Assembly (NCBI GenBank): GCA_038207085.1
Contig: JBBRAE010000012.1
Location: forward strand, 1 to 64,000
Length of the DNA: 64,000 nucleotides
Reading direction: 5' to 3'
Source of the DNA: Armatimonadota bacterium
GTDB lineage: Bacteria > Armatimonadota > UBA5829 > DTLH01
Shown: positions 1 to 64,000 of the stretch, piece after piece
How positions within the stretch are numbered: position 1 is the first letter of the stretch
Layout of the letters: each line of letters starts with the position of its first letter
Position numbers and translations under genes: made by a program
The notes under the pieces: model-generated
Databases searched by the model: none
What the model was told of the DNA's origin: nothing
What the model saw: the letters and a program-made list of their open reading frames with translations, nothing else

Positions 1-153
1 ATCGCACCGAGCCGTGCAACACTCGGATCGAGGCCACCGACCACATCATCGTAGTCGGTGTTCCCCGCAAAGAAGAAACCAGTATGGGCGTATTAATGAA
101 CTCTCAGAATACTGAGGGAGGCCTAATATGAACCGTATTGGGGCTAGCCACCA

Positions 154-273
154 GATCGTGCCATGTCTCCAGACGCGGCACGCACATTTGAGGGGTCTCC
201 TGACCCCGATCCATTCGTGCGGGGTCAGAGACCCTGAGAATGTCCGCACCGGTTCTGAAGAACCGGCGCGATC
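154..273. repeat. ~120-bp composite palindromic (REP/REPIN-like) element, copy A
   Basis: Near-identical reverse-complement copy at 33485-33606; made of GATC-footed hairpins. Confidence 0.9.
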
Positions 274-298
274 GATCAATCGTAGCGCGATCAAACGC

Positions 299-1975
299 TT
301 ATAGTCTAGTCCTGTAAAACGCCCTGAGCGCCTTTTGATACTCAACTCCTCCGGTGCTCGCTCCCTGATAATCGTAGGTCAGGTCGAACGATGACTTTTG
401 ACTTAGTCTGTAAGAAAGCCTTGCAGAGATGCCTTTGTTCGACTGTCCGAGGATCTCTGCAAGGAGCGGGTCCCATTGTTTTGACCTGTTGAAGTTGTAA
501 CGGAGCGTCAGGTTGCTCTGACTCGACGGCTCCCAGCGCAGGTCGACGGTCGGCGCTAGGTACTGCGAGATCGTCGTGCCACCTGTCACGTAGTAGTTTG
601 CGGTCGCATTAAGGCCGATGGTAGAGGACGGGGTCCAGGCGAGGTCGAAATCCGCCGACTGCGTGCTCTGTCTGCCTGCCGAAAAGCCTGTCTGATTGAT
701 GCCGTTCCACCTGTAGCCGAGACCCATCGTCATGTCCGACCGGCTCCGGTTGCGGGCCATCAGGCCGAGATATTTGCTCTTGTAGCCGCTCTCGCCGCCT
801 GCAGAGTCCGACCAGCCGGCGTCTATATTGATATCTGTGTCGATGCTAAGGGGCGTCCGAAACGACATGTAGGTGTTCTTTTGGGTCGAACCCGTTTGCC
901 CCTCGCTTGCGAAGCTTGACTGGTTCCAGCCCAGCGTCGCGAAGGTGTCGGGGGTGAGCGACGCACCAAGCGAGACTGAGCTGTTTTTGTTTTGGGATGT
1001 GTAGAGGTCGCCACGGTCGTTTGTGACCAGGTCGGTGACCGAGAGCGAGAGCCCGGGGAGTATCTCACTTCTAAGTGAAAGCGTCGTGCTGTCGGACTTG
1101 GAGCTTGAGTCGACGAGCCCGCTTGATTGGTCACTTGAAAAGTATGAACGGTCAAGACTCATTATTACCGAGCGTGTGGGAACGGCGGTCAAGCGGAAGA
1201 CCGAGGAATTGCCGCCGAATGCCGACCCAAATCTCGCCCCGGAGGTGTTGGTCTTGTCGCGGCCTATGTCGGCTGAAAAGTTCAATCCCTCAAGAAGCTT
1301 CTGCTCAAAGTTGACGGCGGCCCGGCTTCGGACGGTCTCGGAGTGGTTCGAGCTGAACGTGCCCGAGAAATCGTAGGTCTGCCGCTGCCTGTCCCACGTG
1401 AAGCGCAGCGGCGAATACTCGTAGTACGCGCCCGAGAGCAGGGTCGTGGTCTGGTAGGTGGAGTTGTTCTCCCCAGAGGTGACGCCGCTTGTCGAGCGGC
1501 GGTACTGCATGTTGAGTGTGGGCATCGCTGACTCAGCCCAGATGAAGTTTACGTTGTAGTTGCTAGTCGTGCCGTCGGAGATCGATGTGTCGCCAAAGGA
1601 TGAGATCGCCGAGCGGTGGGAGTTGCGGTCGAGTCCACCCGTGAGCGTATAGGTGCGCTGCTGGGAGGTCATATTGAATACCATATTGCTGTTTGACTGG
1701 TCAGAGAGCCGGTCTGAGTAGTCAGATGAGTTCACAGAAAGATAGCTCTGGATGTTCGACCAGGGCGCGAGCGGCCTCCTGAAGCCGAAGTTGTAGGAGG
1801 TCTGAAACGAGCTTCTGGTGTCGGCGGCTTCGCCTTCGGGCTTGACGGTAAAGCTCTGGAACTGGGTCTGAAGCTGCAGGTCGAGCGCGCGGGCGACCGG
1901 CTCCAGAGCGATCTGCAATAGCAGTGTCGCCGAAACCAGGAGAGCAGCGCGTCTCATGCGAACGTCCGGCCTCAT
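299..1975 (-). CDS. Putative large outer-membrane beta-barrel (porin-like) protein
   Basis: Start re-called at ATG 1975 (MRPDVRMRRAALL...) with GGAG upstream; signal peptide; Ser/Thr/Gly/aromatic-rich alternating strands; C-terminal RAFYRTRL resembles a beta-signal; last gene of the cytochrome operon. Confidence 0.7.
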   Translation of the reverse strand: MRPDVRMRRAALLVSATLLLQIALEPVARALDLQLQTQFQSFTVKPEGEAADTRSSFQTSYNFGFRRPLAPWSNIQSYLSVNSSDYSDRLSDQSNSNMVFNMTSQQRTYTLTGGLDRNSHRSAISSFGDTSISDGTTSNYNVNFIWAESAMPTLNMQYRRSTSGVTSGENNSTYQTTTLLSGAYYEYSPLRFTWDRQRQTYDFSGTFSSNHSETVRSRAAVNFEQKLLEGLNFSADIGRDKTNTSGARFGSAFGGNSSVFRLTAVPTRSVIMSLDRSYFSSDQSSGLVDSSSKSDSTTLSLRSEILPGLSLSVTDLVTNDRGDLYTSQNKNSSVSLGASLTPDTFATLGWNQSSFASEGQTGSTQKNTYMSFRTPLSIDTDINIDAGWSDSAGGESGYKSKYLGLMARNRSRSDMTMGLGYRWNGINQTGFSAGRQSTQSADFDLAWTPSSTIGLNATANYYVTGGTTISQYLAPTVDLRWEPSSQSNLTLRYNFNRSKQWDPLLAEILGQSNKGISARLSYRLSQKSSFDLTYDYQGASTGGVEYQKALRAFYRTRL

Positions 1976-1983
1976 AAGCGCCC

Positions 1984-3453
1984 CTACTCCGGCCCCGCCG
2001 TATAGGTCTTGCGGCTGTGGCAGGTGGGCTGGCAGCTGCCGGGCGTGTAGGAGACAATGAGGGTGCCGTTCATAAATCCCGGCACGGTGTTGGTGCCGTG
2101 GGTGCTTCCCGGCGAGATGCTCCCCGCGCCGGGGTTCACGCTTCCTCCGTGGCATTGCCTGCAGCCGATGCGTTTGTCGACGACGTGCTTGTAGTGGCTC
2201 GACGCCTCACTTCTGGTCGTCTGCGTGTCGAACCTGCTGCCGGTCTCGGCGTTACCTGGCTCGGCGGGCGCGTAGACGGAGGCCTTGTGGCACTTCAGGC
2301 AGAGTGCGTTATCGCTGGTCGAGGTCGATGCGATCAGGACGTAGGGCTTGGTCGAGCCATGCGGACCTGCGGGGTCGTTTGGGATTTCCGACGCGTGGCA
2401 GTCGCTGCAGCTCATCAGTTTGTGGCCTGAGATATCGGCCCAGGGCGACTCCATCGTCCGGACGAAGCCGTTGGCCGCGGTCGGGATCGTGTAGGAGTTG
2501 TTCTTGATCTGCGCGGTCACGGGATGGTACGACGCGTTGTTCGGATTGAACTCAACCGACTGATCGGTTTCGACTCCACCCGAAGGCGCACTTGGAGGCG
2601 ACGCGCTGAATGCCCACGAACTGTGGCACTTGAAGCAGAGCTCGTACTCGTAGCGAATGTCTGTGAGGTAGTTCCCGGCCCTGGGCGCGAATGCGGGAGG
2701 GACTCCGGGCGAACCGCCGTAGGTTGTTTCGACCCAGGAGACGCCTTTGATCGCGTCAGAGGCGGCGTTTGTCCCGGGTGTGTGGACGCCCGTTGCGCCG
2801 ATGCGGTGGACGTTGTGGCAGTCGGCGCACTCGACGTGCCGGCTGGCCGATGAATAGCTCGATGGAATCATCGCCTCGTGTGCCGAGTGCCTGCGGGCGA
2901 GCCCGGAGTTGTCGAATGCGTGGTCGTAGAGCTTGGTCACCTGTCGTTTGATGTCGTTGGTCGATGGCCCGCTTGAATCGTGGCATGCGAGGCAGAGACC
3001 CTCTTCGCGCGACACGGTGAGTGACGGGACCAGGCCGAACGAGTCCGACGCGCCGTGGGGGTCGTGGCAGTTCGCGCAGTTGCCGAAATCTGATGCGGGT
3101 CTGGCAGCGGGAGCCGAGCCCGGCCACCAGGCAAACGGCGACGTGTTGTGCACGGAGACCTCGTATACCCCCTGGCCCGCGTACGTCCCCGATGCCGAAG
3201 TGTGGCAGATGAAGCAGAGCGCGTTTTTGTTCCCGCCGTAGTTGTCGGCGAACAGGCCGAAGCTGTTGCCCGGCTGGCCGTGCTGACTATGGCACTGGGC
3301 GCAGTTGCCACGGGGCAGAGCCGAGTCCCGCAGGACGCCCGACAACGCGCTGCCGTGCGCGCTTGTGTGGTAGACCCCGCCGCAGATTGCCGACGATGTC
3401 GCAAGCGCCAGTGCCGCTATGATGAAGCTGATTGGTACTATTTTCCGTGACAC
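1984..3453 (-). CDS. Secreted multiheme c-type cytochrome (9 CXXCH + 1 CX3CH)
   Basis: GTG start at 3453 (VSRKIVPISF... signal peptide); motifs CAQCH, CFICH, CANCH, CLACH, CADCH, CFKCH, CSDCH, CLKCH, CRQCH, CQPTCH. Confidence 0.92.
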   Translation of the reverse strand: MSRKIVPISFIIAALALATSSAICGGVYHTSAHGSALSGVLRDSALPRGNCAQCHSQHGQPGNSFGLFADNYGGNKNALCFICHTSASGTYAGQGVYEVSVHNTSPFAWWPGSAPAARPASDFGNCANCHDPHGASDSFGLVPSLTVSREEGLCLACHDSSGPSTNDIKRQVTKLYDHAFDNSGLARRHSAHEAMIPSSYSSASRHVECADCHNVHRIGATGVHTPGTNAASDAIKGVSWVETTYGGSPGVPPAFAPRAGNYLTDIRYEYELCFKCHSSWAFSASPPSAPSGGVETDQSVEFNPNNASYHPVTAQIKNNSYTIPTAANGFVRTMESPWADISGHKLMSCSDCHASEIPNDPAGPHGSTKPYVLIASTSTSDNALCLKCHKASVYAPAEPGNAETGSRFDTQTTRSEASSHYKHVVDKRIGCRQCHGGSVNPGAGSISPGSTHGTNTVPGFMNGTLIVSYTPGSCQPTCHSRKTYTAGPE

Positions 3454-4439
3454 TGTTGGCACCCCGCATTTCCGTCGTTTGCGTCGGTTTTGTACGGCCA
3501 GATGAGGCCGTGGCGGTAGCTGCTGCCGTGCGCTTTGTGGCAGGACAAGCAGGATACTGTGTCGCCGGGAGATGTGAAAGTGTTCGAGCCCGTTGGGCTG
3601 CCAAACCGAAGCCTCGGGATTCCTGGGACGCCGTCGCCTATGCCTGTACCGAAGCCACTCGCGTCGGAGATCGTCCCCGTGAGCCAGTTGGAAAGCGACG
3701 TGTGGCTGCCGCTTCCGCCTATGGCGACCTCGCTGGGGTGCGCGGAGAAGTGGGCGGGCGCGGTTGATTGGGCGTCCTGTGCGAGCTGGTCGTGGCAGTC
3801 CGTGCACCATCCACGGACGTTTCCGACGGCGTAAAAGCTGACATTTTCAGTGTTGTAGGCAGCCGATGGGTTCGGATTCGCAGCGTTTACGGCGATCGCC
3901 TCGGCTACGTTTGTCCCAAGGGTGATCGGGAAGCTTCCAGCGTGGCCGGGGTTCGGGTCGCTTACGAGATTTCGGTAATTTGTCGAGCCGTGGGTGTCGT
4001 GGCAGTCGGAGCACGAGAGGCCCGCGGGCTTGCTGTAGCCACTGGAAAGCGGCGCTGTAGCCGGGCCTGCGAGGCTGTGGCCCGTGCCGCCCATCGCAAC
4101 GGTGGTGTCGCCCTGAAATACTCCCGCGCTTGAGCCGTATTTGCTTGTGTACGGCGTGGAAACAACCGAGCTTGGGGCGGCGGAGGAGCCATTTGAGACG
4201 ATATCGGGGGCGCTTGGGTCGGTCCCGTCGTGGCAGGACAGGCAGAGCGGCACTTGCTCGGATTGCTTCAGGAGAAACTCGCTTGGCTCTTGGGCCTGTC
4301 CCTGCTTGGAGGCGTGCATGACGTGGCAGTCCGAGCAAACCATCCCCGCCCCGGCGTGATGATATTCACCAGCCAACACAGGAACCGCCAGAGCCGCCAA
4401 GCCAATCAGCAAGATTTTGAACTTAACACCCAATACCAA
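3438..4439 (-). CDS. Hexaheme c-type cytochrome, OmcS-like
   Basis: Signal peptide; six CXXCH (CSDCH, CLSCH, CSDCH, CTDCH, CLSCH, CQQCH); motif contexts match my recollection of Geobacter OmcS. Confidence 0.88.
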   Translation of the reverse strand: MVLGVKFKILLIGLAALAVPVLAGEYHHAGAGMVCSDCHVMHASKQGQAQEPSEFLLKQSEQVPLCLSCHDGTDPSAPDIVSNGSSAAPSSVVSTPYTSKYGSSAGVFQGDTTVAMGGTGHSLAGPATAPLSSGYSKPAGLSCSDCHDTHGSTNYRNLVSDPNPGHAGSFPITLGTNVAEAIAVNAANPNPSAAYNTENVSFYAVGNVRGWCTDCHDQLAQDAQSTAPAHFSAHPSEVAIGGSGSHTSLSNWLTGTISDASGFGTGIGDGVPGIPRLRFGSPTGSNTFTSPGDTVSCLSCHKAHGSSYRHGLIWPYKTDANDGNAGCQQCHGK

Positions 4440-4451
4440 GCACCTGATCCT

Positions 4452-5384
4452 CTATGGTCGATCAAACTGCTGAAACGGCTTGTCCAGGTCGAACACCTGG
4501 AACCTGCGCAGTCCGCGCTCGAGCACGTAGGCCCGACCAGAGCTGTCGAGCTTGATTCGGAACGGGTAGAAGAACGACCCTTCGCCCATCCCGTAGTCGC
4601 CGAAACTGGTTAGGAAAAACCCGAGCCGGTCGAAGATTCTCACCTTGTGCGCCGCCGAATCGACCACCCAGAGCTGATCGAACCGGTCGATTGCGATACC
4701 CGCAGGCCCCACAAAGTCGCCCGCCATCTCCCCGCGCGAACCGAATCGGTAGATCAGCTTGCCGACTCGGTCGAACACCTGCACCGGAGCGCCTGTGGCG
4801 TCGGTCACATAGGTGCGGCCCTGGCGGTCGATGGCGATGTCTTCGATCGCCTGAAACTGCCCACGCGCCGACCCACGCAGGCCAAACGAGAGTCTAAGCT
4901 TGCCACCTTTGTCCAGGATAAGCACCCTTTGGCCGTCGGTGTCGGTCAGATAGAGTTCACCCGCACGATCGATGGTCATGCGACCGACTACGGTGTCCTT
5001 ACCGGCCTCGGCGCGGATGTCGATCACTCGAACGAGCTTGTTTGAGCGGTCGAGCACCTTGATCTTCTGATCTTTGGACTCTACCACGTAGAGCAGGCCA
5101 TCGCTGTCGACGGCAATTGCGGCGGGCGACTCGATGAGTTCGGGCTTGCCGATCTCAAACTTCGCTATCCCCTGCCGGTTGAAGGCATAAATAATCCCAT
5201 CGCCTGAGTCACAGACAAAGACGAGGTTGTGCGCATCGTCTACGGCCAGATCAGAGACCTTGTTGAACTTGGTCCCGCCGCGGAAGCCGTTGACGGAGTA
5301 CAAGAGGCTGATCCTGCTCGTCGCGGTGAATGCGGCGGAGCAGGCTAACATCATTATCAAGACCAGGATAACGGGTTTTCTCAT
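4452..5384 (-). CDS. NHL-repeat beta-propeller protein, secreted
   Basis: Signal peptide; repeated F..P.GIAID..G.LYV.D....RVQVFD..G motifs. Confidence 0.92.
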   Translation of the reverse strand: MRKPVILVLIMMLACSAAFTATSRISLLYSVNGFRGGTKFNKVSDLAVDDAHNLVFVCDSGDGIIYAFNRQGIAKFEIGKPELIESPAAIAVDSDGLLYVVESKDQKIKVLDRSNKLVRVIDIRAEAGKDTVVGRMTIDRAGELYLTDTDGQRVLILDKGGKLRLSFGLRGSARGQFQAIEDIAIDRQGRTYVTDATGAPVQVFDRVGKLIYRFGSRGEMAGDFVGPAGIAIDRFDQLWVVDSAAHKVRIFDRLGFFLTSFGDYGMGEGSFFYPFRIKLDSSGRAYVLERGLRRFQVFDLDKPFQQFDRP

Positions 5385-5396
5385 AATTGTTGGATA

Positions 5397-7466
5397 TTAG
5401 AACTTAAGCTCTCGGACAACCACATTCATGTCGTCCCCAGCAAAGCTGACGCAGGCGAGTTTGCCGCCGCCGATGCTCCCAAATGCGGCGGGGCCTTGAA
5501 GCACCACAAAGCTCTTGCCGCCTGTCGCCGGGACGATGGCGACTGATGCGCCGTAGACGCACGATGTGTAAATCACCCACTTGCCGTCGGGCGTGTAGCA
5601 GGGCGCGGCGGAGAGTTCTCGGAGCGAGCGACCGTACTCGGACTCGACTTGTTCGGATATGAGTTTGTCGGTCTCGCCGGTGGTAGTATCGGCGGTCCAA
5701 ATCTCCCATGACAAGCCGCTTGGGCCGGAAATACCGATCTGAAATAGAATATTGCTGCCGTCAGGCGACCATGACGGGGTGTAAACCGCGAGCATCCCGA
5801 CTTGAATCGGAGAAATATGTGTGAGCTGACGCTCGTTCTTACCGTCGGAGTCGATTGTCCAGACCTGGTCCTCGCGCACAAATGCGACGCGTTTGCCGTC
5901 GGGTGAGACTGACGGATAGAGGTCGTTCACAGGCGCGGTGGTGCGGATCGTCTGCTCGGTCGCAACGGGGCCTGCAACGCCGAGGCCGGAGTGGACGTCC
6001 TTGGGAACAGTCGGCTCGGCGGTCTTCTGGGCAGACTCGACCTGCTTTTCGCCGCCACGGGTGACCTGCCTGGTCTCAGAGGCGGCCATATCGTAGACCG
6101 AGATACCGGCCCGACCCTCGCGCCACTCAGTGAAATATATCATCTTTGAGTCAGCCGACCAACTGAGGCCGGTTTCCCCTTTGCAGGAAAGGGTGATCGT
6201 CGCAGCGCCACCCGAAGCTCTGAATACCTGAAGAGTGGAGCCGACCGCGACGCCGATCTGTTTGCCGTCGGGCGACCAGACTACGTGCTGGCTCGCCGAA
6301 GGGTCACAGTCCAAGAGTTTCTTTCGCGCGCCGCCTTTGCTGTCGGTGATGAAAAGCGCACCCATCCCCTTGTCGAGCACCGATATCACCATCCGCTTGC
6401 CGTCGGGAGAAAGCGCCGGGGCAAACTCGCTTTTCGCGCTTGTGGTAAGGCGATGGTATCTCGCAAGGTCCGGCGAAGCGGATTTTACTACACCGTAGGG
6501 GACGCTCACGTCGGCATCGCAGGTGAAGAGGTCGATCCCCTGCGCGTCTTCGAGGCTTGCCGCAAATAGGATTTTCCTGCCGTCGGGGGAAAACGCGGGG
6601 CCAAACGCCTGAATCTCGGGGGGCGTCACCCGCACAAGCTCGCGGCCATCGACTCCGGCGACCCACAGCGCGGAGTCGGTCCGGGTTTCGGAGGCAAAGA
6701 CGAAGCGTTTGCTGTCCGGGCTCCAACTGACTGGGTTTCCGTCGTAGGACTTCACGGGAACGACCAGACGCTTGCCAGTCGCCGTCTCGATGCAGACGAT
6801 GCGGTGGTCTTCCCGGTTCGCGGGCACCGCAAAAACGAGATATTTGCCGTCCGGGGAGTAGCTCGGGCTCGCGCAAAAACCCTCGTAGAGCATGGAGATC
6901 GCTTTGGTGTCGGGTTTGACGATCCAGAGGCTCGAGCCGATCGCGCGACCGATCACAACCGCAAGCTGCTTGCCGTCCGGGCTCCAGGCGTACTGCCGGA
7001 CCAAGAAGTTGGTAGTGACACCGCGGGGGTTCGAACCGTCGCTTGCAGCTACCCAAAGGTTCCGGAACGCGCCGTCTTTGCCGTTCAGCGCATAAGCGAT
7101 CTGTGAGCCGTCCGCCGACCATACAACACCCTGAGCGCCATCGGGGATGCACGCCGTGGGGGTGTCCTGAGCGTTTGGAGCACTGGGGTCAACCCGGTAG
7201 TATCTGGGTGAGCCGCTTCGAAGAGAGACAACTCCGATCCCGGCGGACCCGGGAAGCCAGTACGGCGCGCGAGCGCCAAGCGAGGAAAGCCTGCGCGCGC
7301 CTTTGCCGTCGGCTTCCATTATCCAGACGTTTGGCACGCCGAGCGGTGAACCTGCGGCGTAGGCGATCCTCTTGCCATCAGGAGACCAGACGCCGTCCCA
7401 CCCACCCGACGCAAACGCGCACGCGCAGGCAGACATGACAGCAAGGCAGAGCAGAATTCTTCTCAT
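5397..7466 (-). CDS. TolB-like PD40-repeat beta-propeller protein, exported
   Basis: Many W/F/Y-SPDG repeats; start re-called at MRRILLCLAV (7466). Confidence 0.88.
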   Translation of the reverse strand: MRRILLCLAVMSACACAFASGGWDGVWSPDGKRIAYAAGSPLGVPNVWIMEADGKGARRLSSLGARAPYWLPGSAGIGVVSLRSGSPRYYRVDPSAPNAQDTPTACIPDGAQGVVWSADGSQIAYALNGKDGAFRNLWVAASDGSNPRGVTTNFLVRQYAWSPDGKQLAVVIGRAIGSSLWIVKPDTKAISMLYEGFCASPSYSPDGKYLVFAVPANREDHRIVCIETATGKRLVVPVKSYDGNPVSWSPDSKRFVFASETRTDSALWVAGVDGRELVRVTPPEIQAFGPAFSPDGRKILFAASLEDAQGIDLFTCDADVSVPYGVVKSASPDLARYHRLTTSAKSEFAPALSPDGKRMVISVLDKGMGALFITDSKGGARKKLLDCDPSASQHVVWSPDGKQIGVAVGSTLQVFRASGGAATITLSCKGETGLSWSADSKMIYFTEWREGRAGISVYDMAASETRQVTRGGEKQVESAQKTAEPTVPKDVHSGLGVAGPVATEQTIRTTAPVNDLYPSVSPDGKRVAFVREDQVWTIDSDGKNERQLTHISPIQVGMLAVYTPSWSPDGSNILFQIGISGPSGLSWEIWTADTTTGETDKLISEQVESEYGRSLRELSAAPCYTPDGKWVIYTSCVYGASVAIVPATGGKSFVVLQGPAAFGSIGGGKLACVSFAGDDMNVVVRELKF

Positions 7467-7652
7467 ACGCGCATTCGCTCCAAACAAAGCTATTGGCTTT
7501 CGGCGCGCCATCTGATTAGCTGACCACAAACTCATCTGCCAAAAATCCCTATATGGTGAAGTATGTCACGAAGTCATTATACTACATTACTGAAGAGTTG
7601 GGGAAATGTGAAGGGGACATCTAATGAATATTGAGTCTGAAGGGCATTGATG

Positions 7653-7680
7653 TGGAGTGCGGCGTCGATGCCGCACTCCA
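7653..7680. repeat. GC-rich hairpin (REP-like or terminator)
   Basis: TGGAGTGCGGC-gtcgat-GCCGCACTCCA perfect 11-bp stem, no clear U-tract. Confidence 0.5.
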
Positions 7681-7696
7681 AAGTTGTGTTTTGTCG

Positions 7697-8395
7697 CTAC
7701 TTGCTTGCGACGGTCTGGTTCTTCATCATCAGGGCGACGACGTCGGAACCACGTTTTGCGGTGAAATCCGCGTTTATGCTGAAGCCTTTCTTCACAAACA
7801 GGGCCTTGAATCCCACCTTCAGCTTCTGGCTGATAGAAAGGGCACCGTTCTTCATGGTCCAAGAACTCAGGGACTTGTCCACCTTGCCGTTCTTGCCAAC
7901 GCCAAAGGGCAGACCACTTACGCTGATCTTACCCTTGCCCTGGCCGGAGATCGTTCCGCCTGAGGCTGTGAGGGTTTCAGACATGTTGTGCTTCTGGTCC
8001 TTCGGCTTCTTGTCGACCATCACCTGACCGGACCCGGTGATGTTGTTGGTGGCGGTGCCGTCGGGCTTGATGGTTGTGGTCATCCCGGATATGCCGATCT
8101 TGATCGGGGCGCCGGTCTTCTGATCGAGCCGGTAGTAGTCAAACTTGGTATCAAACGTGTTGGCATCGACCTGCTTGATCACAGCGTGGAAGTACTTGTT
8201 CTCAGCCTGCTGACCGTCGGTGCTCTGCGCGCAGGTGCCGATCCACTCGCCTGTCAGACTGCGGAAGAAGCTCTGCATCGCAGTAGCAGACGGGGACGCG
8301 GGCTGGGCAAAGCTCACAGCCGCAATAGCTAATACAAGGCCGACTGCCGCAGCCATAACAATTGGGATTCTCTTTACTGTTGTGAAATGAAGCAT
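7697..8395 (-). CDS. Hypothetical secreted beta-rich protein
   Basis: 232-aa ORF, signal peptide, GGAGG RBS upstream. Confidence 0.8.
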   Translation of the reverse strand: MLHFTTVKRIPIVMAAAVGLVLAIAAVSFAQPASPSATAMQSFFRSLTGEWIGTCAQSTDGQQAENKYFHAVIKQVDANTFDTKFDYYRLDQKTGAPIKIGISGMTTTIKPDGTATNNITGSGQVMVDKKPKDQKHNMSETLTASGGTISGQGKGKISVSGLPFGVGKNGKVDKSLSSWTMKNGALSISQKLKVGFKALFVKKGFSINADFTAKRGSDVVALMMKNQTVASK

Positions 8396-8570
8396 AAATT
8401 CGCCTCCGTGTTTTGTTGCACATCAATATAGACGTGTACAACCCACCCCCTGGTTCCCGCTCGCACGCTAAAATAGTCTGTGAATGCCCAGTTCGGCATA
8501 AAATAAAACATATTTCTGCTATTTTTCATAATATTGGACCATTATACTGACCCGACTCATTGTTCTGCGA

Positions 8571-10907
8571 CTACGGACCAACAGCGCTCCACGTGTCCGG
8601 CAGGTCGTCAAGCGATAAGGGCTTTCTGGTCTGAGTCAGGCTCTTAACAAGCACAACAGTTGTTCCTTCATGGCCGGTGGAAAGGACTATCCTGTCGGAA
8701 ACCTCAAGCATGATCGAGTATCCCATGCCCATTGAGACCTTGGTTGAGTAGCCACGGCGAAGTGTGGCGCTTGGCAGGGTGATCGTCGCGATCCCTGGCC
8801 CGTGATCGGCGCAGCCGACCCAGACGGTGTCGGTCCCGACACCAGCGAACACCACGGCGCTTCCGGCGTGTTTGATCGAGTTGTTCATAGCCTCACCGAC
8901 CCCTGTTACAAACAGCACCAGATCATCGCCCTCCAAACCGTGATCCCGGCAGTATTCCTCGACCGTGCGCCGCACAGCTGCGGCCTCGGCGTGGGTCGAA
9001 ATAGTGGTCTGTATCTCGGCAAGGGAGAGGTAGTAGCGGGATTCATCGATACCGACGACCTGGAGCTTGCCATCGGTCACACTGCTGATCGTCTCGCGGT
9101 AGAACTGGCGCTTTTCCTCTTCGGCCCGCCGCAGCGCAACCTCCGCCTGTTTGCGGGCCGTGGTGTCTTCAAATAGAACGCCAACGCTGTTGTCCGGGAT
9201 GGGAAAGGCCCTGAACGAAAAATACCTGGGCTGCACTCTCACGTCCCCGTAGGCGAAGTCATCTATAACGAATGGTTCCCCGGTGCGCGCCACTTCGGCA
9301 AAACGCTGCGGAATCCCCCGCTCACGAAGCCCCGGAAACACCTCGTCTATACGTTTGCCGATTAGATTCCCCTCGCTTAGGCCAAGGGCGGTGGTGGACG
9401 CCGGATTGGCCGAGACGAGCACAAGCGACATATCGTCTTTGGGGTCCTCCAGGTGGTAGACATAAAGCCCTACCTGCATGTTTCGCACGATATCGGCGTA
9501 GGCGCGCATCGCATCTCTGGACTTTTTGCGTTCAGTGATGTCCCGCACGATCGAAAAGAGTAATTCCTTGCCGCCGTAAATGAGGCGTGTGCCGTGGACT
9601 TCCACATCAAAAAGCGCACCACCTTTGCGCACGTCAACAGACTCAGCTTCAAACCACTTGCCGGGAGAGACTGATTCAAACTCCTGAAACAGATTGTAGT
9701 GTTTTGGTTCGACTATGTCGTGCCCCGAAAGATTGACAAGCTCCTCAGCCGAATAGCCGTATACCTCTCTTGCTTTCACGTTCGCGTCCACTATGTTGCC
9801 GTCCAAGTCAAATACCAGAAATGCATCGGTGTTGGAGTCGAAAATCGCCTTATACCGCTCTTCGCTCTCGCGCAGAGCTTCCTCGGCAAGCTTTCGGTCG
9901 GTGATGTCGTAGACCGCGCCGTGGATCAGACCGGGCTGATGATCTGCAGAAGCGGTTTGCGCGACATCGAGCACCCACCGCATCTGCCCGTCTTTTCGAA
10001 ATATCCGGTACTCGTGATTGGCGCGATAGCCCGGCGTGCTCGCGAGCTTCTCCCCCTCTTCCGCGACCCGTATCACATCGTCGAGATGGACCAGTTGATG
10101 CCATTCGATAGCCCCCAAGGCGAAGTCTTCCTCGGTGTATCCGGTGATCTCTTGAAGCCTTCCCTCAAACAACACCGGACGCAAATCCGTTGGAGAAAGC
10201 TGGTAGGCGATCCCTGAGAAGTTTTGGATGAACTGGCGGTAGCGCTCTTCAGAGCGAAGAAGTGCGGCGTTCGAGCGTTCCAACTCCGACGTGCGCGCGG
10301 CAAGGGAAAGCATGGTGACTCTGAGAACGTCCTGGGCGAGGCTGAGCGTCAGTATCGCGGCCGTCGGCAGACACGCAAGAACTGTGATAAAGAGAACCCA
10401 TGAGGAAACGTAGCTGGCGTAGGACCTGGGCTCGACAATTGTAGGCACTCGAAGCAGGACGCCACTGATCACCCCCGCCGTAACTACTGCCAAGGCAACG
10501 CCGAGCAGGAGCAAACCGGCCCTGATCCCATAGAACACGGTGGCGAGGATGCAGGCAAGGAAAAACAGCACTGTCGACTGCCCGAGTAGCCCAAACTGAA
10601 ACAGTGTCGCGCAAGCCGCCACCCAAAGCGAAAGAAGTATCAACCCGGCTCGGACATCGGTCGACAGCGCCCCGCGCAGCAGGACTGCTACCCAGCCAAA
10701 CACCATTGCGGCGATATGAAACCCGAAAACCGACTGCCAACCCAGGTCTATCCCACGCGCAACGGAGGCGACAACAACCGGAGTAGACAGCGCAACCACA
10801 ACAACGAGCGCTCGGTTCACCAACCGGCTCTGCACCGCCGCCAGGGACTCCACATCCGACCAAGAACCACTCCGTCCCCCAGCACTGTCCCTGTGTTGCT
10901 CGACCAA
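8571..10907 (-). CDS. Membrane PAS-domain sensor with C-terminal HATPase_c (RsbW/anti-sigma-kinase-like) domain
   Basis: N-terminal TM helices, three PAS/PAC domains (DITDRK, DITERK, DTTARK), N-box EAMNNSIKHA, G1 DHGPGI, G2 GMG; no HisKA motif evident. Confidence 0.85.
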   Translation of the reverse strand: MVEQHRDSAGGRSGSWSDVESLAAVQSRLVNRALVVVVALSTPVVVASVARGIDLGWQSVFGFHIAAMVFGWVAVLLRGALSTDVRAGLILLSLWVAACATLFQFGLLGQSTVLFFLACILATVFYGIRAGLLLLGVALAVVTAGVISGVLLRVPTIVEPRSYASYVSSWVLFITVLACLPTAAILTLSLAQDVLRVTMLSLAARTSELERSNAALLRSEERYRQFIQNFSGIAYQLSPTDLRPVLFEGRLQEITGYTEEDFALGAIEWHQLVHLDDVIRVAEEGEKLASTPGYRANHEYRIFRKDGQMRWVLDVAQTASADHQPGLIHGAVYDITDRKLAEEALRESEERYKAIFDSNTDAFLVFDLDGNIVDANVKAREVYGYSAEELVNLSGHDIVEPKHYNLFQEFESVSPGKWFEAESVDVRKGGALFDVEVHGTRLIYGGKELLFSIVRDITERKKSRDAMRAYADIVRNMQVGLYVYHLEDPKDDMSLVLVSANPASTTALGLSEGNLIGKRIDEVFPGLRERGIPQRFAEVARTGEPFVIDDFAYGDVRVQPRYFSFRAFPIPDNSVGVLFEDTTARKQAEVALRRAEEEKRQFYRETISSVTDGKLQVVGIDESRYYLSLAEIQTTISTHAEAAAVRRTVEEYCRDHGLEGDDLVLFVTGVGEAMNNSIKHAGSAVVFAGVGTDTVWVGCADHGPGIATITLPSATLRRGYSTKVSMGMGYSIMLEVSDRIVLSTGHEGTTVVLVKSLTQTRKPLSLDDLPDTWSAVGP

Positions 10908-11091
10908 TACAGGCCTCCCTTTGTATGGGTAGTTATCAATTACCTTGAGCTTTTACCCAAAACCAGGCAGGTTGGAATAGGCAGGTCGAACTGGGTGCGT
11001 ATCGCTTCGACTGCCGCTCAAACTTGTGGTACCATACCTGACGCAGCACTTGGTGTTTCAAACCGTACAGCAGAGGTATCAGAGTATCATT

Positions 11092-11463
11092 ATGACGAAC
11101 TTCACGCTTCCGACGGGCACCAATATAGGCAACGTTCACCTCAGGATATCGTCGCTTGAGCGTTCGGTGAACTTTTACTCGGCGCTCCTCGGGTTTCGTG
11201 AGGTCGACAAGTGGGGGCACACGGCGAAACTGTCGGCTTCTGGTGAGCTTCCGGGGCAGATTCTTCTGACCGAGCTTGAGGACTCCACCGGGCTTGTCTC
11301 GTTTGCCCTGGTCCTCCCGGACGAAGCCACGTGGAACGCGCTCAAGGCTCGGATAGAAGAGTCTGGCCTACCGACGCAGAAGCCGGGGCACTCCGACTAC
11401 GCGATGAGCATGATCGTGCGTGACCCGGATCAAAACGCGGTTGAGATAGTGGCGAACGGGTAG
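11092..11463 (+). CDS. VOC/glyoxalase family protein (CatE-like, single domain)
   Basis: IGNVHLRISSLERSVNFYSALLGF and RDPDQNAVEI motifs. Confidence 0.85.
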   Translation: MTNFTLPTGTNIGNVHLRISSLERSVNFYSALLGFREVDKWGHTAKLSASGELPGQILLTELEDSTGLVSFALVLPDEATWNALKARIEESGLPTQKPGHSDYAMSMIVRDPDQNAVEIVANG

Positions 11464-11478
11464 AGCAACGCCGTGAAC

Positions 11479-11504
11479 GTAGGGGCGGACCAATGTGTCC
11501 GCCC
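11479..11504 (+). repeat. GTAG-type REP, copy 1
   Basis: GTAGGGGCGGACCAATGTGTCCGCCC; reverse-complement copy at 29240-29265. Confidence 0.8.
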
Positions 11505-11584
11505 TTTTGCGATTACGCTGGATGCCTGGGCTTGGCTAAGCTTCGAGTGTGTTGGTGGGAGTTGATTCTTTGGGTGGAGCGCAC

Positions 11585-11750
11585 GTTTCGAGAGCCTCAA
11601 CGTGATTAGATTTAGATTGATCTATATTTGATAAATTGGTGGTCGCTCACCCTTCGTGCTTCGAAAGCCTCAGCAGGGCTCAGGGTGGATGTACAATCTT
11701 CTCATACATCCACCCAAGCCAACCCATCACCCTGAGGCTCTCGAAGGGTG
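11585..11750. repeat. Cluster of REP-like palindromes (TTCGA.AGCCTCA / TGAGGCTCTCGAA family)
   Basis: Three related units plus nested inverted repeats between convergent genes. Confidence 0.6.
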
Positions 11751-11789
11751 CGCTACACAAATCAAAGGGCGTACTACAGACTCCGGTAG

Positions 11790-14894
<3,105 letters not shown>

Positions 14895-14923
14895 TCACGG
14901 CTCCCTGATATATTCCAAAATCT

Positions 14924-16399
14924 CTAAAATGAGTAGTTCGCCGAAAGCTGCAGGCTATCCTCCTTCTGGGGCAGCTTAAAACTGTCATATCTTAGCGACA
15001 CGCTGCCGCGCGGGGTGATGTCCCGGGTAGCGATCAGGGAGAGCCTGCTCTGGTCAAACGGATTGGGGCCGTCGGATTCTTTAGGCTGTCGGCTAAGGTA
15101 CTCGGCGATTCCGCTCCAGTAGCTGCCAAACTTGTGGTCTGCGCGAAGGTAGAACGCCTCACTGTTCGAGCCTACGGGGTGGCCTATCACGAAGTTGTCG
15201 TGGGTGTAGGTAAGCCCCTGCACGCCGGGGCGGGTGGCCTGATAGGTTCCGGGGTCGGTTTGGATATACTCCGCGCGGAAGCTCGTTTGCCCGTCGCCAA
15301 GGAGGTTCGGCCAGTAGCCTCCTACCAGATAACCGGTCTTGCGGGGCAGATTCCAGGCAGCACCCTCGTGCAGATACTGCGGCGCCTGCATGTCGTCCAC
15401 AACCCAGTCGACGTAGCCCTGGAAGCGCGGAGTGAACCTGTACCACAGGTCAATCGACATCATGTTGTTGATATCAGAGTCGACGTCGTAGCGAAAAATG
15501 TCCTGGTAAAGATAAAAAGGCAGGACGAAGATCAATGGGTTCGGCTTGACGTTGGTCGTCTTTGCAGCCTCGTTGAAAGACAGGTAGAGCTTCTCGTTGA
15601 ATCTCTTTTCCCAGTGGCGCCCATAAAGGTAGTATCTTGCCCCCGAATCCTCAAAGGAACTCGCGAACTCAGTGATCTTGATGTACCCGATGTGCTTGCC
15701 GAAGTTGATGTCAGCGCCGATCTTGCCCATCAAAAAGCCGGGGCTGTTGTCCGATAGGATCATCGAGCCACTGTAGCCGGGGCTCCACCAAAGATAATCC
15801 TGCCCGACTTCCCACTCCCAGTGCTCAGTCTTGCCGCGCACGAAATACTTGTCGAAGATCGAGAAGGCGTCGCCGTCGGCTCGCCTCCGGACGTTTGAGA
15901 AGGTCGCATCTCCCCATGAGTATTTGCTCGGGCTTACGAGCCCGGTTGCGCGGTAGTCGGCAAACGCGCCGAGGTCGCCACCTGATAGCTCAAGAGTCGG
16001 CGCGACGAAACCAGCCGGCGTCCAAGTCTTGATAGCCGCCCACGGCAGCGCTTTTTCGTAAGCCGCGCCCGCGCCAAGCATCAGAAGCTCCGCGCGGTAA
16101 TCAAGAGCGAGCTTGCCGAGGATGGCCCGGTCTGACTCGGGAGTCGCGTCCGTCGCAGTCTCAATGGCCTGTTTGACGAACCTTGCCATCTCTTCGCGGT
16201 CGTAAGCCCAGTTGCCTTCAAAACGCTGGGAGGTCTCACCGGGCACAAGCCCACGGCCTGCTAGGTGGATCATCGCGTCGTAGGACCAGTCTTCACGGGG
16301 CACACGGTCGACCGACGCGGTCGGGACCGGACGAGACGCGCAAACATTCGCCGTCGCCAGTAACACGGCGGCGACAGCGATTAAACCCTTCACCTTCAT
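14924..16399 (-). CDS. Capsule assembly Wzi-family outer membrane protein with N-terminal SLH-like segment
   Basis: Start re-called at MKVKGLIAV (16399); WWSPGYSGSMILSDNSP Wzi-like motif; IGHPVGSNS; C-terminal YSF. Confidence 0.75.
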   Translation of the reverse strand: MKVKGLIAVAAVLLATANVCASRPVPTASVDRVPREDWSYDAMIHLAGRGLVPGETSQRFEGNWAYDREEMARFVKQAIETATDATPESDRAILGKLALDYRAELLMLGAGAAYEKALPWAAIKTWTPAGFVAPTLELSGGDLGAFADYRATGLVSPSKYSWGDATFSNVRRRADGDAFSIFDKYFVRGKTEHWEWEVGQDYLWWSPGYSGSMILSDNSPGFLMGKIGADINFGKHIGYIKITEFASSFEDSGARYYLYGRHWEKRFNEKLYLSFNEAAKTTNVKPNPLIFVLPFYLYQDIFRYDVDSDINNMMSIDLWYRFTPRFQGYVDWVVDDMQAPQYLHEGAAWNLPRKTGYLVGGYWPNLLGDGQTSFRAEYIQTDPGTYQATRPGVQGLTYTHDNFVIGHPVGSNSEAFYLRADHKFGSYWSGIAEYLSRQPKESDGPNPFDQSRLSLIATRDITPRGSVSLRYDSFKLPQKEDSLQLSANYSF

Positions 16400-16401
16400 A
16401 G

Positions 16402-17067
16402 TCAATAAGCGCCTTTTCCTGATAAAACAGCCGGGATTGTTCGTAAAAGAATGCTGACATCGATCCACACGGAGCGGCAGTCGATGTATTTGAGGTCGAG
16501 GAGCACCCAGTCCTCGAAGCTGAGGTTGCTGCGACCGCTCACCTGCCAAAGACAAGTGATACCCGGCACAACCGAGAGCCTGCGGAACTGCCAGTCTTCA
16601 TACTTCGCGACCTCGCACGGGAGCGGAGGCCGAGGTCCGACAAAGCACATGTCACCTTTGAGCACGTTGAATATCTGAGGAAGCTCGTCTATGCTGTATC
16701 GCCTAAGCACACGCCCAATCGGGGTGACTCTGGGGTCGTTTTGGATCTTGAAGATCGGGCCTGAAGCTTCATTCTTGTCAAGAAGCGTCGCGCGGGTCTT
16801 CTCAGCCTCAGCGCACATGGAGCGAAACTTGTAAAATGTGAAGACGCGACCGCCCTGCCCCACCCTGTCCTGTTTGAATATGATGGGCCCGGGGCTATCG
16901 ATCTTGATCATGATCGCGACGATCAAAAACACCGGCCAGATGAGCAAAAGCAGCCCGACGGCGAGGATAATTCCTATCACCCGCTTGGCGAGTTTATACC
17001 TTCGCATGCCTGGCGCAACCGGAATGTCCGGCCAACTTCTCACTACATCTTTCTCACGATCAAACAT
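16402..17067 (-). CDS. Undecaprenyl-phosphate glycosyl-1-phosphate (priming) transferase
   Basis: KFRSM, DPRVT, SIDELPQ, VGPRP, PGITCLWQV motifs. Confidence 0.95.
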   Translation of the reverse strand: MFDREKDVVRSWPDIPVAPGMRRYKLAKRVIGIILAVGLLLLIWPVFLIVAIMIKIDSPGPIIFKQDRVGQGGRVFTFYKFRSMCAEAEKTRATLLDKNEASGPIFKIQNDPRVTPIGRVLRRYSIDELPQIFNVLKGDMCFVGPRPPLPCEVAKYEDWQFRRLSVVPGITCLWQVSGRSNLSFEDWVLLDLKYIDCRSVWIDVSILLRTIPAVLSGKGAY

Positions 17068-17623
17068 TGCCAGCTGTTATCCAATCGGCTGCAGCCGAAA
17101 GATCGACTGCGATATGATCAGGCGCGGGAGTAACCTCCGCGGCATCGAGTGCGGTCAGTTTTCCGGAAAGCACGAGCACAGTCTTGCAACCCGCCGCCTT
17201 TCCCGCCATGATATCCCGTTCGGCGTCCCCAACGAACACCGCGCGGGAAAGCTCGATTCCGTAGTCCTGCCGAGCTTGGTGAAGCATGCCCGGAAGCGGC
17301 TTGCGACACGCGCACTTCTCATCCGGGTGATGCGGGCAATAGTACATCTTTTCTATCATTCCACCGGCCTCGGCGACTCGCGTGCGGATCACTTCGTTGA
17401 TCCGGTCGAGCTCGTCCAAGCTCATAAGGCCCTTGGCGATAGAGGCCTGGTTGGAGACGATGAAGAGCGTCCACCCGTCATTATACAGACGAGCGAGCGC
17501 CTCCGGCGTGCCGGGCAAAAACTCGAACTCGGCGACGCTTTTTACATAATCGTCCCGGTCGCGGTTGATGACCCCGTCCCGGTCGACAAATACTACTCTT
17601 GTGAAATCTCTTTGTACAGGCAT
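17060..17623 (-). CDS. gmhB: D-glycero-D-manno-heptose 1,7-bisphosphate phosphatase (HAD)
   Basis: DRDGVIN, SNQ, CPHHP..C.CRKP, VGD...D motifs; start re-called at 17623. Confidence 0.92.
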   Translation of the reverse strand: MPVQRDFTRVVFVDRDGVINRDRDDYVKSVAEFEFLPGTPEALARLYNDGWTLFIVSNQASIAKGLMSLDELDRINEVIRTRVAEAGGMIEKMYYCPHHPDEKCACRKPLPGMLHQARQDYGIELSRAVFVGDAERDIMAGKAAGCKTVLVLSGKLTALDAAEVTPAPDHIAVDLSAAADWITAGNV

Positions 17624-18171
17624 ACGTAAATAATGTGCGAAAGGACGATGTGGACGTCCTCGATCTGCTGCATGGAGTCGCTTGCGACGACTATCGACTT
17701 GGTGGCAAGTTTCGAGAGCTTGCCGCCGCCCATTCCCGTCAGGCCGATTGTGGTCATTCCCATCTCGTTTGCTGTCTCGACCGCCCGGATAATGTTTGGC
17801 GAGTTGCCGCTTCCGCTGATTGCGACCAGCACGTCCCCGGCCTGCGCCCAGGTCTGCACCTGCTCGACGAAGATACTGGCATAATCGGTGTCGTTTGCCC
17901 AAGCGGTGATAAGCGGGGCCGAATCGGTGAGCGCCATCACTTTGAACTTCTTGCAGGTGAGGCAGCCGATGCCCTTTTGCAGGTCCTCGGACAGGTGCGA
18001 CGCCGTCGCCGCGCTTCCGCCGTTGCCGCAGATAAGAACGCGCCGGCCCTCAAGATATGCCTGCTTGATGACCTGGACTATCCCGTCGATCTGATCGCTC
18101 GGAAGCTTCGATATAAGCCCGGCGACTCCGCCGAGATAGTTCTCTATAAGCTGTGCTCTTTCGATAATCAT
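17593..18171 (-). CDS. gmhA: Sedoheptulose 7-phosphate isomerase (SIS domain)
   Basis: CGNGGSAA, ANDT, ISGSGNSPN, QIEDVH motifs. Confidence 0.92.
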   Translation of the reverse strand: MIIERAQLIENYLGGVAGLISKLPSDQIDGIVQVIKQAYLEGRRVLICGNGGSAATASHLSEDLQKGIGCLTCKKFKVMALTDSAPLITAWANDTDYASIFVEQVQTWAQAGDVLVAISGSGNSPNIIRAVETANEMGMTTIGLTGMGGGKLSKLATKSIVVASDSMQQIEDVHIVLSHIIYVCLYKEISQE

Positions 18172-18207
18172 AGGTTCCTCCGATAGCGCGATATGCGCGA
18201 AATGGCG

Positions 18208-19185
18208 CTATCTTCTGACATTAAATACTACTTTGCTCCCGTCCCGCTCAAGCCTGAACGGAAGTTCCCTAAGCTCTGCAAGCGCCTTTCGGACCTTGTG
18301 CTGGTGCGTAGGCGGGCAGTAGATGAGCAAAAACCCTCCGCCTCCCGCGCCCGCGACCTTGCCTCCGATAGCCCCGGCCTTGATCGCTTTTTCGTAGAAA
18401 TCATTGATCTGGTCGTTGCTGATGCCGTTTGCGAGCGATTTCTTGAGCTGCCAGCCGTCGCCAAGCACGTGCCCAAGCCGCACAATGTTCGACTTCTTGA
18501 GCGAGTCATTTAGACTTCTGGCCTGATCGCGCATGGCGATGAGCGCCTTCAAACGGTCATTGATGTTTTCTTTCTGCTCCGTAAGCACGCTTGCGGACTT
18601 GCGGGTGACGCCGGTGTAGAAGAGCATCAGGCTCTCATCCATCTGGCGGCGCTTGTCATCTTCAAGATCGACGCGCTCTGCGGTCACGCAGCCGTCGCAG
18701 CAGAAACGAAAATATTTGAGGCCGCCGTAGGCGGCGATGTATTGATCCTGTTTGCCAATAGGCTTGCCGAGGATGTCGATTTCGATCTCACAGGCCTCGC
18801 GCGCGAGCACTTCGGCGGGCATGATTTCGCCTTTAAACGCGTGCAGCGCGTTCAGCAGCCCTACCGTGACGGTGCTCGATGACCCCAGCCCCGAGCCCTC
18901 GCTTGGAACGTCGGCCATTGTAGAGATTTCGATACCCTTGGTGACGCCGACTTTGCGGAGACACTCGCGGACCAATTCATGCTCGATTTCGTCGATGTGA
19001 TCGACCATTTCGGTCTGAGAGTAGCCGACGCGGATTTTTTCGTCGAATCTTTCTTTGACAATTACATAAATGTATTTATCAATAGCCGAAGAAACGACGC
19101 AGCCTTCTTCCTGCTGGTAAAATCCTTCGAAATCTGTGCCACCACCAGCAAAACTAATCCTAAGCGGGGTCTGCGTGATGATCAA
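18208..19185 (-). CDS. hddA: D-glycero-alpha-D-manno-heptose 7-phosphate kinase (GHMP family)
   Basis: PLRISFAGGGTD, GSGLGSSS, GKQDQY, GAGGGGF motifs. Confidence 0.9.
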   Translation of the reverse strand: MIITQTPLRISFAGGGTDFEGFYQQEEGCVVSSAIDKYIYVIVKERFDEKIRVGYSQTEMVDHIDEIEHELVRECLRKVGVTKGIEISTMADVPSEGSGLGSSSTVTVGLLNALHAFKGEIMPAEVLAREACEIEIDILGKPIGKQDQYIAAYGGLKYFRFCCDGCVTAERVDLEDDKRRQMDESLMLFYTGVTRKSASVLTEQKENINDRLKALIAMRDQARSLNDSLKKSNIVRLGHVLGDGWQLKKSLANGISNDQINDFYEKAIKAGAIGGKVAGAGGGGFLLIYCPPTHQHKVRKALAELRELPFRLERDGSKVVFNVRR

Positions 19186-19248
19186 TTGTGAACCTCCTGT
19201 TCTAATCGTATTCTAGCACAGCCATTCCGATGCTACAAGAACATTTGT

Positions 19249-19370
19249 AGCTATCAGCCATCAGCTGGCAAAGCCCATGCCCCGTTTTACACATGCCGAA
19301 AGTGACTCAGCAGTGTACACAGACGCAAATGAGCCTCAGCCGCCAACTTCAGAGCTGACGGCTGATAGCT
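19249..19370. repeat. Heptamer-repeat inverted repeat pair
   Basis: AGCTATCAGCCATCAGCT (19249-19266) vs AGCTGACGGCTGATAGCT (19353-19370), 17/18 complementary. Confidence 0.65.
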
Positions 19371-19383
19371 GACAGCCAGAAGC

Positions 19384-19587
19384 CTAACGATGAAACTGTG
19401 CGTGTTTCGCGACGCGTTCTTTCGCGCGAGGTTCGCTCCTCAGATGAAAGTGAGTATGTTTCTCACCCTTTTCACGTCTTTTGCCAAGAGCGCAGGCGTC
19501 TTCAGAACCACAGCATGTGCACGTGACACCGGATAGGTCACACATCTGAGTTCCGCCAGCACTCCACCAATAGTCGCATTGCGCCAA
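19384..19587 (-). CDS. Small Cys-rich hypothetical protein (67 aa)
   Basis: AGGAGG 9 nt before TTG at 19587; six Cys in the first 32 aa, basic tail. Confidence 0.6.
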   Translation of the reverse strand: MAQCDYWWSAGGTQMCDLSGVTCTCCGSEDACALGKRREKGEKHTHFHLRSEPRAKERVAKHAQFHR

Positions 19588-19790
19588 CTTAGGAATCCTC
19601 CTTGAAGTAACTGCTTCTAAACCGATTATCGGCAAGCAAGTGTCACTTGTGGAGATATCACATTCACGGCGGAACTAAACTGGTAATGCCCCGTCTAAAA
19701 ATATAGCTGCCGAGCCGGTGCGGGCTAAACTACACAGACCTTGCCCGTTTCCATCCGATACAGACCACACAGGCTCGGCAGATACGAAAA

Positions 19791-20864
19791 TTACCTAAGG
19801 GGTGATACTCCAAGGCTTTCGGCGAGCTTGTTCAGTCCATCGACATGCTCGACAGACAGTGGAATCCCACACTTGGTCGCCCGATCGAACTTTTCCCACT
19901 CCATCTCACCAGGCAGATAAAGCCTCTCGCAGGCTTCAGAGCGTGGGGTAGCCTTGATCCCCCGGATCATATGGTCCATCCTAGCTTTGAAGTCCTCAAT
20001 CGGCATCATCTTGCCGATGTCGATGACGATAAACGCGTGCCCCTCGTCTGTCAGCTCGCCGACTCTCCCCATCCACGGCACGATGTCGCGAGTCATAAGC
20101 GAGCCCGTGAGAGCCCCCGCAAGCACCTCGACCATCACAGCGAGGCCATAGCCCTTGTGCCCACCGGTCGGGAGGAGCATCGCGGAGGTGGGATACTTGC
20201 ATGCGTCGTTTGTCGGAAGGCCATGTTCATCTACAAGCCAGTTGTCGGGGACGCGCCCTTCTTTGCCGCCTGCCGCGTAGACTTTGGCGGCGGCGACGAC
20301 GCTGAAGGCCACATCCAGGAAAACGGGGTGCTCCTCGCCTGCCGGGACAGCGTAGGCGAAGGGGTTGTTCCCCATCACCCCGCACTTTGCGCCGGGGATC
20401 GTCATGTTGACCTCGACGTTGCTCATCGCGATGCCGATCATGTCGCGCTTGATGGCCATATTGGCGTAGTACCCAGCTGCGCCGAAGTGGGTGCTTCCCT
20501 TGACTCCGACGTAGGCTATTCCGACGTTTGACGCCTTCTCTATCGCAAGCTCCATAGCCCGAACGGAAGAGACGTGCGCCATCCCACGGCGGGCGTCAAT
20601 GGTTGCCCAGCCGGGGCCGTCGGTTAGAGTTTCGGGGGTGGCGAGCGGGTCGATCCCGCCTGCGAGGATCTTTTGGGTATAGTTTCCGAGCTGCTTTGTA
20701 CCGTGGGTCGCGATCCCCCACTGGTCGGTCGTGACGAGCACCTCCGAGGCGATCCGAGCCTCATCCTCACGCATACCGCAGTGAACGAGCATACCCGTGC
20801 TAAACTCCTTCAGGCGCTCGATCTCAAAAGTTATATAACTGACTTGGGACTCTGTTTTCATCAT
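19791..20864 (-). CDS. Ldh_2 family (type 2 malate/L-lactate dehydrogenase-like) oxidoreductase
   Basis: THG, HFGAAGYYA, GNNPFAYA, GGHKGYGL motifs; start re-called at MMKTESQ. Confidence 0.92.
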   Translation of the reverse strand: MMKTESQVSYITFEIERLKEFSTGMLVHCGMREDEARIASEVLVTTDQWGIATHGTKQLGNYTQKILAGGIDPLATPETLTDGPGWATIDARRGMAHVSSVRAMELAIEKASNVGIAYVGVKGSTHFGAAGYYANMAIKRDMIGIAMSNVEVNMTIPGAKCGVMGNNPFAYAVPAGEEHPVFLDVAFSVVAAAKVYAAGGKEGRVPDNWLVDEHGLPTNDACKYPTSAMLLPTGGHKGYGLAVMVEVLAGALTGSLMTRDIVPWMGRVGELTDEGHAFIVIDIGKMMPIEDFKARMDHMIRGIKATPRSEACERLYLPGEMEWEKFDRATKCGIPLSVEHVDGLNKLAESLGVSPLR

Positions 20865-20889
20865 GTATCCTCTATCCTCCAAGAATAAC

Positions 20890-22335
20890 TTACTCCGTAA
20901 CGATCGCCGGTTCATGCGACGGGGCGAACTCTGTTTCATCGTCTGAGAGCAGGTGTTTGCGAACTATGGGGCGCTTCCACAGCCCCGAAGCGTAGCAGCC
21001 GATAGCAAGGCACATACCAAGCGCGGAGCTGATCACGATTGCGTACCATATCCCCTCGACGCGCTTCATGTGGGTCGAGAAGAGATAAGCAAGCGGGATG
21101 CGCGCGCAGCAGATGCCGATGAACGATATCGCCGTGGTGATAAGCGTGTGCCCGGAGCCGTTGATAACACCCGTCGCGGCGAGCATCAGGGCGAAAAATA
21201 TGTAGCACGTGCCGACGGTCCTAAGGTATCCCGCGCCGACCGCAATCGCGGCGGGCTCGTCCAAGAACATTGCCATCAAAGCCACCGAAAAGGTCACCGC
21301 ACACACCGAAACGACGAGAGTTATTCCGCCGGAGAGCAGCGCCCCCCACTTGAAGATCTCACGGACCCGCTCGATGCGGCCCGCACCGATGTTTTGCCCG
21401 ACCATTGTCGCGATAGCGACGTTAAAGGTCATAGCGGGCAAAAAGGCGACCTGGTCGAGCCTGGATGTCGCGCCAAACGCCGCGGCGGCGTCCTGACCGT
21501 AGAAGTTTACGAACCGGACGACAAATACTCCCGCAAGAGAGACCAGCGACTGCTGCACCGAAGACGGGAAGCCGATCTTCATAATCAGCCAAAGCATAGG
21601 ACGGTTGACCGAAAAGCTTCGCCAGCCCAAGGTCATGATGTGGCGCTTGCCGCGCAGGTAGATGAGCATCGCGATGAGCCCGGCGCCCTGGGTCACGGCG
21701 GTCGCGACCGCTGTGCCGTTTAGCCCCATCTTCGGGAAACCGAGCCAGCCGAACATCAGCACAGGGTCGAGCACAGCGGTGCCAAGAAGTGAGCCGACCT
21801 GAAAATAGAGCGGAGTCTTGGAGTCGCCCATCCCACGGAGAATCGAGGCCGAGAGAAACATCGCGAACATGAAAGGCGCGCACAGCAGGATCATCCGCAG
21901 GTAGCTCACCGCAAGTGGGTAAACGTTCGGGGGACACTCCAGAGCCTTCATCATCCAGGGGCTATACACTTCCCCGGCGGCTACGAGCACGATACAGAGC
22001 GTGAATATGAGCAGAGCCGAACTTTGGATGACCTCTCGCACCTTGCCCCAGTTGCCAGCCCCGGCAAACTGTGAAACGAGAATACCCGTCCCCATCGTAA
22101 GTCCGATCGCAAGCGCCATCAGCAGAAATATGATGAACATCGTCTCTGTCACAGCCGCAAGCGACGTTTCGCCAAGCCCCTTGCCGACCCAAATCGCGTT
22201 TACGATCTGGTAAGCGGTGTGGATAGCGTTGCCCATCAGCATGGGAATGGAGAAGAGAACGATGTGGCGGGGGATGCTCCCCGTGGTCATATCGCGACCG
22301 TATCTGCCTGCACGCTCGCGTGATTGCTGGGTCAT
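20890..22335 (-). CDS. MATE family efflux transporter
   Basis: DMTTGSI start, RGMGDSKTPL, GQNIGA motifs, ~12 TM segments. Confidence 0.93.
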   Translation of the reverse strand: MTQQSRERAGRYGRDMTTGSIPRHIVLFSIPMLMGNAIHTAYQIVNAIWVGKGLGETSLAAVTETMFIIFLLMALAIGLTMGTGILVSQFAGAGNWGKVREVIQSSALLIFTLCIVLVAAGEVYSPWMMKALECPPNVYPLAVSYLRMILLCAPFMFAMFLSASILRGMGDSKTPLYFQVGSLLGTAVLDPVLMFGWLGFPKMGLNGTAVATAVTQGAGLIAMLIYLRGKRHIMTLGWRSFSVNRPMLWLIMKIGFPSSVQQSLVSLAGVFVVRFVNFYGQDAAAAFGATSRLDQVAFLPAMTFNVAIATMVGQNIGAGRIERVREIFKWGALLSGGITLVVSVCAVTFSVALMAMFLDEPAAIAVGAGYLRTVGTCYIFFALMLAATGVINGSGHTLITTAISFIGICCARIPLAYLFSTHMKRVEGIWYAIVISSALGMCLAIGCYASGLWKRPIVRKHLLSDDETEFAPSHEPAIVTE

Positions 22336-22446
22336 TGACGCTCCTTGATCTGGCTGTTCTGTCCCGTCTATTATCCCCGATTTGGGCCTGTATGTCGATG
22401 GGCTGCTGAGTGGAGCGCTAGCGGGGATTGGCGACTCCCTGGGACT

Positions 22447-23649
22447 TTACCAGTCGCTGTCCCCGAGGCCGAAGACATCGTCCCCTATGTCGCCAATGAG
22501 CACACGCCCGCCGGTCATCTTGGCGCTGACGATCGCTATGTCATCGCGAGCGCCGTCTATGGTGATGCTTTGGATGTGCTCACAGATGCGGTCAACCATG
22601 TCCTGGGCGTCGAGGTGGGCGTAGGATCTCGCGATGTCGGCGAATCGCTCTTCGCCGATTCTCTCGCCTGAGGTCATCTTGGACTCCGTTGCGCCGTCGG
22701 TGTAGAGCACGAGCACGTCGCCGTCGCGCATAACGGCGGTGGATGTCAGGTCTTGCGAGAACGAGTCTGAAACCGCGAGAATCGGCGCGGTCGGGCCTAG
22801 CAGGTCTATCACGTCGGAGCTGCGCCGGTAAATGAGACCTTCGAGGTGTCCGGCGTTGGCGTAATGCACCCTGCCGCTCCCAGGCTCGATCTCAGCATAG
22901 AAAAGCGTCACAAAGCGCTCGTCAGGAAGCCCCCGGCATAGCGCAGGGTTGAGATAACTGACCACTTCCCCACCCCGCAGGCCTCTGCGGTGAGCGTCCT
23001 TCAACAGATACTTGAGAAGCGCGGTGAAAAGCGCGGCGGGAGTACCTTTGCCGGAGATGTCACCGACGCAGACATAGACTCGGCCGTCTATCAATCCTAC
23101 GTCGACGAAGTCACCGCCTACTCGAAAGGCATTCTGGAGCCGCGCGCCGACCTCACAGCCCGGAACCGATGGCAATTCAAACGCAAGCAGCGCCTCCTGG
23201 AGCATGCCACCGGCGGAGGCGTCTTCATCGAGGCGATCATAGGTGTGCCTGAGCTCGACGTTGACCCTCTCAAGCTCCTCGGCGGATCGTCGCGCCGCCC
23301 GGTTGCTCTGGGCGAGGCGGACTGTGACTTCGGCCACAAACAGGTAGACGAAGAACCGCACGATAACCGAACTCACCGCCTGCAGTGGGTCCTGGTCACC
23401 GAGACGGATCAGCGAGATGTGGTCCAGGCACGTGGGAATCTCGGCAAACACCGCAGTCGACAGCGCTCCGCCCCTGCCAATCGCCCACGCGGCGAACGTT
23501 ATCGGCAGAAAATACACGATCGAAAAGTCGATCGTCGGCCCGGTCACGTAGTCGAGGAATGTCACGATGGCCAGAAGCGCGAGCGTGAGCAATACAGGCC
23601 TGATCTGACTCTTCATTTGAGAGTTTTGAAGCGGGTCGAGGTATTTCAT
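22447..23649 (-). CDS. Membrane-bound PP2C (SpoIIE/RsbU-like) phosphatase
   Basis: N-terminal TMs; VGGDF, GDISGKG, NAGH, LYTDG, DDIA motifs. Confidence 0.92.
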   Translation of the reverse strand: MKYLDPLQNSQMKSQIRPVLLTLALLAIVTFLDYVTGPTIDFSIVYFLPITFAAWAIGRGGALSTAVFAEIPTCLDHISLIRLGDQDPLQAVSSVIVRFFVYLFVAEVTVRLAQSNRAARRSAEELERVNVELRHTYDRLDEDASAGGMLQEALLAFELPSVPGCEVGARLQNAFRVGGDFVDVGLIDGRVYVCVGDISGKGTPAALFTALLKYLLKDAHRRGLRGGEVVSYLNPALCRGLPDERFVTLFYAEIEPGSGRVHYANAGHLEGLIYRRSSDVIDLLGPTAPILAVSDSFSQDLTSTAVMRDGDVLVLYTDGATESKMTSGERIGEERFADIARSYAHLDAQDMVDRICEHIQSITIDGARDDIAIVSAKMTGGRVLIGDIGDDVFGLGDSDW

Positions 23650-23700
23650 ATCACTTAGAATACGACCGTATTGCAGAGAGGGGTTCCACCAACTGCGAGA

Positions 23701-23743
23701 AATAAACAGCCGGCTTCCGGCCAGTGATACAGCCGGAAGCCGG
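23701..23743 (-). terminator. Probable intrinsic terminator
   Basis: CCGGCTTCCGGC/GCCGGAAGCCGG 12-bp stem followed by U-rich tract on the minus strand. Confidence 0.7.
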
Positions 23744-23757
23744 TGATATAAGGGATG

Positions 23758-24444
23758 TTAGAATCGGAGCGCGTAACTTGCTCCAAATCCGATGCTATCG
23801 AAGTCGACCCAGCTCACGTCAAGCCGCAGATCTTTGGTAGCAGCATAACGCAGGCCGAAGTTTACCATGTTATCTTCGTCAAGCGCTGATCCACCACTCA
23901 AGTACTCGGCCATCACGCTGAGCTTGGGATTGTATGTCCAGTCCAGCCCTGCAAAGAGCCCATCATAGAACCCGCTGCCAAACCCGAGTGTGCCTACAAG
24001 CGGCTTGGATTCGCCTGCTACTTCCGTTGCAGTCCGGGTCAGGTTCTTGCTTACCAAGATATAGAGCGTCGGATCGTCATCAAGTGCGTTTCCAAGAAGA
24101 TCGATCACACCGACCGCCACCGCGGGCTTGGTGGCTGTCTCATCGACGAAGCGCCACTTGCCGTTGATCGCAACCTCGTTGTCATTTTCAGTATCAACGC
24201 CTGAGATGCCGACTTCAACGTTGGGAAGCAGACCAAAGTGGCCGTGCCAAACGTTGAGATCAGAGTCTCCCCCACCAACGTTTAGATCCTGAATTGAGTG
24301 ATACCCTACACTAAGACTGCCCTGGGGCACGGTCAGTGCATCGGGAGTCAGAATGTTGCCTGACGGTCCGAGATAACTTGGAGCCGCCATACCTGGAACC
24401 GCCAAAACGGCGACGAGTAAGCAATACGTACCTAATTTCTTCAT
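23758..24444 (-). CDS. Putative outer-membrane beta-barrel protein (YjbH-like)
   Basis: AGGAGG RBS, signal peptide MKKLG..., GPSGNILTPDA motif, C-terminal YALRF. Confidence 0.7.
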   Translation of the reverse strand: MKKLGTYCLLVAVLAVPGMAAPSYLGPSGNILTPDALTVPQGSLSVGYHSIQDLNVGGGDSDLNVWHGHFGLLPNVEVGISGVDTENDNEVAINGKWRFVDETATKPAVAVGVIDLLGNALDDDPTLYILVSKNLTRTATEVAGESKPLVGTLGFGSGFYDGLFAGLDWTYNPKLSVMAEYLSGGSALDEDNMVNFGLRYAATKDLRLDVSWVDFDSIGFGASYALRF

Positions 24445-24995
24445 CTCATTTTCCTCCTGAAGGAATTTTGCCGTCACCTGCACGGCGCTGTTAAGTCGCT
24501 ACCTGACTACAGTTTTCCCCAAATGACATAAATTAACAGCCTAACGGGGCAAAAAATAGTCACTTGCGCAGATTATTTTCACAGTCCGAGAATGACCAAG
24601 ATTGTAAGCTCGGTGGCGCATAGCGCCAGCCCTTTCGCAGCCTTTGGCTGCTGTCACAGTGGCGCATGCGCCACCGGGGTCGACAGCGGCGCTAGCGCCG
24701 CGATAGACCTTTAAGAGACGGCGCAGATAGCGCCGTCGATTCTGTATTGTGCCCTCCGGAAACACGTCACGGGCTCTCGTGTTCGCTTCTCGACCTCACT
24801 TGTCCAGATTGAATTGAACTGTATCCACACTATACCCAACTAGCTTTGCATTGAAATATAAGGTTATATGCTTCGCGCGCTTTATGATGGGGTATTAACA
24901 TGTTATAATGGAGCACGTCAGGAGCTGCGGCAAGAATATGCTTGGCGCGGCGTTTTTGTGCGTACATATCCCGCCCAGACCAGGAGTTTTGATCT

Positions 24996-25694
24996 ATGAA
25001 TCTCGAACAGGAGCAGCGTGACCACGGGTCAGGCGTCCTTATTGTTGTCGAAGGTATCGACGGATCGGGCAAGAGCACGCAGATCCACCTGCTGCACCGG
25101 TGGCTCGTAAGTGAGGGTTACAGGGTGTTTTTCAGCGAATGGAACTCGTCTGAGCTCGTCAAAGGCACGACCAAACTCGGCAAGAAACGTAAGGCGCTTA
25201 CACCGACCACCTTCAGCCTGATACATAGCACCGACTTCGCCGACCGCACCGAGCATCAGATCATTCCGGCGCTCAAGGCCGGCGCGATCGTGCTCGCCGA
25301 CCGGTATGTGTACACCGCGTTTGCCCGCGATGTCGCACGAGGGGTCTCCCCCAAGTGGGTGCGCAACCTTTATGAGTTCAGCGTCAAACCCGACCTTGCG
25401 TTCTATTTCAGGGTGCCACTTGAAGTATCGCTCGACCGAATTCTCACAGGCCGCGCCATGCTCAAATATTACGAAGCGGGGATGGACCTCGGACTTTCCC
25501 GAGACATCAACGAGAGCTTCAAGATCTTCCAGGAACGGATCATGAACCAGTATGACTCGATGGTCGACGAGTTTGGCCTGACGGTGATCGACGGCACGCG
25601 CTCGATTGAAGAGCAGCAGGCCCAGATGCGCCGGATAGTGGCGGGTCATCTGAAAAACCATGATGACATATACGGCCCGGGAAGGAAGGAATAA
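24996..25694 (+). CDS. Thymidylate kinase-like P-loop protein 1
   Basis: VEGIDGSGKST Walker A; ADRYVYT motif. Confidence 0.9.
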   Translation: MNLEQEQRDHGSGVLIVVEGIDGSGKSTQIHLLHRWLVSEGYRVFFSEWNSSELVKGTTKLGKKRKALTPTTFSLIHSTDFADRTEHQIIPALKAGAIVLADRYVYTAFARDVARGVSPKWVRNLYEFSVKPDLAFYFRVPLEVSLDRILTGRAMLKYYEAGMDLGLSRDINESFKIFQERIMNQYDSMVDEFGLTVIDGTRSIEEQQAQMRRIVAGHLKNHDDIYGPGRKE

Positions 25695-25695
25695 G

Positions 25696-26406
25696 ATGGC
25701 GCGTTTCAAGTTTTATGGCGAAGGCATTCCAGACGTCGACCTTGAGTCGCTTTCGGGGCGACTTATTGTGCTTGAGGGGCCGGACTCGGTGGGGAGATCC
25801 ACCCAGCTTGCACTTGTGCGCGACTGGCTTGAAAGCCGGGGGCACGCGGTCTCATACACCGGGCTCAGCCGCTCGGAGCTCACCCAGCAGGGGCTCGACC
25901 AGGCAAAAAGCGGGCATACGCTCGGCAGGAAGACCATGAGCCTGTTCTACGCGACCGACTTTGCTGACAGGCTCGAAAACCAGATAATTCCCGCGCTTCG
26001 GGCAGGGTATTACGTGCTTTCGGACAGGTATTTCTACTCCGTCTGCGCGCGCGACATCGTTCGAGGCGCAGACCGGGAGTGGCTCGAAGGGGTCTACGGA
26101 ATCGCGCTTGTGCCGGATTTGACGCTTTACCTGAGAGCCGAAGCCGAAGACATAGTCCCGCGCGCGCTTTATGGCAAGGGGTTCAACTACTGGGAAGCCG
26201 GGATGGACCTTGCGCTTGGAGATAACCTGTACGACAGCTTCCTTGCGTATCAGGCGAGGGTGATCGAACAGCTCGACCGGATGGCCGAGGGCTATAACTT
26301 CGTCACCATCGACGCCTCACGCGAGCCGCAGGAGATTTTTACGGACCTGCAAAACACCATCACGCCGATCCTGCCAAAGGAACTCGGCGCAGAGTTGGAG
26401 GTATAA
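25696..26406 (+). CDS. Thymidylate kinase-like P-loop protein 2 (Walker A Lys to Arg)
   Basis: LEGPDSVGRST; SDRYFYS; clear paralog of the upstream gene. Confidence 0.9.
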   Translation: MARFKFYGEGIPDVDLESLSGRLIVLEGPDSVGRSTQLALVRDWLESRGHAVSYTGLSRSELTQQGLDQAKSGHTLGRKTMSLFYATDFADRLENQIIPALRAGYYVLSDRYFYSVCARDIVRGADREWLEGVYGIALVPDLTLYLRAEAEDIVPRALYGKGFNYWEAGMDLALGDNLYDSFLAYQARVIEQLDRMAEGYNFVTIDASREPQEIFTDLQNTITPILPKELGAELEV

Positions 26407-26409
26407 CAA

Positions 26410-27723
26410 TTGACTGATTCGCCGATTGAGATAACAGGAACGACACCGCTTGGCGTCGCTGCACAGACGACCATCTCTGGGCTCACAAAGCAGATGATGG
26501 CGAACCTGCCCGGCACGCGTAGTGGCGCCGACATAGAGGCGCTTCATGACATGCGAGTCGCATCAAGGCGGCTTCGGGCGGCGCTTCGGGGGTTTTGCGA
26601 GGCTTTTGCGCCGGAGGCGCTTAAGCCGGTGGCAGATGAGGTCGGCTCCGTAACGCGGGCGCTTGGAGAGGCGCGCGATCAGGACGTCTTTATTGAGTTT
26701 TTACAGGGCTACGCCCAGGCCAACCCAGACCAGATTATCGTCTGGCTGGTTGAGCGCGAGGAACGCATCCGCGACGGGGCGAGGCTGCGCCTGCTCGATG
26801 AGCTTGAGAGGCTCGAAGAGTCCGACATGCCGGGGATTATCTCTTCGCTTCTGTCGGGGGCGCAGTTGGTAAGCGAAGACGGCTACGCGAGCTCGTTTGC
26901 GGCCCACGCCGAGCCGCTTATCCGCCTCAGGATGTCAAAGCTAAAGTCGCTCGGCAAAGCGATACATGACCCCAAAAACGTCGCGGAGCTTCACCTGATG
27001 CGCATCGCCGCAAAGCGGCTTCGCTACAGTATGGAGCTTTTCGTCCCGGCGTTCGGCAAAGATATGAGCGACAAGATCTCCGATGTTAAGCTCCTGCAGG
27101 AGCAGCTTGGGACCGTCCACGACTGCGATGTCTGGGTCGACAAACTAAATGGCTACCGCGAAGAGCCGGGCCTTGCTCCCGAGCGCCTCGCGGCGGTAGA
27201 CGCGGTCATTGACGAGCGCACGAAGAAGCGACAGGAGACCTACGCCGAAGCGCTCGCGCACTGGTGCGGACTTGAGAAGTCGGGGTTTGATAAAGGTCTC
27301 GTGAAGCTTGTATCTACCAAGCCAGCCAAGGTAAAGAAAGCTAATCAGGCGAAAGAAACGCCTGAAAGACCGGCAGTCGAAGCGCCAAAGCAGCGCGTGC
27401 CGAAAAAGAAGGAGACAATTATTATGCCCAAGCCTCCTACCGAAGTTGAACTTGCGCGCACGGCGGTCGAACAGGCTGCGTCAACGCTTCTGGTGGCGAC
27501 ATCTGGGTTTTCCAAGCTCGCAAAGCAGGTGGAACTGCTCGACGTGACACTTGTGGGGCTCCCCGAAGGCGATGCAAAGGTCGACAAGCGGCTGGCGAAG
27601 CTTCGGCAAGTGCTCGAAAGCCTGCCGCAGGATGGCGCAATCTCGGACAAAAAGGCTGAAAAGCTTGCAGAAGAGGTTCGTGCTATCCGAAAGAAGCTCG
27701 ACGCGGACGGGAGCCAGTCCTGA
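26410..27723 (+). CDS. CHAD domain protein with Lys-rich C-terminal extension
   Basis: LHDMRVASRRLRA, RDQDV, LHLMRIAAKRLRY, LGTVHDCDV motifs. Confidence 0.92.
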   Translation: MTDSPIEITGTTPLGVAAQTTISGLTKQMMANLPGTRSGADIEALHDMRVASRRLRAALRGFCEAFAPEALKPVADEVGSVTRALGEARDQDVFIEFLQGYAQANPDQIIVWLVEREERIRDGARLRLLDELERLEESDMPGIISSLLSGAQLVSEDGYASSFAAHAEPLIRLRMSKLKSLGKAIHDPKNVAELHLMRIAAKRLRYSMELFVPAFGKDMSDKISDVKLLQEQLGTVHDCDVWVDKLNGYREEPGLAPERLAAVDAVIDERTKKRQETYAEALAHWCGLEKSGFDKGLVKLVSTKPAKVKKANQAKETPERPAVEAPKQRVPKKKETIIMPKPPTEVELARTAVEQAASTLLVATSGFSKLAKQVELLDVTLVGLPEGDAKVDKRLAKLRQVLESLPQDGAISDKKAEKLAEEVRAIRKKLDADGSQS

Positions 27724-28655
27724 TGGTCAGGATAGCTGCGGGCATTGACGTGGGCACAAACTCGGTCAAGATCGCGGTCGGGAAGATCGAGCCCGATGGG
27801 GCGATCACCATTTTGCATGACTCAAGCGTAAACGTACGCCTTGGGGCGGGGTCGGATGCGACCAAGAGACTTCAGCCCGAGGGGCAGGAGCGGGCGATCG
27901 AGGCGCTCCGGGTACAGCTCGCCACCGCACGTGAGATGGACGTCGAAGCCGTGAGGCTCGTCGGCACAAGCGCGATCCGCGACGCCGAGAACCGTGATGA
28001 GTTTGTCGCCCGGGTCAAAAGTGAGCTTGGGGTCGAACTAGAACCGATCAGCGAGCAGGACGAGGCCCGATTGGCTTACCAGTCCGTCACTCTCGATCCA
28101 AAGCTCAGACACTACGACGGAGATCAGCTCGTGGTCGATATCGGCGGGGGTTCGACTGAGATGATATTCGGCAGGGGCGGCAAGACTACGCTTCGCGAGA
28201 GCCTGAAGATCGGCGCGGTGCGGCTGACGGAGCGGTTTCTCAAGCCCGAAAAAGGCCCTATCTCTCAGCTCGACGAGGCCGCCGCGTTTGCCGAGGAGAT
28301 GATTGCTGAACTTTGCATTGGGATGAGCGTCGGCCGCGTCGTTGGGGTTGGAGGAAGCGTCGTCAACCTCGCACGGATGATGATGGAAGTGTCCGTCGAT
28401 CACACAGAAGAGGTCCACACCGTCCCGATGAGCTACCGCGACATCCGCCAGTTGATGCACATGCTCTGCGCGCTTTCCCCCGAAGAGCGAAAGAAGCTCA
28501 TCGGCCTTGAACCGGAGCGCGCGGATATCATCCTCGGCGGCACTGTGATTCTCGAGCGCCTGCTTGCGTTGCTTGGAGCTGAGAGTATCGTCGTCTCGAC
28601 GCGCGGGCTCAGGCACGCGGTGCTTTACGAATTGTTGGGTAGCCATGCCGGTTAA
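27723..28655 (+). CDS. Ppx/GppA phosphatase, catalytic domains only
   Basis: IDVGTNS, TSAIRDA, EARL, DIGGGSTE, RADII, GLR motifs. Confidence 0.92.
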   Translation: MVRIAAGIDVGTNSVKIAVGKIEPDGAITILHDSSVNVRLGAGSDATKRLQPEGQERAIEALRVQLATAREMDVEAVRLVGTSAIRDAENRDEFVARVKSELGVELEPISEQDEARLAYQSVTLDPKLRHYDGDQLVVDIGGGSTEMIFGRGGKTTLRESLKIGAVRLTERFLKPEKGPISQLDEAAAFAEEMIAELCIGMSVGRVVGVGGSVVNLARMMMEVSVDHTEEVHTVPMSYRDIRQLMHMLCALSPEERKKLIGLEPERADIILGGTVILERLLALLGAESIVVSTRGLRHAVLYELLGSHAG

Positions 28656-29232
28656 ACGAGCATCTATTGAGGCATTCGCCGCAGGTTTTGACCACGACTT
28701 CGACCACGCAAAGCAGGTCGCGAAGATTTCGGGGGAGATGTTCGACGCCTGCCGTGAGCTGCATCGCCTGGGGAAACGCGAGCGCGAGCTATTGGTCTCC
28801 GCGGCGCTTCTGCACGACATCGGCTGGGTTGGCGGGCAGAAGAAACACCACAAACGCTCACTTGAGCTTATACTTGAACACGGGATCGACGGGGCATCGA
28901 ACCGGGACCTTGGGATCATCGCAAACGTCGCCCGCTACCACAGAAAGACGCTTCCCAAGCTCTCGCACGCCGATTTCGTTCGGCTTTCCTCCACCGATCG
29001 CAAGCTCGTGCAAAAGCTCGCAGCCCTGATCCGGGTCGCCGACGGACTCGACCGCACCCACCAGAACCTGGTCTCAGTTTCGACCTGTTCGGTATCGGGA
29101 AACACTGCTATAATCGGTGTTGAAACGAGCGCCGACGCAAGCCCTGAGTTTGAGACGGCACGAGAGAAGTCGGACCTGTTTTGGGAAGTCTTTGGGCTTA
29201 AAGTCGAGTTTCTCTCAAGCAATGGCGGTTGA
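28645..29232 (+). CDS. HD-domain protein (Ppx C-terminal-like)
   Basis: HAKQV, ALLHDIG, HHKRS, VARYHRK, LIRVADGLDRTH; overlaps the upstream stop. Confidence 0.88.
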   Translation: MPVKRASIEAFAAGFDHDFDHAKQVAKISGEMFDACRELHRLGKRERELLVSAALLHDIGWVGGQKKHHKRSLELILEHGIDGASNRDLGIIANVARYHRKTLPKLSHADFVRLSSTDRKLVQKLAALIRVADGLDRTHQNLVSVSTCSVSGNTAIIGVETSADASPEFETAREKSDLFWEVFGLKVEFLSSNGG

Positions 29233-29239
29233 CGGGACA

Positions 29240-29265
29240 GGGCGAACACATTGGTCCGCCCCTAC
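29240..29265 (-). repeat. GTAG-type REP, copy 2
   Basis: Reverse complement of 11479-11504 with 1 mismatch. Confidence 0.8.
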
Positions 29266-29316
29266 GTTTGGGATGGGCACAACGTCAGTTGAAACTCAGT
29301 AGATCGGCAGGATGCT

Positions 29317-30870
29317 ATGAGAACCATCGGGGCAATGGATATCGGCACAAACTCTATTCGGATGCTCGTAGTTCGGATCGAGGAGGGCCACGATTGCAGC
29401 GTGCTCTCGACCTACAAGGAGGTCGTTCGGCTCGGTGAGGGCGAGTTTACCCACAACAAGCTCACCCGTCCCGCTATGGAGCGGGGGCTTCTGGTCGTGC
29501 GCAAGTTCGCCGACATCGCCCGACGCTGGGGGGCCGAGAAGATCATCGCCGTCGCCACTTCAGCCGTCCGGGAGGCCCAGAACCGAGGCGAGTTCGAGGA
29601 GCGTGCGCTCTCCGAGTGCGGAGTGGACGTTCGGGTCGTCTCAGGAGTTGAAGAGGCGCGGCTTATCTACCTCGGAGTGGTTTCGGGGGTCGACATCGGA
29701 AGCTCGCGGGGGATGTTCATCGACATCGGCGGCGGCACGACCGAGCTGATCATCGGCGACCACCGCGACTACCAGTTCCTCGACAGCCTGAAGCTCGGCG
29801 CGATCCGCCTCGCAAACATCTTCCTCGCGGGAGAAACCGGGCCCGTGAGCAAGAGGAAATACCGCCAGATGCTCGACTACTCCAGGGGGGTCTCGAACCT
29901 CGCCGTGCGCAAAGTCAACGAGATCGGCTTTGACCAGGCCTACGGCAGCTCCGGCACGATTATGAACCTCGCCGAAATCACCGCCAAACGCAAAGGCGCA
30001 AGCGTTTCGAGCATGCGCAACTTCAACTTGAAGTATGATGACCTCGCGGAGACGATTCAGATACTCTGTGGGCTTTCGGTTGAGGAGCGGAGGAACGTTC
30101 CAGGGATCAACCCCGAGCGCGCCGATATCATCATCAGCGGCGCGGCTGTGCTCGACTCGATCCTGACGAGCGTCGGCGCACCGAGCATCACCGTGAGCGG
30201 CCGCGCGCTTCGCGAGGGGATCGTGGTCGATTACCTATTTGAAGAAGAACACGTCCGCGAGGAGTTCTTGCAGATATCGGCGCGCGAGCGGAGCATCATG
30301 CAGCTTGCCCGCACTTGCCACTTCGAGGAGGGCCACGCCGTCCGGGTGCGCGACCTCGCCGTCTCGCTCTTCAGGCAGCTAAGAGATATGGGCCTGCACG
30401 CCTACGGTGACGTCGAAGAGGACCTGCTCAGGCACGCCTGCATAACCCACGACATCGGCTCGTTCGTATCGCACACCAACCACAACAAGCACAGCTACTA
30501 TCTTCTGAGAAACTGGGATTTGCTCGGTTTCGACGACGAAGAGATCGAGATCATCGCGACGACTGCGCTATGCCACAGAAAGCTGACCCCCAAACAGGTG
30601 CGCGGCAAGAAGCTCGACGCCTCGGCGCTCAGGCTGGTTGAAGTGCTGACAAGCGTTCTGCAGGTCGCCGATTCGCTCGACATAAGCCAGCTCGACCTCG
30701 TAAACGATGTGGCCGTGCGAGACCACCGCGACGGCCGGATAATCCTCGAAATCTTCGCCAGGGGCGCATGCGAGCTTGAGATGTGGGCGCTTGAGCGCAA
30801 GAAACGGCTCTTTGAGCAGACGTTTGGCGTGAAGCTCGACGTAAGAGTTATTGTCGCTGGCGGCGGTTAG
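29317..30870 (+). CDS. ppx: Exopolyphosphatase Ppx/GppA, full length with HD domain
   Basis: MDIGTNS, ATSAVREA, EEARL, DIGGGTTE, HDIG, HNKHSYY motifs. Confidence 0.92.
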   Translation: MRTIGAMDIGTNSIRMLVVRIEEGHDCSVLSTYKEVVRLGEGEFTHNKLTRPAMERGLLVVRKFADIARRWGAEKIIAVATSAVREAQNRGEFEERALSECGVDVRVVSGVEEARLIYLGVVSGVDIGSSRGMFIDIGGGTTELIIGDHRDYQFLDSLKLGAIRLANIFLAGETGPVSKRKYRQMLDYSRGVSNLAVRKVNEIGFDQAYGSSGTIMNLAEITAKRKGASVSSMRNFNLKYDDLAETIQILCGLSVEERRNVPGINPERADIIISGAAVLDSILTSVGAPSITVSGRALREGIVVDYLFEEEHVREEFLQISARERSIMQLARTCHFEEGHAVRVRDLAVSLFRQLRDMGLHAYGDVEEDLLRHACITHDIGSFVSHTNHNKHSYYLLRNWDLLGFDDEEIEIIATTALCHRKLTPKQVRGKKLDASALRLVEVLTSVLQVADSLDISQLDLVNDVAVRDHRDGRIILEIFARGACELEMWALERKKRLFEQTFGVKLDVRVIVAGGG

Positions 30871-31065
30871 AGTCAGTTAGACTCGCAATGGCCGAGATCA
30901 TTTACGAGATTGCTCCTGAGCGCAAAGAAGTATGAGGACTTTAGTCCGGGGAGTGGGCTTCTGCCGACTGAGCGGGAGTAAACTCCCTTGTTGTTCTTTG
31001 CGTGCGCGATGAATATCGCACACGATCACCGACGCGCCTTCGTCAGAGTTAGTTACACTCGGATA

Positions 31066-31094
31066 TTGACGGGGAATAATGATGGTGATACACT
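31066..31094 (+). promoter_or_regulatory. Sigma70-type promoter of the TA operon
   Basis: TTGACG-17 nt-TACACT. Confidence 0.6.
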
Positions 31095-31125
31095 GTAACC
31101 ACTAAGTGAGAACGCAGGTGCTACC

Positions 31126-31353
31126 ATGATCAAAAAACTGACCAAACACGGCAATAGCGCGGCACTTGTCATCGACAAGGCGATACTGGACCTTTTGAAT
31201 ATCGACACGGATACGCCGCTTGAAATATCCACCGACGGGCGCGCGCTTATCATATCCCCGGTGCAGGATGATGAGCGACGGAAGAAGTTCCGTTCGGCTC
31301 TTGACGAGGTTAACCGCGAGTACTTCGACGTGCTTCGAGACTTGGCTAAATAG
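31126..31353 (+). CDS. AbrB/MazE-family antitoxin
   Basis: KKLTKHGNSAALVID swapped-hairpin motif; immediately upstream of Doc. Confidence 0.9.
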   Translation: MIKKLTKHGNSAALVIDKAILDLLNIDTDTPLEISTDGRALIISPVQDDERRKKFRSALDEVNREYFDVLRDLAK

Positions 31354-31354
31354 A

Positions 31355-31741
31355 ATGGAACCGATATTCCTCGAACTCGACGAAATTCTTGAAATCCACA
31401 CCGACGAGATCAACCTGCACGGAGGTTCGCTCGGCGTTCGCGATACCGGGTTGTTGCTTTCAGCTATTGCGGCGCCAAGAGCGACATTTGGCGGCGAATA
31501 CCTGCACACCGACGTGTTTGAGATGGCTGCAGCCTATTTGTTTCACATCGTGCAGAATCATCCGTTTGTCGACGGCAACAAGCGGACGGGTGTTGCTGCG
31601 GCACTGGCTTTTCTAATTTTGAACGACGCACGAATAAGAGCGGACAAGGAAGCGCTGAAGGAATTGGTTTGGAAACGGGCGCAAGGGCTGGTCGAAAAGA
31701 GCCACATTTCCGAGTTCTTCAGAAATTCGCGCGGAGCCTGA
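31355..31741 (+). CDS. doc: Doc (death-on-curing, Fic family) toxin
   Basis: HPFVDGNKRTG motif; GVRD.GLL.SA motif. Confidence 0.93.
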   Translation: MEPIFLELDEILEIHTDEINLHGGSLGVRDTGLLLSAIAAPRATFGGEYLHTDVFEMAAAYLFHIVQNHPFVDGNKRTGVAAALAFLILNDARIRADKEALKELVWKRAQGLVEKSHISEFFRNSRGA

Positions 31742-31776
31742 TCGGCCTGCCACCTATAATGTAGAGGTAAACACAG

Positions 31777-33474
31777 TTGCTTGAACGACTCGGGGGACTT
31801 TCCCCAAAAACCAGATGGGCTATTTTGATCGCGGCTTGCGCGGTCTTTTTCTTTGCTTGGTTTGTGCGGGTGCCGCTGACGGAGATCGACGAGACTCGTT
31901 TTACCGAGTCTAGCCGCGAGATGATCGAGTCGGGCAACTGGGTCATCCCATACTGCAACTACGAGCCGCGCTACCGTAAACCGATCGGCTTCTACTGGGT
32001 GCAGGCGGCGGCGATGAAGACGTTTGGCAACAACGAAGTGGCCGCACGGCTGCCATCAGCTGTGTCGGCTACGGCTCTCGTGCTTATGATGTACGGGTTC
32101 CTCCTTGGAAAGCTCGCCGGGGAGGCTGAGTCGAAAAAACGGGCTGGGGGGGCGGCGTTTTTGGCGTCGCTCGCGCTTGTGGTCTGTCCGCTTGTTGCGG
32201 TGTACGCGCGGGCGGCGGTGACTGATCACGTGCTGACGCTCTTTATCACAGGTGCGCTTCTATCGATCTTGAACGCTGACCTCGCGACCGACAGAAAGTC
32301 GATCAGGCGATGGTATATGCTCGCGGGAATCTCAGCGGGCCTTGCGTTTCTCACCAAGGGGCCGCAGGGGCTCGTGATTCCGGGGGCGGTGTGGTTTCTT
32401 TATCACGCTAGTCGACGAAATCTAATGAACGCGGCAAAGAGCGTGCCTTGGGCGTCGACGATCGGGCTCTTTGTGCTTGTCGCAGCGCCCTGGTATGTGG
32501 CGACCTATGTCGTCGACGGCCCGGCGTTCCTCAGGTGGTTTTTTCTGAGAGAGAACGTCGCCCGGTATTCTTCTACGATGGAGGGGCACGGGTCGAACAA
32601 CCCGCTTCGGGTGTTTATCACACCGCTGATGTCGATTCTGCTTATGTTCCCGGTGAGCGCCTACGTGCTGAACGAGCTTGCAAGGCCGTTTGGCGGCGCA
32701 ACTGACGCAAAAACCGACACGCTTGCCCGGATGCGGCGCTTTGCCATCGTCTGGCTTGTGGTCGTGGTCGGAATATTCTCGATCTCCAAGACCCAGCTTC
32801 CCCAGTATGTGATGAGTATCATCGGCGCGTGCGGGGTTCTCTTTGCGATCAACCTGCTCGGGCGGTTTTCGATCGAGAACAATCGGGCGCGGTGGGGAGA
32901 GACGGCTATCATCTCGATTGTTGGCCTGGGCTACGGGTTTCTGCTCCTCAAGGTGCTCCAGCGCGGCGACGCGACGGTGAAGCTCCCCGCGATGCCATTT
33001 CCGCAGCCCATTACCACAATCGTTCTGATCTCGGGCATTGTGCTCGCGCTTGCAGTGGCAGTCGGGGCGATCGTACTTGGGTCGATGCGAAAGCAAAGCG
33101 TCGCATGGACGATCTCGGTCTGGTCGCTCTTTATGGCGGTGTTCGTCCTTGGGGTGCTCCCGATCTGGGTCAGAAGCGCATATATGCCATCGGTCAGGGT
33201 CGGCGAGTATTTGCGGACGCTCCCCAAAGGTGTGACCGTCGTCAGCAACACCAAGAAGAACTCGGAGAGCCTCTACTATTACGCAGAGCGGCGGGTGGAG
33301 TCAGCGCGGCAGAGCGACCCGAAAACGCTTGGCAAGCTGCGTGCTATGCTTCAAAAGACGGGCAAGCTGGCTGTTGTTACCGACGATCATGGGGCCGAGG
33401 GACTGAAGAGCTTAGGGCGAGTCGCCGAGCTTCGCAGGTTTGGGAAGATTGTGGTTGTTGGTGTGAGCAAGTAG
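31777..33474 (+). CDS. ArnT/PMT-like (GT-C) membrane glycosyltransferase
   Basis: DETRF..SREM..SGNW, KP, ARLPSA, LTKGP motifs; many TMs. Confidence 0.9.
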   Translation: MLERLGGLSPKTRWAILIAACAVFFFAWFVRVPLTEIDETRFTESSREMIESGNWVIPYCNYEPRYRKPIGFYWVQAAAMKTFGNNEVAARLPSAVSATALVLMMYGFLLGKLAGEAESKKRAGGAAFLASLALVVCPLVAVYARAAVTDHVLTLFITGALLSILNADLATDRKSIRRWYMLAGISAGLAFLTKGPQGLVIPGAVWFLYHASRRNLMNAAKSVPWASTIGLFVLVAAPWYVATYVVDGPAFLRWFFLRENVARYSSTMEGHGSNNPLRVFITPLMSILLMFPVSAYVLNELARPFGGATDAKTDTLARMRRFAIVWLVVVVGIFSISKTQLPQYVMSIIGACGVLFAINLLGRFSIENNRARWGETAIISIVGLGYGFLLLKVLQRGDATVKLPAMPFPQPITTIVLISGIVLALAVAVGAIVLGSMRKQSVAWTISVWSLFMAVFVLGVLPIWVRSAYMPSVRVGEYLRTLPKGVTVVSNTKKNSESLYYYAERRVESARQSDPKTLGKLRAMLQKTGKLAVVTDDHGAEGLKSLGRVAELRRFGKIVVVGVSK

Positions 33475-33484
33475 CGGCACACCT

Positions 33485-33606
33485 GATCGCGCCGGTTCTG
33501 GAGAACCGGCGCGGATATTCCCAGGGTCTCCTGACCCCATAGCGCATGGATCGGGGTCTGGAGACCCCTCAAATGTGCGTGCCGCGTCTGGAGACACGGC
33601 ACGATC
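33485..33606. repeat. ~120-bp composite palindromic element, copy B
   Basis: Reverse complement of 154-273; lies between convergent genes. Confidence 0.9.
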
Positions 33607-33625
33607 AAGGCACGATCAGATCAAA

Positions 33626-34627
33626 CTATACTTTGCAGGCGTCAGCATCCTCGTCGCTTACATCTTCAAACTCAGGAACCGGCGCAGATTTCCCCGCCAT
33701 GATCGAAGGGACGAACGCCGCGCCGGGGGTGCTCGCTAGCATCATGATCGTTCTGTAGAGCAACGCCGCAGCGGTGGCGGTGGCGGTTGAGACTCCCATG
33801 TGAGAGAATACATAGACCACGGAGAGCTCCTGCACGCCCAGGCCGTTGATTGAGATCGGCACCAGGGTCACGAAGTAGACTATCGTCCAAAGCCCGGCGA
33901 TTGTGGCAAACGGGACAGGCTCGCCCATCACGACGAAGAGCAGCGCGAAAAAGCCGAACGTGGCGAGCATATGGACCCAGGTGCAGACTATCGCGCCAAA
34001 GAGATGGTAGGGACGGGTCGCGCCCTGCAGAAGCGCGCGCAGCATCCGTCCGAGTATCCCCTTCACTTTGCCTGCAATTCCGCCGCCGGAGATCGCCGCT
34101 ACCTGGGGGCAGGCCAGCATCGAGCTCTTGTGAAACGGCATGTGGAAGCGCAGTACATGCGTAAACGCGGGCAGGCCGAACGGGATGGCGACGACCATTC
34201 CAAGCAGCCCAACGAGCCGGTCCAGCACCACCGATGCGGCGCTCTTTGAACCGCTGTAACCAAGCTGCATAAGCGCGGCGAGCCTGGCGGCGTCGCCTCC
34301 GACGGTGCTCGGCAAGAAGTTCGAAGCAAATAGCCCGGCGAAGGTGATCTCCATGCTGCGGCGAAACGGCATCTCAACCCCAAGCCCGCGCAGCAGCACA
34401 TACCAGCGGACTCCGGTCGCGAGGCGCGAGACCATCATCAGCGCGCAGCAGGCCAGAATGCACCAGATGGGGATGCTCCGAAACGCTCGGATGATCTCAC
34501 CCCAACCCTGTTTTTGAAGCAGAAATAGGAGCAGGCCGAACGAGCCGACGCTACCTGTCAGACGCAGAGCCGAGGTCTTCGAGACCTTGCGAAACACCGA
34601 GGGCATCTCCGGAATCCTTTCTCCCAA
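33626..34627 (-). CDS. Lysylphosphatidylglycerol synthase TM / flippase-like membrane protein
   Basis: RW..LL, NFLPSTVGGD, DR, PISINGLGVQE motifs; start uncertain (34627 or 34606). Confidence 0.88.
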   Translation of the reverse strand: MGERIPEMPSVFRKVSKTSALRLTGSVGSFGLLLFLLQKQGWGEIIRAFRSIPIWCILACCALMMVSRLATGVRWYVLLRGLGVEMPFRRSMEITFAGLFASNFLPSTVGGDAARLAALMQLGYSGSKSAASVVLDRLVGLLGMVVAIPFGLPAFTHVLRFHMPFHKSSMLACPQVAAISGGGIAGKVKGILGRMLRALLQGATRPYHLFGAIVCTWVHMLATFGFFALLFVVMGEPVPFATIAGLWTIVYFVTLVPISINGLGVQELSVVYVFSHMGVSTATATAAALLYRTIMMLASTPGAAFVPSIMAGKSAPVPEFEDVSDEDADACKV

Positions 34628-35564
34628 TGACCTTTTTCAGGTGGTAAATGGGCATCGACTGCGACTCGTGGTAAGTGCGCATCAAGACCTCGGCGACAAG
34701 CCCGAGCATCACGCTCTGCGCGCCGATCGCGAAAAGCACCGCCGACGATGTGAGAAGCGGCACAACAGGCTCGTGCGCTCCGAAACCGAGGTTGGCGGCG
34801 AGCAGGTAGGCTATCGGGAGCAGCCCAGCCGCCATCGCCCAAGCACCGACCTTGCCGAACAGGTATATCGGCTTGGTGCTGTAGCGGACGAACATGTTCA
34901 CCGTGCAAAGGTCGAGAATGACCTTGAAGGTGCGCCCGAGGCCGTATTTCGATGTGCCGAAGCGCCTCGCGTGATGGGTCACCGGGGTCTCAAGGATCTT
35001 GCCGCCGGACATCGCGATGTAGGCGGGGATAAATCTGTGCATCTCGCCGTAAAGCCTGAAGCTCTTCACGATCTCGCGCTTGATCACCTTCAGGGTGCAG
35101 CCGTAATCGTGGAGGTTGACGCCGGTCACCTTGCGGATCAGCCGGTTTGCGATCACGCTCGGGAGTTTTCGGCTGAGGAGCTTGTCCTGTCGGTTTGCGC
35201 GCCACCCGCAGACGGCGTCGTAGCCCTCGTCGAGCCGCGCGAGCATCATCGGGATATCGGCGGGGTCGTTTTGGAGGTCGGCGTCCATCAGTGCGATCAC
35301 GTCGCCTGAAGCGTGGTCCATCCCGGCCATCATAGCGGCGGTCTGACCGTGGTTTCGTCGGAACTGGACTACGACCACATGCTCGGAGTCGTCGCGAGCG
35401 AGCTGTTCGAGCACCGCGACACTTCCGTCGCTGCTCCCGTCGTCCACATAGACGACCTCCCAGGCGCACTCAAGCGCGGAAAGCGCCTCCCCGAGCGTTC
35501 GGTGCAGATGCGGAACGCTCTCCACCTCGTTATAGACCGGTATCACGACCGATAGCAGTTTCAC
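34551..35564 (-). CDS. GT2 glycosyltransferase (ArnC/polyprenol-phosphate type)
   Basis: SVVIPVYNE, VDDGSSD, RNHGQ, DADLQ, HRFIP motifs; C-terminal TMs. Confidence 0.93.
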   Translation of the reverse strand: MKLLSVVIPVYNEVESVPHLHRTLGEALSALECAWEVVYVDDGSSDGSVAVLEQLARDDSEHVVVVQFRRNHGQTAAMMAGMDHASGDVIALMDADLQNDPADIPMMLARLDEGYDAVCGWRANRQDKLLSRKLPSVIANRLIRKVTGVNLHDYGCTLKVIKREIVKSFRLYGEMHRFIPAYIAMSGGKILETPVTHHARRFGTSKYGLGRTFKVILDLCTVNMFVRYSTKPIYLFGKVGAWAMAAGLLPIAYLLAANLGFGAHEPVVPLLTSSAVLFAIGAQSVMLGLVAEVLMRTYHESQSMPIYHLKKVIGRKDSGDALGVSQGLEDLGSASDR

Positions 35565-35672
35565 TTGCTGTCCACCACCTTGCGAATTTGTCGCCGCCTC
35601 ATGCGGCAGCCTCTATTATACAACCTCAAGCGGAAACTGTCGAAGATATGTGAGCGAGTGAGCGAACCGCGC

Positions 35673-35702
35673 TTGACACATGGCGCGCGAGGGAACTACA
35701 CT
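35673..35702 (+). promoter_or_regulatory. Sigma70-type promoter
   Basis: TTGACA-18 nt-TACACT upstream of the NUDIX gene. Confidence 0.55.
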
Positions 35703-35731
35703 GTGGCGGATTACTTACGGAGGAAAGAGAA

Positions 35732-36247
35732 TTGCCGACGGTTGAGATTGAGGTTAGCCCGGAGTTTATCATAGACATGCGCCGCAATATCGTGAAGAAA
35801 CGCTCAGCGGCGGAGGTGGTGATGGTCGCCCCTCGGACAGGCGGCACAGTGCTGCTCCACACCAAGGCGTTCTATCCGCCGGACACGTTCAGGCTGCCCA
35901 CGGGTAGGCTCCACTTCGAGGAAAACCCGGACGAGTCGTTTTTCAGGGAGTACCGCGAGGAGCTCGGGCACGACGCAGAGCTCGATCGCAAGCTCGGAGT
36001 CGTGGTGCAAAGGCTGATCTCAGGGGACGAGTCGCTTGATTTCACCTCGCACGTGTATCTTGCCAAACGAAGTGACGCGCCTCCGGTCCCGGAGGACACC
36101 TCAGAGCAGATAACGGAGTTTATCGAGGTATCGGTCGCGGGGATTCGGGATACGGCAGAGAAGCTTCGGAACATGCCGGAGGGATGGAGCGATTGGGGCA
36201 AGATGCGGGCGGCGGTGCACGACTTTGTCGCCGAAGAGCTCACGTAG
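35732..36247 (+). CDS. NUDIX hydrolase
   Basis: LPTG.....E.......REYREELG Nudix box; GGAGG RBS. Confidence 0.85.
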   Translation: MPTVEIEVSPEFIIDMRRNIVKKRSAAEVVMVAPRTGGTVLLHTKAFYPPDTFRLPTGRLHFEENPDESFFREYREELGHDAELDRKLGVVVQRLISGDESLDFTSHVYLAKRSDAPPVPEDTSEQITEFIEVSVAGIRDTAEKLRNMPEGWSDWGKMRAAVHDFVAEELT

Positions 36248-36261
36248 CTTTCGGGAAGAAG

Positions 36262-36295
36262 CGTTCGCGCCGAGTCGGGTGACGCGGCGCGAACG
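36262..36295. terminator. Hairpin between convergent genes
   Basis: CGTTCGCGCCG/CGGCGCGAACG 11-bp stem. Confidence 0.55.
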
Positions 36296-36303
36296 GGGTT
36301 TCT

Positions 36304-36948
36304 CTATTTCTTCTTTGCCGGGGCCGGTTTGGCAGCGGGCTTCTTTGCAACAGGCTTGGCGACAGGTTTCTTCTTGGCCTCAAGAGCCGTGAAATACTTC
36401 ATCGAGTTTCCTGCCCACGCGGCAAGCTTCGGCACGTTTACGAACCCTACGGTGCGCACTGCATAGACGGACTTTTTGACCGGGTCCGTGCCGACGACGA
36501 AAAAGTCCTGGGAGTCGCGCGCGTAGACCGACACGGTCCCTTTGCCTACTACCGAGGCGTCGTAAAGCACTCTGCTCCAACCATCCTCAGCGGTAAGTTT
36601 GCCTGCGTAGAAACTCATCACGCTTGCTGGAGTCGTCGTCGCGGCAAGGCGGAACTGCATCGCCCGCACCACCTCTACGTCCTGAAACGCATCAACGAGG
36701 GTGTTCAGATCAGCGTTTTTCAGAAACTCGCCGAGCTCGCCGCCGCTCACCTGCGCCGTCTGCACGAACGCGGGAACAGCCTGCTTGATCATGCCGAGGA
36801 TGTCGTTGTCGGTTATGTTGATCTCTGTTAGCAAGGTCGTCCCCGGAGCCACGGGGATCTCTGGCTGAGCGACGACCTGCGGCTGCTGGGCACATACCAG
36901 GACCGGAAGAACCATTGCCGCAAATGCGGCAAGAAACATTTTTTTCAT
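36304..36948 (-). CDS. Hypothetical secreted protein with Lys/Pro/Ala-rich tail
   Basis: AGGAGG RBS, signal peptide MKKMFL...; paralog of the upstream gene. Confidence 0.8.
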   Translation of the reverse strand: MKKMFLAAFAAMVLPVLVCAQQPQVVAQPEIPVAPGTTLLTEINITDNDILGMIKQAVPAFVQTAQVSGGELGEFLKNADLNTLVDAFQDVEVVRAMQFRLAATTTPASVMSFYAGKLTAEDGWSRVLYDASVVGKGTVSVYARDSQDFFVVGTDPVKKSVYAVRTVGFVNVPKLAAWAGNSMKYFTALEAKKKPVAKPVAKKPAAKPAPAKKK

Positions 36949-36975
36949 TATCGTCAATCCTCCTTGATTGTGGGC

Positions 36976-37542
36976 CTATTTACCGATTTTCGGGGCCTTC
37001 GGGGTCACGCCAAGCTGCTCCATAATGGGAAACACAATACGGACCGCGTTCGCCGGGTCGAAAAACCCCTTGGTGCATACGGCCTTGATTGTCCCTGCGA
37101 CGAGCCTGCCCTGCTTGGAGATCGTCGGCTTGATCTGCGCGCCGAAGTAGCCACCCCCCGAAGTCGCAATGAGCACCATGCCGCTCCCGGGTTTGCCCTG
37201 GGTGTTCCAGAGCACCCGCCTGCCGGGAACCTGCTTCTCAAAATAGGAAAGCATGTCGGCGGCGGCATATTTGGTCGACAGCTTGATCTCGGCGAAGTCC
37301 ACCGTCTCAAGGTTTCCAAGCGCTGCATGAAGCTGGGTAGGGTCGAGATCGATCTGTTTGCCGGTCTGAAGGGAAAGCATCATCCCAAGCTGGGCCTCGA
37401 TCTGCTCGCGGCCAAGGCTCATCTCGGTCGTGACCTTGCCACCGGACGGGATGGGAATGCTAAGCACTGCGGACTCAGTCTCCTGGGCGAAGACGGGAGC
37501 CGCGAAGACGAGTATAGCAAGAACTGCGAAGAGTCGTTTCAC
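36976..37542 (-). CDS. Hypothetical secreted protein
   Basis: GGAGG RBS, GTG start (MKRLFAVL...), signal peptide. Confidence 0.8.
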   Translation of the reverse strand: MKRLFAVLAILVFAAPVFAQETESAVLSIPIPSGGKVTTEMSLGREQIEAQLGMMLSLQTGKQIDLDPTQLHAALGNLETVDFAEIKLSTKYAAADMLSYFEKQVPGRRVLWNTQGKPGSGMVLIATSGGGYFGAQIKPTISKQGRLVAGTIKAVCTKGFFDPANAVRIVFPIMEQLGVTPKAPKIGK

Positions 37543-37773
37543 TGACAATTCCTCCAATGTGCAGACGCCACAGAAGCAAGCCCGTGGCGGGTGTATATTA
37601 CCATAAGTCGTTTCCTCTCACAACAAATCGACCATTTAAGGTTGGCCATATCAACTTTCTGCGCAATCTGAGCTGGAAATGTGGAAAATCAATACTGAAA
37701 GCAAGTATAATTCACTGTTCGATTCTACGGACAACCGCGTCGACGCGGTTCTGATACCACGTTAGCCAGGTCT

Positions 37774-40700
37774 ATGACTGACTTTATAATTAACCAAACA
37801 GATTATATTCACTTCATCTGCGGGCTCGTCTACGTATTAGTGGCGACGGTGTGTTTCACCGCCCGCCGCACTACAAGGTCGCGCCTCCCCTGGGAATGGA
37901 TGGGGTACCTCGCAGTTCTCCATGCCGGAAACAGCTGGATGGACGTGGTGTCGCAGTCGTTCGCCAATGACTCAGCGATGTCTGTGGTAAGGCCCATTCT
38001 GCTCATTGCAGCGTGCCTCTGCCTGATAGAGTTTGCCCGCGTCGGAACCTCTCGCATAACCGACAGATCCATCGGTCGGTGGGTCTACATTCCACTGCTG
38101 ATAGCGGCGGGCTCTGGCGGGTTGATGGGCCAGCATGGTCTGGTCACATCGCTAAATACCGTTCTGGGGGCTGTGGGTGGGCTGTGGTCGGTTGTCGTAG
38201 TGCTGGTAGAAGCGCGAAAACAAGCAACTCTGGCTGGTCGGGCGCTTAATAACTATGCGACCGCATCAGTGCTGATCGCAGTATCCAGCGTGCTCAAAGA
38301 CATTGCCCCGCGCATCATGCTCGCACACAAGATTCCCGTAGGTCTGGTCAGTGTCGCTAACGTATCCATTGAGGTAGTCGCGACTGCACTTGTTATGTGG
38401 TCCGCCTTATCCCTGATGATCTACACCCAGGAACTGACGGAGAAATCGGACCCACTCAGGCTAATTTGGAGCGCCCGCCACCGAATAATGTGCCGCACAC
38501 TTGCAGTGATCACGCTCATCGTTTGCTGTGGCTGGATTGTCGCGAATGTGGCAGGAACCAAGGTGGACAACGATATCAGAAGGTCACTTCTGACCCGCGC
38601 AAGGACGACCGCAGCAGCCATCGACTGGCACAAAGTGAAGTCGCTTGATGGAAGTCCCTCAGACACCCGAAAGCGCGCCTTTGCGGAACTCAGGCAGCAA
38701 TTGAGATCCGTAAAGGCATGCAACTCCGACTGCAGGTTTGTCTATCTTATGGGCGAGCGCAAAGGCGGTGTGGTCTTTCTGGTCGACTCAGAGCCGACTT
38801 CGTCTAGCGACTACTCGCCTCCCGGAGAGCCCTATAATGAGGCTTCCACCGATATGAAAGGTGTGATTGCGCACCCAGGGGCCATTGTGGAAGGACCAGC
38901 CGCTGACCAGTGGGGAAACTGGGTATCCGGGCTGGTGTCTATCGTCGATACACATACAGGCAAAGTCTCCGGAGTGCTCGGCATGGACACCGACGCCCAC
39001 AACTGGGCGCAGATGATCGCCAAACAAAGGCTTCTGTGCATCGCGTTTGTGCTGCTGCTCTGCATAATAACTATAACGTTCGCCTATATCCTGCAGACAA
39101 CCACAGAAGCCAGCGCCAAAATCTCCCAGTCCGAGCTGCACTACAGAGGTCTTGTGGAGGGCTCACCAAACTGGGTATCGCTCTTTGACGGCGAAGGGAA
39201 ATTCCTGTCTATCAACCAGATGGGCGCTTCATGCACGGGCTGGACAAGCACCGACCTGCTGGGAACAAGGTTTCACGAGATATGGCCCGAACCGATGCGT
39301 GCGATGGTCGAGCGGACGATTACCCGCGTGCTTCGCGGCGACAGATGCTCCTTTGAAGGCGAATGCGCGCCACCCAACGGTCGTGCAACGTGCATGAACG
39401 TCGTGCTAAACCCAATCCAGGACACGGACGGTGTGACAAGACGGTTTGTCGGCATCCTGACCGATGTAGCGGAACAGAAGAAGGCCGAGCAGGCCCTTGA
39501 GGAAAGCCGAAGGGCGCTTTTCACCCTGCTTGGAAACCTGCCGGGCATGGCCTATCGCTGCTCCAACGATGAAGGGTGGACTATGGAGTTTGTAAGCGAC
39601 GGCAGCGTTGAGCTAACCGGCTACAGACCCCAGGAACTCGTCGGTACCAGAAGTGTGCGCTACGGAGAGCTGATCCATCCCGAGGACCGCGACAACGTCT
39701 GGCGGACTGTTCAAGAGGCGATAGACAACGACAAAGGATTCCGTCTCAACTACAGGATAGTCACCTCCGAAGGCGTCGAAAAGTGGGTATGGGAACAGGG
39801 ACGCGCGATAATCCGCAGGTCGGACTCACACATCGTCCTTGAAGGGTTTATTGTAGATATCACAGATCAGAAACGCGCCGAAGAGGCACTTGTCGAAGGT
39901 GAGCGCAGATACCGACTCCTTGCAGAAAATGTCCGAGACGTCATCTGGACCACTGATCTTGGCCTGAAAACAACGTTTGTCAGCCCGTCGGTCGCAGCCC
40001 TCACCGGCTATGTGCCCGGCGATATGACCGGGATGAACGCCCGCAACATGATGACCCAGGCAAGCTACACCGCGATGGTCCGGGCGATAGCCTCGGCAAG
40101 GCAGGCGGAGTGCGAGACAGATAGGCCGCCTGATCCGCGTTCGATAGAGCTTGAGTTTGTTCGTAAAGACAGCGACACCGTCTGGACCGAAAACGAGCTT
40201 TCGTTCCTTCGCGGATCAGACGGCAAAACGATGGGGATCATGGGCGTCGCCCGGGACATCACCCGACGCAAGCAGACCGAGTCGCACCTGCGTCTTCAGA
40301 CATCAGCCGTAAACGCGGCAAGTGACCTTATAGTCATTACCAACGTGCAGGGCGGAATCGAGTTCGTGAACGCCGCGTTCGAGCAAGAAACCGGCTACGA
40401 AATGCGCGATGTGCTCGGACAAAAGCTGAGCCTCCTGAAATCCGGCAAGCAGGAAGAACCTTTCTACTCTGAGCTCTGGCAGACGATCCTTGCGGGATAT
40501 ACCTGGCAGGGTGAGATGGTCAACAAACGCAAAGACGGCAGCATCTACGTCGAGGACATGTCTATCACCCCAATCAAAAACGACACCGGAGCGATAGAGC
40601 ACTTCGTCGCGATCAAACGCAACATCACGGAGAAAAAGGTCTACGAGCGCAAGCTCGACCATCTCGCGCACCACGATCACCTGACGGGGCTCCCGAACAG

Positions 40701-41979
40701 GCTCCTCTTCAGCGACCGGCTGACCCAGAGCATCGCGGTCGCGCAGCGCCGAAACAAGCTCGCCGCAGTGATGTTCCTTGACCTCGACCGGTTCAAGTAT
40801 ATCAACGACACCCTCGGGCACAACGTCGGCGACAGCCTTCTAAAGCAGGTCGCGCACAGGCTTTCACTGACTCTAAGGCGGGCCGACACGATCGCCCGGA
40901 TGGGTGGCGACGAGTTTACGATCATCCTCGGCGACATCGACTCTCCGCAGGACGCAACCCGCGTGGCAAAGAAGGTGCTAGACTCGCTCACAAAGCCGTT
41001 CCTGCTTGACGGGCGAGAGCTGTTTGTCACAACAAGCGTCGGCATAAGCGTCTACCCCAATGACGGGGTCGACGTTGAGACTCTCGTTAGAAACGCCGAC
41101 ACGGCGATGTATCAGGCCAAGGAGGAAGGTCGCAACTGCTACCACATCTACACCAATGAGCTGAACACCGCCGCAATGGAGCGGATGACGATGGAGAACA
41201 GCCTGAGGAAGGCGCTTGAGCGCGAAGAGTTCGTCGTCTACTACCAGCCGAGGGTCGACCTGAAGACGGGACAGATCCTTGGAGCCGAGGCGCTCGTGCG
41301 CTGGCGTCACCCTGAGTTCGGGCTTGTCGCGCCGGTCCAGTTTATTCCGCTCTGCGAGGAGACGGGGCTTATCGTGCCATTGAGCGAGTGGGTGCTGCGC
41401 GAGTCGTGCAAACAGAACAAGGCCTGGCAGGACGCGGGGTATGACCCCATTTCGATCGCCGTCAACATCTCAGTCAAACAGGTGGAACAGCGAGGGCTGC
41501 GGGCGACTGTCACAAGAGCCCTTCGGGACACAGGGCTAAACCCGATCTATCTCGACCTTGAGCTAACCGAAAGCACACTTATGCAGGACCCCAAGCGGAC
41601 TATCACGGTGCTTGGCAAGATCAAGGATATGGGCGTGCAAATATCGATCGACGACTTCGGCACGGGGTACTCCTCGCTTAGTTACTTGAAGCAGTTCCCC
41701 GTGGACGCAGTGAAGATCGACCAGTCGTTCGTCAAACACGTGACGACCGACCCCGATGACGCCGCAATCGCGGGCGCGGTGGTCGCGATGGCCCACAGCT
41801 TAAAACTGCGCGTAATCGCTGAAGGCGTGGAAACCCTCCAGCAGCTCGAGTTCCTGCGGGAGCTGAACTGCGACGAAATGCAGGGCTACTTCGTCAGCCG
41901 CCCCGTCCCGGCAGATGAGTTCGAACACCTGCTCAGGCAGGCAGACGAGAACTCATTTTGCTGGGCCGAAGCAGCGTAG
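37774..41979 (+). CDS. Membrane PAS-GGDEF-EAL diguanylate cyclase/phosphodiesterase
   Basis: N-terminal TMs and extracytoplasmic domain, four PAS, GGDEF, EAL, DDFGTGYSS. Confidence 0.95.
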   Translation: MTDFIINQTDYIHFICGLVYVLVATVCFTARRTTRSRLPWEWMGYLAVLHAGNSWMDVVSQSFANDSAMSVVRPILLIAACLCLIEFARVGTSRITDRSIGRWVYIPLLIAAGSGGLMGQHGLVTSLNTVLGAVGGLWSVVVVLVEARKQATLAGRALNNYATASVLIAVSSVLKDIAPRIMLAHKIPVGLVSVANVSIEVVATALVMWSALSLMIYTQELTEKSDPLRLIWSARHRIMCRTLAVITLIVCCGWIVANVAGTKVDNDIRRSLLTRARTTAAAIDWHKVKSLDGSPSDTRKRAFAELRQQLRSVKACNSDCRFVYLMGERKGGVVFLVDSEPTSSSDYSPPGEPYNEASTDMKGVIAHPGAIVEGPAADQWGNWVSGLVSIVDTHTGKVSGVLGMDTDAHNWAQMIAKQRLLCIAFVLLLCIITITFAYILQTTTEASAKISQSELHYRGLVEGSPNWVSLFDGEGKFLSINQMGASCTGWTSTDLLGTRFHEIWPEPMRAMVERTITRVLRGDRCSFEGECAPPNGRATCMNVVLNPIQDTDGVTRRFVGILTDVAEQKKAEQALEESRRALFTLLGNLPGMAYRCSNDEGWTMEFVSDGSVELTGYRPQELVGTRSVRYGELIHPEDRDNVWRTVQEAIDNDKGFRLNYRIVTSEGVEKWVWEQGRAIIRRSDSHIVLEGFIVDITDQKRAEEALVEGERRYRLLAENVRDVIWTTDLGLKTTFVSPSVAALTGYVPGDMTGMNARNMMTQASYTAMVRAIASARQAECETDRPPDPRSIELEFVRKDSDTVWTENELSFLRGSDGKTMGIMGVARDITRRKQTESHLRLQTSAVNAASDLIVITNVQGGIEFVNAAFEQETGYEMRDVLGQKLSLLKSGKQEEPFYSELWQTILAGYTWQGEMVNKRKDGSIYVEDMSITPIKNDTGAIEHFVAIKRNITEKKVYERKLDHLAHHDHLTGLPNRLLFSDRLTQSIAVAQRRNKLAAVMFLDLDRFKYINDTLGHNVGDSLLKQVAHRLSLTLRRADTIARMGGDEFTIILGDIDSPQDATRVAKKVLDSLTKPFLLDGRELFVTTSVGISVYPNDGVDVETLVRNADTAMYQAKEEGRNCYHIYTNELNTAAMERMTMENSLRKALEREEFVVYYQPRVDLKTGQILGAEALVRWRHPEFGLVAPVQFIPLCEETGLIVPLSEWVLRESCKQNKAWQDAGYDPISIAVNISVKQVEQRGLRATVTRALRDTGLNPIYLDLELTESTLMQDPKRTITVLGKIKDMGVQISIDDFGTGYSSLSYLKQFPVDAVKIDQSFVKHVTTDPDDAAIAGAVVAMAHSLKLRVIAEGVETLQQLEFLRELNCDEMQGYFVSRPVPADEFEHLLRQADENSFCWAEAA

Positions 41980-42006
41980 GAAAAACGACGCCCAAAACCA
42001 GCCTTG

Positions 42007-42036
42007 TTGACACCGTAGTCGGGCGAGCCATATAAT
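42007..42036 (+). promoter_or_regulatory. Sigma70-type promoter
   Basis: TTGACA-18 nt-TATAAT. Confidence 0.7.
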
Positions 42037-42070
42037 TGATTCATACAATATAGACCATGGAGAAACGGAA

Positions 42071-42799
42071 TTGCTTAGACCCGATGATCTGTTTGATCTG
42101 AATGAATACGAATATCGCGGAGTTTTTGATGGCTGCGAGTTCGTTTGGCAGTCGATTCACAGGATAGGCGCGTTTGTCCTTGAGTATATCACCGAACTCG
42201 ACGGCGACACCACGATCTTTGGCGAAGTCCGCCCCGGCGCACATATCGACGACCGAAATATCGTCGTGATCGGCGATGGCACAGTCATCGAACCCGGCGC
42301 ATACATCCAGGGGCCAGCGATAATCGGTAACGACTGCCAGATCCGCCACGGCGCTTATATCCGAGGGGACGTCATTATCGGCGATGGCTGCATCGTCGGC
42401 CATGCAAGTGAGCTCAAAAATGCTATCATGCTCGACGGCGCACAGGCACCGCATTTCGCCTATGTCGGCGACAGCATCCTCGGTCGGAATGTAAACCTTG
42501 GCGCGGGGACCAAGCTGTCCAACCTGCCAGTGGTGAGCGAGAAGGATATGAAGACCGGCAGACGCCCGAGCATCAAGATCACCCTAAACGGCAAGGAATA
42601 CGATACGGGTTGTGCCAAGCTCGGCGCGATTCTCGGGGACTATGCACAAACCGGCTGCAACGTAGTCACCAACCCCGGCACCATCATAGGCCAGCGCACC
42701 CTGATTTATCCGAACGTGTCGCTCAGAAAGGGCTACTACCCGGCCGATCACATTGTCAAGCTGAAGCAGCAAACGGAGCTTTCAACAAGGCAGGCTTAG
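42071..42799 (+). CDS. Left-handed beta-helix acyltransferase (GlmU C-terminal-like)
   Basis: Hexapeptide repeats; HFAYVGDSILG..VNLGAGT; KLGAILGD motifs. Confidence 0.88.
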   Translation: MLRPDDLFDLNEYEYRGVFDGCEFVWQSIHRIGAFVLEYITELDGDTTIFGEVRPGAHIDDRNIVVIGDGTVIEPGAYIQGPAIIGNDCQIRHGAYIRGDVIIGDGCIVGHASELKNAIMLDGAQAPHFAYVGDSILGRNVNLGAGTKLSNLPVVSEKDMKTGRRPSIKITLNGKEYDTGCAKLGAILGDYAQTGCNVVTNPGTIIGQRTLIYPNVSLRKGYYPADHIVKLKQQTELSTRQA

Positions 42800-42817
42800 A
42801 TAGTTCAAAACTCGGTT

Positions 42818-42842
42818 GTTTCGGGGACCCAGTCCCCGAAAC
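42818..42842. terminator. Hairpin between convergent genes
   Basis: GTTTCGGGGAC/GTCCCCGAAAC. Confidence 0.6.
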
Positions 42843-42854
42843 CTGCCTCCCAGT

Positions 42855-43247
42855 TTACACTCCCTTAATGACTTCTTCGGCCCGGTCGTTGTCCTCGGTT
42901 GAGATAACGGCTTGCGCGACGCCTCCGCCTGGGGTGACGGTTGCGTAGATGTAGCGGATATTTATATCTGCGTCGGCGAGTTTGCAACAGAGTTCGGAGA
43001 GCGCGCCGGGACGGTCGGGGATTTCCACCAGGACCACCTCAGTTGCGACAAACGAGCAACCCATTTCACAGAGCGCCGACACTGCGCGGTCGTGGTCGTT
43101 GACGATCAGCCGAGCTACACCGTAGTCCATTCCATCAGCCACCGAAATCGCCTTGATGTTGATGTTGAACCGCGCGAGGTGGCTGGTAATCCTGGCAAGT
43201 TCACCGGACTTGTTTGCAAGAAACGCCGAGATCTGCGTCGCCTTCAC
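42855..43247 (-). CDS. Tandem ACT-domain protein
   Basis: QISAFLANKSGEL and DRPGAL..L....INI.Y.Y motifs. Confidence 0.9.
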   Translation of the reverse strand: MKATQISAFLANKSGELARITSHLARFNINIKAISVADGMDYGVARLIVNDHDRAVSALCEMGCSFVATEVVLVEIPDRPGALSELCCKLADADINIRYIYATVTPGGGVAQAVISTEDNDRAEEVIKGV

Positions 43248-43352
43248 GTCATGATACCTCCAAAGATAATTATCCCCGAAAAACGACGAGAATCACACCG
43301 GGCAGGCGATGGCAGAAATAATCCAACCCGCATTATTCACGAATAAAGCGGG

Positions 43353-43676
43353 CTAAGCAGACTTGGGGAGACCTTCCGAGCAGGATATATCAAGTCGACG
43401 ATTAAGTCCCAGACAGATGCGCCACAAAAGCTCAAGACTGCTTCCGTCATAGTCCGCATTCTCAAGTTTCGATATCATAGACTGGGTCGCTCCTACCTTC
43501 TGCGCAAGCTCGTTCTGAGTCAGTCCAGAACGTTCGCGCAGATCGAGGGCTATCTGCGAAACTCGAACCTTGAGCTCCTCTTCCGCGACAATGCGATCCC
43601 ACTCATCATCCCCTCCATACCTGCGATCGAGAATTTCGACTGCATCTTTAGTCTTACTGGTTCGTTTCATAGCCAT
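43353..43676 (-). CDS. XRE-family HTH antitoxin (HigA-like)
   Basis: LRERSGLTQNELAQKVGATQSMISKLE. Confidence 0.9.
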   Translation of the reverse strand: MAMKRTSKTKDAVEILDRRYGGDDEWDRIVAEEELKVRVSQIALDLRERSGLTQNELAQKVGATQSMISKLENADYDGSSLELLWRICLGLNRRLDISCSEGLPKSA

Positions 43677-44038
43677 ACCTCTTGGGATCTAATTCGTACA
43701 GCTTGCGCCGTTTCACCGCCAGCTCGATTTCTTTTGTCGGGGATCCTATCCTCTTTCATTAGTCCGTGCGACAAAACCGCTGCGACCGACCCACTGAAAA
43801 AGTATAGGATCCGATAGTTTGAGCTTCCGTACCTTACGCGCAGCTCATAAATACCGTCTCTGAGGTAATCAGCGGTCGGCCTTCGAATATCCCGCCCCTG
43901 GGATGCCAGCACATTGATCACAGCCCTGCACTTTGCGGCGACACGCCGGTCACGCCTTGCCACCTCACCATCCAGCCAATCAAGAACAGGGACAGAACCA
44001 TCGTCGTCCCGGAAGAATATTATAGAAGTCTTGGCCAA
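43654..44038 (-). pseudogene. RelE/ParE (HigB/Gp49-like) toxin with apparent C-terminal frameshift
   Basis: YLRDGIYELR, YRILYFF, LSHG motifs; removing one A at 43732-43735 restores DKEIELAVKRRKLYELDPKRYGYETNQ*. Confidence 0.7.
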
Positions 44039-44105
44039 TAGTCTATCCGCACGACATTATACCATATTTTGCATATTCGCAACCGAACACCAGCCGACTG
44101 CGCAC

Positions 44106-44143
44106 AAAAAGCGGGCGCAATCCCGAAGACCTGCGCCCGCTTT
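44106..44143 (-). terminator. Intrinsic terminator
   Basis: GCGGGCGCA/TGCGCCCGC stem with U5 tract on the minus strand. Confidence 0.75.
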
Positions 44144-44165
44144 GACTTGTGACTCGAACTGTGAG

Positions 44166-47100
44166 CTATTCCTGCTGCCCGGCCCAGCGTTCTTTTACCT
44201 GCCACATGAAGTTCGCGACTTTTGCATCGCGACTTGAATCGATGAATCCATCGTAGTCGAGGTTCAGGAACGGCAGGTTGTTGTGCGCCTTTCTCAGGGC
44301 CTGAGAAAGCGCGGTTACGGTGTTTCCGGGCATGCAGTTGAACGGGATCACCGAAACGATACCCGCCATGCCCCGGCGCGCGAAGTCCTCGGCCTTGCCC
44401 ATGCTGCAGATCGCCTCACCGCCGAAGGTATAATGGACATATTTCTGGCCCTCTTCGATTACTTCATCCGGGCCGATATCATCGTAGCCGTCAAGGAACG
44501 GAAGCGTCGCGTGGTAGAGCGCGTGCTCGTCGCGTTTGGCGAGTTTGTCGTTCATTACGCGGGCATAATACTCTTTCATACAGTTCTTGTCGCCGGTGTC
44601 CTCCCAGCGCTCTTTGGCGAATATCTTGCCGATCGCGTTGGCGTAGATGAAGAACTCGGTCGCAGGAGCCATCCATACTTCGCCGCCGCAGGCTTCAATC
44701 TTGCGGATGATCTCCTGGTTGGCGTCGCCGTTGATCCTGACGTAAAACTCGCCGACCATCCCGACCATCGGGCGCTTCTCATCGCGCTTGGGAACTCGTT
44801 TAAATTCCTTCGTGGCAAGGCGCAGCACGTCTTCGATCGGGCCGAGATGACGCGTGCCCAGAAGCGAGCCGAACTTGCCGAGCCCGTCCTGAGTGCGCCG
44901 CTTGTGCTCGGACATCATATCGCAGATCATTTGCAGATACTTCTCAAAGATCGCGTCGCTTTCGCCGGGGTTGATCTCGTAGGGCCGGGTCTTGTGGAGC
45001 ATCTTCTCCAGTAGATCATGAGCGACAAAGCCGTCCCAGCAGATCAGCGCGAAATGCGTCCCAAGGCCGCCGTGCTCGCTCTTTTCGCCGAGCGTCACCA
45101 TATCTACCGACTGCATCCCGAGCTTGTCCAGGATGCGCCGCTGGAGCAGAGAGTACATCCCAAACCGGCACGGTCCCTGGGCGTTCCCCTGGAAGAAAGC
45201 TTCCCTGCTCGGATCAAAATCCGGCTGGCTTGTGCGATAAAGCAGATCTTCGGTGGTCATAAGGGCGGGCAGACACACGTCTTCGCTGATCGCTTTTCGG
45301 GCGAGGTTCATCCCCTGGTCGGGGCTCTTTGGTATAACCTCAGCCTCGACTCCGTAGGCACGAAGCGCGGCGGCAAGCACCCGCGCAGCCTCAGAAGCGT
45401 AAGGAATCCAGACCTTCTTACCGCGAACCGAGGTGATCGACTTATCTGACGTGTCGATCACCTCGTAGTCGCAGTGGTCGCCCTTGGAAATCGCGGTGTC
45501 GGCGAACGCCTCGATGCGGGTGATGACGCCGGCGTCGGCGGTGTGCTCGTCGATCTGCATGATGTAGCAGGGCTCGCCGATCTCGTCTTTGAAGAATGGG
45601 TTGGCAAACGAGTCCGGGCCGCACCCAAAGAACGTCAGCACAACCGCTCGCAGCCGCACGTCCTCGCGGATGATCCGCGCGGCTGCAAGCTTCTTCTGGA
45701 TCTGCCGGGAGAATGTGTTCGGCCACGAGTCGGATATATCGACCGAAGAAAGCGGCAAAAAGTCCTGCGGGATCGCGACGATTCCGAGATCGCCGACCTT
45801 CTTGCCGATGTCCATGTTGATCGCCTGTTCGTAGAGCGAGTAAGGCCGCCCAACGATCACAAACGCGGTCTCATCCGGGCGAAGAGACTCCAGGACCTCG
45901 CGTCCCCTGTCCTCCTGCCACTTGCGGAACCCCTCAAGGGCCTTCATCCCGACTTCAAAAGCACGCGCAGCCTGCGCCGGAGTCTTGCCCATCTCCGCCG
46001 CGAGCTTAGTAAACTCCTTCAGGAGATGCTTCTTGCCGCGCCTGAAGTGGAACCTGGGGGTGAGATACTTGGCCTTGCCATCTTTGACGCCGGTGCAGGT
46101 CGCGATGACCTCCGGGGCAGCCTGCAGGTATGGGCAGGTCTGGGTCTTGGGCAGGTTCGGGTTCGTCTGCTCACCTGAGATCACGCCGGGCATCAGGATG
46201 TAGTCGACATCCTTTTCCATCAAAAACTTGACGTGCCCGTGGGCGACTTTGAACGGGAAGCACGGCTCACCAATCGAATTTGATAATCCCAGCTCTACTA
46301 TGTGCTTGTTGGTCGGGTCCGAAGGTGTCACATTGAACCCAAGCTCCGTGAAAAACCCGTTATAGAGCGGATAATACTCGCTGAACATCAGGCCTCGGGC
46401 GACTCCGACCGTCGGCGCGCCCTGGGGGGCTTTGCCCGAGTAGGCGTTGATCAGCATCATCTCCCGCTCTTCAAAGAGGTCGGGCAGGTGTTCGCCGAGC
46501 TTCTTCTTGTGGACGGCGCTGAACTTCTCGCAGCGGTCGTTGTAGTAATATTTCGGCCCGCTTGCCATCTGGAAGGTGTTCACGTCGCATGCGTTCGCAC
46601 AGGACTTGCACTCAAATGAGCTCATCGTGTAGTCCCCGGCCGAGATCGCGTCAAAGCCGACAAAGCTCGACTTTTCAGGCTTCTGCCGAAGCGCCAGACG
46701 CGCCGCGCCGATCGCCCCTGTGATGTGCGGATACGGAGGGACGACGATCTTGCGGCCAAGCACCGTCTCGTAGGCCGCGACCATCCCCTTGTTGAAGGCC
46801 ACCGCACCCTGGAAGACGACGTTCTTGCCGATCTCCCGGCTTGAAACGTTTTTGGCCATGTAGTTCTTGACCGACGCAAAACACGTCGCCGCGCAGAGTT
46901 CCTCGATCGGAACCCCGGCCTGCTGGTAGTAGACCATCGCCGACTCGGTAAAAACCGTGCATGTCCAGTCGAGGTCGGGCGGGTTCTGACCTTTAAGCGC
47001 CCAGTCGCCGAAATCCTGAATCGGGAGGCCGAGGCGGGAGGCCTGTTTCTCAAGAAAAGCTCCACACCCGGCGGCGCAGGCGCGGTTCATTTCAAAGTCG

Positions 47101-48428
47101 ATGATGACCTCGCCGTCAAGGCGTATAAATTTCGAATCCTGACCGCCGATCTCAATGATCGTGTCGGCATCGGGGGTGAACGCAAGCGCGCCGTTGGCCT
47201 GGGCGGTGATCTCGTTTTTGATCAGGTCCGCGCCGATGTAATCGCCTGTCAGATAGCGCCCCGAGCCGGTCGTCGCTGCGACGATCTCGCCGATCTGGTA
47301 GCCTTTTTCTTTGATCTGATCGTTGATATTTGCGATCGTATCGCGGACGGCGGCAAGCGGGTCGCCGTCGGTCCTGCGATAGTAAAATGCGAGCACGTGG
47401 AACTTGCCGTCGACCTCGGTGACGAGCGCGGCCTTGGTAGAGACCGAACCGATATCGACCCCAAGCGCCGCTACGGCGATCTCGGTCGGGATCCCCTCGC
47501 CGGTTGGAGGAGGAAGCATCTCCGAGAGCTCCAGGCGAAGCGGGTCGGTGCCGTCATACTCGATCGGGCGGTCCATCTGGTCGGCAAGCGCGCCAAGGGC
47601 GCTCTTGATATCAACCGGCGTGGAGGCCCGAAGGGCAGCGCCAATGGCCCCAAGAGTTCTGTTGTGCTCAGGAATAAACAGGTCGCCGTTCAGCCCGAGC
47701 TCTTTTGATAAATACTTCACTACAGCAGGGTTTTCAGAGACGCCGCCGATAAAGGCGACCTGGCTCTTGAACTGCTTGCCCCGGGCAAAAGTCGAGCGAT
47801 AGTTGCGGCAGATCGCGTGATGGATCCCAGCCGCAATTCTTTCACGCGGCGTGCCTTTTTGATAAAGATGTACGATATCGCTCTCGGTGAACACGCTGCA
47901 GCGGCCCGAAAGCGACGCGGGGTTCTCCGTCTCAAGCGCTACCTTCGCGAAGGCGTCGATTGCCCCGAAGTTCAGGCGCTTGGTCATGTGATCGAGGAAC
48001 GAACCGCTTCCGGCGGCGCACTTGTTGCCGAGGTTCGAGTCGGCCATAAGCAGCCGCCCGGAGACCTCGTCGCGCTCGAACAGCAGATATTTCTGCTGCT
48101 CCCGGCCCATTTCGACCACGGTGCGCACGTCGGGATAGAGCTTGTCGATACTTGCCGCGATGGCGTTGGGTTCGTCGATGCAGTCCGCGCCGATCAGTTC
48201 GGCGACACCTTTCCCTCCCGCGCCGGTGATCCCGAGCACGGTCTGACCACCATCGTTCATATCCCCGGCTATCTTGAGAGCCTCTTCAAGCGCATCTTTG
48301 GCGCGCCTGAGCGGCTGACCTTGAATCTGGAGAATTGGAAGTTCTTTAACCTGGATGGAATCAGTCCCGCAGACCACCACGGTCTTGACGGTGTCGGACC
48401 CGATGTCCATTCCGATGCGTAAAGCCAC
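44166..48428 (-). CDS. Acyl-CoA dehydratase activase-like protein (two BadF/BcrAD ATPase domains + DUF2229)
   Basis: Two GxDIGS motifs, CAAGSGSFL/CAAGCGAFL, CSVF/CTVF, CxxCxNxC, QIDEH, PFNCMP. Confidence 0.92.
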   Translation of the reverse strand: MALRIGMDIGSDTVKTVVVCGTDSIQVKELPILQIQGQPLRRAKDALEEALKIAGDMNDGGQTVLGITGAGGKGVAELIGADCIDEPNAIAASIDKLYPDVRTVVEMGREQQKYLLFERDEVSGRLLMADSNLGNKCAAGSGSFLDHMTKRLNFGAIDAFAKVALETENPASLSGRCSVFTESDIVHLYQKGTPRERIAAGIHHAICRNYRSTFARGKQFKSQVAFIGGVSENPAVVKYLSKELGLNGDLFIPEHNRTLGAIGAALRASTPVDIKSALGALADQMDRPIEYDGTDPLRLELSEMLPPPTGEGIPTEIAVAALGVDIGSVSTKAALVTEVDGKFHVLAFYYRRTDGDPLAAVRDTIANINDQIKEKGYQIGEIVAATTGSGRYLTGDYIGADLIKNEITAQANGALAFTPDADTIIEIGGQDSKFIRLDGEVIIDFEMNRACAAGCGAFLEKQASRLGLPIQDFGDWALKGQNPPDLDWTCTVFTESAMVYYQQAGVPIEELCAATCFASVKNYMAKNVSSREIGKNVVFQGAVAFNKGMVAAYETVLGRKIVVPPYPHITGAIGAARLALRQKPEKSSFVGFDAISAGDYTMSSFECKSCANACDVNTFQMASGPKYYYNDRCEKFSAVHKKKLGEHLPDLFEEREMMLINAYSGKAPQGAPTVGVARGLMFSEYYPLYNGFFTELGFNVTPSDPTNKHIVELGLSNSIGEPCFPFKVAHGHVKFLMEKDVDYILMPGVISGEQTNPNLPKTQTCPYLQAAPEVIATCTGVKDGKAKYLTPRFHFRRGKKHLLKEFTKLAAEMGKTPAQAARAFEVGMKALEGFRKWQEDRGREVLESLRPDETAFVIVGRPYSLYEQAINMDIGKKVGDLGIVAIPQDFLPLSSVDISDSWPNTFSRQIQKKLAAARIIREDVRLRAVVLTFFGCGPDSFANPFFKDEIGEPCYIMQIDEHTADAGVITRIEAFADTAISKGDHCDYEVIDTSDKSITSVRGKKVWIPYASEAARVLAAALRAYGVEAEVIPKSPDQGMNLARKAISEDVCLPALMTTEDLLYRTSQPDFDPSREAFFQGNAQGPCRFGMYSLLQRRILDKLGMQSVDMVTLGEKSEHGGLGTHFALICWDGFVAHDLLEKMLHKTRPYEINPGESDAIFEKYLQMICDMMSEHKRRTQDGLGKFGSLLGTRHLGPIEDVLRLATKEFKRVPKRDEKRPMVGMVGEFYVRINGDANQEIIRKIEACGGEVWMAPATEFFIYANAIGKIFAKERWEDTGDKNCMKEYYARVMNDKLAKRDEHALYHATLPFLDGYDDIGPDEVIEEGQKYVHYTFGGEAICSMGKAEDFARRGMAGIVSVIPFNCMPGNTVTALSQALRKAHNNLPFLNLDYDGFIDSSRDAKVANFMWQVKERWAGQQE

Positions 48429-48686
48429 GAATGTTTGCCTCCTGCCACATTAGTCCGCCACGGGCAACTCTCGCCCATCGGCTTGGTGAGGGGCTGCTTG
48501 TACGCCAGCCAATCACATCAGTATATACCCCAAAACCTCTGCCAGTCAAGCTCATCCGCCCCTTTGGAGTCGGGCCGGTGACACTGAAGTGACCGCCATT
48601 TCTCCCTCTTTGTCACTCAAAATCACCCCGCACAGGCCTGCCTGGTGTATAATAGAGGCAGCTTGATCCAACAGGAGAATAGAGTA

Positions 48687-49865
48687 TTGTCCACACAAGT
48701 GTTTTTCGGGAATGCAAGGCAGAGCCGGCTTCGAGCCGACGAGACGCTGCCCGCAAAGCTCGACCTTATCATCGATAAACTGAACCTTCGCGAGCGCGTG
48801 AACGGCAAAACGGTCGCGATCAAGATGCACCTTGGCAGCAACATCGGCTACAGCACGATCCACCCCGTTTTCGTCCGCAAGCTCGTTCAGGCTGTGAAAG
48901 ACGGCGGCGGCAGGCCCTTCGTCACCGACACCGCGCACGCGTGCGCCTCGGCTCACGAGCGCGGCTACTCGCACGACACCATCGGCTGCCTGATCCTGCC
49001 CTGCGCCGGGCCCGATGAGCGCTATTTCAAGACTTTTCCGGCCGACTTCAAGGGGATTACCGAGTATAAAGTCGGTGGGACGCTGATTGACGCGGACTTC
49101 TTGATCGACTTTGCACATGTAAAAGGCCACCCCAGCTGCGGAATGGGAGGGGTCTTCAAGAACCTCGCTCTTGGCGCGATGATCGGTGAAACCCGAGGCA
49201 AGCTCCACGACACGGTCCACTTTGACCAATACTGGTTCAAAGACCGGTGCCCGGACGCTGAGATCAGAAAGAAGATCATCGAGAGCTGCAGCATGGAAGC
49301 GCTCGTCATCGACAAAAACGACCCGGACAACGTCCACCTGCACACCGAGCCCTGCAACCAGTGCGGCGACTGCGCGAAAGTCGCGCCTGAGGGCGCTCTT
49401 AGGATCGACGGCGCAAACTTCTTTGCCTTCCAGCAGGCGTGCGCGATCGGTGTAAGCCATGTGCTCTCGCAGTTTGACCCGGCAAACACCGTGTACTTGA
49501 ACCTGGCGACCCAAATGACCGCGGTATGTGACTGCTTCGGCTTCACAGGCGCATCGGTCTTGCCCGACGTGGGGATATTCGGCGGAAACGACATCTGCGC
49601 GGTAGAGCAGGCGATGCTCGATGAGGTCGGCAAGTGCGAGATCATCGAAGAAAACGTCCCGATGTCCATGCAACTCCAGCCCGGCGTTGGCCGACACCCG
49701 TTCCAGGTGCTCCACGGCGTCCTCAAAGACCCCTACAAGGTGGTCGAATACAGCGCAGCGCTCGGCCTCGGCAGCCAGAGCTACGAGTTTGTCGACGTAT
49801 TGCCCCTTGAGACGCAGGACAGCTCCAAATACGAAGACATGGTCGTCAGCGCGGACGAGCTTTAG
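48687..49865 (+). CDS. DUF362 family Fe-S protein with ferredoxin-like motif
   Basis: AIKMHLG, HVKGH..GGVFKNLALG, CNQCGDC, CDC motifs; AGGAG RBS before TTG. Confidence 0.88.
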   Translation: MSTQVFFGNARQSRLRADETLPAKLDLIIDKLNLRERVNGKTVAIKMHLGSNIGYSTIHPVFVRKLVQAVKDGGGRPFVTDTAHACASAHERGYSHDTIGCLILPCAGPDERYFKTFPADFKGITEYKVGGTLIDADFLIDFAHVKGHPSCGMGGVFKNLALGAMIGETRGKLHDTVHFDQYWFKDRCPDAEIRKKIIESCSMEALVIDKNDPDNVHLHTEPCNQCGDCAKVAPEGALRIDGANFFAFQQACAIGVSHVLSQFDPANTVYLNLATQMTAVCDCFGFTGASVLPDVGIFGGNDICAVEQAMLDEVGKCEIIEENVPMSMQLQPGVGRHPFQVLHGVLKDPYKVVEYSAALGLGSQSYEFVDVLPLETQDSSKYEDMVVSADEL

Positions 49866-49875
49866 AGATACGCAG

Positions 49876-49911
49876 AAACGGGGCTCGACCATGTATGGGA
49901 GAGCCCCGTTT
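49876..49911. terminator. Bidirectional terminator-like hairpin
   Basis: AAACGGGGCTC/GAGCCCCGTTT between convergent genes. Confidence 0.7.
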
Positions 49912-49921
49912 GGTTGGATGT

Positions 49922-51754
49922 CTAAGGGTTCTTGGCCCTGATGTCGCTTGCCCAGAGGGCGTTCTCCATCAGCTTGTCGACCCCCTGGCGAAGGGTGAGG
50001 GTGAGAGCGTTCTGACCGGTGAGATAGGTGTCCGGCCTCCACTGCTTTAGCGGCTCGGCCATCACCACCGGGACGGGCTCGTTCTTGTCGCCCCTGATGC
50101 GCACTGTCTTTGTAGAGACTGTGGTGGACTCGCCCGATTGGTTGGCTTCGGTGGGGGTGCTCCATATCTGTCGGCTGCTCGCAAGGTCTATCAGGCTCAG
50201 ATCCGCGACGACGCGGGCGCTCGGGTACGAGAGCACAGTCAGCCTCCAGTCGACCTGGCGGTTCTCACATTCATACTCGTAGTCCCGCTTCTTGCGCTCC
50301 CACTCGTAGTGATCGTCCCGCCATCTGCGCATGTCTCGCTTGTAATCTGAGGAGCGTTCCCTATCTCCCGTGTCGTCGCCGGGGTATTTCTTTGGCCCTG
50401 CTATGCCGTATTTCCTCTCGTCGGGGCTCGGCCTGCTCGGCTCCTGATCGCGAAACTCAGGGACGGGAGGGGTGATTCTCTCTTTGATGCACTTGAACTC
50501 GACCGTTGGCTCAATCTCGCGCACTCGAAGAAGCAGCAGCGCATCCGACCCACTCGCCTTGACGACCTTCTCTGCCCCCACGTGCGCAGTTTGCGACCCG
50601 AATGCGTCTTGGACCAGCTTTCCCCAGTCCTGCGAGGAGTGCGTGATTTTCACCTCGGACTTCACCTGTTCAGCCGTGGCGGTTTCTATCTCCTGCGCCA
50701 AAACAAGCTGTTCCCTGGCGATATCTTTTTCGACAAAGCACACGCCGACTGCCATGCTCTTCACGCCACTTAGGTCGATGAGTTCGATCTTGTGTTCGCC
50801 GGGTTTCAGGTCCTCGGTGGTCACCTCGCTTACGAGCGAGCGAAGATGCCTCTGTGTAGGCGCACGGATGACCCAGGTGTCAGGAGTCGAATCGTTTCCC
50901 TTGAAGAACGAGGCATTAGCCTCGCGGCAAAACCTGTCCCAGCTCGTGAGCTTCCTGCCGTCAGGGGCGTCCAGTTTGCACAACCGGGAAAGCTCTGCTG
51001 GCAATATGCTCGCCGCGACGCTCGGGCTGCACTTTTTCGCTGCGTTCCAATCAAGAGCGATGACCCTGAGGTCAGCCCCGGTGTTTGACAAAAAGTCTCC
51101 CACCCCATCTGTCCCGTACTGCTTCACATCACTGTAGCGGAGCGCCTTTAGAAGCGACTCGGCGGAGGCGTCATCGTTTGTAAGCAGGCTGGCGGAGTAT
51201 ACGGGGTGACTTGTCTCAAAGGGATCGGTTCGTGATACAAGCGCCCTGTGAAGCGTCCAAAGCTCGTCGGCAAACGGCTGCAATAGCGTGGCCCGGGGAA
51301 CGATGACGAGCGCCTGCATAGCGTTCTTGCCGACATTCTGCACATAGGCGGCCACCTTGTGCTGCTTGCCGACATCTTCGGTCATCGCCGGAAAGAGTTC
51401 GTTTTTCAGCCTGCTTAGGGTGACCTTTTCCGCGTTGTCGAGCCTGGAGGAGTCTACGACGATCACGGTCTCGTTCTTCTCGCGCCAGTTATAGCTCAAC
51501 AAAGCGCCACTCTTGCCTTTGTCGACCTCTGACAAGGCTATGTAATGGCACTTACCTTGCCTGTTCAGCCCCTGCCTACAGACCGGGCGCATAACGTCCG
51601 ACTCCGGTAGGTTGCTGATAATATACGCGCTTTCCTCTTTGCGGTTGACGATGTCGTCCATCAAAAGCGTAGGTTCGGCGCTTGAAACGCCGGGCAATAG
51701 AGTGGTCACGGCCACCAGGGATATAAATATCGATCTTGCGAAACTCACATTCAT
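49922..51754 (-). CDS. Hypothetical secreted protein (610 aa)
   Basis: Long ORF, signal peptide, GAGG RBS; no family recognised. Confidence 0.8.
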   Translation of the reverse strand: MNVSFARSIFISLVAVTTLLPGVSSAEPTLLMDDIVNRKEESAYIISNLPESDVMRPVCRQGLNRQGKCHYIALSEVDKGKSGALLSYNWREKNETVIVVDSSRLDNAEKVTLSRLKNELFPAMTEDVGKQHKVAAYVQNVGKNAMQALVIVPRATLLQPFADELWTLHRALVSRTDPFETSHPVYSASLLTNDDASAESLLKALRYSDVKQYGTDGVGDFLSNTGADLRVIALDWNAAKKCSPSVAASILPAELSRLCKLDAPDGRKLTSWDRFCREANASFFKGNDSTPDTWVIRAPTQRHLRSLVSEVTTEDLKPGEHKIELIDLSGVKSMAVGVCFVEKDIAREQLVLAQEIETATAEQVKSEVKITHSSQDWGKLVQDAFGSQTAHVGAEKVVKASGSDALLLLRVREIEPTVEFKCIKERITPPVPEFRDQEPSRPSPDERKYGIAGPKKYPGDDTGDRERSSDYKRDMRRWRDDHYEWERKKRDYEYECENRQVDWRLTVLSYPSARVVADLSLIDLASSRQIWSTPTEANQSGESTTVSTKTVRIRGDKNEPVPVVMAEPLKQWRPDTYLTGQNALTLTLRQGVDKLMENALWASDIRAKNP

Positions 51755-52002
51755 CTCAGACCCTCCTCGGTCGCTATTATATTACACCAAATCGACCTGA
51801 TGTATAAAGACGATGCATTTCTGGCGCGCTTACGCATAACTTTACCTGTTTGTGCTTGGGAAAGCTTTCTTCGTTAAAATAGCCGCCTGTTTTAGCACAA
51901 TTGCCCCCCTTACGTGCCGTACAGGTTGCAGGCAGGCGTGGTTTAGTGTTAGCATCATTGGGCAATCATAAGCTCAGCATGAGACAATAGGAGGCGCGGC
52001 AA

Positions 52003-53118
52003 TTGTTGGACCCACGGATGAAGAAACTCGCTGATCTTTTGGTCAGTTACTCTGCAAAGGTAAAGCCTGGCGAACGGGTGCTTGTAAGCAGCTACGAGAT
52101 CCCCTCGGATATGGTCGTGGCGCTCGTCAACAGAATCGCTCTGGCCGGTGGAATCCCCTTTGTCGAGACGATAGACCAGCGAGTGATGCGAGCAATCTAT
52201 ATGAATGCGACCGAAGAACAGATGAAGGTCCTCGGCAAGACAGACCTTGAGTTTATGAAGGAGATGCAATGCTTCATCGCACTTCGAGGCGCAGGCAACA
52301 TCACGGAGATGTCCGACGTCCCGGACGAGCGGATGAAAATCGCACAGCAGCACTGGCTGAAACCCGTGCTCGACTACAGGGTAAACCACACCAAGTGGGT
52401 GGTCTTGCGCTGGCCGAGCCCGTCGATGGCGCAGCTTGCGGGGATGAGCACGGAGGCGTTTGAGGACTTCTACTTCGACGTCTGCACGCTCGACTACGCC
52501 AAAATGGCGCGTGCCGAGGAGCCTCTAAAGGAGCGAATGCTCACCGCCGACCGGGTGAGAATAATCGGCCCGGGAGAGACCAACCTTGAGTTTTCGATCA
52601 AAGGGATCGGGGCGATCCCCTGTGTCGGTGACCGCAATATACCCGACGGCGAGGTCTACACCGCCCCTGTCCGTGACAGCATCAATGGGGTGATCCAGTA
52701 TAACGCGGGGACGATCTACCGGGGGAAAGCGTTTGACAACATCAGGCTCGTCTTCAAAGACGGCAGAATCGTCGAGGCGACAGGCTCGGACACGAAGGCG
52801 CTAAACGAAGTGCTCGACACCGACGAAGGGGCGCGCTACATCGGTGAGTTTTCCATCGGTTTTAACCCCTACATCAAGCGGCCTATGCGCGACATTCTCT
52901 TTGATGAGAAGATCAATGGCTCGATCCACTTCACGCCGGGACAGGCCTACGACGAGGCTGACAATGGCAATAAGAGCAAGATTCACTGGGATATGGTGAT
53001 GATCCAGACCCCGGAGTACGGCGGCGGGGAGATCTATTTCGACGACGAACTGATCCGAAAAGACGGTCGCTTCGTGCCGGATTATCTGCAATGCCTGAAT
53101 CCCGAGAACCTCGTGTAG
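52003..53118 (+). CDS. Aminopeptidase, M29 (AmpS/AmpT) family
   Basis: NIPDGEV, GEFSIG, LFDEKI.GSIH, S.IHWD motifs. Confidence 0.93.
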   Translation: MLDPRMKKLADLLVSYSAKVKPGERVLVSSYEIPSDMVVALVNRIALAGGIPFVETIDQRVMRAIYMNATEEQMKVLGKTDLEFMKEMQCFIALRGAGNITEMSDVPDERMKIAQQHWLKPVLDYRVNHTKWVVLRWPSPSMAQLAGMSTEAFEDFYFDVCTLDYAKMARAEEPLKERMLTADRVRIIGPGETNLEFSIKGIGAIPCVGDRNIPDGEVYTAPVRDSINGVIQYNAGTIYRGKAFDNIRLVFKDGRIVEATGSDTKALNEVLDTDEGARYIGEFSIGFNPYIKRPMRDILFDEKINGSIHFTPGQAYDEADNGNKSKIHWDMVMIQTPEYGGGEIYFDDELIRKDGRFVPDYLQCLNPENLV

Positions 53119-53229
53119 CCAAGCGCTACCGGCTTAACACATTATCCCATCTGATCTTTAGAGCTGGTTCGGCATATGCCTGGAAACGGTACAAAGACAC
53201 CAAAAAGCACCGATAGCCAAAACAAACAA

Positions 53230-53261
53230 ACCGAGGCGCTTCCAACGGGAAGCGCCTCGGT
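53230..53261. terminator. Intrinsic terminator
   Basis: 14-bp perfect stem ACCGAGGCGCTTCC/GGAAGCGCCTCGGT; U-rich on the minus side. Confidence 0.75.
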
Positions 53262-53289
53262 ATTATCTAAAGATCGTTTTGGGATTCCC

Positions 53290-54309
53290 CTACTGGATCT
53301 TTCGTTCCACCATATAGACTCTGGCTCCAAGCGACCTCCATCGGAGGTTGGTGCTGTTTGTGAGCTGATAGAGCGCGTCGTCCACGGTTCCGCTCGTCAC
53401 TGTGACATCGCCGATCACCCGGTTGATATCACCGTTTACAAGAATGACCGCGCCAAACGCTCCGCTGATCTCCTGAAGAGCCGAGTAAAGTCCGAGCTTG
53501 TCGATCTCTACGCTGCCCTTGGGAGCGGCGCTGCCCTGGCTTGGTCTCATAGGAATAAATACCACCTCGGCAAACGACCGATTGCGGTGATCCCAGCGCA
53601 CGAGCGCAGTCGCCACGCCGCTTGCATCGGTGCTCTGTCCGAGGACAAACGGGACAACCTGTCCGCTCTCGGTCACGTCACCTTCGAATATCTGGCGGGC
53701 TCCGGCCAAACCGTCGGAATCGAAACTCGGACGCCCTGGCTCCATAATATAGACAGAAACATGTTTTCCGGTCGCGTCCTGCGACTTGATGAGCAGCTTG
53801 AACACGCTCCATCCGCTGCGTGAGCTTGATGATTCAAGCCCAAAGCTGAGCCCGCTTTCAAGCCATGCCATACCCGGCTCTACGGTGTTCCATTTGGCTG
53901 TCTTTGCAGGTTCGGCGACCCTATTGAGGCCCAAACTTGCGCCGACGTAGTTCTTGACCGGGCTTACAACCACCGCGCCAAGCACTACAGCAGCCGCTGC
54001 AGCCGCAAACGCTCTGGTTGGAACTTTTGACGCGACCAGATCGCGGAGAGTTCTTCTCCACCAGCTGGCGGCGGCCTGTTCGGCCTCGCGCCGCGCCTGC
54101 ACCTCAGCGACGACACCGTAAGCAAAGCCGACGGGCGGCTCCACCTCGGGCAGCGTCTCCAGCATCTGCCAAGTCATCCGAAACACGCTGTACTCTGTTT
54201 CACAGTCCGGGCACTCCGCCAGATGCCGCTCGAACGCGACAGCCATCGGACGCTCCAGAGCGCTTTCCAGATGCTCAGAAAACAGTTCTTGGGCTTTATC
54301 ACACTTCAT
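53290..54309 (-). CDS. Zinc-binding (zf-HC2) anti-sigma factor with TM and C-terminal STN-like domain
   Basis: MKC...HLAECPDC motif; TM; downstream of ECF sigma. Confidence 0.88.
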   Translation of the reverse strand: MKCDKAQELFSEHLESALERPMAVAFERHLAECPDCETEYSVFRMTWQMLETLPEVEPPVGFAYGVVAEVQARREAEQAAASWWRRTLRDLVASKVPTRAFAAAAAAVVLGAVVVSPVKNYVGASLGLNRVAEPAKTAKWNTVEPGMAWLESGLSFGLESSSSRSGWSVFKLLIKSQDATGKHVSVYIMEPGRPSFDSDGLAGARQIFEGDVTESGQVVPFVLGQSTDASGVATALVRWDHRNRSFAEVVFIPMRPSQGSAAPKGSVEIDKLGLYSALQEISGAFGAVILVNGDINRVIGDVTVTSGTVDDALYQLTNSTNLRWRSLGARVYMVERKIQ

Positions 54310-54475
54310 AAATCGTTAGCCTCCAAGCCGCTAACCTTGTGCTTTCGACTGGAGTCTTACTACCATGCCGTAAGCTAACATTGTCACATCCGACTGACGA
54401 GCAGTCGGCTCGCCTGCACTATGCAGACGCACCAGACGCCCATAATCTCTCACTCTTCCAACATGATTGACTGCG

Positions 54476-55075
54476 CTACAAGTTGAAAAGTTCCCTCACG
54501 GGTTCAAGTTTTTCTTTAAGTGCCAAACGAGCTCTATTTAAGCGTGACTTCACGGTCCCGATCGGAAGTTTCATAATCTGGGCGATCTCTTCATAGGACT
54601 TGTTCTGGGTGTGGTAGAGGATCACCATCATCCTCTGATACTCCGGGAGGTCCTGGATCGCGCTGCGGAGCAGGGTGTCGCGTTCGCCGGTCTCGGCTAT
54701 ATGGTCTGGGAGCGGGCCGGGGTCTTCGATCTGGCGCGTGACGGTGTTTTCCTCAAGCTCGATATAGTCCTCAAGCGAAGTGTGCATGTGCGACTTCTGC
54801 TTTTTACGTTCGTCGAGGAAGACGTTGGTGACGATGCGGTAGAGCCATGTGGTGAAGTTTGCGTCGCCGCGGAATGTGCCGATGGCGTTGAAGACCCGGA
54901 TAAAGGCTTCCTGGGCGACATCGTGGGCGTCGTCGTAGTTTCCGGACATGTGGTAGGCGAAGTTAAAGACCCGCTTCTCGTACATCTGCACAAGCTCGTT
55001 AAACGCGCCGATATCACCCTGCTTACATCTCTGTATCAGGGCAGCTTCAACGATCTTTTTATCCGGGTCCATCAT
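54476..55075 (-). CDS. ECF RNA polymerase sigma factor
   Basis: DVAQEAF, FTTWLYRI, SYEEIA, GTVKSRLNRAR motifs; start uncertain. Confidence 0.93.
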   Translation of the reverse strand: MMDPDKKIVEAALIQRCKQGDIGAFNELVQMYEKRVFNFAYHMSGNYDDAHDVAQEAFIRVFNAIGTFRGDANFTTWLYRIVTNVFLDERKKQKSHMHTSLEDYIELEENTVTRQIEDPGPLPDHIAETGERDTLLRSAIQDLPEYQRMMVILYHTQNKSYEEIAQIMKLPIGTVKSRLNRARLALKEKLEPVRELFNL

Positions 55076-55115
55076 CCGCGTAGCCTGGGGTCGCGTATCA
55101 GGCAGAGTTGCCTGA

Positions 55116-55625
55116 TCATCTCTTGAGTTCGCTTGCCCGTCGAAGAGCTTCCTTCTCCTCGTCCGAAAGCGTGCTCTGAGATCGACCCACTGTGATCTCC
55201 TTGGCATACACGCGCGAGTCGTTTCGGCTGTAAAGGTTGCTTATCACGACTCCGCTCAATTCCCTGTCGAGCAAAGCAAGCGCAAAGCTCTGTTCGCCTC
55301 CCACGTCCGGGAAGGCGTCGAACTTCACGAGCCCCACTCTCTGGATGCTCCGCGCAAGCGACTGGTCAAACGACTCTTGCACGCCTGCGAGCTCGGCAAT
55401 CCGCATGTCAGATCCATCAAGCCTGCGGGTCCACTCGTCGATGTCCCAAAGCGGTGACGCGCCACCTGAGGCCGCCGCCTTTCCCACTTTCCTCGCGAGT
55501 CTACCCACTTTGGCGAGCAAGAGCAAGTTACAGATTACAAGAATTGCTGAAAGCGCGGATAGAATGAAGATAAACGCGGTTTCGTTCGCACGAATGAAAC
55601 CGTTGACGGTATAAACCCAGTCCAT
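55116..55625 (-). CDS. DUF4446-like membrane-anchored protein
   Basis: N-terminal TM; VGLVKFDAF.DVGGEQSFALALLD, YAK, LSDEE motifs. Confidence 0.8.
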   Translation of the reverse strand: MDWVYTVNGFIRANETAFIFILSALSAILVICNLLLLAKVGRLARKVGKAAASGGASPLWDIDEWTRRLDGSDMRIAELAGVQESFDQSLARSIQRVGLVKFDAFPDVGGEQSFALALLDRELSGVVISNLYSRNDSRVYAKEITVGRSQSTLSDEEKEALRRASELKR

Positions 55626-55784
55626 AATTCCCCGTTCTCCTATGCTGGGTTCATTATATCATGGCCGAGCTTGTAAAGGTAGTGTAGTCTGCAAGCTCCG
55701 TAAAAATAACAGGGCAAAGAAGTGACACCAGTGTTTAGCACACCGGGGAAGCAGCAGCTTTCCCGGTGTGCCGAGGCGAGATTT

Positions 55785-56858
55785 CTAGCCGTACTTTTGC
55801 TTCATTATCTTGCCGGCCTCTTTGTGGATCTTCTTCCATTTAGCTCGATGGGCGGCCTCGGCGCCTTTGTCCTGTTTGCGGGCAAGGTAGCCGAGTTCTT
55901 TTCCCATCTTCTGGAAGTTCTCGAAGCGGGCCGGGTCAAGGCCCCCATCATCAAGTGCCTGCCTGATGCGGCATCCGGGCTCACCACCGTGAGAGCAGTC
56001 GGCAAACCGACAGCCTTCGGCGAGCCGAACGATGTCTGCAAACGCGCCGGAGAGGCCTTCGTCGACCCCCCAAAGTCCAAGCTCACGCATCCCAGGCGTG
56101 TCGATCACGAGCGCACCGGACGACAGAGCAAACATCTGCCGGTGGGTAGTCGTGTGGCGGCCCTTGCCGTCGTCCGAGCGGACTTCCTGAGTGCGCTGGG
56201 TCGTTTGCCCCAAGAGGTAGTTGATTATGGTCGATTTGCCGACTCCCGATGAGCCGACAAGCGCAAGCGTCTGACCGGGCCTCAGATACTCATCGAGCAC
56301 TCCCAAACCGACCCCTGCGATGGCGCTTAGGGCGTGGACGGGAACGCCGGGAGCCGACGCCTCGACCTCAATAACCCGCGAAGCGACCTCGTGGCAGACG
56401 TCGGACTTGCTAAGAAGCACCACCGGACGCGAGCCGCTGTCCCAGGCAAGCGTGACGTACCGTTCGACGCGGCGCAGGCTGAAGTTGTCATCGAGCCCGA
56501 CTACGATCAGCAGGGTGTCGATATTTGCCGCAAGAGGCTGCTCGCCTGTGCTCTTTCCCGCCTGTTTTCGGGAGACTTTGCTCGTGCGCGGCAGCAACGC
56601 GTGAATGACGGCGTGCGGGTCGCACTCGTCCAATATCTGCACGGCGACCCAGTCGCCTACTGTTGGCAGGTCGCCCCGCGTGTCGGCATCGAAGTACATC
56701 CGACCCGACGGCACAGCAGGCATCTCGCCCAGTTCCGTCCAGACGACAAACGAGTTCTTGTGCTCAAGAGAGACGCGCGCGGGGACGAACCCCTGTGGGT
56801 GATATATACGGAAACTATCGGCGAAGAAAGGCTTCCAGCCGAGTATATCGAGCTTCAA
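55785..56858 (-). CDS. rsgA: Ribosome small subunit-dependent GTPase A
   Basis: VGDWV, AANID, SKSD, GSSGVGKST, GRHTTT, DTPG, C.F.DC.H..EPGC motifs. Confidence 0.95.
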   Translation of the reverse strand: MKLDILGWKPFFADSFRIYHPQGFVPARVSLEHKNSFVVWTELGEMPAVPSGRMYFDADTRGDLPTVGDWVAVQILDECDPHAVIHALLPRTSKVSRKQAGKSTGEQPLAANIDTLLIVVGLDDNFSLRRVERYVTLAWDSGSRPVVLLSKSDVCHEVASRVIEVEASAPGVPVHALSAIAGVGLGVLDEYLRPGQTLALVGSSGVGKSTIINYLLGQTTQRTQEVRSDDGKGRHTTTHRQMFALSSGALVIDTPGMRELGLWGVDEGLSGAFADIVRLAEGCRFADCSHGGEPGCRIRQALDDGGLDPARFENFQKMGKELGYLARKQDKGAEAAHRAKWKKIHKEAGKIMKQKYG

Positions 56859-56885
56859 TTCCTGGTTCCTCCATTATAGGTACAC

Positions 56886-56919
56886 AAAAAAACCGCAAGC
56901 ATAACCGTCGCGCCTGCGG
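56886..56919 (-). terminator. Attenuator terminator in the rsgA leader
   Basis: CCGCAGGC/GCUUGCGG stem + U7, ending ~28 nt before the rsgA start. Confidence 0.8.
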
Positions 56920-56969
56920 CCTGTGTGCAAGAGAAACCCCTGCCTAAATAAAAGCTGATGTGGGAGGCT

Positions 56970-57035
56970 CTAGCGGGCTCCGCCCAGGCGCGACGAGTGA
57001 TCCAGTATTCTCGATATCTCAAACACAGCGACCAT
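56970..57035 (-). CDS. Putative leader peptide MVAVFEISRILDHSSRLGGAR (21 aa)
   Basis: AAAGGAGG RBS, ATG 57035, TAG 56970; lies between promoter and terminator. Confidence 0.75.
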   Translation of the reverse strand: MVAVFEISRILDHSSRLGGAR

Positions 57036-57064
57036 ACGCCGCCTCCTTTCGGGACATTTTTATT

Positions 57065-57092
57065 ATTATACCACCAATAAGCGGGCAGTCAA
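57065..57092 (-). promoter_or_regulatory. Sigma70-type promoter for the rsgA leader
   Basis: TTGACT-16 nt-TATAAT with extended -10 TG. Confidence 0.7.
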
Positions 57093-57101
57093 TACCAAAA
57101 C

Positions 57102-57117
57102 TGGCATGGTGATCGCT
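57102..57117 (+). promoter_or_regulatory. Possible sigma54 (-24/-12) promoter
   Basis: TGGCATGGTGATCGCT, correct GG-N10-GC spacing. Confidence 0.4.
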
Positions 57118-57166
57118 TTTTCTGCTAAAATTGAATTGCATTTGAACAAGAGGACTGGAGATACTG

Positions 57167-57802
57167 ATGAACCCTGAACTTTTCACGCTTCACCGACTGA
57201 CCGCAGGAATGCTTTACCCACCCTTTGGGCTGCAGCCGGTCGATGTCAACCGAATATATGCCGCGATCACGGAGCGCTACCCGTATCAGTCGCTTCAGCA
57301 CCTGCCCGACGGCGCACGGATGGCTAACGCCGAAAACGACTGCTTTATCCAGCAGACACGTATACAGATCAACGAAACCGTGCAGCTTCATTTTGAGGCC
57401 ACCAAGCAGAAATGCGTCGATATGTTCTCAGTGATCCAGAACCATCTCCACATCCCACAGTTTATGACATTTGGAATCAAGCTTACGTCGCTTCTGCCGA
57501 TGGAGCAGACTACGAACGCCGCGCGGTTCGTCGAGAACAACATGCTCCCGGAGGTCACCCGCAGGCTCGATATGCTCGGCGAGGGACGCGAGGGAGTCGG
57601 GCTCAGACTCATAATGCACAGGGAAGCGGTTTACGAGCTCAAGATCGAGCCATTTTTCGGCGATCTGTCGCAACTCTACGTGGAGCTCGATGTGCAGCAC
57701 ACGAACCCGTTTGCCGACCTTGCAATGGTCCCGACCTGGATGGACTCGGCTTACAACTACCTGTTTGGCGAAGTGAAGAACTTTATCGGAAGCTTTGCCT
57801 GA
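57167..57802 (+). CDS. Hypothetical protein (possibly TIGR04255-like)
   Basis: 211-aa ORF with GGAG RBS; family guess is weak. Confidence 0.75.
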   Translation: MNPELFTLHRLTAGMLYPPFGLQPVDVNRIYAAITERYPYQSLQHLPDGARMANAENDCFIQQTRIQINETVQLHFEATKQKCVDMFSVIQNHLHIPQFMTFGIKLTSLLPMEQTTNAARFVENNMLPEVTRRLDMLGEGREGVGLRLIMHREAVYELKIEPFFGDLSQLYVELDVQHTNPFADLAMVPTWMDSAYNYLFGEVKNFIGSFA

Positions 57803-57822
57803 CGCGATCGACCCAAAACCCG

Positions 57823-58779
57823 ATGCGCACCATCACAGTGATTCTTGCAGCACTGATCCTTGCCGGGGCGCTTCCCGCGCAGGAGGCACAACTCAGCCGC
57901 GAGCAGATTATCGCCCGCTGCCCAACGCTCGCTCGTCTGTTTGAAACCGGGCAGGTCCATCAGCTCCAGGACCCTGTATTCTCCGACCCGGCGGAGGCCA
58001 AATCGTTTGGAAAACTCTGTCGAAAGGTAGTCGCGGAGCTCGATGAGGTGGCGCTGCTTCCCGGAGATATGACGGAGATCAGGCAGAAGGCAGAGCTAGT
58101 CGGCGAGTTTCTGCAGGGGGACGCCTATGATCTGTCGACCTCGGAAATTGGATCGGTCATCAAACTTCGGGAATGGGTGAAGGTCGCGCCACCGGAGGGA
58201 CTCGTATACGTCCGCAAGTATCAGGAGGGAGACAAGGTCCCGGAGCAAGTCTCACAGGCGTTTGCACAGATGTCCGAGCGTCCTGATGGAGCAAAAGTTC
58301 AGGGGATTACAATTTACGGCCGCTACATCGCCGTGCTCCACTCCAAGTATCATGATGAGCTCGTCGACACCATCGCCCACGAACTAGTCCACGCCTACAT
58401 CACGCTCGCCTCGCCCCGTCAGCTGCCGAGATGGTTCCAGGAAGGCGCGGCGGTCTACTTCTCAACGGGCAAAGACACCAAGCTCTACGGAATAACCGGT
58501 GACCCCGTGATGAGGCAGGTCACACTCCCCGAAGACTACAAGACCCGACTCTATTCCTTTCAGTATATAGAAAAGAAAGCCGGAAGGCCGAAGCTTTTCC
58601 AGTTTGTGCGCGACGCGGTCGACACCGGCAAGCCCAAACCACGCGAGGCGCTCGGGCTCGCGCAGCCGCCGAAACCGTTCAAGCCGCCGATATTTTTGAT
58701 CTCATGCGTGGTCGGGGGAGTGGCGATTCTCTTTGGCGGCGCATGGTATATCTCCAACCGCCGCGAGCTTGCAGACTGA
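57823..58779 (+). CDS. Exported zinc metallopeptidase-like protein with C-terminal TM anchor
   Basis: Signal peptide MRTITVIL; HELVH...PRWFQEGAA gluzincin motif. Confidence 0.82.
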   Translation: MRTITVILAALILAGALPAQEAQLSREQIIARCPTLARLFETGQVHQLQDPVFSDPAEAKSFGKLCRKVVAELDEVALLPGDMTEIRQKAELVGEFLQGDAYDLSTSEIGSVIKLREWVKVAPPEGLVYVRKYQEGDKVPEQVSQAFAQMSERPDGAKVQGITIYGRYIAVLHSKYHDELVDTIAHELVHAYITLASPRQLPRWFQEGAAVYFSTGKDTKLYGITGDPVMRQVTLPEDYKTRLYSFQYIEKKAGRPKLFQFVRDAVDTGKPKPREALGLAQPPKPFKPPIFLISCVVGGVAILFGGAWYISNRRELAD

Positions 58780-59167
58780 CCCTGGAAAAATCTTAAGGTT
58801 GCTTAGGTTTTAACGGACAGACGTTGAGGTATATCTTAAATAGACGAGGTCGTAGCCTGGTCTAACAAGAAAGAGTCTCCAAATCTGCAGCGCGCAAGCA
58901 GATCCCCTGGTCGCCTCCAAACGGCCAACAGAGCAAAGTGTGAAGTGGAAAGTGAGACACTTCCCCGATCCCCCCGCCACTTTCCACTTCCACTTGCCCT
59001 CACCATACTTCCCCCTATGTTTGCCCGCAACACATGCTAGGGTACTAAGCAAAAGAGAGTTTCTCCTCTGTCGAAGGAACGCTCGACAAGAGAGACACGT
59101 CCAAGCATGCAGAGTCCGGGAAAGTCTGGACAGACTCGGGGGCGACAAAGTAAATGGAGAGCATACA

Positions 59168-59548
59168 ATGGTCCGAAGTATAATTCAGACCGCCCTAGTC
59201 GCCGTATTTGCGGTGATAACAGCTGGCACGTGCCAGAATACGCTTGTAGAGGCGGCGACGCTGGGCGTCGGGGTGATGATCCCACCCCAACCCACGCAAT
59301 ATCCGGCGCAGCTTTCGTTTGAAAGAGACATCAAGCCGCTCGCCGACTCGCACTGCAAGGAGTGCCACGGCGAGATTATGTCCGACTACGCAAATATCGC
59401 ATCCAAGAAATACATAACCCCCGGCTCGCCTGACCAGAGCCGATACTATACCAAACCGACCGGCAAGGCAAGCCACGGCGGCGAATCGGCATGGAGAGAC
59501 AAAGCCGACACCATCAGAAATTGGATCGAGACCGGAGCGGCGGGCTAG
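59168..59548 (+). CDS. Small exported monoheme c-type cytochrome
   Basis: SFERDIKP....CKECH....PGSP..S...WI..GA pattern resembling the planctomycete cytochrome c domain. Confidence 0.75.
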   Translation: MVRSIIQTALVAVFAVITAGTCQNTLVEAATLGVGVMIPPQPTQYPAQLSFERDIKPLADSHCKECHGEIMSDYANIASKKYITPGSPDQSRYYTKPTGKASHGGESAWRDKADTIRNWIETGAAG

Positions 59549-60246
59549 GCCTTGCCCCTCCAGCACTCTTCTCTTCTTGAGCCGAGCGCGGCGATGACCA
59601 GGTCGGCGATGCCCTCGGTTCCGAAACAGTCGGCTACTGCCATCAGGTCATAGGCGAGTGGCTCGTTGATATCCTTGCCGTAGACGCTCTTGATAAAGGC
59701 TGCGCGGTCACGATCGGAGGCTCGGATGCGGTGACAAGCCTCGTCTTGGGTCAGCCCTTCGAACTCGACCAGGTTGCGGACCCTCAAATCCTCGGAGGCG
59801 ATCACCCTCACGCTCAGGGCGTCAGGCAGAATGAAGTTTGCGCCGCGCCCGACAATCACCGCGTCGCCGTGCTTTGAGATCGACAAGAGCGCGCGGGCGA
59901 GGTGTCTCTTATAGAGGAACCCACCGGCGTCCGGCTGACCGGCGAATATGCGGGCGAGTTGCTCGATGTCGGAGACGGTGTGCTCGTCGAACGCTTCAAC
60001 GATCCGGCGGCTGACGTAGGCGTCGTTTGCAACGGCGTCGACCAAGTTCTTGTCCCAAAGTGTATAGCCAAGTTTTTGGGCTAGCTTCTCGGCCACGAGC
60101 TTGCCGCCGCTTGCTAGTTGACGGGAGATGACGATCGTCGGCCCGTGCGGAAGCGCCGGCTCTGTACCAGCGGACTTGGCCGCCTCACGGAGTATGGACG
60201 AACGATAGACCTGTTCGTCGACCAGTCGAACTATGTTGTTTGTCAT
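59545..60246 (-). CDS. Cytidylate kinase-like family protein
   Basis: ISRQLASGG, VIVGRGANFIL, DRDR, YDL motifs. Confidence 0.9.
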   Translation of the reverse strand: MTNNIVRLVDEQVYRSSILREAAKSAGTEPALPHGPTIVISRQLASGGKLVAEKLAQKLGYTLWDKNLVDAVANDAYVSRRIVEAFDEHTVSDIEQLARIFAGQPDAGGFLYKRHLARALLSISKHGDAVIVGRGANFILPDALSVRVIASEDLRVRNLVEFEGLTQDEACHRIRASDRDRAAFIKSVYGKDINEPLAYDLMAVADCFGTEGIADLVIAALGSRREECWRGKA

Positions 60247-60371
60247 GTTCGCTCCCCTTTCCTTTACATGTTATATGTATATACCCATTCAAGGTCAGGG
60301 GTTCATTCACGTGTGGGGGCAGTTGGCAGAAGAAAACTTACAGAGCACAATTTAAGCCAAAACCTGGCAAT

Positions 60372-60387
60372 TGGCACAGTTCTTGCA
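60372..60387 (+). promoter_or_regulatory. Sigma54 promoter 1
   Basis: TGGCACAGTTCTTGCA consensus match. Confidence 0.85.
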
Positions 60388-60397
60388 GTATATATAA

Positions 60398-60500
60398 GTG
60401 AGAAGATAATTCTCTTTTTCTCCTTCCTAAAAATGTGTTGTGAATTAAGACCGCGGCTGGCCCGCGGACCCGGTGGTGAAAGCCAACCGGGTATTTTTTT
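60398..60500 (+). ncRNA. Putative sigma54-dependent sRNA, copy 1
   Basis: Promoter, conserved core, hairpin, intrinsic terminator with U-tract; no credible ORF. Confidence 0.72.
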
Positions 60501-60589
60501 GTCTGGGCAGTGGCTTCAAGCGTGCCCACCCTGCTCCAAATGCCTCTGTGTAAAAATATTTTTCAAATTCCTGTAAAAACTGCGAGCAT

Positions 60590-60605
60590 TGGCACGGGTT
60601 TTGCA
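60590..60605 (+). promoter_or_regulatory. Sigma54 promoter 2
   Basis: TGGCACGGGTTTTGCA consensus match. Confidence 0.85.
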
Positions 60606-60615
60606 GTATATATAA

Positions 60616-60724
60616 GTGAGAAGATAATTCTCTTTTTCTCCTTCCTAAAATGTGTTGTGAATTAACCGAAGGGACGCAAGTCCTGGAGGACCCGCAGAAC
60701 TCCTAGTCCTGCGGGATATTTTTT
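60616..60724 (+). ncRNA. Putative sigma54-dependent sRNA, copy 2
   Basis: Same core as copy 1, GCAA-tetraloop hairpin, CCCGCAG/CTGCGGG terminator + U-tract. Confidence 0.72.
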
Positions 60725-60734
60725 GTACCAGCTA

Positions 60735-61802
60735 TCACCCGAGAATTCGCCGGTAGACCTGCTCGACCTCGTCGGCCATCCTCCGGGAGGTGAATCTATC
60801 ACAGACGACCTCGCGCGCAAAACTGCCGAGTCGCTTTGCCAGGTCGCGGTCTGAGATCACCCGCTCGATCGCACGTGCGAGTGAGTGGTGGTCCCCCGAA
60901 GGCACGAGCAAACCGGTTTCGCCGTCGCGAATGAACTCAGGCACACCACCAACGGCTGTGGCGACGATCGGGAGCGCGCTTGCCGCCGCTTCGAGCAACA
61001 CCATCGGCAGCCCCTCCCGCAGTGACGACATGGCAAAGACATCCAGCGAAGCGAACACTCCCCAGGGAACATCGACGCGCTCGAAGATGAAAAGTCTGTC
61101 GCCAACGCCAAGCTCCTGCGCCAGCCGCCTGAGCTTCTTCAGATATCTGGGTTTCCCATAGCCGACAAGCACTATTTTTGCTTCAGGAAGCAGCGCCGCC
61201 GCCCGAACAAGCATATCAAACCCTTTGACCGCCGCCAGCCTGCTCACCGCGCCAACGAGGACGTCACCGGGCGCAAAGCCGTGATCTTCTCGGAAACCCG
61301 CATTGGGGAGCGGGTATTCGGGGAGGCCAATGCCGTTTTGTATGACGTCGACTCTGCCACGGAAGCCCCGAGACTCAATATCGCACCGAATATCGTCAGA
61401 CACCGTGATCGTCGCATCGGCGTCCATGCAGTAGAGCGGCTCCAAAAGCCCGTGCACCGTGCAGACGGAGCGCACCCCAAGCCGCTTCGCGACCGGAAGC
61501 GCAATCACCGAGTCGAGCTTGAGGTGAGAATGCACGAGGTCTACCCTGTGGCGCTCAATGATCGACTTGATGCGACGCGGCCCGATCAGCTTGGAAGACA
61601 ACCCCTTCATAGGAAGCGTCTCGACGGGCACCCCCCTGTCGATCGCACACCGCTCAACCCACGATCCCGACCGGCACGCGAGCACGGTGCGGTAACCGCG
61701 GGCCACAAACTCATCGATCAGACCCAGGACAACCCGCTCGGCCCCTCCGATGGAGCGACCCGACATGACATGAAGAATGGTTGGCGTGTGGCAAGAATGC
61801 AT
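60735..61802 (-). CDS. GT4 family glycosyltransferase
   Basis: GGAER, HSH, TVHG, NGI, EGLPMVLLEA, VGGVPE motifs. Confidence 0.93.
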   Translation of the reverse strand: MHSCHTPTILHVMSGRSIGGAERVVLGLIDEFVARGYRTVLACRSGSWVERCAIDRGVPVETLPMKGLSSKLIGPRRIKSIIERHRVDLVHSHLKLDSVIALPVAKRLGVRSVCTVHGLLEPLYCMDADATITVSDDIRCDIESRGFRGRVDVIQNGIGLPEYPLPNAGFREDHGFAPGDVLVGAVSRLAAVKGFDMLVRAAALLPEAKIVLVGYGKPRYLKKLRRLAQELGVGDRLFIFERVDVPWGVFASLDVFAMSSLREGLPMVLLEAAASALPIVATAVGGVPEFIRDGETGLLVPSGDHHSLARAIERVISDRDLAKRLGSFAREVVCDRFTSRRMADEVEQVYRRILG

Positions 61803-62074
61803 GACTCAATTATACCGCACAACCACGCAAGTCGGAAAGCATAACCATTGTTAATGGGTCAGCTAGCCCGCTTCCAAGATTTTGACCTTTCTGATATAAT
61901 ATACAAGAGTGATATAGAGGAATCCGTCGCAAGCCCGAGAGATCGAATGGCGTCGGGCTTGTTTAGCGCCTGAGAGAACTTCGATTGGGCCAAAGACGGG
62001 CTTTTTAGTTATTTGGGAGCCGCAGCGCAGCAGCGCCCCGCGGCCTTTTGTCCTGTACAGGAAGACTATTTTAG

Positions 62075-62671
62075 ATGTATTACGCAAAACCGCTCGCGAA
62101 ACTGGTGGGAGAACTCGAACGACTCCCGGGCATCGGCCCCAAGTCCGCGCAGAGGCTTGCGTTCCATATTCTCAGGTCGTCGGAAGAAGAAGCCCGACGG
62201 CTTGCAGAATCCATCGCCGAAGTAAAGTCCGCGATCACACTTTGTCCGGTGTGCTTCAACTTCACCGACAAAGAAATCTGCGAGATCTGCCGTGACCCGA
62301 AACGCGACCGATCCGTAATCTGCGTTGTAGCCGAACCGCGCGACCTCGTAGCGATGGAAAAAACCAATGAGTTCAAAGGGCTGTATCACGTCCTCGGAGG
62401 AGTCATCTCCCCCATGGACGGGGTGGGCGCGGAGATGCTCAAGGTTCGTGAGCTAGTTCAAAGACTGGGCCAGGACGACGTAAAAGAGGTCATCCTCGCG
62501 ACCAACCCGACCATCGAAGGTGACACCACTGCGATGTACCTCGCAAGGCTCATCAAAGAGTTCGGGATCAAAGTCTCAAGGATCGCACACGGCATGCCCG
62601 TCGGCGGCGACCTCGACTACGCGGACCAGGCCACACTGATACAGGCGCTGGAGTGGCGCCGAGAAATGTAA
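62075..62671 (+). CDS. recR: Recombination mediator RecR
   Basis: LPGIGPKSAQRLA, C4 zinc finger, Toprim EVILATNPTIEG. Confidence 0.97.
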   Translation: MYYAKPLAKLVGELERLPGIGPKSAQRLAFHILRSSEEEARRLAESIAEVKSAITLCPVCFNFTDKEICEICRDPKRDRSVICVVAEPRDLVAMEKTNEFKGLYHVLGGVISPMDGVGAEMLKVRELVQRLGQDDVKEVILATNPTIEGDTTAMYLARLIKEFGIKVSRIAHGMPVGGDLDYADQATLIQALEWRREM

Positions 62672-62745
62672 TTTGGGATCGGGGCCGGGATCTGGTTTTT
62701 CAGTCCCCACCCTTACCCCCAACACCTGATAAGGAGCCAGTACAT

Positions 62746-63321
62746 ATGGGAAAACTTACTGAGATCCGTTGGCACGGACGAGGCGGACAGGGCGCAAAAA
62801 CCGCTGCCCTGCTGTTCGGCGACGCTGCGCTCTCGGAAGGCAAGTATATTCAGGCCTTCCCCGAGTATGGTCCTGAACGGACCGGTGCCCCGGTGCAGTC
62901 GTTCAACAGAGTCAGCGAAGAGCCGATTGACCTTCACTGCCACGTGAAGAGCCCGCAGGTTGTGGTCGTGCTCGACCCGACCCTGATCGGTCCTGTCGAC
63001 GTGACCGCCGGACTGCCCGACGACGGAGTCATTATCGTCAACACCAACATGTCTGCAGCCGAGATGGGCACAAAGCTCAACCTCAACGGCCGCAAGCTGT
63101 ACATCCTCGATGCTTCCTCCATCGCCAAGGAGACCATCGGCCGCGATATCCCGAACACCCCGATGCTCGGAGCGCTCGCCAAGGTCACCGGTCTGCTTTC
63201 TTTTGAGACCCTGATGGATGACACCCGCAAGAAGCTCGAGAAGAAGTTCCGCAACAAGCCCGAGGTCATTGAAGGCAACCTCAAGGCTATCGAGCGCGCG
63301 TTTAACGAAGTGAAAAGCTAA
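62746..63321 (+). CDS. porC: Pyruvate/2-oxoacid:ferredoxin oxidoreductase gamma subunit
   Basis: EIRWHGRGGQGAKT, FPEYGPERTGAPV, NTPMLGA motifs. Confidence 0.93.
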   Translation: MGKLTEIRWHGRGGQGAKTAALLFGDAALSEGKYIQAFPEYGPERTGAPVQSFNRVSEEPIDLHCHVKSPQVVVVLDPTLIGPVDVTAGLPDDGVIIVNTNMSAAEMGTKLNLNGRKLYILDASSIAKETIGRDIPNTPMLGALAKVTGLLSFETLMDDTRKKLEKKFRNKPEVIEGNLKAIERAFNEVKS

Positions 63322-63381
63322 GAGTGACGAGCGACGAGTGATTGCCACTCTGAACTCTGAACTCCTCTAGGAGGATTTACA

Positions 63382-64000
63382 TTGGCAAAAGTTCTTGATG
63401 AGGCCGCAATGGCCGCCGCGGGAAAGAACGGCAGGGGCGCAGGCGTGAAAAAGGCGCTTACGGGAAACGAGTCAGTCGCTTATGCGATGAGACAGATTAA
63501 CCCCGACGTCGTCGCAGCCTACCCGATTACCCCGGCAACTGAAATAGTACAGATTTACTCGACCTACGTCGCTGACGGACTGGTCGACACCGAGTATGTT
63601 GCAGTCGAAAGCGAGCACTCCGCGATGAGCGCGACCATCGGCGCATGCGCTGCTGGCGCACGCTCCATGACCGCGACGAGCTCCCAGGGCCTTGCCCTTA
63701 TGTGGGAAATGCTCTACATCGCGGCAGGCCTCAGGCTCCCGATCGTTATGCCTGAGACCAACCGCGCGCTTTCCGCACCGATCAACATCCACGGCGACCA
63801 CTCCGACACGATGGGCGCACGTGACGCGGGATGGCTCCACATCTTCAGTGAGAACTCCCAGGAAGCTTACGACAACGTCATTCAGGCGATCCGCATCTGC
63901 GAGCACCCTGAAGTTCTGCTCCCTGCGATGGTCACGATGGACGGGTTCATCATCAGCCATGCTATGGAAGTCGTACAGGTGCTTGAGGACAAGATCGTTA
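63382..64000 (+). CDS. porA: Pyruvate/2-oxoacid:ferredoxin oxidoreductase alpha subunit (truncated by window edge)
   Basis: AGGAGG RBS, TTG start; my translation gives TGNESVA, AAYPITP, VESEHSA, TATSSQGL, INIHGDHSD. Confidence 0.93.
   Translation, partial: MAKVLDEAAMAAAGKNGRGAGVKKALTGNESVAYAMRQINPDVVAAYPITPATEIVQIYSTYVADGLVDTEYVAVESEHSAMSATIGACAAGARSMTATSSQGLALMWEMLYIAAGLRLPIVMPETNRALSAPINIHGDHSDTMGARDAGWLHIFSENSQEAYDNVIQAIRICEHPEVLLPAMVTMDGFIISHAMEVVQVLEDKIV

Follow-up and report, generated by a model that had tools for sequence, protein, structure and literature searches.

A relative of the Geobacter cytochrome nanowire machinery in the phylum Armatimonadota, with a probable role in outer-membrane export

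Multiheme cytochromes encoded beside a large outer-membrane barrel raise the question of whether electrons are led across the membrane or whether the cytochromes themselves are carried through it. This question is posed by a gene cluster of an Armatimonadota bacterium, which the original prediction described as a compact, minimal system for extracellular electron transfer or nanowire assembly. The cluster lies at one end of the 64,000-nucleotide stretch of DNA that was analysed (the window). Positions 299-7466 hold five minus-strand open reading frames, intact, full length and at the predicted places (Table 1). The claim of five co-oriented, tightly packed genes was borne out, since the gaps from the PD40 gene to the barrel gene are 12 nt, 12 nt, an overlap of 16-25 nt, and 8 nt with the starts as listed. 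The decaheme gene may start at 3462 or 3453, and the PD40 gene alternatively at 7511 or 7535 (the open frame reaches 7535); a barrel start at 1957 would give a decaheme-barrel gap of 26 nt. By inspection, all five N-termini resemble Sec signal peptides. A Pfam scan found Paired_CXXCH_1 in both cytochromes, and the barrel had zero family matches in Pfam and NCBIfam at E 0.01. The window also holds sugar-use genes, among them one for a GH2 beta-galactosidase.

Table 1. Features of the cluster and its flanks (window coordinates)
Feature	Position	Strand	Basis
PD40/TolB-like multi-blade beta-propeller, ~690 aa, secreted	5397..7466	-	Pfam PD40 E 2.8e-49
NHL-repeat beta-propeller, 310 aa, secreted	4452..5384	-	Pfam NHL E 2.2e-17
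OmcS-family hexaheme c-type cytochrome, 333 aa, 6 CxxCH	3438..4439	-	PDB profile and fold
Decaheme c-type cytochrome, paired-CXXCH chain type	1984..3462	-	9 CxxCH and 1 CxxxCH
Predicted outer-membrane beta-barrel, 558 aa, ~28 strands, plug-less	299..1975	-	AF2 model, Foldseek, strand amphipathicity
End of IS-like repeat at contig end	1..149	.	BLASTN, genome contigs
Dispersed palindromic REP-like repeat just downstream of barrel	154..273	.	BLASTN, many contigs
-10 hexamer TATAAT, 4 nt before Rex-like box	7576..7581	-	seen in sequence
Candidate Rex-like operator, 3 mismatches to TTGTGAA-N4-TTCACAA	7554..7571	.	conserved position in relatives

A link to the Geobacter omcS neighbourhood had been drawn for this cluster, and it was upheld by PDB profile, Foldseek and VIA comparisons: both its profile and its fold mark the hexaheme cytochrome as an OmcS homolog. 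Its family profile matches OmcS (PDB 6EF8) at E 1.7e-20, with the runner-up at E 0.003; a single-sequence PDB search returned no OmcS and only NrfA at E ~0.3. The AF2 model, built without hemes (pLDDT 89.9), has OmcS as its top Foldseek match (E 1.1e-5, the sole match below 0.001, at a TM-score of just 0.44). VIA aligns 257 residues at Z 13.6 and rmsd 4.1, while the next-best match has Z 5.6 and the tetraheme OmcE only Z 4.5. The six CxxCH motifs are collinear with those of OmcS, and the profile alignment begins at OmcS residue 1. The heme 6 region is weak by sequence alignment, yet it is covered in the structural match (chain 2-406). A paralogous family from contig C8 of the same genome also matches OmcS (E 1.1e-12); the two profiles differ in depth (45 sequences against 115 for the window family), and their E-values do not rank the families.

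Twelve histidines (H4, 16, 19, 47, 98, 124, 127, 193, 211, 278, 281 and 308) occur in 113-115 of the 115 homologs; H211 was equated with OmcS H257 via a His-Pro motif rather than the printed alignment. H19, part of a CxxCHxxH motif, is present in all 115 and aligns with OmcS H16, which we take to be the ligand donated to the neighbour. The subunit-linking histidine is kept in the window protein, and this spare residue after heme 1 is invariant in both hexaheme clades (the tree of hexahemes is a quick tree only). In OmcS, one of the twelve histidine ligands, that on heme 5, is described as coming from the neighbouring subunit (PMC6584659). A role of the window hexaheme as a 13-His chain terminator was considered and rejected: H207 and H223 are found in 100 and 97 of 115 close family members but in only 5 and 10 of 15 from the broader clade. 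By analogy with OmcS, the window hexaheme may form filaments; homology as such is described as no predictor of filament formation (PMC12977616).

The 299-1975 product was claimed to be a transmembrane barrel, and it models as one: plug-less, all-beta, of roughly 28 strands and outer-membrane type (pLDDT 93.6). Its strands are amphipathic (face difference 1.74 against 1.12 in shuffles, maximum 1.6), and its top Foldseek match is MtrB (6R2Q_B, E 3.4e-10, 8% identity). MtrB fits half of the model at rmsd 3.2 by VIA, which does not separate the barrel from TonB-dependent barrels. The genome encodes Omp85/BamA. The adjacent cytochrome is counted as having ten hemes because every one of 18 aligned homologs keeps the Cys and His of its C-terminal CxxxCH; it has the same spare histidine as the hexaheme, and its best PDB match (E 1.3e-6) is no close relative. 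Single-sequence PDB searches with the decaheme and with the barrel gave no matches. Matches in the ESM Atlas stayed under that resource's threshold for recognition and comprised only barrels without a name and PD40 clusters of a generic kind.

A paired-CXXCH decaheme beside a 26-28-strand barrel is also found in MtrAB, MtoAB and PioAB (PDB 6R2Q). The cluster might encode a fixed MtrCAB-like conduit: the barrel lumen would be occupied by the decaheme, the terminal reductase on the outer face would consist of one or a few OmcS-like hexahemes, the propellers would only aid assembly, and no long filament would be made. The structural match to MtrB is in keeping with this, as is gene order: where the barrel is encoded as a separate protein, the decaheme gene is its direct neighbour in 9 of 10 genomes, and in three more relatives (G136, G275 and G181) the two are naturally joined through Ig domains. 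In addition, most OmcS paralogs are not known to polymerise. However, Mtr systems have neither propellers nor OmcS, the decaheme (~470 aa) reaches only 35 bits against the DmsE model TIGR03508 (cut-off 192), which places it outside MtrA/DmsE, and the barrel falls below the MtrB family cut-off. The invariance of the spare histidine in both hexaheme clades and the frequent tandem duplication of C8-type paralogs in relatives, like omcS/omcT, also speak against a fixed conduit, which is rather unlikely.

Comparison across the phylum bears on the same choice. The gene set was expected to be conserved together, and of 401 genomes from the phylum the same 13 carry the hexaheme, PD40, barrel and a lipoprotein (see below); the closest named relatives are from Armatimonadota. 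Another 13 genomes with weak barrel matches (E 4.5e-11 to 7.9e-6) and no hexaheme were set aside as having unrelated barrels; in one of these (G032), no cytochrome was found near the barrel. In one relative, G204, the PD40, NHL, barrel and lipoprotein genes are kept without either cytochrome, and a search of that genome for a decaheme homolog found none. Because barrel, propellers and lipoprotein are retained there without the cytochromes, an export machine fits better than a decaheme-plugged pore.

The PD40 propeller was singled out as an unusual partner, and this proved apt: its best 13 matches in the phylum are in the 13 hexaheme genomes, and no such propeller was seen beside related OmcS/osc-like clusters of other phyla. 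TolB of the Tol-Pal system is likewise secreted with PD40 repeats, while the protein described here is propeller only, scores 171 bits against the TolB model (cut-off 343), lacks a TolB_N match and has no adjacent tol or pal genes. A housekeeping TolB was rejected, given a score half of the cut-off and co-inheritance with the cytochrome cluster; a DPP/S9 peptidase was rejected too, given no conserved GxSxG and no peptidase domain. No conserved His, Cys or Met was found in PD40 orthologs. A full-length propeller is not required in every genome, since the copy in relative L152 is internally shortened to ~220 aa. NHL orthologs precede the hexaheme or the barrel gene in relatives, and the NHL propeller is a putative folding or assembly chaperone. 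Both propellers are probably not lipoproteins, because the cysteines of their signal peptides are not kept in orthologs.

The description as a minimal five-gene system had to be given up. The first position of the window is also the end of its contig, where an IS-like repeat cuts the downstream end of the operon; the same repeat end closes contigs C42, C45, C67 and C79, and the opposite end closes C13, C27 and C29. The REP-like repeat recurs at 33485-33606. A CsgG/GNA1162-like lipoprotein gene lies directly 3' of the barrel gene in 11 of the 12 other genomes, and in the closest relative the barrel unit runs on through it into ccmABCEF and heme genes. In this genome, the lipoprotein (the sixth gene) and ccmABCEF are intact on contig C45; judged from gene order, the lipoprotein is part of the unit. 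The window had been said to lack cytochrome c maturation genes, with the rest of the genome as the place to look, and all PF01578 and PF03100 matches are indeed on C45. ResB was not found in the genome, and a 6-sequence profile found no second lipoprotein there.

The IS-like ends directly after the barrel (contig C12) and before the lipoprotein (C45) could indicate a decaying remnant, split by insertion and no longer assembled. Joining C12 and C45 across a single IS copy was rejected, as there is no exact overlap and both end on the same IS end; because of the latter, two separate insertions or a rearrangement would be needed. A remnant is highly improbable, however: the five frames, the lipoprotein and the ccm genes are all intact and full length, the promoter and candidate operator are retained, and L152 also has ~235 nt between barrel and lipoprotein.

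G293 and L152 have the same arrangement of -10 hexamer and Rex-like box ahead of their PD40 genes, and in G204 the box overlaps the start codon. A strict sigma-70 scan did not list the hexamer, which has no good -35. In the window alone, Rex-like boxes are within chance (3 matches against a shuffle mean of 1.44). Boxes occur at 5 of 7 leader positions, against 42 of 1508 own-genome leaders and 0 of 7 internal positions, a comparison that is partly post hoc. A rex gene with its own Rex-like box is found on C8. The operon is probably Rex-repressed, to judge from these sequence motifs; the box contains the CRP-type core TGTGA-N6-TCACA, and a CRP-type factor is also possible.

The C8 operon (rex-tetraheme-14-heme-NHL-OmcS-like) belongs to the same system. 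Its large cytochrome, with 14 hemes in this genome and 16 in relatives, adjoins the second NHL propeller and the OmcS paralog; a third OmcS-like hexaheme is encoded on C14. The genome also encodes Ccm, MqnA and inner-membrane cytochrome partners, and it has cytochrome b561 together with 11- and 16-heme genes. Genes for alternative complex III-like, cbb3 oxidase and NrfAH components are present as well; with the latter two, other electron sinks exist.

Porin-cytochrome conduits can run in both directions, and these components would allow inward electron uptake from Fe(II), minerals or partner cells, similar to MtoAB/PioAB, to feed an alternative complex III-cbb3 or NrfAH chain. MtoAB-like genes have been reported in one Armatimonadota MAG (PMC9671151). 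Nevertheless, uptake is very unlikely, since the Rex-like operators and the linked rex gene point to induction by excess NADH, i.e., electron disposal, and sugar-use genes such as the beta-galactosidase gene lie in the window.

The reading that we favour, and hold to be reasonably probable, is that the locus encodes the outer-membrane half of a module of the OmcS (osc-like) type for nanowire export and anchoring, serving outward electron transfer. When NADH builds up, Rex would let go of the window and C8 operons. The proteins would leave the cytoplasm through Sec and be supplied with heme by Ccm, the NHL propellers would keep OmcS-like subunits export-ready, and the barrel, the CsgG-like lipoprotein and PD40 (a periplasmic scaffold or gate) would pass subunits out or hold the base of the wire. 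Head-to-tail linkage would follow from H19, which has no own-chain heme to bind and, like its OmcS counterpart, would ligate heme 5 of the next subunit. The decaheme, with its spare histidine, would most likely sit in or on the barrel as the base of the chain. Electrons would pass from menaquinol through an inner-membrane cytochrome b/multiheme complex (contig C7) to the 14-16-heme periplasmic cytochrome of C8 and on to the wire, and from there to Fe(III), humics or another cell. The bulk subunit may be any one of the hexaheme paralogs from the window, C8 or C14.

This cluster is not a new class. The osc cluster of Geobacter, reportedly studied by Shen et al. 2025 (Cell Chem Biol 32:239), is described in Geobacter sulfurreducens as spanning, with omcS, GSU2505-GSU2493, and folding and porin-type secretion have been proposed for it (PMC13194489, PMC12977616, PMC13712944). 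Common to both, as far as these descriptions go, are an OmcS-fold hexaheme with paralogs, NHL propellers, a large barrel with lipoprotein, and a companion-operon 14-16-heme cytochrome. The last of these would correspond to OscJ (GSU2494), presumably a 16-heme cytochrome. The Armatimonadota cluster differs in its PD40 propeller, extra decaheme, split into two operons, link to Ccm (system I) and Rex-like control. It is an osc-like variant rather than an osc member, because the 26-heme cytochrome OscI (GSU2495) has no counterpart: CxxCH counts reach no higher than 16 in any reading frame of this genome (83 contigs, with a marker-based completeness of 100%).

The likeness to an OscE/F/G-type module was drawn via OmcS-like clusters of other phyla, to whose barrels and lipoproteins those of Armatimonadota are related by profile matches. 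Over its full length, the barrel profile matches such barrels at E 3e-17, 5e-15 and 3e-11 (reversed controls 4e-4, 0.18 and 5e-5); this is weak evidence of ancestry, since even the reversed version of a barrel alignment is matched by the original at E 1e-8. Those clusters have two lipoproteins, against one in Armatimonadota. OmcS/osc-like clusters have been published as widespread. The minimal OmcE nanowire cluster of Desulfuromonadia is described with a nearly equal parts list, namely two multiheme cytochromes, two beta-propellers, the subunit and a large barrel (PMC13712944), although its subunit is a tetraheme and its propellers are lipoproteins. New features are the PD40 partner, the single lipoprotein and the decaheme-Ig-barrel fusion in three relatives.

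It is tempting to go further, if only as a speculative and doubtful extension, and to suppose that Armatimonadota own an ATP-independent platform (barrel, CsgG-like lipoprotein, PD40 and NHL) that builds an ordered, His-linked heteropolymeric wire. The decaheme would form the base at the barrel, the window 12-His hexaheme an adaptor, and the C8-type 14-His hexaheme the repeating subunit; in the fusion, the initiator or anchor would be tethered covalently.

The secretion, start and anchoring of cytochrome nanowires have been stated to be open, with the identity of the anchor listed as unknown (PMC13712944). The small co-inherited parts list, the loss of cytochromes in G204 and the three fusions tell what the export core is and suggest an anchor. 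Through this relative of the Geobacter nanowire machinery, found in a little-studied phylum, sugar-using Armatimonadota become candidates for extracellular electron transfer as well, and Rex gives a hint as to when it may take place.

The five co-oriented genes were found tightly packed, as originally noted, all on the minus strand and with successive spacings of 12 nt, 12 nt, one overlap and 8 nt (table; the genome, G000, has 83 contigs and 3.35 Mb, and the window is C12:1-64000). GC3 in these genes, 0.73-0.81, lies close to the genome average (0.71, sd 0.05), and the named homologues nearest to the barrel, hexaheme and PD40 proteins are Armatimonadota proteins. Omp85/BamA is encoded in the genome, so an outer membrane is present. 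The explanation that we favour, with some confidence, is a module that exports and anchors OmcS-type wires, similar to osc, the omcS-companion cluster of Geobacter sulfurreducens; its parts would bind and polymerise, and electrons would be shed. On the same strand upstream (7697-10907) are genes for a secreted 232-aa protein that fits no clear family and for a MASE11-PAS-HATPase sensor with no evident tie to the cluster. A probable polyphosphate-handling cluster elsewhere in the window (24996-30870) lines up a pair of genes that by eye are thymidylate-kinase-like, one CHAD-domain gene and a pair of Ppx/GppA genes.

Coordinates of genes and loci (no prefix, window; C, other contigs of G000; L, single loci of homologues; G, other genomes)
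Feature	Position	Strand	Content
PD40 propeller gene	5397-7466	-	PD40 family match
NHL propeller gene	4452-5384	-	family match
Hexaheme cytochrome gene	3438-4439	-	6 CxxCH
Decaheme cytochrome gene	1984-3462	-	9 CxxCH + 1 CxxxCH
Barrel gene	299-1975	-	no family match
Lipoprotein gene, G000	C45:18038-19177		followed by ccmABCEF, cysG, hemA, ccsA-like, hemC, ahb genes
C8 operon	C8:25036-29685 (L105:7037-11683)		rex, tetraheme, 14-heme cytochrome, NHL protein, OmcS paralogue
C7 genes	C7:76453-79677 and 84517-89944		11-heme and 16-heme cytochromes flanking cytochrome b561; alternative complex III-like cluster leading into cbb3 oxidase genes
UshA-like tetraheme proteins	C10:19200-20699; C3:56409-57569		
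Solitary OmcS-like paralogue	C14:42298-43161 (L106:10299-11159)		7 CxxCH
ResB-linked cluster, G328	L089:3436-4908		
G204 locus	L135:8181-16555		PD40-NHL-barrel-lipoprotein-hemA-ccsA
Fusion ORF, G136	L099:4800-9974		
Fusion ORF, G275	L100:14521-19731		
Fusion ORF, G181	L101:13861-15906 + L138:1-3108		split by contig end
Giant-cytochrome loci	L009, L012, L013, L018, L021-L026, L031, L032, L035, L040, L041, L043, L045, L048		

The window hexaheme is an OmcS homologue. A PDB search with its single sequence did not find OmcS; a profile of 115 homologues matched OmcS (6EF8) at E 1.7e-20, with the runner-up at 0.003. OmcS is also the sole Foldseek match below 0.001 to the AF2 model (pLDDT 89.9), and whole-chain alignment (VIA) gives Z 13.6 and rmsd 4.1 over 257 residues. 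Twelve His, half of them proximal, are each conserved in 113-115 of the 115 homologues. The invariant H19 aligns, in the profile alignment, with the OmcS ligand His16, which we take to be the one donated to the neighbour's heme 5. From the paired-CXXCH pattern, H19 would be left without a heme of its own chain to bind. In the accessible text of PMC6584659, OmcS has 12 His ligands and heme 5 receives one from the adjoining subunit. The decaheme has a matching His after heme 1 (H34, invariant in 18/18 aligned homologues) and could therefore be part of that chain too. According to the available part of PMC12977616, wire formation in G. sulfurreducens is known for just one of four OmcS paralogues. 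The third, solitary paralogue in G000, on C14, has no obvious signal peptide from its called start, and its clade recurs in several phyla.

The 299-1975 product had been predicted to be a transmembrane barrel, and structure prediction from a 43-sequence alignment agrees: the model is all-beta (pLDDT 93.6, pTM 0.73), with 29 strand elements, or 28 if two short neighbouring ones count as one. Strand amphipathicity gives a face difference of 1.74 versus 1.12 in shuffles (n=1000, maximum 1.6), and a 28-strand barrel would be ~50 Å wide at C-alpha level by the standard formula, the strand count being predicted. Foldseek ranks MtrB first (E 3.4e-10, TM 0.51, 8% identity), which brings to mind a fixed MtrCAB-like conduit. 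In VIA, TonB-dependent barrels score about equal to or higher than MtrB, which fits half of the model at rmsd 3.2. A fixed conduit is, in our estimate, the less likely reading, if a serious one. The barrel is probably homologous to barrels of OmcS-like clusters in other phyla, judging from profile matches at E 3e-17, 5e-15 and 3e-11 over 506-517 columns, where reversed controls gave 4e-4, 0.18 and 5e-5, and the barrel alignment against its own reverse 1e-8. Those clusters often carry, downstream of the barrel, a giant cytochrome with 41-42 CxxCH in ~1050-1160 aa.

The gene set had also been expected to be conserved, and a synteny search bears this out. Among 401 phylum genomes (own included; 2-5 candidates scored per genome; kin not independent), the hexaheme profile matches 13 at E 1e-15 and the lipoprotein profile the same 13 at E 1e-8. 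PD40 reaches 26 at E 1e-20; the 13 that rank highest, all at E 1.6e-31 or better where the following one has 4.4e-25, are exactly the hexaheme genomes, the dividing line being taken from the ranking itself. The barrel profile reaches 24 at E 1e-5: ten genomes at 2e-140 or better, all within the hexaheme 13, another hexaheme genome at 1e-13, and weak matches in 13 genomes without hexaheme. Contiguous PD40-NHL-hexaheme-cytochrome-barrel runs occur in five of the 12 other genomes (G007, G242, G238, G272, G337), with a second NHL gene in G238 and a cytochrome with 7+1 hemes in G272 and G337; loci L005-L007 duplicate three of the genomes in this comparison, each counted once. The loci of G293 and G258 are interrupted by contig ends, and what remains fits the common order; in G328, PD40 is ~10 kb from the rest. 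For maturation, the G328 cluster is associated with ResB (system II), that of G000 and of the close metagenomic relative L152 with Ccm (system I). Beyond these genomes, the PD40 ortholog profile gave one weak match (E 9e-5) in 48 loci from other phyla or unclassified (L008-L055; flanks ≤10 kb, many shorter; four are weak decaheme matches). A protein collection holds nine full-length PD40 relatives at E 3.5e-80 or better, followed by a fall to 2e-47, and the three named ones are all from Armatimonadota. In L152, PD40 is shortened internally (~220 aa). The parts are co-inherited, and it is very improbable that the window cluster is a decaying remnant.

The suggestion that five genes form a minimal unit did not hold. 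A GNA1162/CsgG-like lipoprotein gene directly follows the barrel in 11/12 other genomes, and the G275 contig stops where it would stand. L152 has an unbroken run barrel-lipoprotein-ccmABCEF-cysG-hemA-ccsA; in G000 the lipoprotein gene is on C45, together with the ccmABCEF genes that the window lacks, giving maturation capacity. Window positions 1-149 are one end of an IS-like repeat, and C45 terminates in that same end; a simple join of C12 to C45 is therefore not the case. This end closes C12, C42, C45, C67 and C79, the other end C13, C27 and C29. The element is possibly IS701-like; a short inverted repeat with TAG in front of it is common to its two ends, and several copies lie inside REP-like palindromic repeats.

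The C8 operon, which adjoins the window-type operon in several relatives, is the second half of the system. OmcS paralogues of the C8 type form a separate clade (52/87 rows, SH-aLRT 97, quick tree) with 14 invariant His, often in tandem copies. As for a quinol oxidase, also sought in the genome, the C7 cytochrome b561 with its multiheme partners is a candidate and a possible electron source; we take this cluster to be CbcBA-like. MqnA, for menaquinone, is encoded, as are other electron sinks, namely alternative complex III-like plus cbb3, and NrfAH. An electron uptake module is improbable; in the favoured wire-exporting module, electrons would flow outwards. Two UshA-like tetraheme proteins are encoded elsewhere.

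Expression may be under Rex control. A Rex-like box at 7554-7571 has three mismatches to the consensus (from the available part of PMC2883068), which is chance level taken alone; it lies 4 nt after TATAAT, in a layout identical to that before PD40 in G293 and L152. Boxes with ≤3 mismatches occur at 5/7 leader positions versus 0/7 internal ones (genome-wide, 42/1508 leader genes of G000), one leader having been picked after matches were seen and one match overlapping a start codon. The rex gene on C8 carries a 2-mismatch box, and rex homologues occur in 5/5 carrier genomes searched; it is possible that a CRP/FNR-type factor, and not Rex, acts at the box. At the C8 operon, a Rex box is accompanied by a well-formed -35/-10 promoter.

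By analogy, the cluster may function as a nanowire locus of the osc/OmcE type. According to the accessible part of PMC13194489, the osc operon encodes OscH for folding, OscE, F and G for secretion and OscD for morphology; the minimal OmcE cluster, in that of PMC13712944, has nearly the parts list of the window cluster. The osc 26-heme cytochrome is missing from G000 and Osc proteins were compared by description only, so the cluster is not a strict osc member. Searches of literature on Armatimonadota multiheme, porin and OmcS found no description of it, and the supplements of the primary osc paper may cover the phylum. The available text of PMC11788075 and PMC9671151 mentions multiheme cytochromes in Armatimonadota, their function given as unknown or as related to iron; that of a peat EET preprint (10.64898/2026.05.27.727921) does not mention the cluster, nor that of PMC12307469 and PMC12954529 osc.

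Two natural variants bear on the export machinery. In G204, no cytochrome gene lies between NHL and barrel and a decaheme homologue was not found in a search of the genome; this locus, with neither cytochrome, is a natural deletion that may define the export core. In G136, G275 and G181, PD40 is followed by a single ~1730-aa ORF that joins a ten-heme domain, three Big_1 Ig domains and the barrel. This fusion is a cytochrome-passenger, barrel-anchored architecture with invasin-type Ig domains, and merits separate study.

Follow-up and report, generated by a model that had tools for sequence, protein, structure and literature searches.

Two adjacent genes, here designated A and B, within a 64,000-nucleotide stretch of an Armatimonadota genome (the window: contig JBBRAE010000012.1, positions 1 to 64,000) very probably specify both subunits of a polyphosphate kinase of family 3, PPK3. 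This assignment draws on homology, synteny and phylogenetic profile, from which activity, complex formation and in vivo direction are predicted. PPK3 is itself a published system: the heteromeric polyphosphate kinase of Sulfolobus acidocaldarius, composed of Saci_2019 (cPPK3) and Saci_2020 (rPPK3), was presented in a 2024 preprint (10.1101/2024.08.28.610084) and in a paper of February 2026 (Hofmann et al., J Biol Chem 2026, PMC12995831), and the window pair appears to be its bacterial form. Bacterial PPK3 operons with CHAD and PPX neighbours are already described in that paper, and the window locus is an ordinary one once PPK3 is known; the enzyme assays it reports appear to be of Sulfolobus PPK3, with none of a bacterial PPK3. 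Going beyond the paper's main text are a conserved P-loop Lys-to-Arg change in a partner subunit that keeps its DRY motif, the mutual exclusion of PPK1 and PPK3 in a sample of the phylum, where PPK2 nearly always accompanies one or the other, and the conserved split of a Ppx gene.

Within the proposed enzyme, A would be the catalytic subunit, as its P-loop Lys, DRY motif and lid are intact and accompanied by family-specific conserved basic residues, and it would move a terminal phosphate reversibly (polyPn + ATP <-> polyPn+1 + ADP). B would be a paralogous, non-catalytic partner that oligomerises with A and activates it, as Saci_2020 is described to do for Saci_2019. Translation of the pair is presumably coupled to that of a CHAD protein, which binds polyP, and of two exopolyphosphatases, one encoded in two pieces, and the whole would constitute a polyP turnover operon in which PPK3 may take the synthase role of PPK1, a direction suggested by phylogenetic profiles. 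The predicted A-B heteromer is supported indirectly by the conserved neighbourhood of the two genes, by their translational coupling and by fusions that occur in nature. The original prediction had likewise envisaged a polyP-linked heteromeric kinase of one active and one degenerate subunit, rather than a dTMP kinase, and this view gains support from the closeness of the pair to STK_15430, relative to which canonical Tmk proteins score far lower.

Organization of the Predicted Operon

A single nucleotide separates the two Tmk-fold genes (Table 1): the TAA of A occupies 25692-25694 and the ATG of B 25696-25698, with GGAAGGAAGGA immediately 5' of the B start. An in-frame ATG is present upstream at 25660, but the start at 25696 is preferred because M1, G8 and G10 are invariant in the B-family alignment. 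The order A-B-CHAD-Ppx(N)-Ppx(domain III)-Ppx forms a translationally coupled chain, in which the CHAD gene follows B after a 3-nt gap, with a TTG start and GGAGG 8 nt 5' of it, the start of the Ppx/GppA N-terminal gene overlaps the CHAD stop (TGATG), and the domain III/HD gene overlaps its predecessor by 11 nt. The CHAD protein ends in a Lys/Glu/Ala-rich tail of about 190 aa. The division of the first Ppx into two ORFs is kept in 4/4 genomes examined. Consistent with what had been noticed from the sequence, the pair leads into genes that Pfam identifies as CHAD and Ppx-GppA, and a Pfam scan of 45 ORFs of the window detected neither a PPK1 nor a PPK2 domain.

Table 1. Genes of the predicted polyP turnover operon, with positions numbered within the window.
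Feature	Position	Strand	Length	Details
Gene A, probable cPPK3-type catalytic subunit	24996..25694	+	232 aa	AGGAG 9 nt before ATG
Gene B, probable partner (rPPK3-like) subunit	25696..26406	+	236 aa	N-term MARFKFYG
CHAD-domain protein	26410..27723	+	437 aa	Pfam CHAD 165.7 bits, residues 24-246
Ppx/GppA N-terminal (domains I-II) protein	27723..28655	+	310 aa	Pfam Ppx-GppA 204.1 bits; TIGR03706 252.2 bits
Separate Ppx domain III / HD protein	28645..29232	+	~195 aa from ATG 28645	Pfam Ppx-GppA_III 71.8 bits, HD 33.6 bits
Full-length Ppx/GppA exopolyphosphatase	29317..30870	+	517 aa	Pfam Ppx-GppA 212.7 + domain III 92.5 bits; TIGR03706 266 bits

Conservation and Distribution of the Gene Pair

Conservation was analyzed in the 80 best genome loci, fetched with their flanks and all bacterial. 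In 79/80 of these loci, whose records are labelled with about eight phyla, A is immediately followed by B, and a CHAD or Ppx gene is present inside the fetched flank in 49/80, recurring in records of several phyla. By tblastn, neither was found in the flanks of the other 31/80 loci, eight of which were checked and have unrelated neighbours; this observation counts against the PPK3 reading. The family as a whole is common in bacteria, with at least 555 species-level genomes confirmed and 462 cluster representatives (clustering at 50% identity) matching at E<=1e-30, and may be of interest to those who work on polyphosphate.

Natural fusions of A and B also occur, namely P0241 and, with an added HD domain, P0258 and P0276; in the alignment of P0241, B-family rows fell on the N-terminal domain. 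Such fusions add to a likeness with the two-domain class II PPK2 enzymes (e.g., P. aeruginosa PA3455), in which an active module is joined to an inactive paralogous module serving oligomerisation, an analogy to PPK3 that Hofmann et al. (2026) draw. Nonetheless, these enzymes form a family separate from A and B: neither protein matched Pfam PPK2 (PF03976) at E<=0.01, and TIGR03708 gave only a 17-bit P-loop match.

Relation of Gene A to PPK3 and to Thymidylate Kinases

Gene A encodes a P-loop of the form GIDGSGKST (K26), a TDFADR motif, a DRY motif (D102-R103-Y104) and a basic lid (R148/R153/K157). In alignment, the P-loop, DRY and lid residues are invariant or nearly so across the A family, and the P-loop Lys is present in 80/80 related loci. 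By sequence, A and B each match S. tokodaii ST1543/STK_15430 (PDB 2plr, 4nzy, 4rzx, 5h70) best, an archaeal protein of 213 aa that is named as a cPPK3 homologue (Hofmann et al., 2026). Specifically, A aligns to it (2plr/5h70) with 195.6 bits (E 6.8e-57) and to the best canonical Tmk with 56.3 bits, while the corresponding values for B are 135.2 bits (E 2e-38) and 37.3 bits; EGIDGSGKS, TDF.DR and DRYIYTA.ARD are common to ST1543 and A. Phylogenetically, A falls inside an A-type clade of 23 rows (SH-aLRT 97), the grouping of which with PPK3 is judged via STK_15430. Additionally, basic residues at K56, K64, R65, R123, R153 (borderline in B), K157 and R212 are conserved in the A family only, and median net charge is +4 in the A family and -7 in the B family. 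Together, these columns and this charge contrast fit the basic cleft reported to be conserved in c subunits and not in r subunits, a match made at the level of the published description (Hofmann et al., 2026).

Proteins of the A and B types are called dTMP kinase or thymidylate kinase in the sources that name them, and A scores 90.3 against the TIGR00041 dTMP-kinase equivalog, just over the cut-off of 83.25. ST1543 itself was described as a dTMP kinase on deposition and in its first publication, the title its entries carry, and unlike the proposed heteromer its structures have no partner subunit. The cut-off score and the published title count against the PPK3 reading and, together with the loci that have no polyP genes nearby, would favour an explanation in which both proteins truly are (d)NMP kinases, acting on dTMP or a modified nucleotide and adjoining polyP genes by chance. 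Such an explanation is highly improbable. A separate canonical tmk exists in the genome (G000:C2:80327-80878; TIGR00041 178.1 bits), as the original prediction had proposed to look for, and the pair is not the only tmk. The CEPGG stretch that follows strand 2 in canonical Tmk is replaced by FSEWNSS in A and YTGLSRS in B; dTMP kinase activity was reportedly absent from Saci_2019 and Saci_2020 when followed by 31P NMR (Hofmann et al., 2026); the linkage to CHAD and Ppx recurs across several phyla; and the exclusion between PPK1 and PPK3 described below would be left without explanation.

Fold, P-loop and DRY motif are common to A, B and the canonical Tmk of the same genome, and Pfam Thymidylate_kin (PF02223) matches all three (174.1 bits for the canonical gene, 81-81.2 for A and 55.1-57.2 for B), but a branch of 1.14 sets A and B apart from the canonical gene in the tree. 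Membership of A and B among canonical thymidylate kinases was considered and rejected, CEPGG being replaced in both and the TIGR00041 score of B, 55.8, lying under the cut-off. Assignment to PPK3 corrects the annotation, even for A with its score above the NCBIfam equivalog cut-off.

Features of the Partner Gene B

Aligned over 195 residues, A and B show 42% identity (E 6e-53) and have in common the motifs STDFADRTEHQIIPALKAGAIVLADRY in A and ATDFADRLENQIIPALRAGYYVLSDRY in B, as well as YYEAGMDLGL and YWEAGMDLAL, respectively; judged by their sequences, this likeness is paralogy, not chance. Both the paralogy and the altered Walker A of the second gene had been noted originally, and both hold: in B the motif reads GPDSVGRST, with Arg34 in place of Lys. 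The DRY motif is kept (D110-R111-Y112), and the protein has a net charge of -13. An AlphaFold2 model of B (pLDDT 81.9) finds ST1543 chains as all of its top 8 PDB matches, with target-normalised TM scores of 0.85-0.90.

The P-loop Arg is found in 77/79 partner genes of the 80 fetched loci and in 118/120 top homologues, and B-type representatives with Cys at this position account for 6 rows. R111 is invariant in a 20-sequence alignment and the D-R pair is kept in all DRX variants listed among the top 120 homologues; DR was detected in 74/79 partner genes, the remaining 5 being unmatched by the regular expression used. The inactivity of rPPK3 has been explained by replacement of the DRX Arg (Hofmann et al., 2026). 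B retains this Arg and is altered at the P-loop Lys instead, so that degeneracy in the bacterial partner takes another form than in the rPPK3 of that description, an observation that counts against the PPK3 reading. One further candidate, P0315, was rejected as an archaeal rPPK3, as it comes from Margulisbacteria; it keeps the P-loop Lys and has DR changed to NK.

The state of the B pocket bears on whether B is a second functional site, either an allosteric sensor of nucleotide or polyP or a site of its own phosphotransfer (e.g., on AMP or GDP), such that the bacterial enzyme would work unlike SaPPK3. Such a role for B is rather unlikely. Phosphotransfer is usually lost when the Walker A Lys is changed to Arg. 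Cys at the P-loop position in 6 rows argues against a phosphate-contacting role, four basic positions strictly conserved in A (K56, K64, R65, K157) are lost from the acidic B, and B evolves faster, its homologues matching the window protein at a median of 55% identity vs 69% for A. Saci_2020 by itself is also reported to be inactive (Hofmann et al., 2026). Yet B keeps an invariant P-loop frame (G28, D30, G33, R34, T36) along with D110-R111-Y112, R119, R123 and the lid residue R156, and conservation of the replacing Arg itself is unlike the decay expected of a dead site. Inhibition of SaPPK3 by ADP and by high ATP, as reported, makes regulatory nucleotide binding plausible (Hofmann et al., 2026).

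Comparison with SaPPK3, as that enzyme is described by Hofmann et al. (2026), supports the reading of A and B as PPK3 subunits in several respects. Firstly, each system pairs neighbouring paralogues of the Tmk fold, of which one has the full catalytic set and the other is degenerate; SaPPK3 is an alpha2beta2 complex whose catalytic subunit alone is ~10-fold less active. Secondly, the order c-r-CHAD is that of saci_2019-2020-2021, in an operon with ppx. Additionally, in both cases the canonical tmk is separate, PPK1 is lacking and the conserved basic residues are a feature of the catalytic subunit but not of its partner. The two systems differ in that the window B keeps DRY and exchanges the P-loop Lys for Arg, the rPPK3s being compared by the paper's description; in that A and B are 42% identical, vs 22-38% between c and r subunits; in that the window operon has no sixA and carries Ppx at two loci, with the gene divided at one; in that the window genome also has two PPK2s; and in that its host belongs to the Armatimonadota and is a sediment bacterium of mesophile type.

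Profiles of PPK1, PPK2 and PPK3

The whole-genome survey suggested by the original prediction gave a divided answer. PPK1 was not found by PF02503 or TIGR03705 in this genome, which is rated 100% complete, but PPK2 is represented by two full genes and one fragment, on contigs other than that of the window, and PPK3 is not the sole polyP kinase of the genome. In Data S1 of Hofmann et al. (2026), an Armatimonadota genome is given as PPK1=0, PPK2=2 and PPK3=1; the paper describes most PPK3 genomes as having neither PPK1 nor PPK2.

Phylogenetic profiling had also been foreseen at the outset. In a sample of 151 genomes of the phylum, with PPK3 scored by a single protein query at E<=1e-40, PPK3 occurs in 27 and PPK1 in 66, with an overlap of 0 (Fisher p 2.8e-8, a signal that is overstated as the genomes are related). 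PPK2 is present in 24/27 PPK3 genomes, 57/66 PPK1 genomes and 1/58 genomes with neither. Among 41 genomes of close relatives, PPK3 occurs in 9, of which 8 have PPK2 and 8 have CHAD, each being found in 0/32 of the others. Given the lack of PPK1 in the window genome, the exclusion between PPK1 and PPK3, and the association of PPK2 with either one, we infer that PPK3 occupies the synthase role of PPK1; the same profile suggests that the two PPK2s are polyP-consuming nucleotide kinases. The exclusion thus points to PPK3 as a synthase and makes the direction of flux testable.

We tentatively propose, at less than even confidence, that PPK3 serves as the polyP synthase in vivo in Armatimonadota without PPK1, having replaced that enzyme, and feeds PPK2-type nucleotide kinases, and that B is a distinct kind of rPPK3 with a working ligand-sensing pocket formed by the Arg P-loop, DRY and the lid Arg. 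If true, bacterial PPK3 would have regulation not described for the Sulfolobus enzyme. The in vitro bias of SaPPK3 counts against the synthase role: formation of ATP from polyP is strongly favoured, and polyP is made only at high ATP/ADP with ATP recycling (Hofmann et al., 2026). This bias also lends weight to a different account, possible though doubtful, in which A and B act solely as a polyP-consuming ADP kinase, an energy buffer as proposed for Sulfolobus, and polyP is supplied by one of the PPK2 enzymes working in reverse. PPK2 enzymes are able to synthesise polyP, according to the introduction of the same paper, and one PPK2 of the window genome exceeds the TIGR03707 cut-off (373.1 vs 301.8). 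Against an exclusively consuming role, 81/82 PPK2-bearing genomes of the phylum sample also have PPK1 or PPK3, and PPK1 occurs in none of the PPK3 genomes, a pattern that fits PPK3 substituting for PPK1 better than PPK3 duplicating PPK2.

Region Upstream of the Operon

No Rfam match was obtained between 24300 and 31400 at E<=0.1, and a promoter and terminator scan returned 5 promoter-like sites vs 2.3 expected, none of them convincing. Upstream of A, TGTTATAAT at 24901-24909 was picked out by eye, and a palindrome is present, copies of which are carried by the window.

Identity of the two Tmk-fold proteins

The paralogous thymidylate kinase (Tmk)-fold genes A and B were originally described as P-loop paralogs 1 nt apart sharing several motifs, a description borne out by 42% identity over 195 residues (E 6e-53), a 1-base spacing (the TAA of A ends at 25694), and the occurrence of the quoted motifs in both proteins. 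Each matches the Pfam family Thymidylate_kin (A 81.2 bits, B 57.2 bits), while at the NCBIfam dTMP-kinase cut-off of 83.25, A falls narrowly above (90.3) and B below (55.8). Among solved structures, both proteins group with ST1543/STK_15430, a Sulfolobus tokodaii protein deposited as a dTMP kinase: A matches it at 195.6 bits (E 6.8e-57, residues 12-217) vs. 56.3 for the best canonical Tmk, and B at 135.2 bits (E 2e-38) vs. 37.3 bits. Similarly, an AlphaFold2 model of B (pLDDT 81.9, pTM 0.82) has ST1543 chains as its eight top PDB matches (target-normalised TM 0.85-0.90, 35-36% identity), with canonical Tmks next at 20-28% identity.

STK_15430 is given as the S. tokodaii homolog of cPPK3, the catalytic subunit of the two-subunit polyphosphate kinase PPK3, by Hofmann et al. 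(J Biol Chem 2026, PMC12995831; also issued as a preprint). There, Saci_2019 (cPPK3) and Saci_2020 (rPPK3) of Sulfolobus acidocaldarius, both annotated as thymidylate kinases, are described as forming an alpha2beta2 polyphosphate kinase (SaPPK3) and as lacking dTMP kinase activity, and are encoded in the order sixA-ppx-saci_2019-saci_2020-CHAD. The PPK3 clade is said to consist mostly of bacterial Tmk paralogs with PPX and CHAD as common neighbors, from genomes holding a canonical tmk elsewhere, and Data S1 of the same paper lists one Armatimonadota genome with PPK1=0, PPK2=2, and PPK3=1. The locus described here is a further bacterial instance of this already published system.

Organization of the operon

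Gene A heads the operon, since the gene upstream of it is divergent, and the start of B is placed at its ATG because the M1/G8/G10 N-terminus is invariant in the B family. As anticipated, the pair leads into CHAD and Ppx genes, four of which follow directly: B is separated from the CHAD gene by 3 nt, the CHAD gene overlaps the Ppx/GppA N-terminal gene as TGATG, the latter shares 11 nt with the domain III/HD gene, and 84 nt lie between this and the full-length Ppx gene. The claim that the cluster lacks ppk1 and ppk2 likewise held, as a Pfam scan covering 45 ORFs of the window detected neither domain.

Features of the operon and its surroundings
Feature	Coordinates	Strand	Remarks
SpoIIE-type PP2C phosphatase	22447-23649	-	N-terminal membrane region
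Divergent gene upstream of A	23758-24483	-	
GGCGC-N2-5-GCGCC palindromes	24615-24734		four within 120 nt, intergenic
TGTTATAAT	24901-24909		extended -10-like, by eye; ~87 nt upstream of gene A ATG
ORF A	24996-25694	+	232 aa, P-loop GIDGSGKST
ORF B	25696-26406	+	start ATG 25696; P-loop GPDSVGRST
CHAD gene	26410-27723	+	Pfam
CHAD protein C-terminal tail	27150-27723		~190 residues (~250-437), Lys/Glu/Ala/Pro-rich
Ppx/GppA N-terminal protein	27723-28655	+	Pfam, NCBIfam profiles
Separate Ppx domain III/HD protein	28645-29232	+	Pfam
Full-length Ppx	29317-30870	+	Pfam, NCBIfam profiles
Fic/DOC-domain gene	31220-31741		downstream flank of operon
NUDIX gene	35732-36247		

The C-terminal tail of the CHAD protein has no Pfam match. 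The palindromes upstream of A may represent either an array of operators or a locally repeated sequence. The whole 64-kb window holds 5 matches vs. 1.39 expected; one relative (L103) has two matches upstream of its A-B pair, and the other loci show no comparable cluster. The -10-like element was not among the sites listed by a consensus promoter scan. Unrelated genes separate the operon from the NUDIX gene, and the Pfam scan found no pst or pho genes in the window.

Putative catalytic and partner subunits

Several lines of comparison distinguish A from B. Firstly, among the best 120 homologs of each, G[IV]DGSGKST occurs, with DRY, in 115 A-family members and G.D..GR[ST]T in 118 B-family members, the Lys to Arg change originally noted in the Walker A motif of the second gene being present in B; DRY is kept in all DRX variants listed for these homologs. 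Across related loci, the P-loop Lys is found in 80 of 80 A proteins, and B carries the P-loop Arg in 77/79 and D-R in 74/79, the remainder being unmatched by the regular expression used. Representatives of B-type clusters at 50% identity have Arg at the Lys position, with Cys instead in 6 rows. Secondly, seven basic columns (K56, K64, R65, R123, the borderline R153, K157, and R212) are kept only in the A family, and net charge differs both as family medians (A +4, B -7) and in the window proteins (A 0, B -13). Thirdly, a quick maximum-likelihood analysis covering 58 rows, after two partial rows were dropped, places the A-type proteins together in a single clade (SH-aLRT 97); the rest are B-type, and the Tmk of the window's own genome sits on a long branch. 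Gene A therefore fits cPPK3 on every sequence criterion, and gene B fits the role of a degenerate partner. Median identity to the window protein over the 80 related loci (B 55% vs. A 69%) points to faster evolution in B.

B departs from the mark stated for rPPK3, in which the Arg of DRX is replaced (PMC12995831), whereas B has an invariant DRY and a change at the P-loop Lys. A partner subunit combining a P-loop Arg with an intact DRY may be of interest to specialists. Conversely, four A-clade representatives retain the P-loop Lys and have lost D-R: P0315 (NK; from Margulisbacteria, judging by its homologs' names), P0379 (NK), P0358 (EQ), and P0341 (DG). These are apparently a second, independent kind of degenerate Tmk-like PPK3 paralog, and a degenerate partner thus seems to have been reached by more than one route.

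Conservation of the pair

When one genome per species was scanned with a sequence pattern, at least 601 stretches matched, of which at least 555 were confirmed; the best 80 confirmed loci, labelled Chloroflexota, Acidobacteriota, 'Deltaproteobacteria', Binatia, Nitrospirae, Eremiobacter, Melainabacteria, and Chthonomonadales, were used for locus counts. B directly follows A in 79 of these 80, the exception being a Melainabacteria contig (L029, 719-1453) on which an A-type gene without a B-type gene is followed by an opposite-strand S49 peptidase gene. CHAD or Ppx lies inside the fetched flank of 49 loci (CHAD 38, Ppx 35, both 24), and eight of the other 31, checked with Pfam, have unrelated neighbor genes. 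A B-family profile search recovered 462 cluster representatives at E<=1e-30. One, P0241, is a natural A+B fusion with a degenerate second P-loop; P0258 and P0276 are three-part fusions in which a cPPK3-type domain precedes another, degenerate Tmk-like domain and an HD domain resembling Ppx domain III forms the C-terminus, an architecture that P0288 probably shares, judging by length and domain scores. Together with the 1-nt spacing and constant adjacency, these fusions lend indirect support to a physical A-B complex.

Distribution of polyphosphate kinases

The genome to which the window belongs is rated 100% complete and comprises 3.35 Mb in 83 contigs. A different contig from that of the window carries a canonical tmk (174.1 bits to PF02223; a 210-aa ORF, 178.1 bits to TIGR00041), so the pair is not its only tmk; had it been the only one, this would have told against the original prediction. 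That prediction also called for a genome-wide check for ppk1 and ppk2, with a divided outcome: PPK1 is absent by PF02503 or TIGR03705, but two PPK2 genes and a fragment are present. One PPK2 exceeds the TIGR03707 cut-off (373.1 vs. 301.8); the second is single-domain, its best match being the C-terminal half of polyP:AMP phosphotransferase; and a third stretch (G000:C18:59667-60128), covering only profile positions 83-224 with an internal TGA, is a fragment or pseudogene.

Among 41 close relatives, the window's genome included, nine carry the A-B pair. PPK2 is found in 8/9 with the pair (the exception is rated 73% complete) and 0/32 without, as is CHAD (8/9, the exception being a genome whose pair is terminal on a 5.7-kb contig, and 0/32); all nine have at least two Ppx matches. 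PPK1 occurs in two of the 41, both without the pair. The suggested phylogenetic profiling was extended to 151 genomes of the phylum with completeness >=85%, scoring PPK3 as matches to B at E<=1e-40: PPK3 is present in 27 and PPK1 in 66, with an overlap of 0, and 57 have none of PPK1, PPK2, or PPK3. PPK2 tracks either enzyme, its 82 genomes comprising 24 with PPK3, 57 with PPK1, and 1 with neither. Since related genomes are not independent, a Fisher p of 2.8e-8 overstates the signal. Three families hold both enzymes in different genomes, namely f10 (8 PPK1 and 1 PPK3 of 9), f27 (3 and 1 of 4), and f18 (3 and 4 of 13).

This distribution fits PPK3 standing in for PPK1 in the phylum, a replacement that Hofmann et al. 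proposed from neighborhood similarity (PMC12995831). The mutual exclusion of PPK1 and PPK3 with PPK2 beside either is of specialist interest. Most PPK3 genomes are said to have neither PPK1 nor PPK2 (PMC12995831), whereas PPK2 accompanies PPK3 in 24 of 27 genomes here.

Proposed function

By homology to SaPPK3, A would transfer phosphate reversibly between ATP/ADP and polyP by means of its P-loop, DRY, lid, and basic cleft, and B would oligomerize with A and activate it; CHAD would bind polyP and the two Ppx systems would release phosphate. The profiles suggest that, in this PPK1-less host, PPK3 is likely the polyP synthase and the two PPK2s consumers, although SaPPK3 favors the formation of ATP in vitro (PMC12995831), which speaks against a synthase role.

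The split Ppx

The first Ppx (27723-29232) is encoded by two genes, one for N-terminal domains I-II and one for domain III/HD. These parts are separate ORFs in 4/4 genomes examined (the window and loci L101, L102, and L105), in different frames in three and in the same frame with a stop codon in one; the split is therefore conserved rather than an assembly frameshift, and as such merits specialist attention. In L103 (G033:C22, 10526-13603), whose genome has three Ppx-GppA matches, the initial ~134 codons of full-length ppx are present three times at 768-nt spacing before the complete gene, reflecting either tandem duplication or an assembly artifact.

Follow-up and report, generated by a model that had tools for sequence, protein, structure and literature searches.

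By comparison of sequences, we confirmed that two tandem units on the plus strand of an Armatimonadota genome belong to a conserved multi-copy family of predicted RNAs, which among the genomes searched is confined to one Armatimonadota class. It is highly probable, judging from the sequence data, that these units are real sigma-54-dependent small RNAs (sRNAs). They lie in an intergenic stretch (60247-60734) of the window, that is, of the whole 64,000-nucleotide stretch of DNA that was analysed, and this stretch is bordered on either side by a minus-strand gene. The source genome is a draft in 83 contigs, in which no 16S gene is assembled. The features of the region, in coordinates of the window, are the following.

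59545..60246, minus strand: gene for a cytidylate-kinase-like protein (PF13189), flanking and outside the RNA units
60372..60387, plus strand: sigma-54 -24/-12 promoter of unit 1, TGGCAC-N5-TTGCA, TGGCACAGTTCTTGCA
60398..60500, plus strand: predicted sRNA unit 1, about 103 nt, from the MFE fold; covariance-model match at 60400-60500, 61.7 bits
60412..60428, plus strand: CU-rich seed of unit 1, CUCUUUUUCUCCUUCCU, complementary to AGGAAGGAGAAAAAGAG; its columns are nearly invariant in alignment A2
60433..60445, plus strand: GU-rich seed of unit 1, AUGUGUUGUGAAU
60451..60467, plus strand: stem-loop P2 of unit 1 (CCGCGG-CUGGC-CCGCGG), from the fold
60468..60500, plus strand: intrinsic terminator of unit 1, with stem 60468-60492 and U-run 60494-60500, from the fold
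60590..60605, plus strand: sigma-54 -24/-12 promoter of unit 2, TGGCAC-N5-TTGCA, TGGCACGGGTTTTGCA
60616..60724, plus strand: predicted sRNA unit 2, about 109 nt, from the MFE fold; covariance-model match at 60618-60724, 74.7 bits
60630-60646, plus strand: CU-rich seed of unit 2, CUCUUUUUCUCCUUCCU
60650-60662, plus strand: GU-rich seed of unit 2, AUGUGUUGUGAAU
60671-60684, plus strand: stem-loop P2 of unit 2, from the fold
60691-60715 (stem) and 60719-60724 (U-run), plus strand: terminator of unit 2, with GTAC then at 60725-60728
60735..61802, minus strand: gene for a GT4 glycosyltransferase, convergent with unit 2 and not under these promoters

The RNA starts were placed about 11-13 nt past the GC of the -12 element and the ends were deduced from the U-runs. 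Our search for RNA sequencing runs containing positions 60250-60800 of the window returned none. In a relative (L108), a cytidylate-kinase-like gene likewise adjoins a member of the family.

A sequence-only reading of this DNA had described two units 218 bp apart, each with a consensus -24/-12 promoter, and the sequence confirmed it. The pattern TGGCAC-N5-TTGCW had only 2 matches in the 64-kb window, with 0.07 expected from shuffles and not one of 100 shuffles containing 2 or more. The blocks 60383-60448 and 60601-60665 (66 and 65 nt), said to be identical except for one A, were so in the pairwise alignment (AAAAA versus AAAA), and 3' of this shared block the two units diverge in sequence. It was also possible to recover the common architecture that had been proposed for their differing hairpins: each MFE fold opened with a short 5' hairpin, left the core unpaired, and continued through a GC-rich hairpin to a terminator stem with a U-run behind it; the z-scores against dinucleotide shuffles were -2.82 for unit 1 and -2.47 for unit 2. 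The core strings quoted in that reading, CUCUUUUUCUCCUUCCU and AUGUGUUGUGAAU, were found in both units. A simple terminator scan flagged neither terminator, because their stems carry bulges; its sole flag was the unit-1 hairpin, on the minus strand.

The same reading had called for a genome scan for further copies, and there proved to be more than the two seen. BLAST with the core detected a third copy on contig C26, which shares 253 nt with positions 60472-60724 of the window at 6 differences and has unrelated flanks; these differences and flanks indicate a diverged segmental copy and not an assembly echo of the tandem pair. A fourth copy was located at C5:54614-54722, without a recognisable sigma-54 promoter. 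In relatives the same anatomy was observed, namely, promoter, core, variable stem-loop, and terminator, and arrays of two or three copies recur among them, which bears out the sibling character attributed to the pair. The proposal that the family is undescribed, together with the Rfam/Infernal search suggested for it, also held. The whole window gave 0 Rfam matches at gathering score; at E <= 10, the region 60200-60800 matched one unrelated family (E = 1.2) on the opposite strand; six related loci gave no Rfam match, and the portion of the literature available to us contained no paper on small RNAs in Armatimonadota.

The distribution of the family was delimited with patterns and with a covariance model. 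An exact-pattern scan of public genomes, one per species, returned 47 matches at 44 loci. Full anatomy was present in 26 of the 47 matches (23 loci, 13 of them titled Armatimonadota or Armatimonadetes and 10 with unclassified titles), while the remaining 21, from Vibrio, Treponema, archaea, and others, had neither promoter nor terminator and look like chance. Alignment A2 comprised 30 distinct members, and the region 3' of the core was not alignable by sequence; the covariance model, R1, was built with a structure taken from the folds of individual sequences. Matches to R1 were obtained in 27 of 36 genomes of the order and in 38 of 53 genomes of the class. In a sample of the phylum searched with stricter filters, 10 of 151 genomes matched, all 10 being among the 14 sampled genomes of the class, and none of the 137 genomes outside the class did. 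The neighbouring genes vary by lineage (PPDK_N/PFK, ParA/Peptidase_C25, Rce1-like, and cytidylate-kinase-like). Short variants occur in two other families of the class, where the sigma-54 promoter, AACAUCUUUUUCUCCUUC, and the terminator are kept and the GU motif and the middle stem are absent. The same CU seed is also found behind ECF-like or sigma-70-like promoters in related small genes.

The structure was evaluated on a model-guided alignment of 58 matches, 45 of them distinct. Across the 45 distinct members, 85.8% of cells were paired and double changes were present in 18 of 26 pairs; on each of five measures, the observed value lay beyond all 500 shuffles, and in controls with slid partners the pairing fell to 45-53%. 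The middle stem (P2) showed double changes in 5 of 5 pairs of its inner part and in 4 of 4 of its outer part, and the terminator helix was 94.5% paired over the 45 members, with double changes in 5 of its 9 pairs. In the 5' hairpin, formed by GAGAAAAA with UUUUUCUC, double changes were found in 4 of 8 pairs at 80.6% pairing; it is the least secure element, because its pairing comes mostly from conserved bases with little covariation. MAFFT and RNAalifold on the raw alignment recovered the terminator and nothing else, so that the middle stem needed the model-guided alignment, which was fitted to the supplied structure and is hence biased towards it. The unpaired GUGUUGUG was invariant in 30 of 30 aligned members (A2), and the CU-rich stretch was nearly invariant. 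The suggestion that selection acts on an RNA agrees with these data, in which the stems covary while the core stays almost unchanged. Taking into account that the covariation is restricted to the plus strand and that U-runs stand behind the stems, the selection points to a transcript. On structural grounds, each unit would be a discrete non-coding transcript with its own terminator, independent of the neighbouring genes.

The promoters of the 45 distinct members were then classified with regular expressions. The strict form TGGCAC-N5-TTGC[AT] was present in 32 and a near-consensus form with one or two departures (TTGCC, TGGTAC, TGTGCA, and similar) in 9; 4 had no match, one of which still reads TTGGCAC-N5-TTGT. 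The promoters are located 6-13 nt from the start of the model, with the strand of the core and its distance fixed, and a conserved CCTG..A..TGC..GG block lies directly upstream of the -24 element. The presence of rpoN in the genome, on which the sigma-54 assignment depends, was verified: the source genome has two rpoN genes, both of which pass TIGR02395. In the class, rpoN was over the cut-off in 46 of 53 genomes, and the RNA was found in 38 of those 46 and in none of the 7 without it; given that related genomes are not independent, this association overstates its own strength and should be taken as supportive and not as a formal test. Other consensus sigma-54 promoters were also present in the source genome, at 23 sites against about 6 expected (by hand arithmetic), and they precede flagellar genes, four PEP-CTERM proteins, and a REC-PilZ protein.

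Concerning the activator, the absence of an enhancer-binding protein gene from the window had been correctly noted: PF00158 matched on contigs C31, C8, and C22, weakly in other places, and not at all on this contig. The source genome encodes three NtrC-type REC-AAA+ activators, as follows.

Activator 1: REC-AAA+-HTH, clustered with a hybrid histidine kinase and the second rpoN; common to the order
Activator 2: REC-AAA+ without an HTH or other DNA-binding domain; common to the order
Activator 3: restricted to family f1

The phylogenetic profile of activator 3, which is found in f1 only, excludes it as the activator of the RNA family, and the profiles exclude no other. Both shared activators are present in four genomes of the order that have rpoN and no R1 match at E <= 0.001. 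Among 52 flanking ORFs of 26 loci there was no activator gene beside the locus, none of the NCBIfam equivalogs for activators, that for LuxO included, was over the cut-off, and inspection by eye of 40 upstream regions revealed no conserved distal activator site. In the tandem arrays of relatives, just 27-45 nt separate a terminator from the next promoter; speculatively, this spacing would suit an activator without a DNA-binding domain.

A key aspect of the family is what the core may recognise. The reverse complement of the consensus core, GGAAGGAGAAAAAGAUG, consists of a Shine-Dalgarno sequence, an A-rich spacer, and AUG. In a relative the 16S rRNA has the tail GAUCACCUCCUUUCU, so that the CU-rich half is similar to the anti-Shine-Dalgarno sequence of the ribosome itself. 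The CU-rich motif is the older part of the core, since the short variants of the two other families lack the GU motif. When the pattern CACAACACWTT-N8-48-RGGAG-N4-12-ATG was searched in the 36 genomes of the order, 5 matches were obtained versus 0 for the reversed control, and a sixth leader came from a separate search. In all six leaders the CA-rich element precedes the ribosome-binding site, usually with a small hairpin between the two, and the ORFs behind all six start with signal peptides. With respect to Pfam PEP-CTERM, the six ORFs were distributed as follows.

1 ORF: over the cut-off, 21.5 bits
2 ORFs: just below the cut-off, 19.3 versus 20.7
1 ORF: with a VPEP...RR tail, by eye only
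2 ORFs: without sign of PEP-CTERM

All six CA-rich leaders belong to another family of the order (f2); for one of these leaders, the genome (G022) yielded no member of the RNA family. The predicted duplexes between leader and cognate RNA were bipartite, with z-scores of -1.8 to -5.2; since the motif had served to select the leaders, this test is circular.

In the source genome itself, pairing was predicted to be better at the 13 PEP-CTERM gene starts (ranks 7, 52, and 64 among about 3060) than at other genes, and the Mann-Whitney test gave p = 0.022, against p = 0.41-0.97 for six shuffled seeds; the anti-Shine-Dalgarno motif fits strong ribosome-binding sites generally, so this enrichment could simply reflect strong sites. 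An ungapped genome-wide complementarity scan of this genome showed nothing that stood out except the antisense strands of RNA genes, and a scan of its 5' regions with the GU seed only was no better than with shuffled seeds (maximum of 31 versus up to 30). Leaders with CA-rich elements complementary to the GU-rich motif were thus present before six secreted-protein genes in f2; in the source genome, the ungapped and GU-only scans remained at background. The top duplex candidate of the source genome was C46:17182-17739, which encodes a secreted protein with a weak PEP-CTERM score; its homologues in 3 of 5 genomes of the family are weak, at 32-36% identity, and do not conserve the leader. The 14-mer GCCACAACACTTTA, with at most one mismatch, matched mostly RNA genes, and the remainder was about equal to the matches of the reversed-pattern control (rough hand count); three of these matches were singled out by leader context alone. 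For the HAF-repeat PEP-CTERM candidate, the search for a homologue in the source genome gave a weak partial match at best. An Hfq gene is present in the source genome (97 bits), and the units have a U-tail and a U-rich core.

We consider it likely that the units are best explained as independent genes for trans-acting, sigma-54-dependent sibling sRNAs that pair at translation-initiation regions, with PEP-CTERM-type targets as the likeliest. The course of events that we infer would begin with sigma-54 RNA polymerase, which would transcribe each unit after activation by an NtrC-type response regulator encoded elsewhere, presumably one of the two that are common to the order, either the REC-AAA+-HTH protein or the REC-AAA+ protein without DNA-binding domain. 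Each RNA would stop at its own intrinsic terminator and would be laid out as a weak 5' hairpin, an unpaired near-invariant core of about 30 nt, a variable stem-loop, and the terminator. Within the core, the CU-rich half, (CAU)CUUUUUCUCCUUCC, would cover the Shine-Dalgarno sequence and the spacer and, in most members, extend over the AUG, and the GU-rich half, AAAGUGUUGUGG, would bridge the small leader hairpin and pair with a CA-rich element that precedes the start codon by about 25-50 nt. The result would be that ribosome binding is blocked, probably with the assistance of Hfq. That the RNAs act by pairing at ribosome-binding sites seems to us somewhat more probable than the contrary. The targets would most likely be mRNAs for surface proteins with signal peptides and of PEP-CTERM type; that such mRNAs are the main targets is plausible, at a little under an even chance. 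Sigma-54 by itself only activates, and through these RNAs it would gain a repressing arm over the cell exterior.

The related small genes allow a wider proposal, which we find rather doubtful as a whole: a portable CU-rich "anti-start-site" seed, placed under re-wired promoters, directed to shared targets sorted by the PEP-CTERM/exosortase system, and originated from inverted leaders. It would comprise a superfamily with a seed of about 17 nt under promoters of three or more kinds (sigma-54, ECF-type GGGAAC-N17-CGTA, and sigma-70-like), whose short RNAs are often in tandem arrays of up to four, and by which several pathways of stress and surface remodelling might converge post-transcriptionally on the same set of surface proteins. 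If the RNA genes were inverted copies of target leaders, this would explain that their complement resembles a CA element, a Shine-Dalgarno sequence, and AUG.

Other explanations were weighed against that of trans-acting sibling sRNAs, and every one of them fits less well with covariation on a single strand, with neighbours that vary, and with a core collinear with leader elements. The RNAs could be made and serve as decoys, their core titrating Hfq, ribosomal protein S1, or another protein that binds RNA, in the manner of CrcZ of Pseudomonas, which is sigma-54-dependent and sequesters Hfq/Crc. An invariant unpaired core of about 30 nt suits binding by a protein no less than pairing as a seed, the source genome encodes Hfq, no single mRNA target stands out there, and the multi-copy tandem layout would raise the dose. 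Known decoys, however, have several repeats of their motif, whereas each RNA of this family has one CU and one GU motif, and a protein site would predict neither the matching leaders (5 versus 0 reversed) nor a core whose order follows that of a CA element, Shine-Dalgarno sequence, and AUG in reverse complement; we regard a decoy as improbable. At the level of DNA, promoters and core might be regulator sites or remnants of a mobile repeat, with the RNA as a by-product. The CA/GU motif is indeed the same double-stranded sequence, in opposite orientation, in RNA genes and mRNA leaders, the CCTG..A..TGC..GG block is conserved just 5' of the -24 element, and contig C26 carries a 253-nt duplicate of part of the locus, but the stems covary on the plus strand only and are followed by U-runs, the strand of the core and its distance to the promoter are fixed, and the loci are syntenic within lineages, with no terminal inverted repeats and no transposase genes. 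Such an origin of the signal is very improbable.

It could also be argued that the units encode small proteins, either on the plus strand from an ATG in the GU motif, considering that AUGUGUUGUGAAUUAA opens with ATG in the source genome, or on the minus strand, which in most relatives reads GGAAGGAGAAAAAGATG, a look-alike of a Shine-Dalgarno sequence plus ATG. On the plus strand the one-A difference puts the two units in different frames past the core and their peptides are unrelated, AAAGTG replaces AATG in relatives, and the downstream length differences are not multiples of three in a region that covaries as stems; on the minus strand the ATG is missing from the source genome and from several relatives, the frame would enter the promoter, and the sole upstream element is the terminator. 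In the absence of a conserved frame and with covarying stems, the small-ORF reading was rejected, and it appears the most remote of those considered. The last explanation takes the units as cis-acting leaders or attenuators of the neighbouring genes and not as trans-acting RNAs. Some CU-rich relatives do lie directly 5' of same-strand genes, such as C31:18620-18701 before an encapsulin gene; in the window, on the contrary, the units carry a terminator each and are flanked on either side by an opposite-strand gene, and in relatives the genes downstream differ by lineage and the tandem copies leave 27-45 nt between a terminator and the next promoter. By reason of the opposite-strand neighbours, the own terminators, and the varying downstream genes, the cis-leader reading was rejected as highly unlikely.

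The trans-acting sibling sRNAs proposed here can be compared with known systems. Vibrio Qrr1-5 are sibling sRNAs dependent on sigma-54 and LuxO (PMC3730234; bioRxiv 10.1101/2021.07.01.450815). With Qrr1-5 (RF00378), the family shares a consensus sigma-54 promoter, a size of about 100 nt, near-identical siblings with one invariant seed, an own terminator, and the presumed Hfq-assisted pairing at ribosome-binding sites. It differs in the phylum, the frequent tandem arrays, and the bipartite CU-/GU-rich seed, and also in that no PF00158 gene is on the contig or beside the 26 loci, whereas qrr1 adjoins luxO. Nothing was found that links the family to quorum sensing, and the lack of any Rfam match, RF00378 included, gives no sign of homology to Qrr. 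In the case of GcvB, a GU-rich seed pairs with CA-rich elements upstream of the Shine-Dalgarno sequence. An unpaired GU-rich seed is common to GcvB (RF00022) and the present family, in which the CA-rich elements of the six leaders are its predicted partners; however, there is no RF00022 match, the RNA is half the size, the promoter is of sigma-54 type and not GcvA-controlled, an anti-Shine-Dalgarno half is added, and the candidate targets are secreted proteins of PEP-CTERM type instead of amino-acid transporters. The SigmaE-dependent MicA, RybB, and MicL of E. coli are described as sRNAs that constitute a repressing arm over envelope proteins (PMC4102768). The shared logic is that of a sigma factor which only activates, with repression in our case being a prediction, and the sequences are unrelated and the sigma factor is different. 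In Campylobacter jejuni, CJnc230 is an RpoN-dependent sRNA of the flagellar cascade (PMC11187230). The units described here, as predicted sigma-54-dependent sRNAs tied to a regulon for cell-surface structures, resemble it. CJnc230 is processed from a flagellar mRNA, whereas each of the units has a promoter and a terminator of its own, and CJnc230 and the units are unrelated in sequence. Overall, the family would mirror the logic of Qrr, GcvB, and the sigmaE sRNAs, and by the Rfam test it appears homologous to none of them.

Armatimonadota are known almost wholly from metagenomes, and neither Rfam nor the part of the literature at hand yielded a regulatory RNA described for them. The family is a concrete and testable candidate for a post-transcriptional regulator of this phylum, and the covariance model R1 can be used by annotators of these genomes. 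As sigma-54-driven sibling sRNAs outside Proteobacteria, its members would constitute a second and independent case. To our knowledge, the regulation of the PEP-CTERM/exosortase secretome is poorly understood, and the family may provide a tie between sigma-54 and its control. If the superfamily with a shared seed were true, it would be an instance of one seed re-wired to different sigma factors.

The predicted sRNA family has a third and a fourth full-length member in G000, the draft genome that holds the window (C and L numbers denote contigs and extracted loci):

C26:4386-4524 (L002:1490-1628; L156), third copy, near-identical to unit 2
C5:54614-54722 (+) (L155:2115-2223), fourth member, full length, 66.5 bits with R1, the covariance model of the family

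The C26 copy has 253 nt in common with window 60472-60724, with 6 differences; the shared block begins within the unit-1 terminator, and the flanking DNA is unrelated. In the C5 member the CU and GU core, the middle stem and the terminator were all present, and the sigma-54 promoter was replaced by a degenerate look-alike, CGGCAT..GAGCA, which is one base short.

Straight after the terminator U-run most members carry GTAC (UUUUUGUAC), located in the window at 60725-60728. On the upstream side, a semi-conserved block abuts the -24 element and is itself preceded by an A/T-rich stretch:

window 60345-60370 and 60563-60589, and in relatives, block CCTG-N2-A-N3-5-TGC-N2-3-GG

The block is possibly a site for a regulator or of the IHF type. 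Neither the window units nor the relatives showed a distal palindrome upstream of the family promoters. Other consensus sigma-54 promoters of G000 were located as follows:

C6:87247, 98858 and 104825 (+)
C2:63306 (-)
C8:124340, C10:18447 and 24729, C24:27867 and C22:43497 (+)

Three sigma-54 promoters, of subtype CTGGCACGGTAATTGCT, lie upstream of flagellar genes (rod protein, FliO), and others lie upstream of genes for PEP-CTERM proteins and a REC-PilZ protein.

The (CAU)CUUUUUCUCCUUUC seed of the family also occurs in other short genes ending in terminators, both in G000 and in relatives, and the relative G025 has tandem arrays of short variants:

C30 ~30190-30300 (+) (L151), C20:21250-21330 (-) and C9 ~82850 (+) (L152), short seed-bearing genes of G000
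L141 and L144, short seed-bearing genes of relatives
G025:C82:8766-9497 (array of four) and G025:C47:38-415 (array of three), tandem short variants of ~74 nt each (L218, L221)

The seed is sometimes followed by a second block, CACCUCCUUUCCUCU, which resembles the 16S tail. A look-alike of an ECF-type promoter, GGGAAC-N17-CGTA, precedes three of the short genes; the C9 gene has TTGACG-N17-TAAAAT. The G025 variants consist of ACAUCUCUUUUUCUCCUUUCUAUGUGUG and a terminator behind promoters that are ECF-like, not sigma-54, and they matched R1 with weak scores (E = 0.006-0.4).

A third, very short type of RNA-like gene is formed by GCACAAACAAC-CAUCUUUUCCUCCUUCC and a terminator, with a TATAAT-like box in front; within the order, its antisense 17-mer is shared by 14 or more genomes.

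L129, L132, L140 and L146, third-type genes in genomes of family f2

Other elements met in G000 were these:

C31:18620-18701 (-), short RNA-like element with CU/GU core and terminator
C14 ~41776 (-), C47 ~7582 (+) and C30 ~3362 (+), three copies of a purine-rich repeat, GGGAAGC(A/G)GGG.C.GGGGATTAGCTTCGGGG
L002:1690-1770 (C26, downstream of the third copy), inverted-repeat element ...AGCGAAAGCTTTATTCGCTTCACGAATAAAGCGGGCTAG...
upstream of C4:133399-134568 and of C24:28063, the same inverted-repeat element

In the region C31:9674-18739, an encapsulin (Linocin_M18) gene lies immediately downstream of the C31 element, and ~2-4 kb from the element a gene cluster combines a hybrid histidine kinase, a sigma-54 activator and an amino-acid permease with the second rpoN. 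The purine-rich repeat reached a high complementarity-scan score through many G-U pairs. The inverted-repeat element, with at least three sites, is possibly of the REP or MITE kind.

Seven of the eight occurrences of GGAGAAAAAGA in G000 are antisense to the short seed-bearing RNA-like genes. The sole site of the genome not antisense to an RNA-like gene is at C2:180673-180780 (+), and downstream of it there is a 28-codon hydrophobic ORF (MHTLLAAASWFAVLFIVVVPP...), possibly encoding a small membrane peptide. The ORF is also a possible target, with a perfect match of 14 nt.
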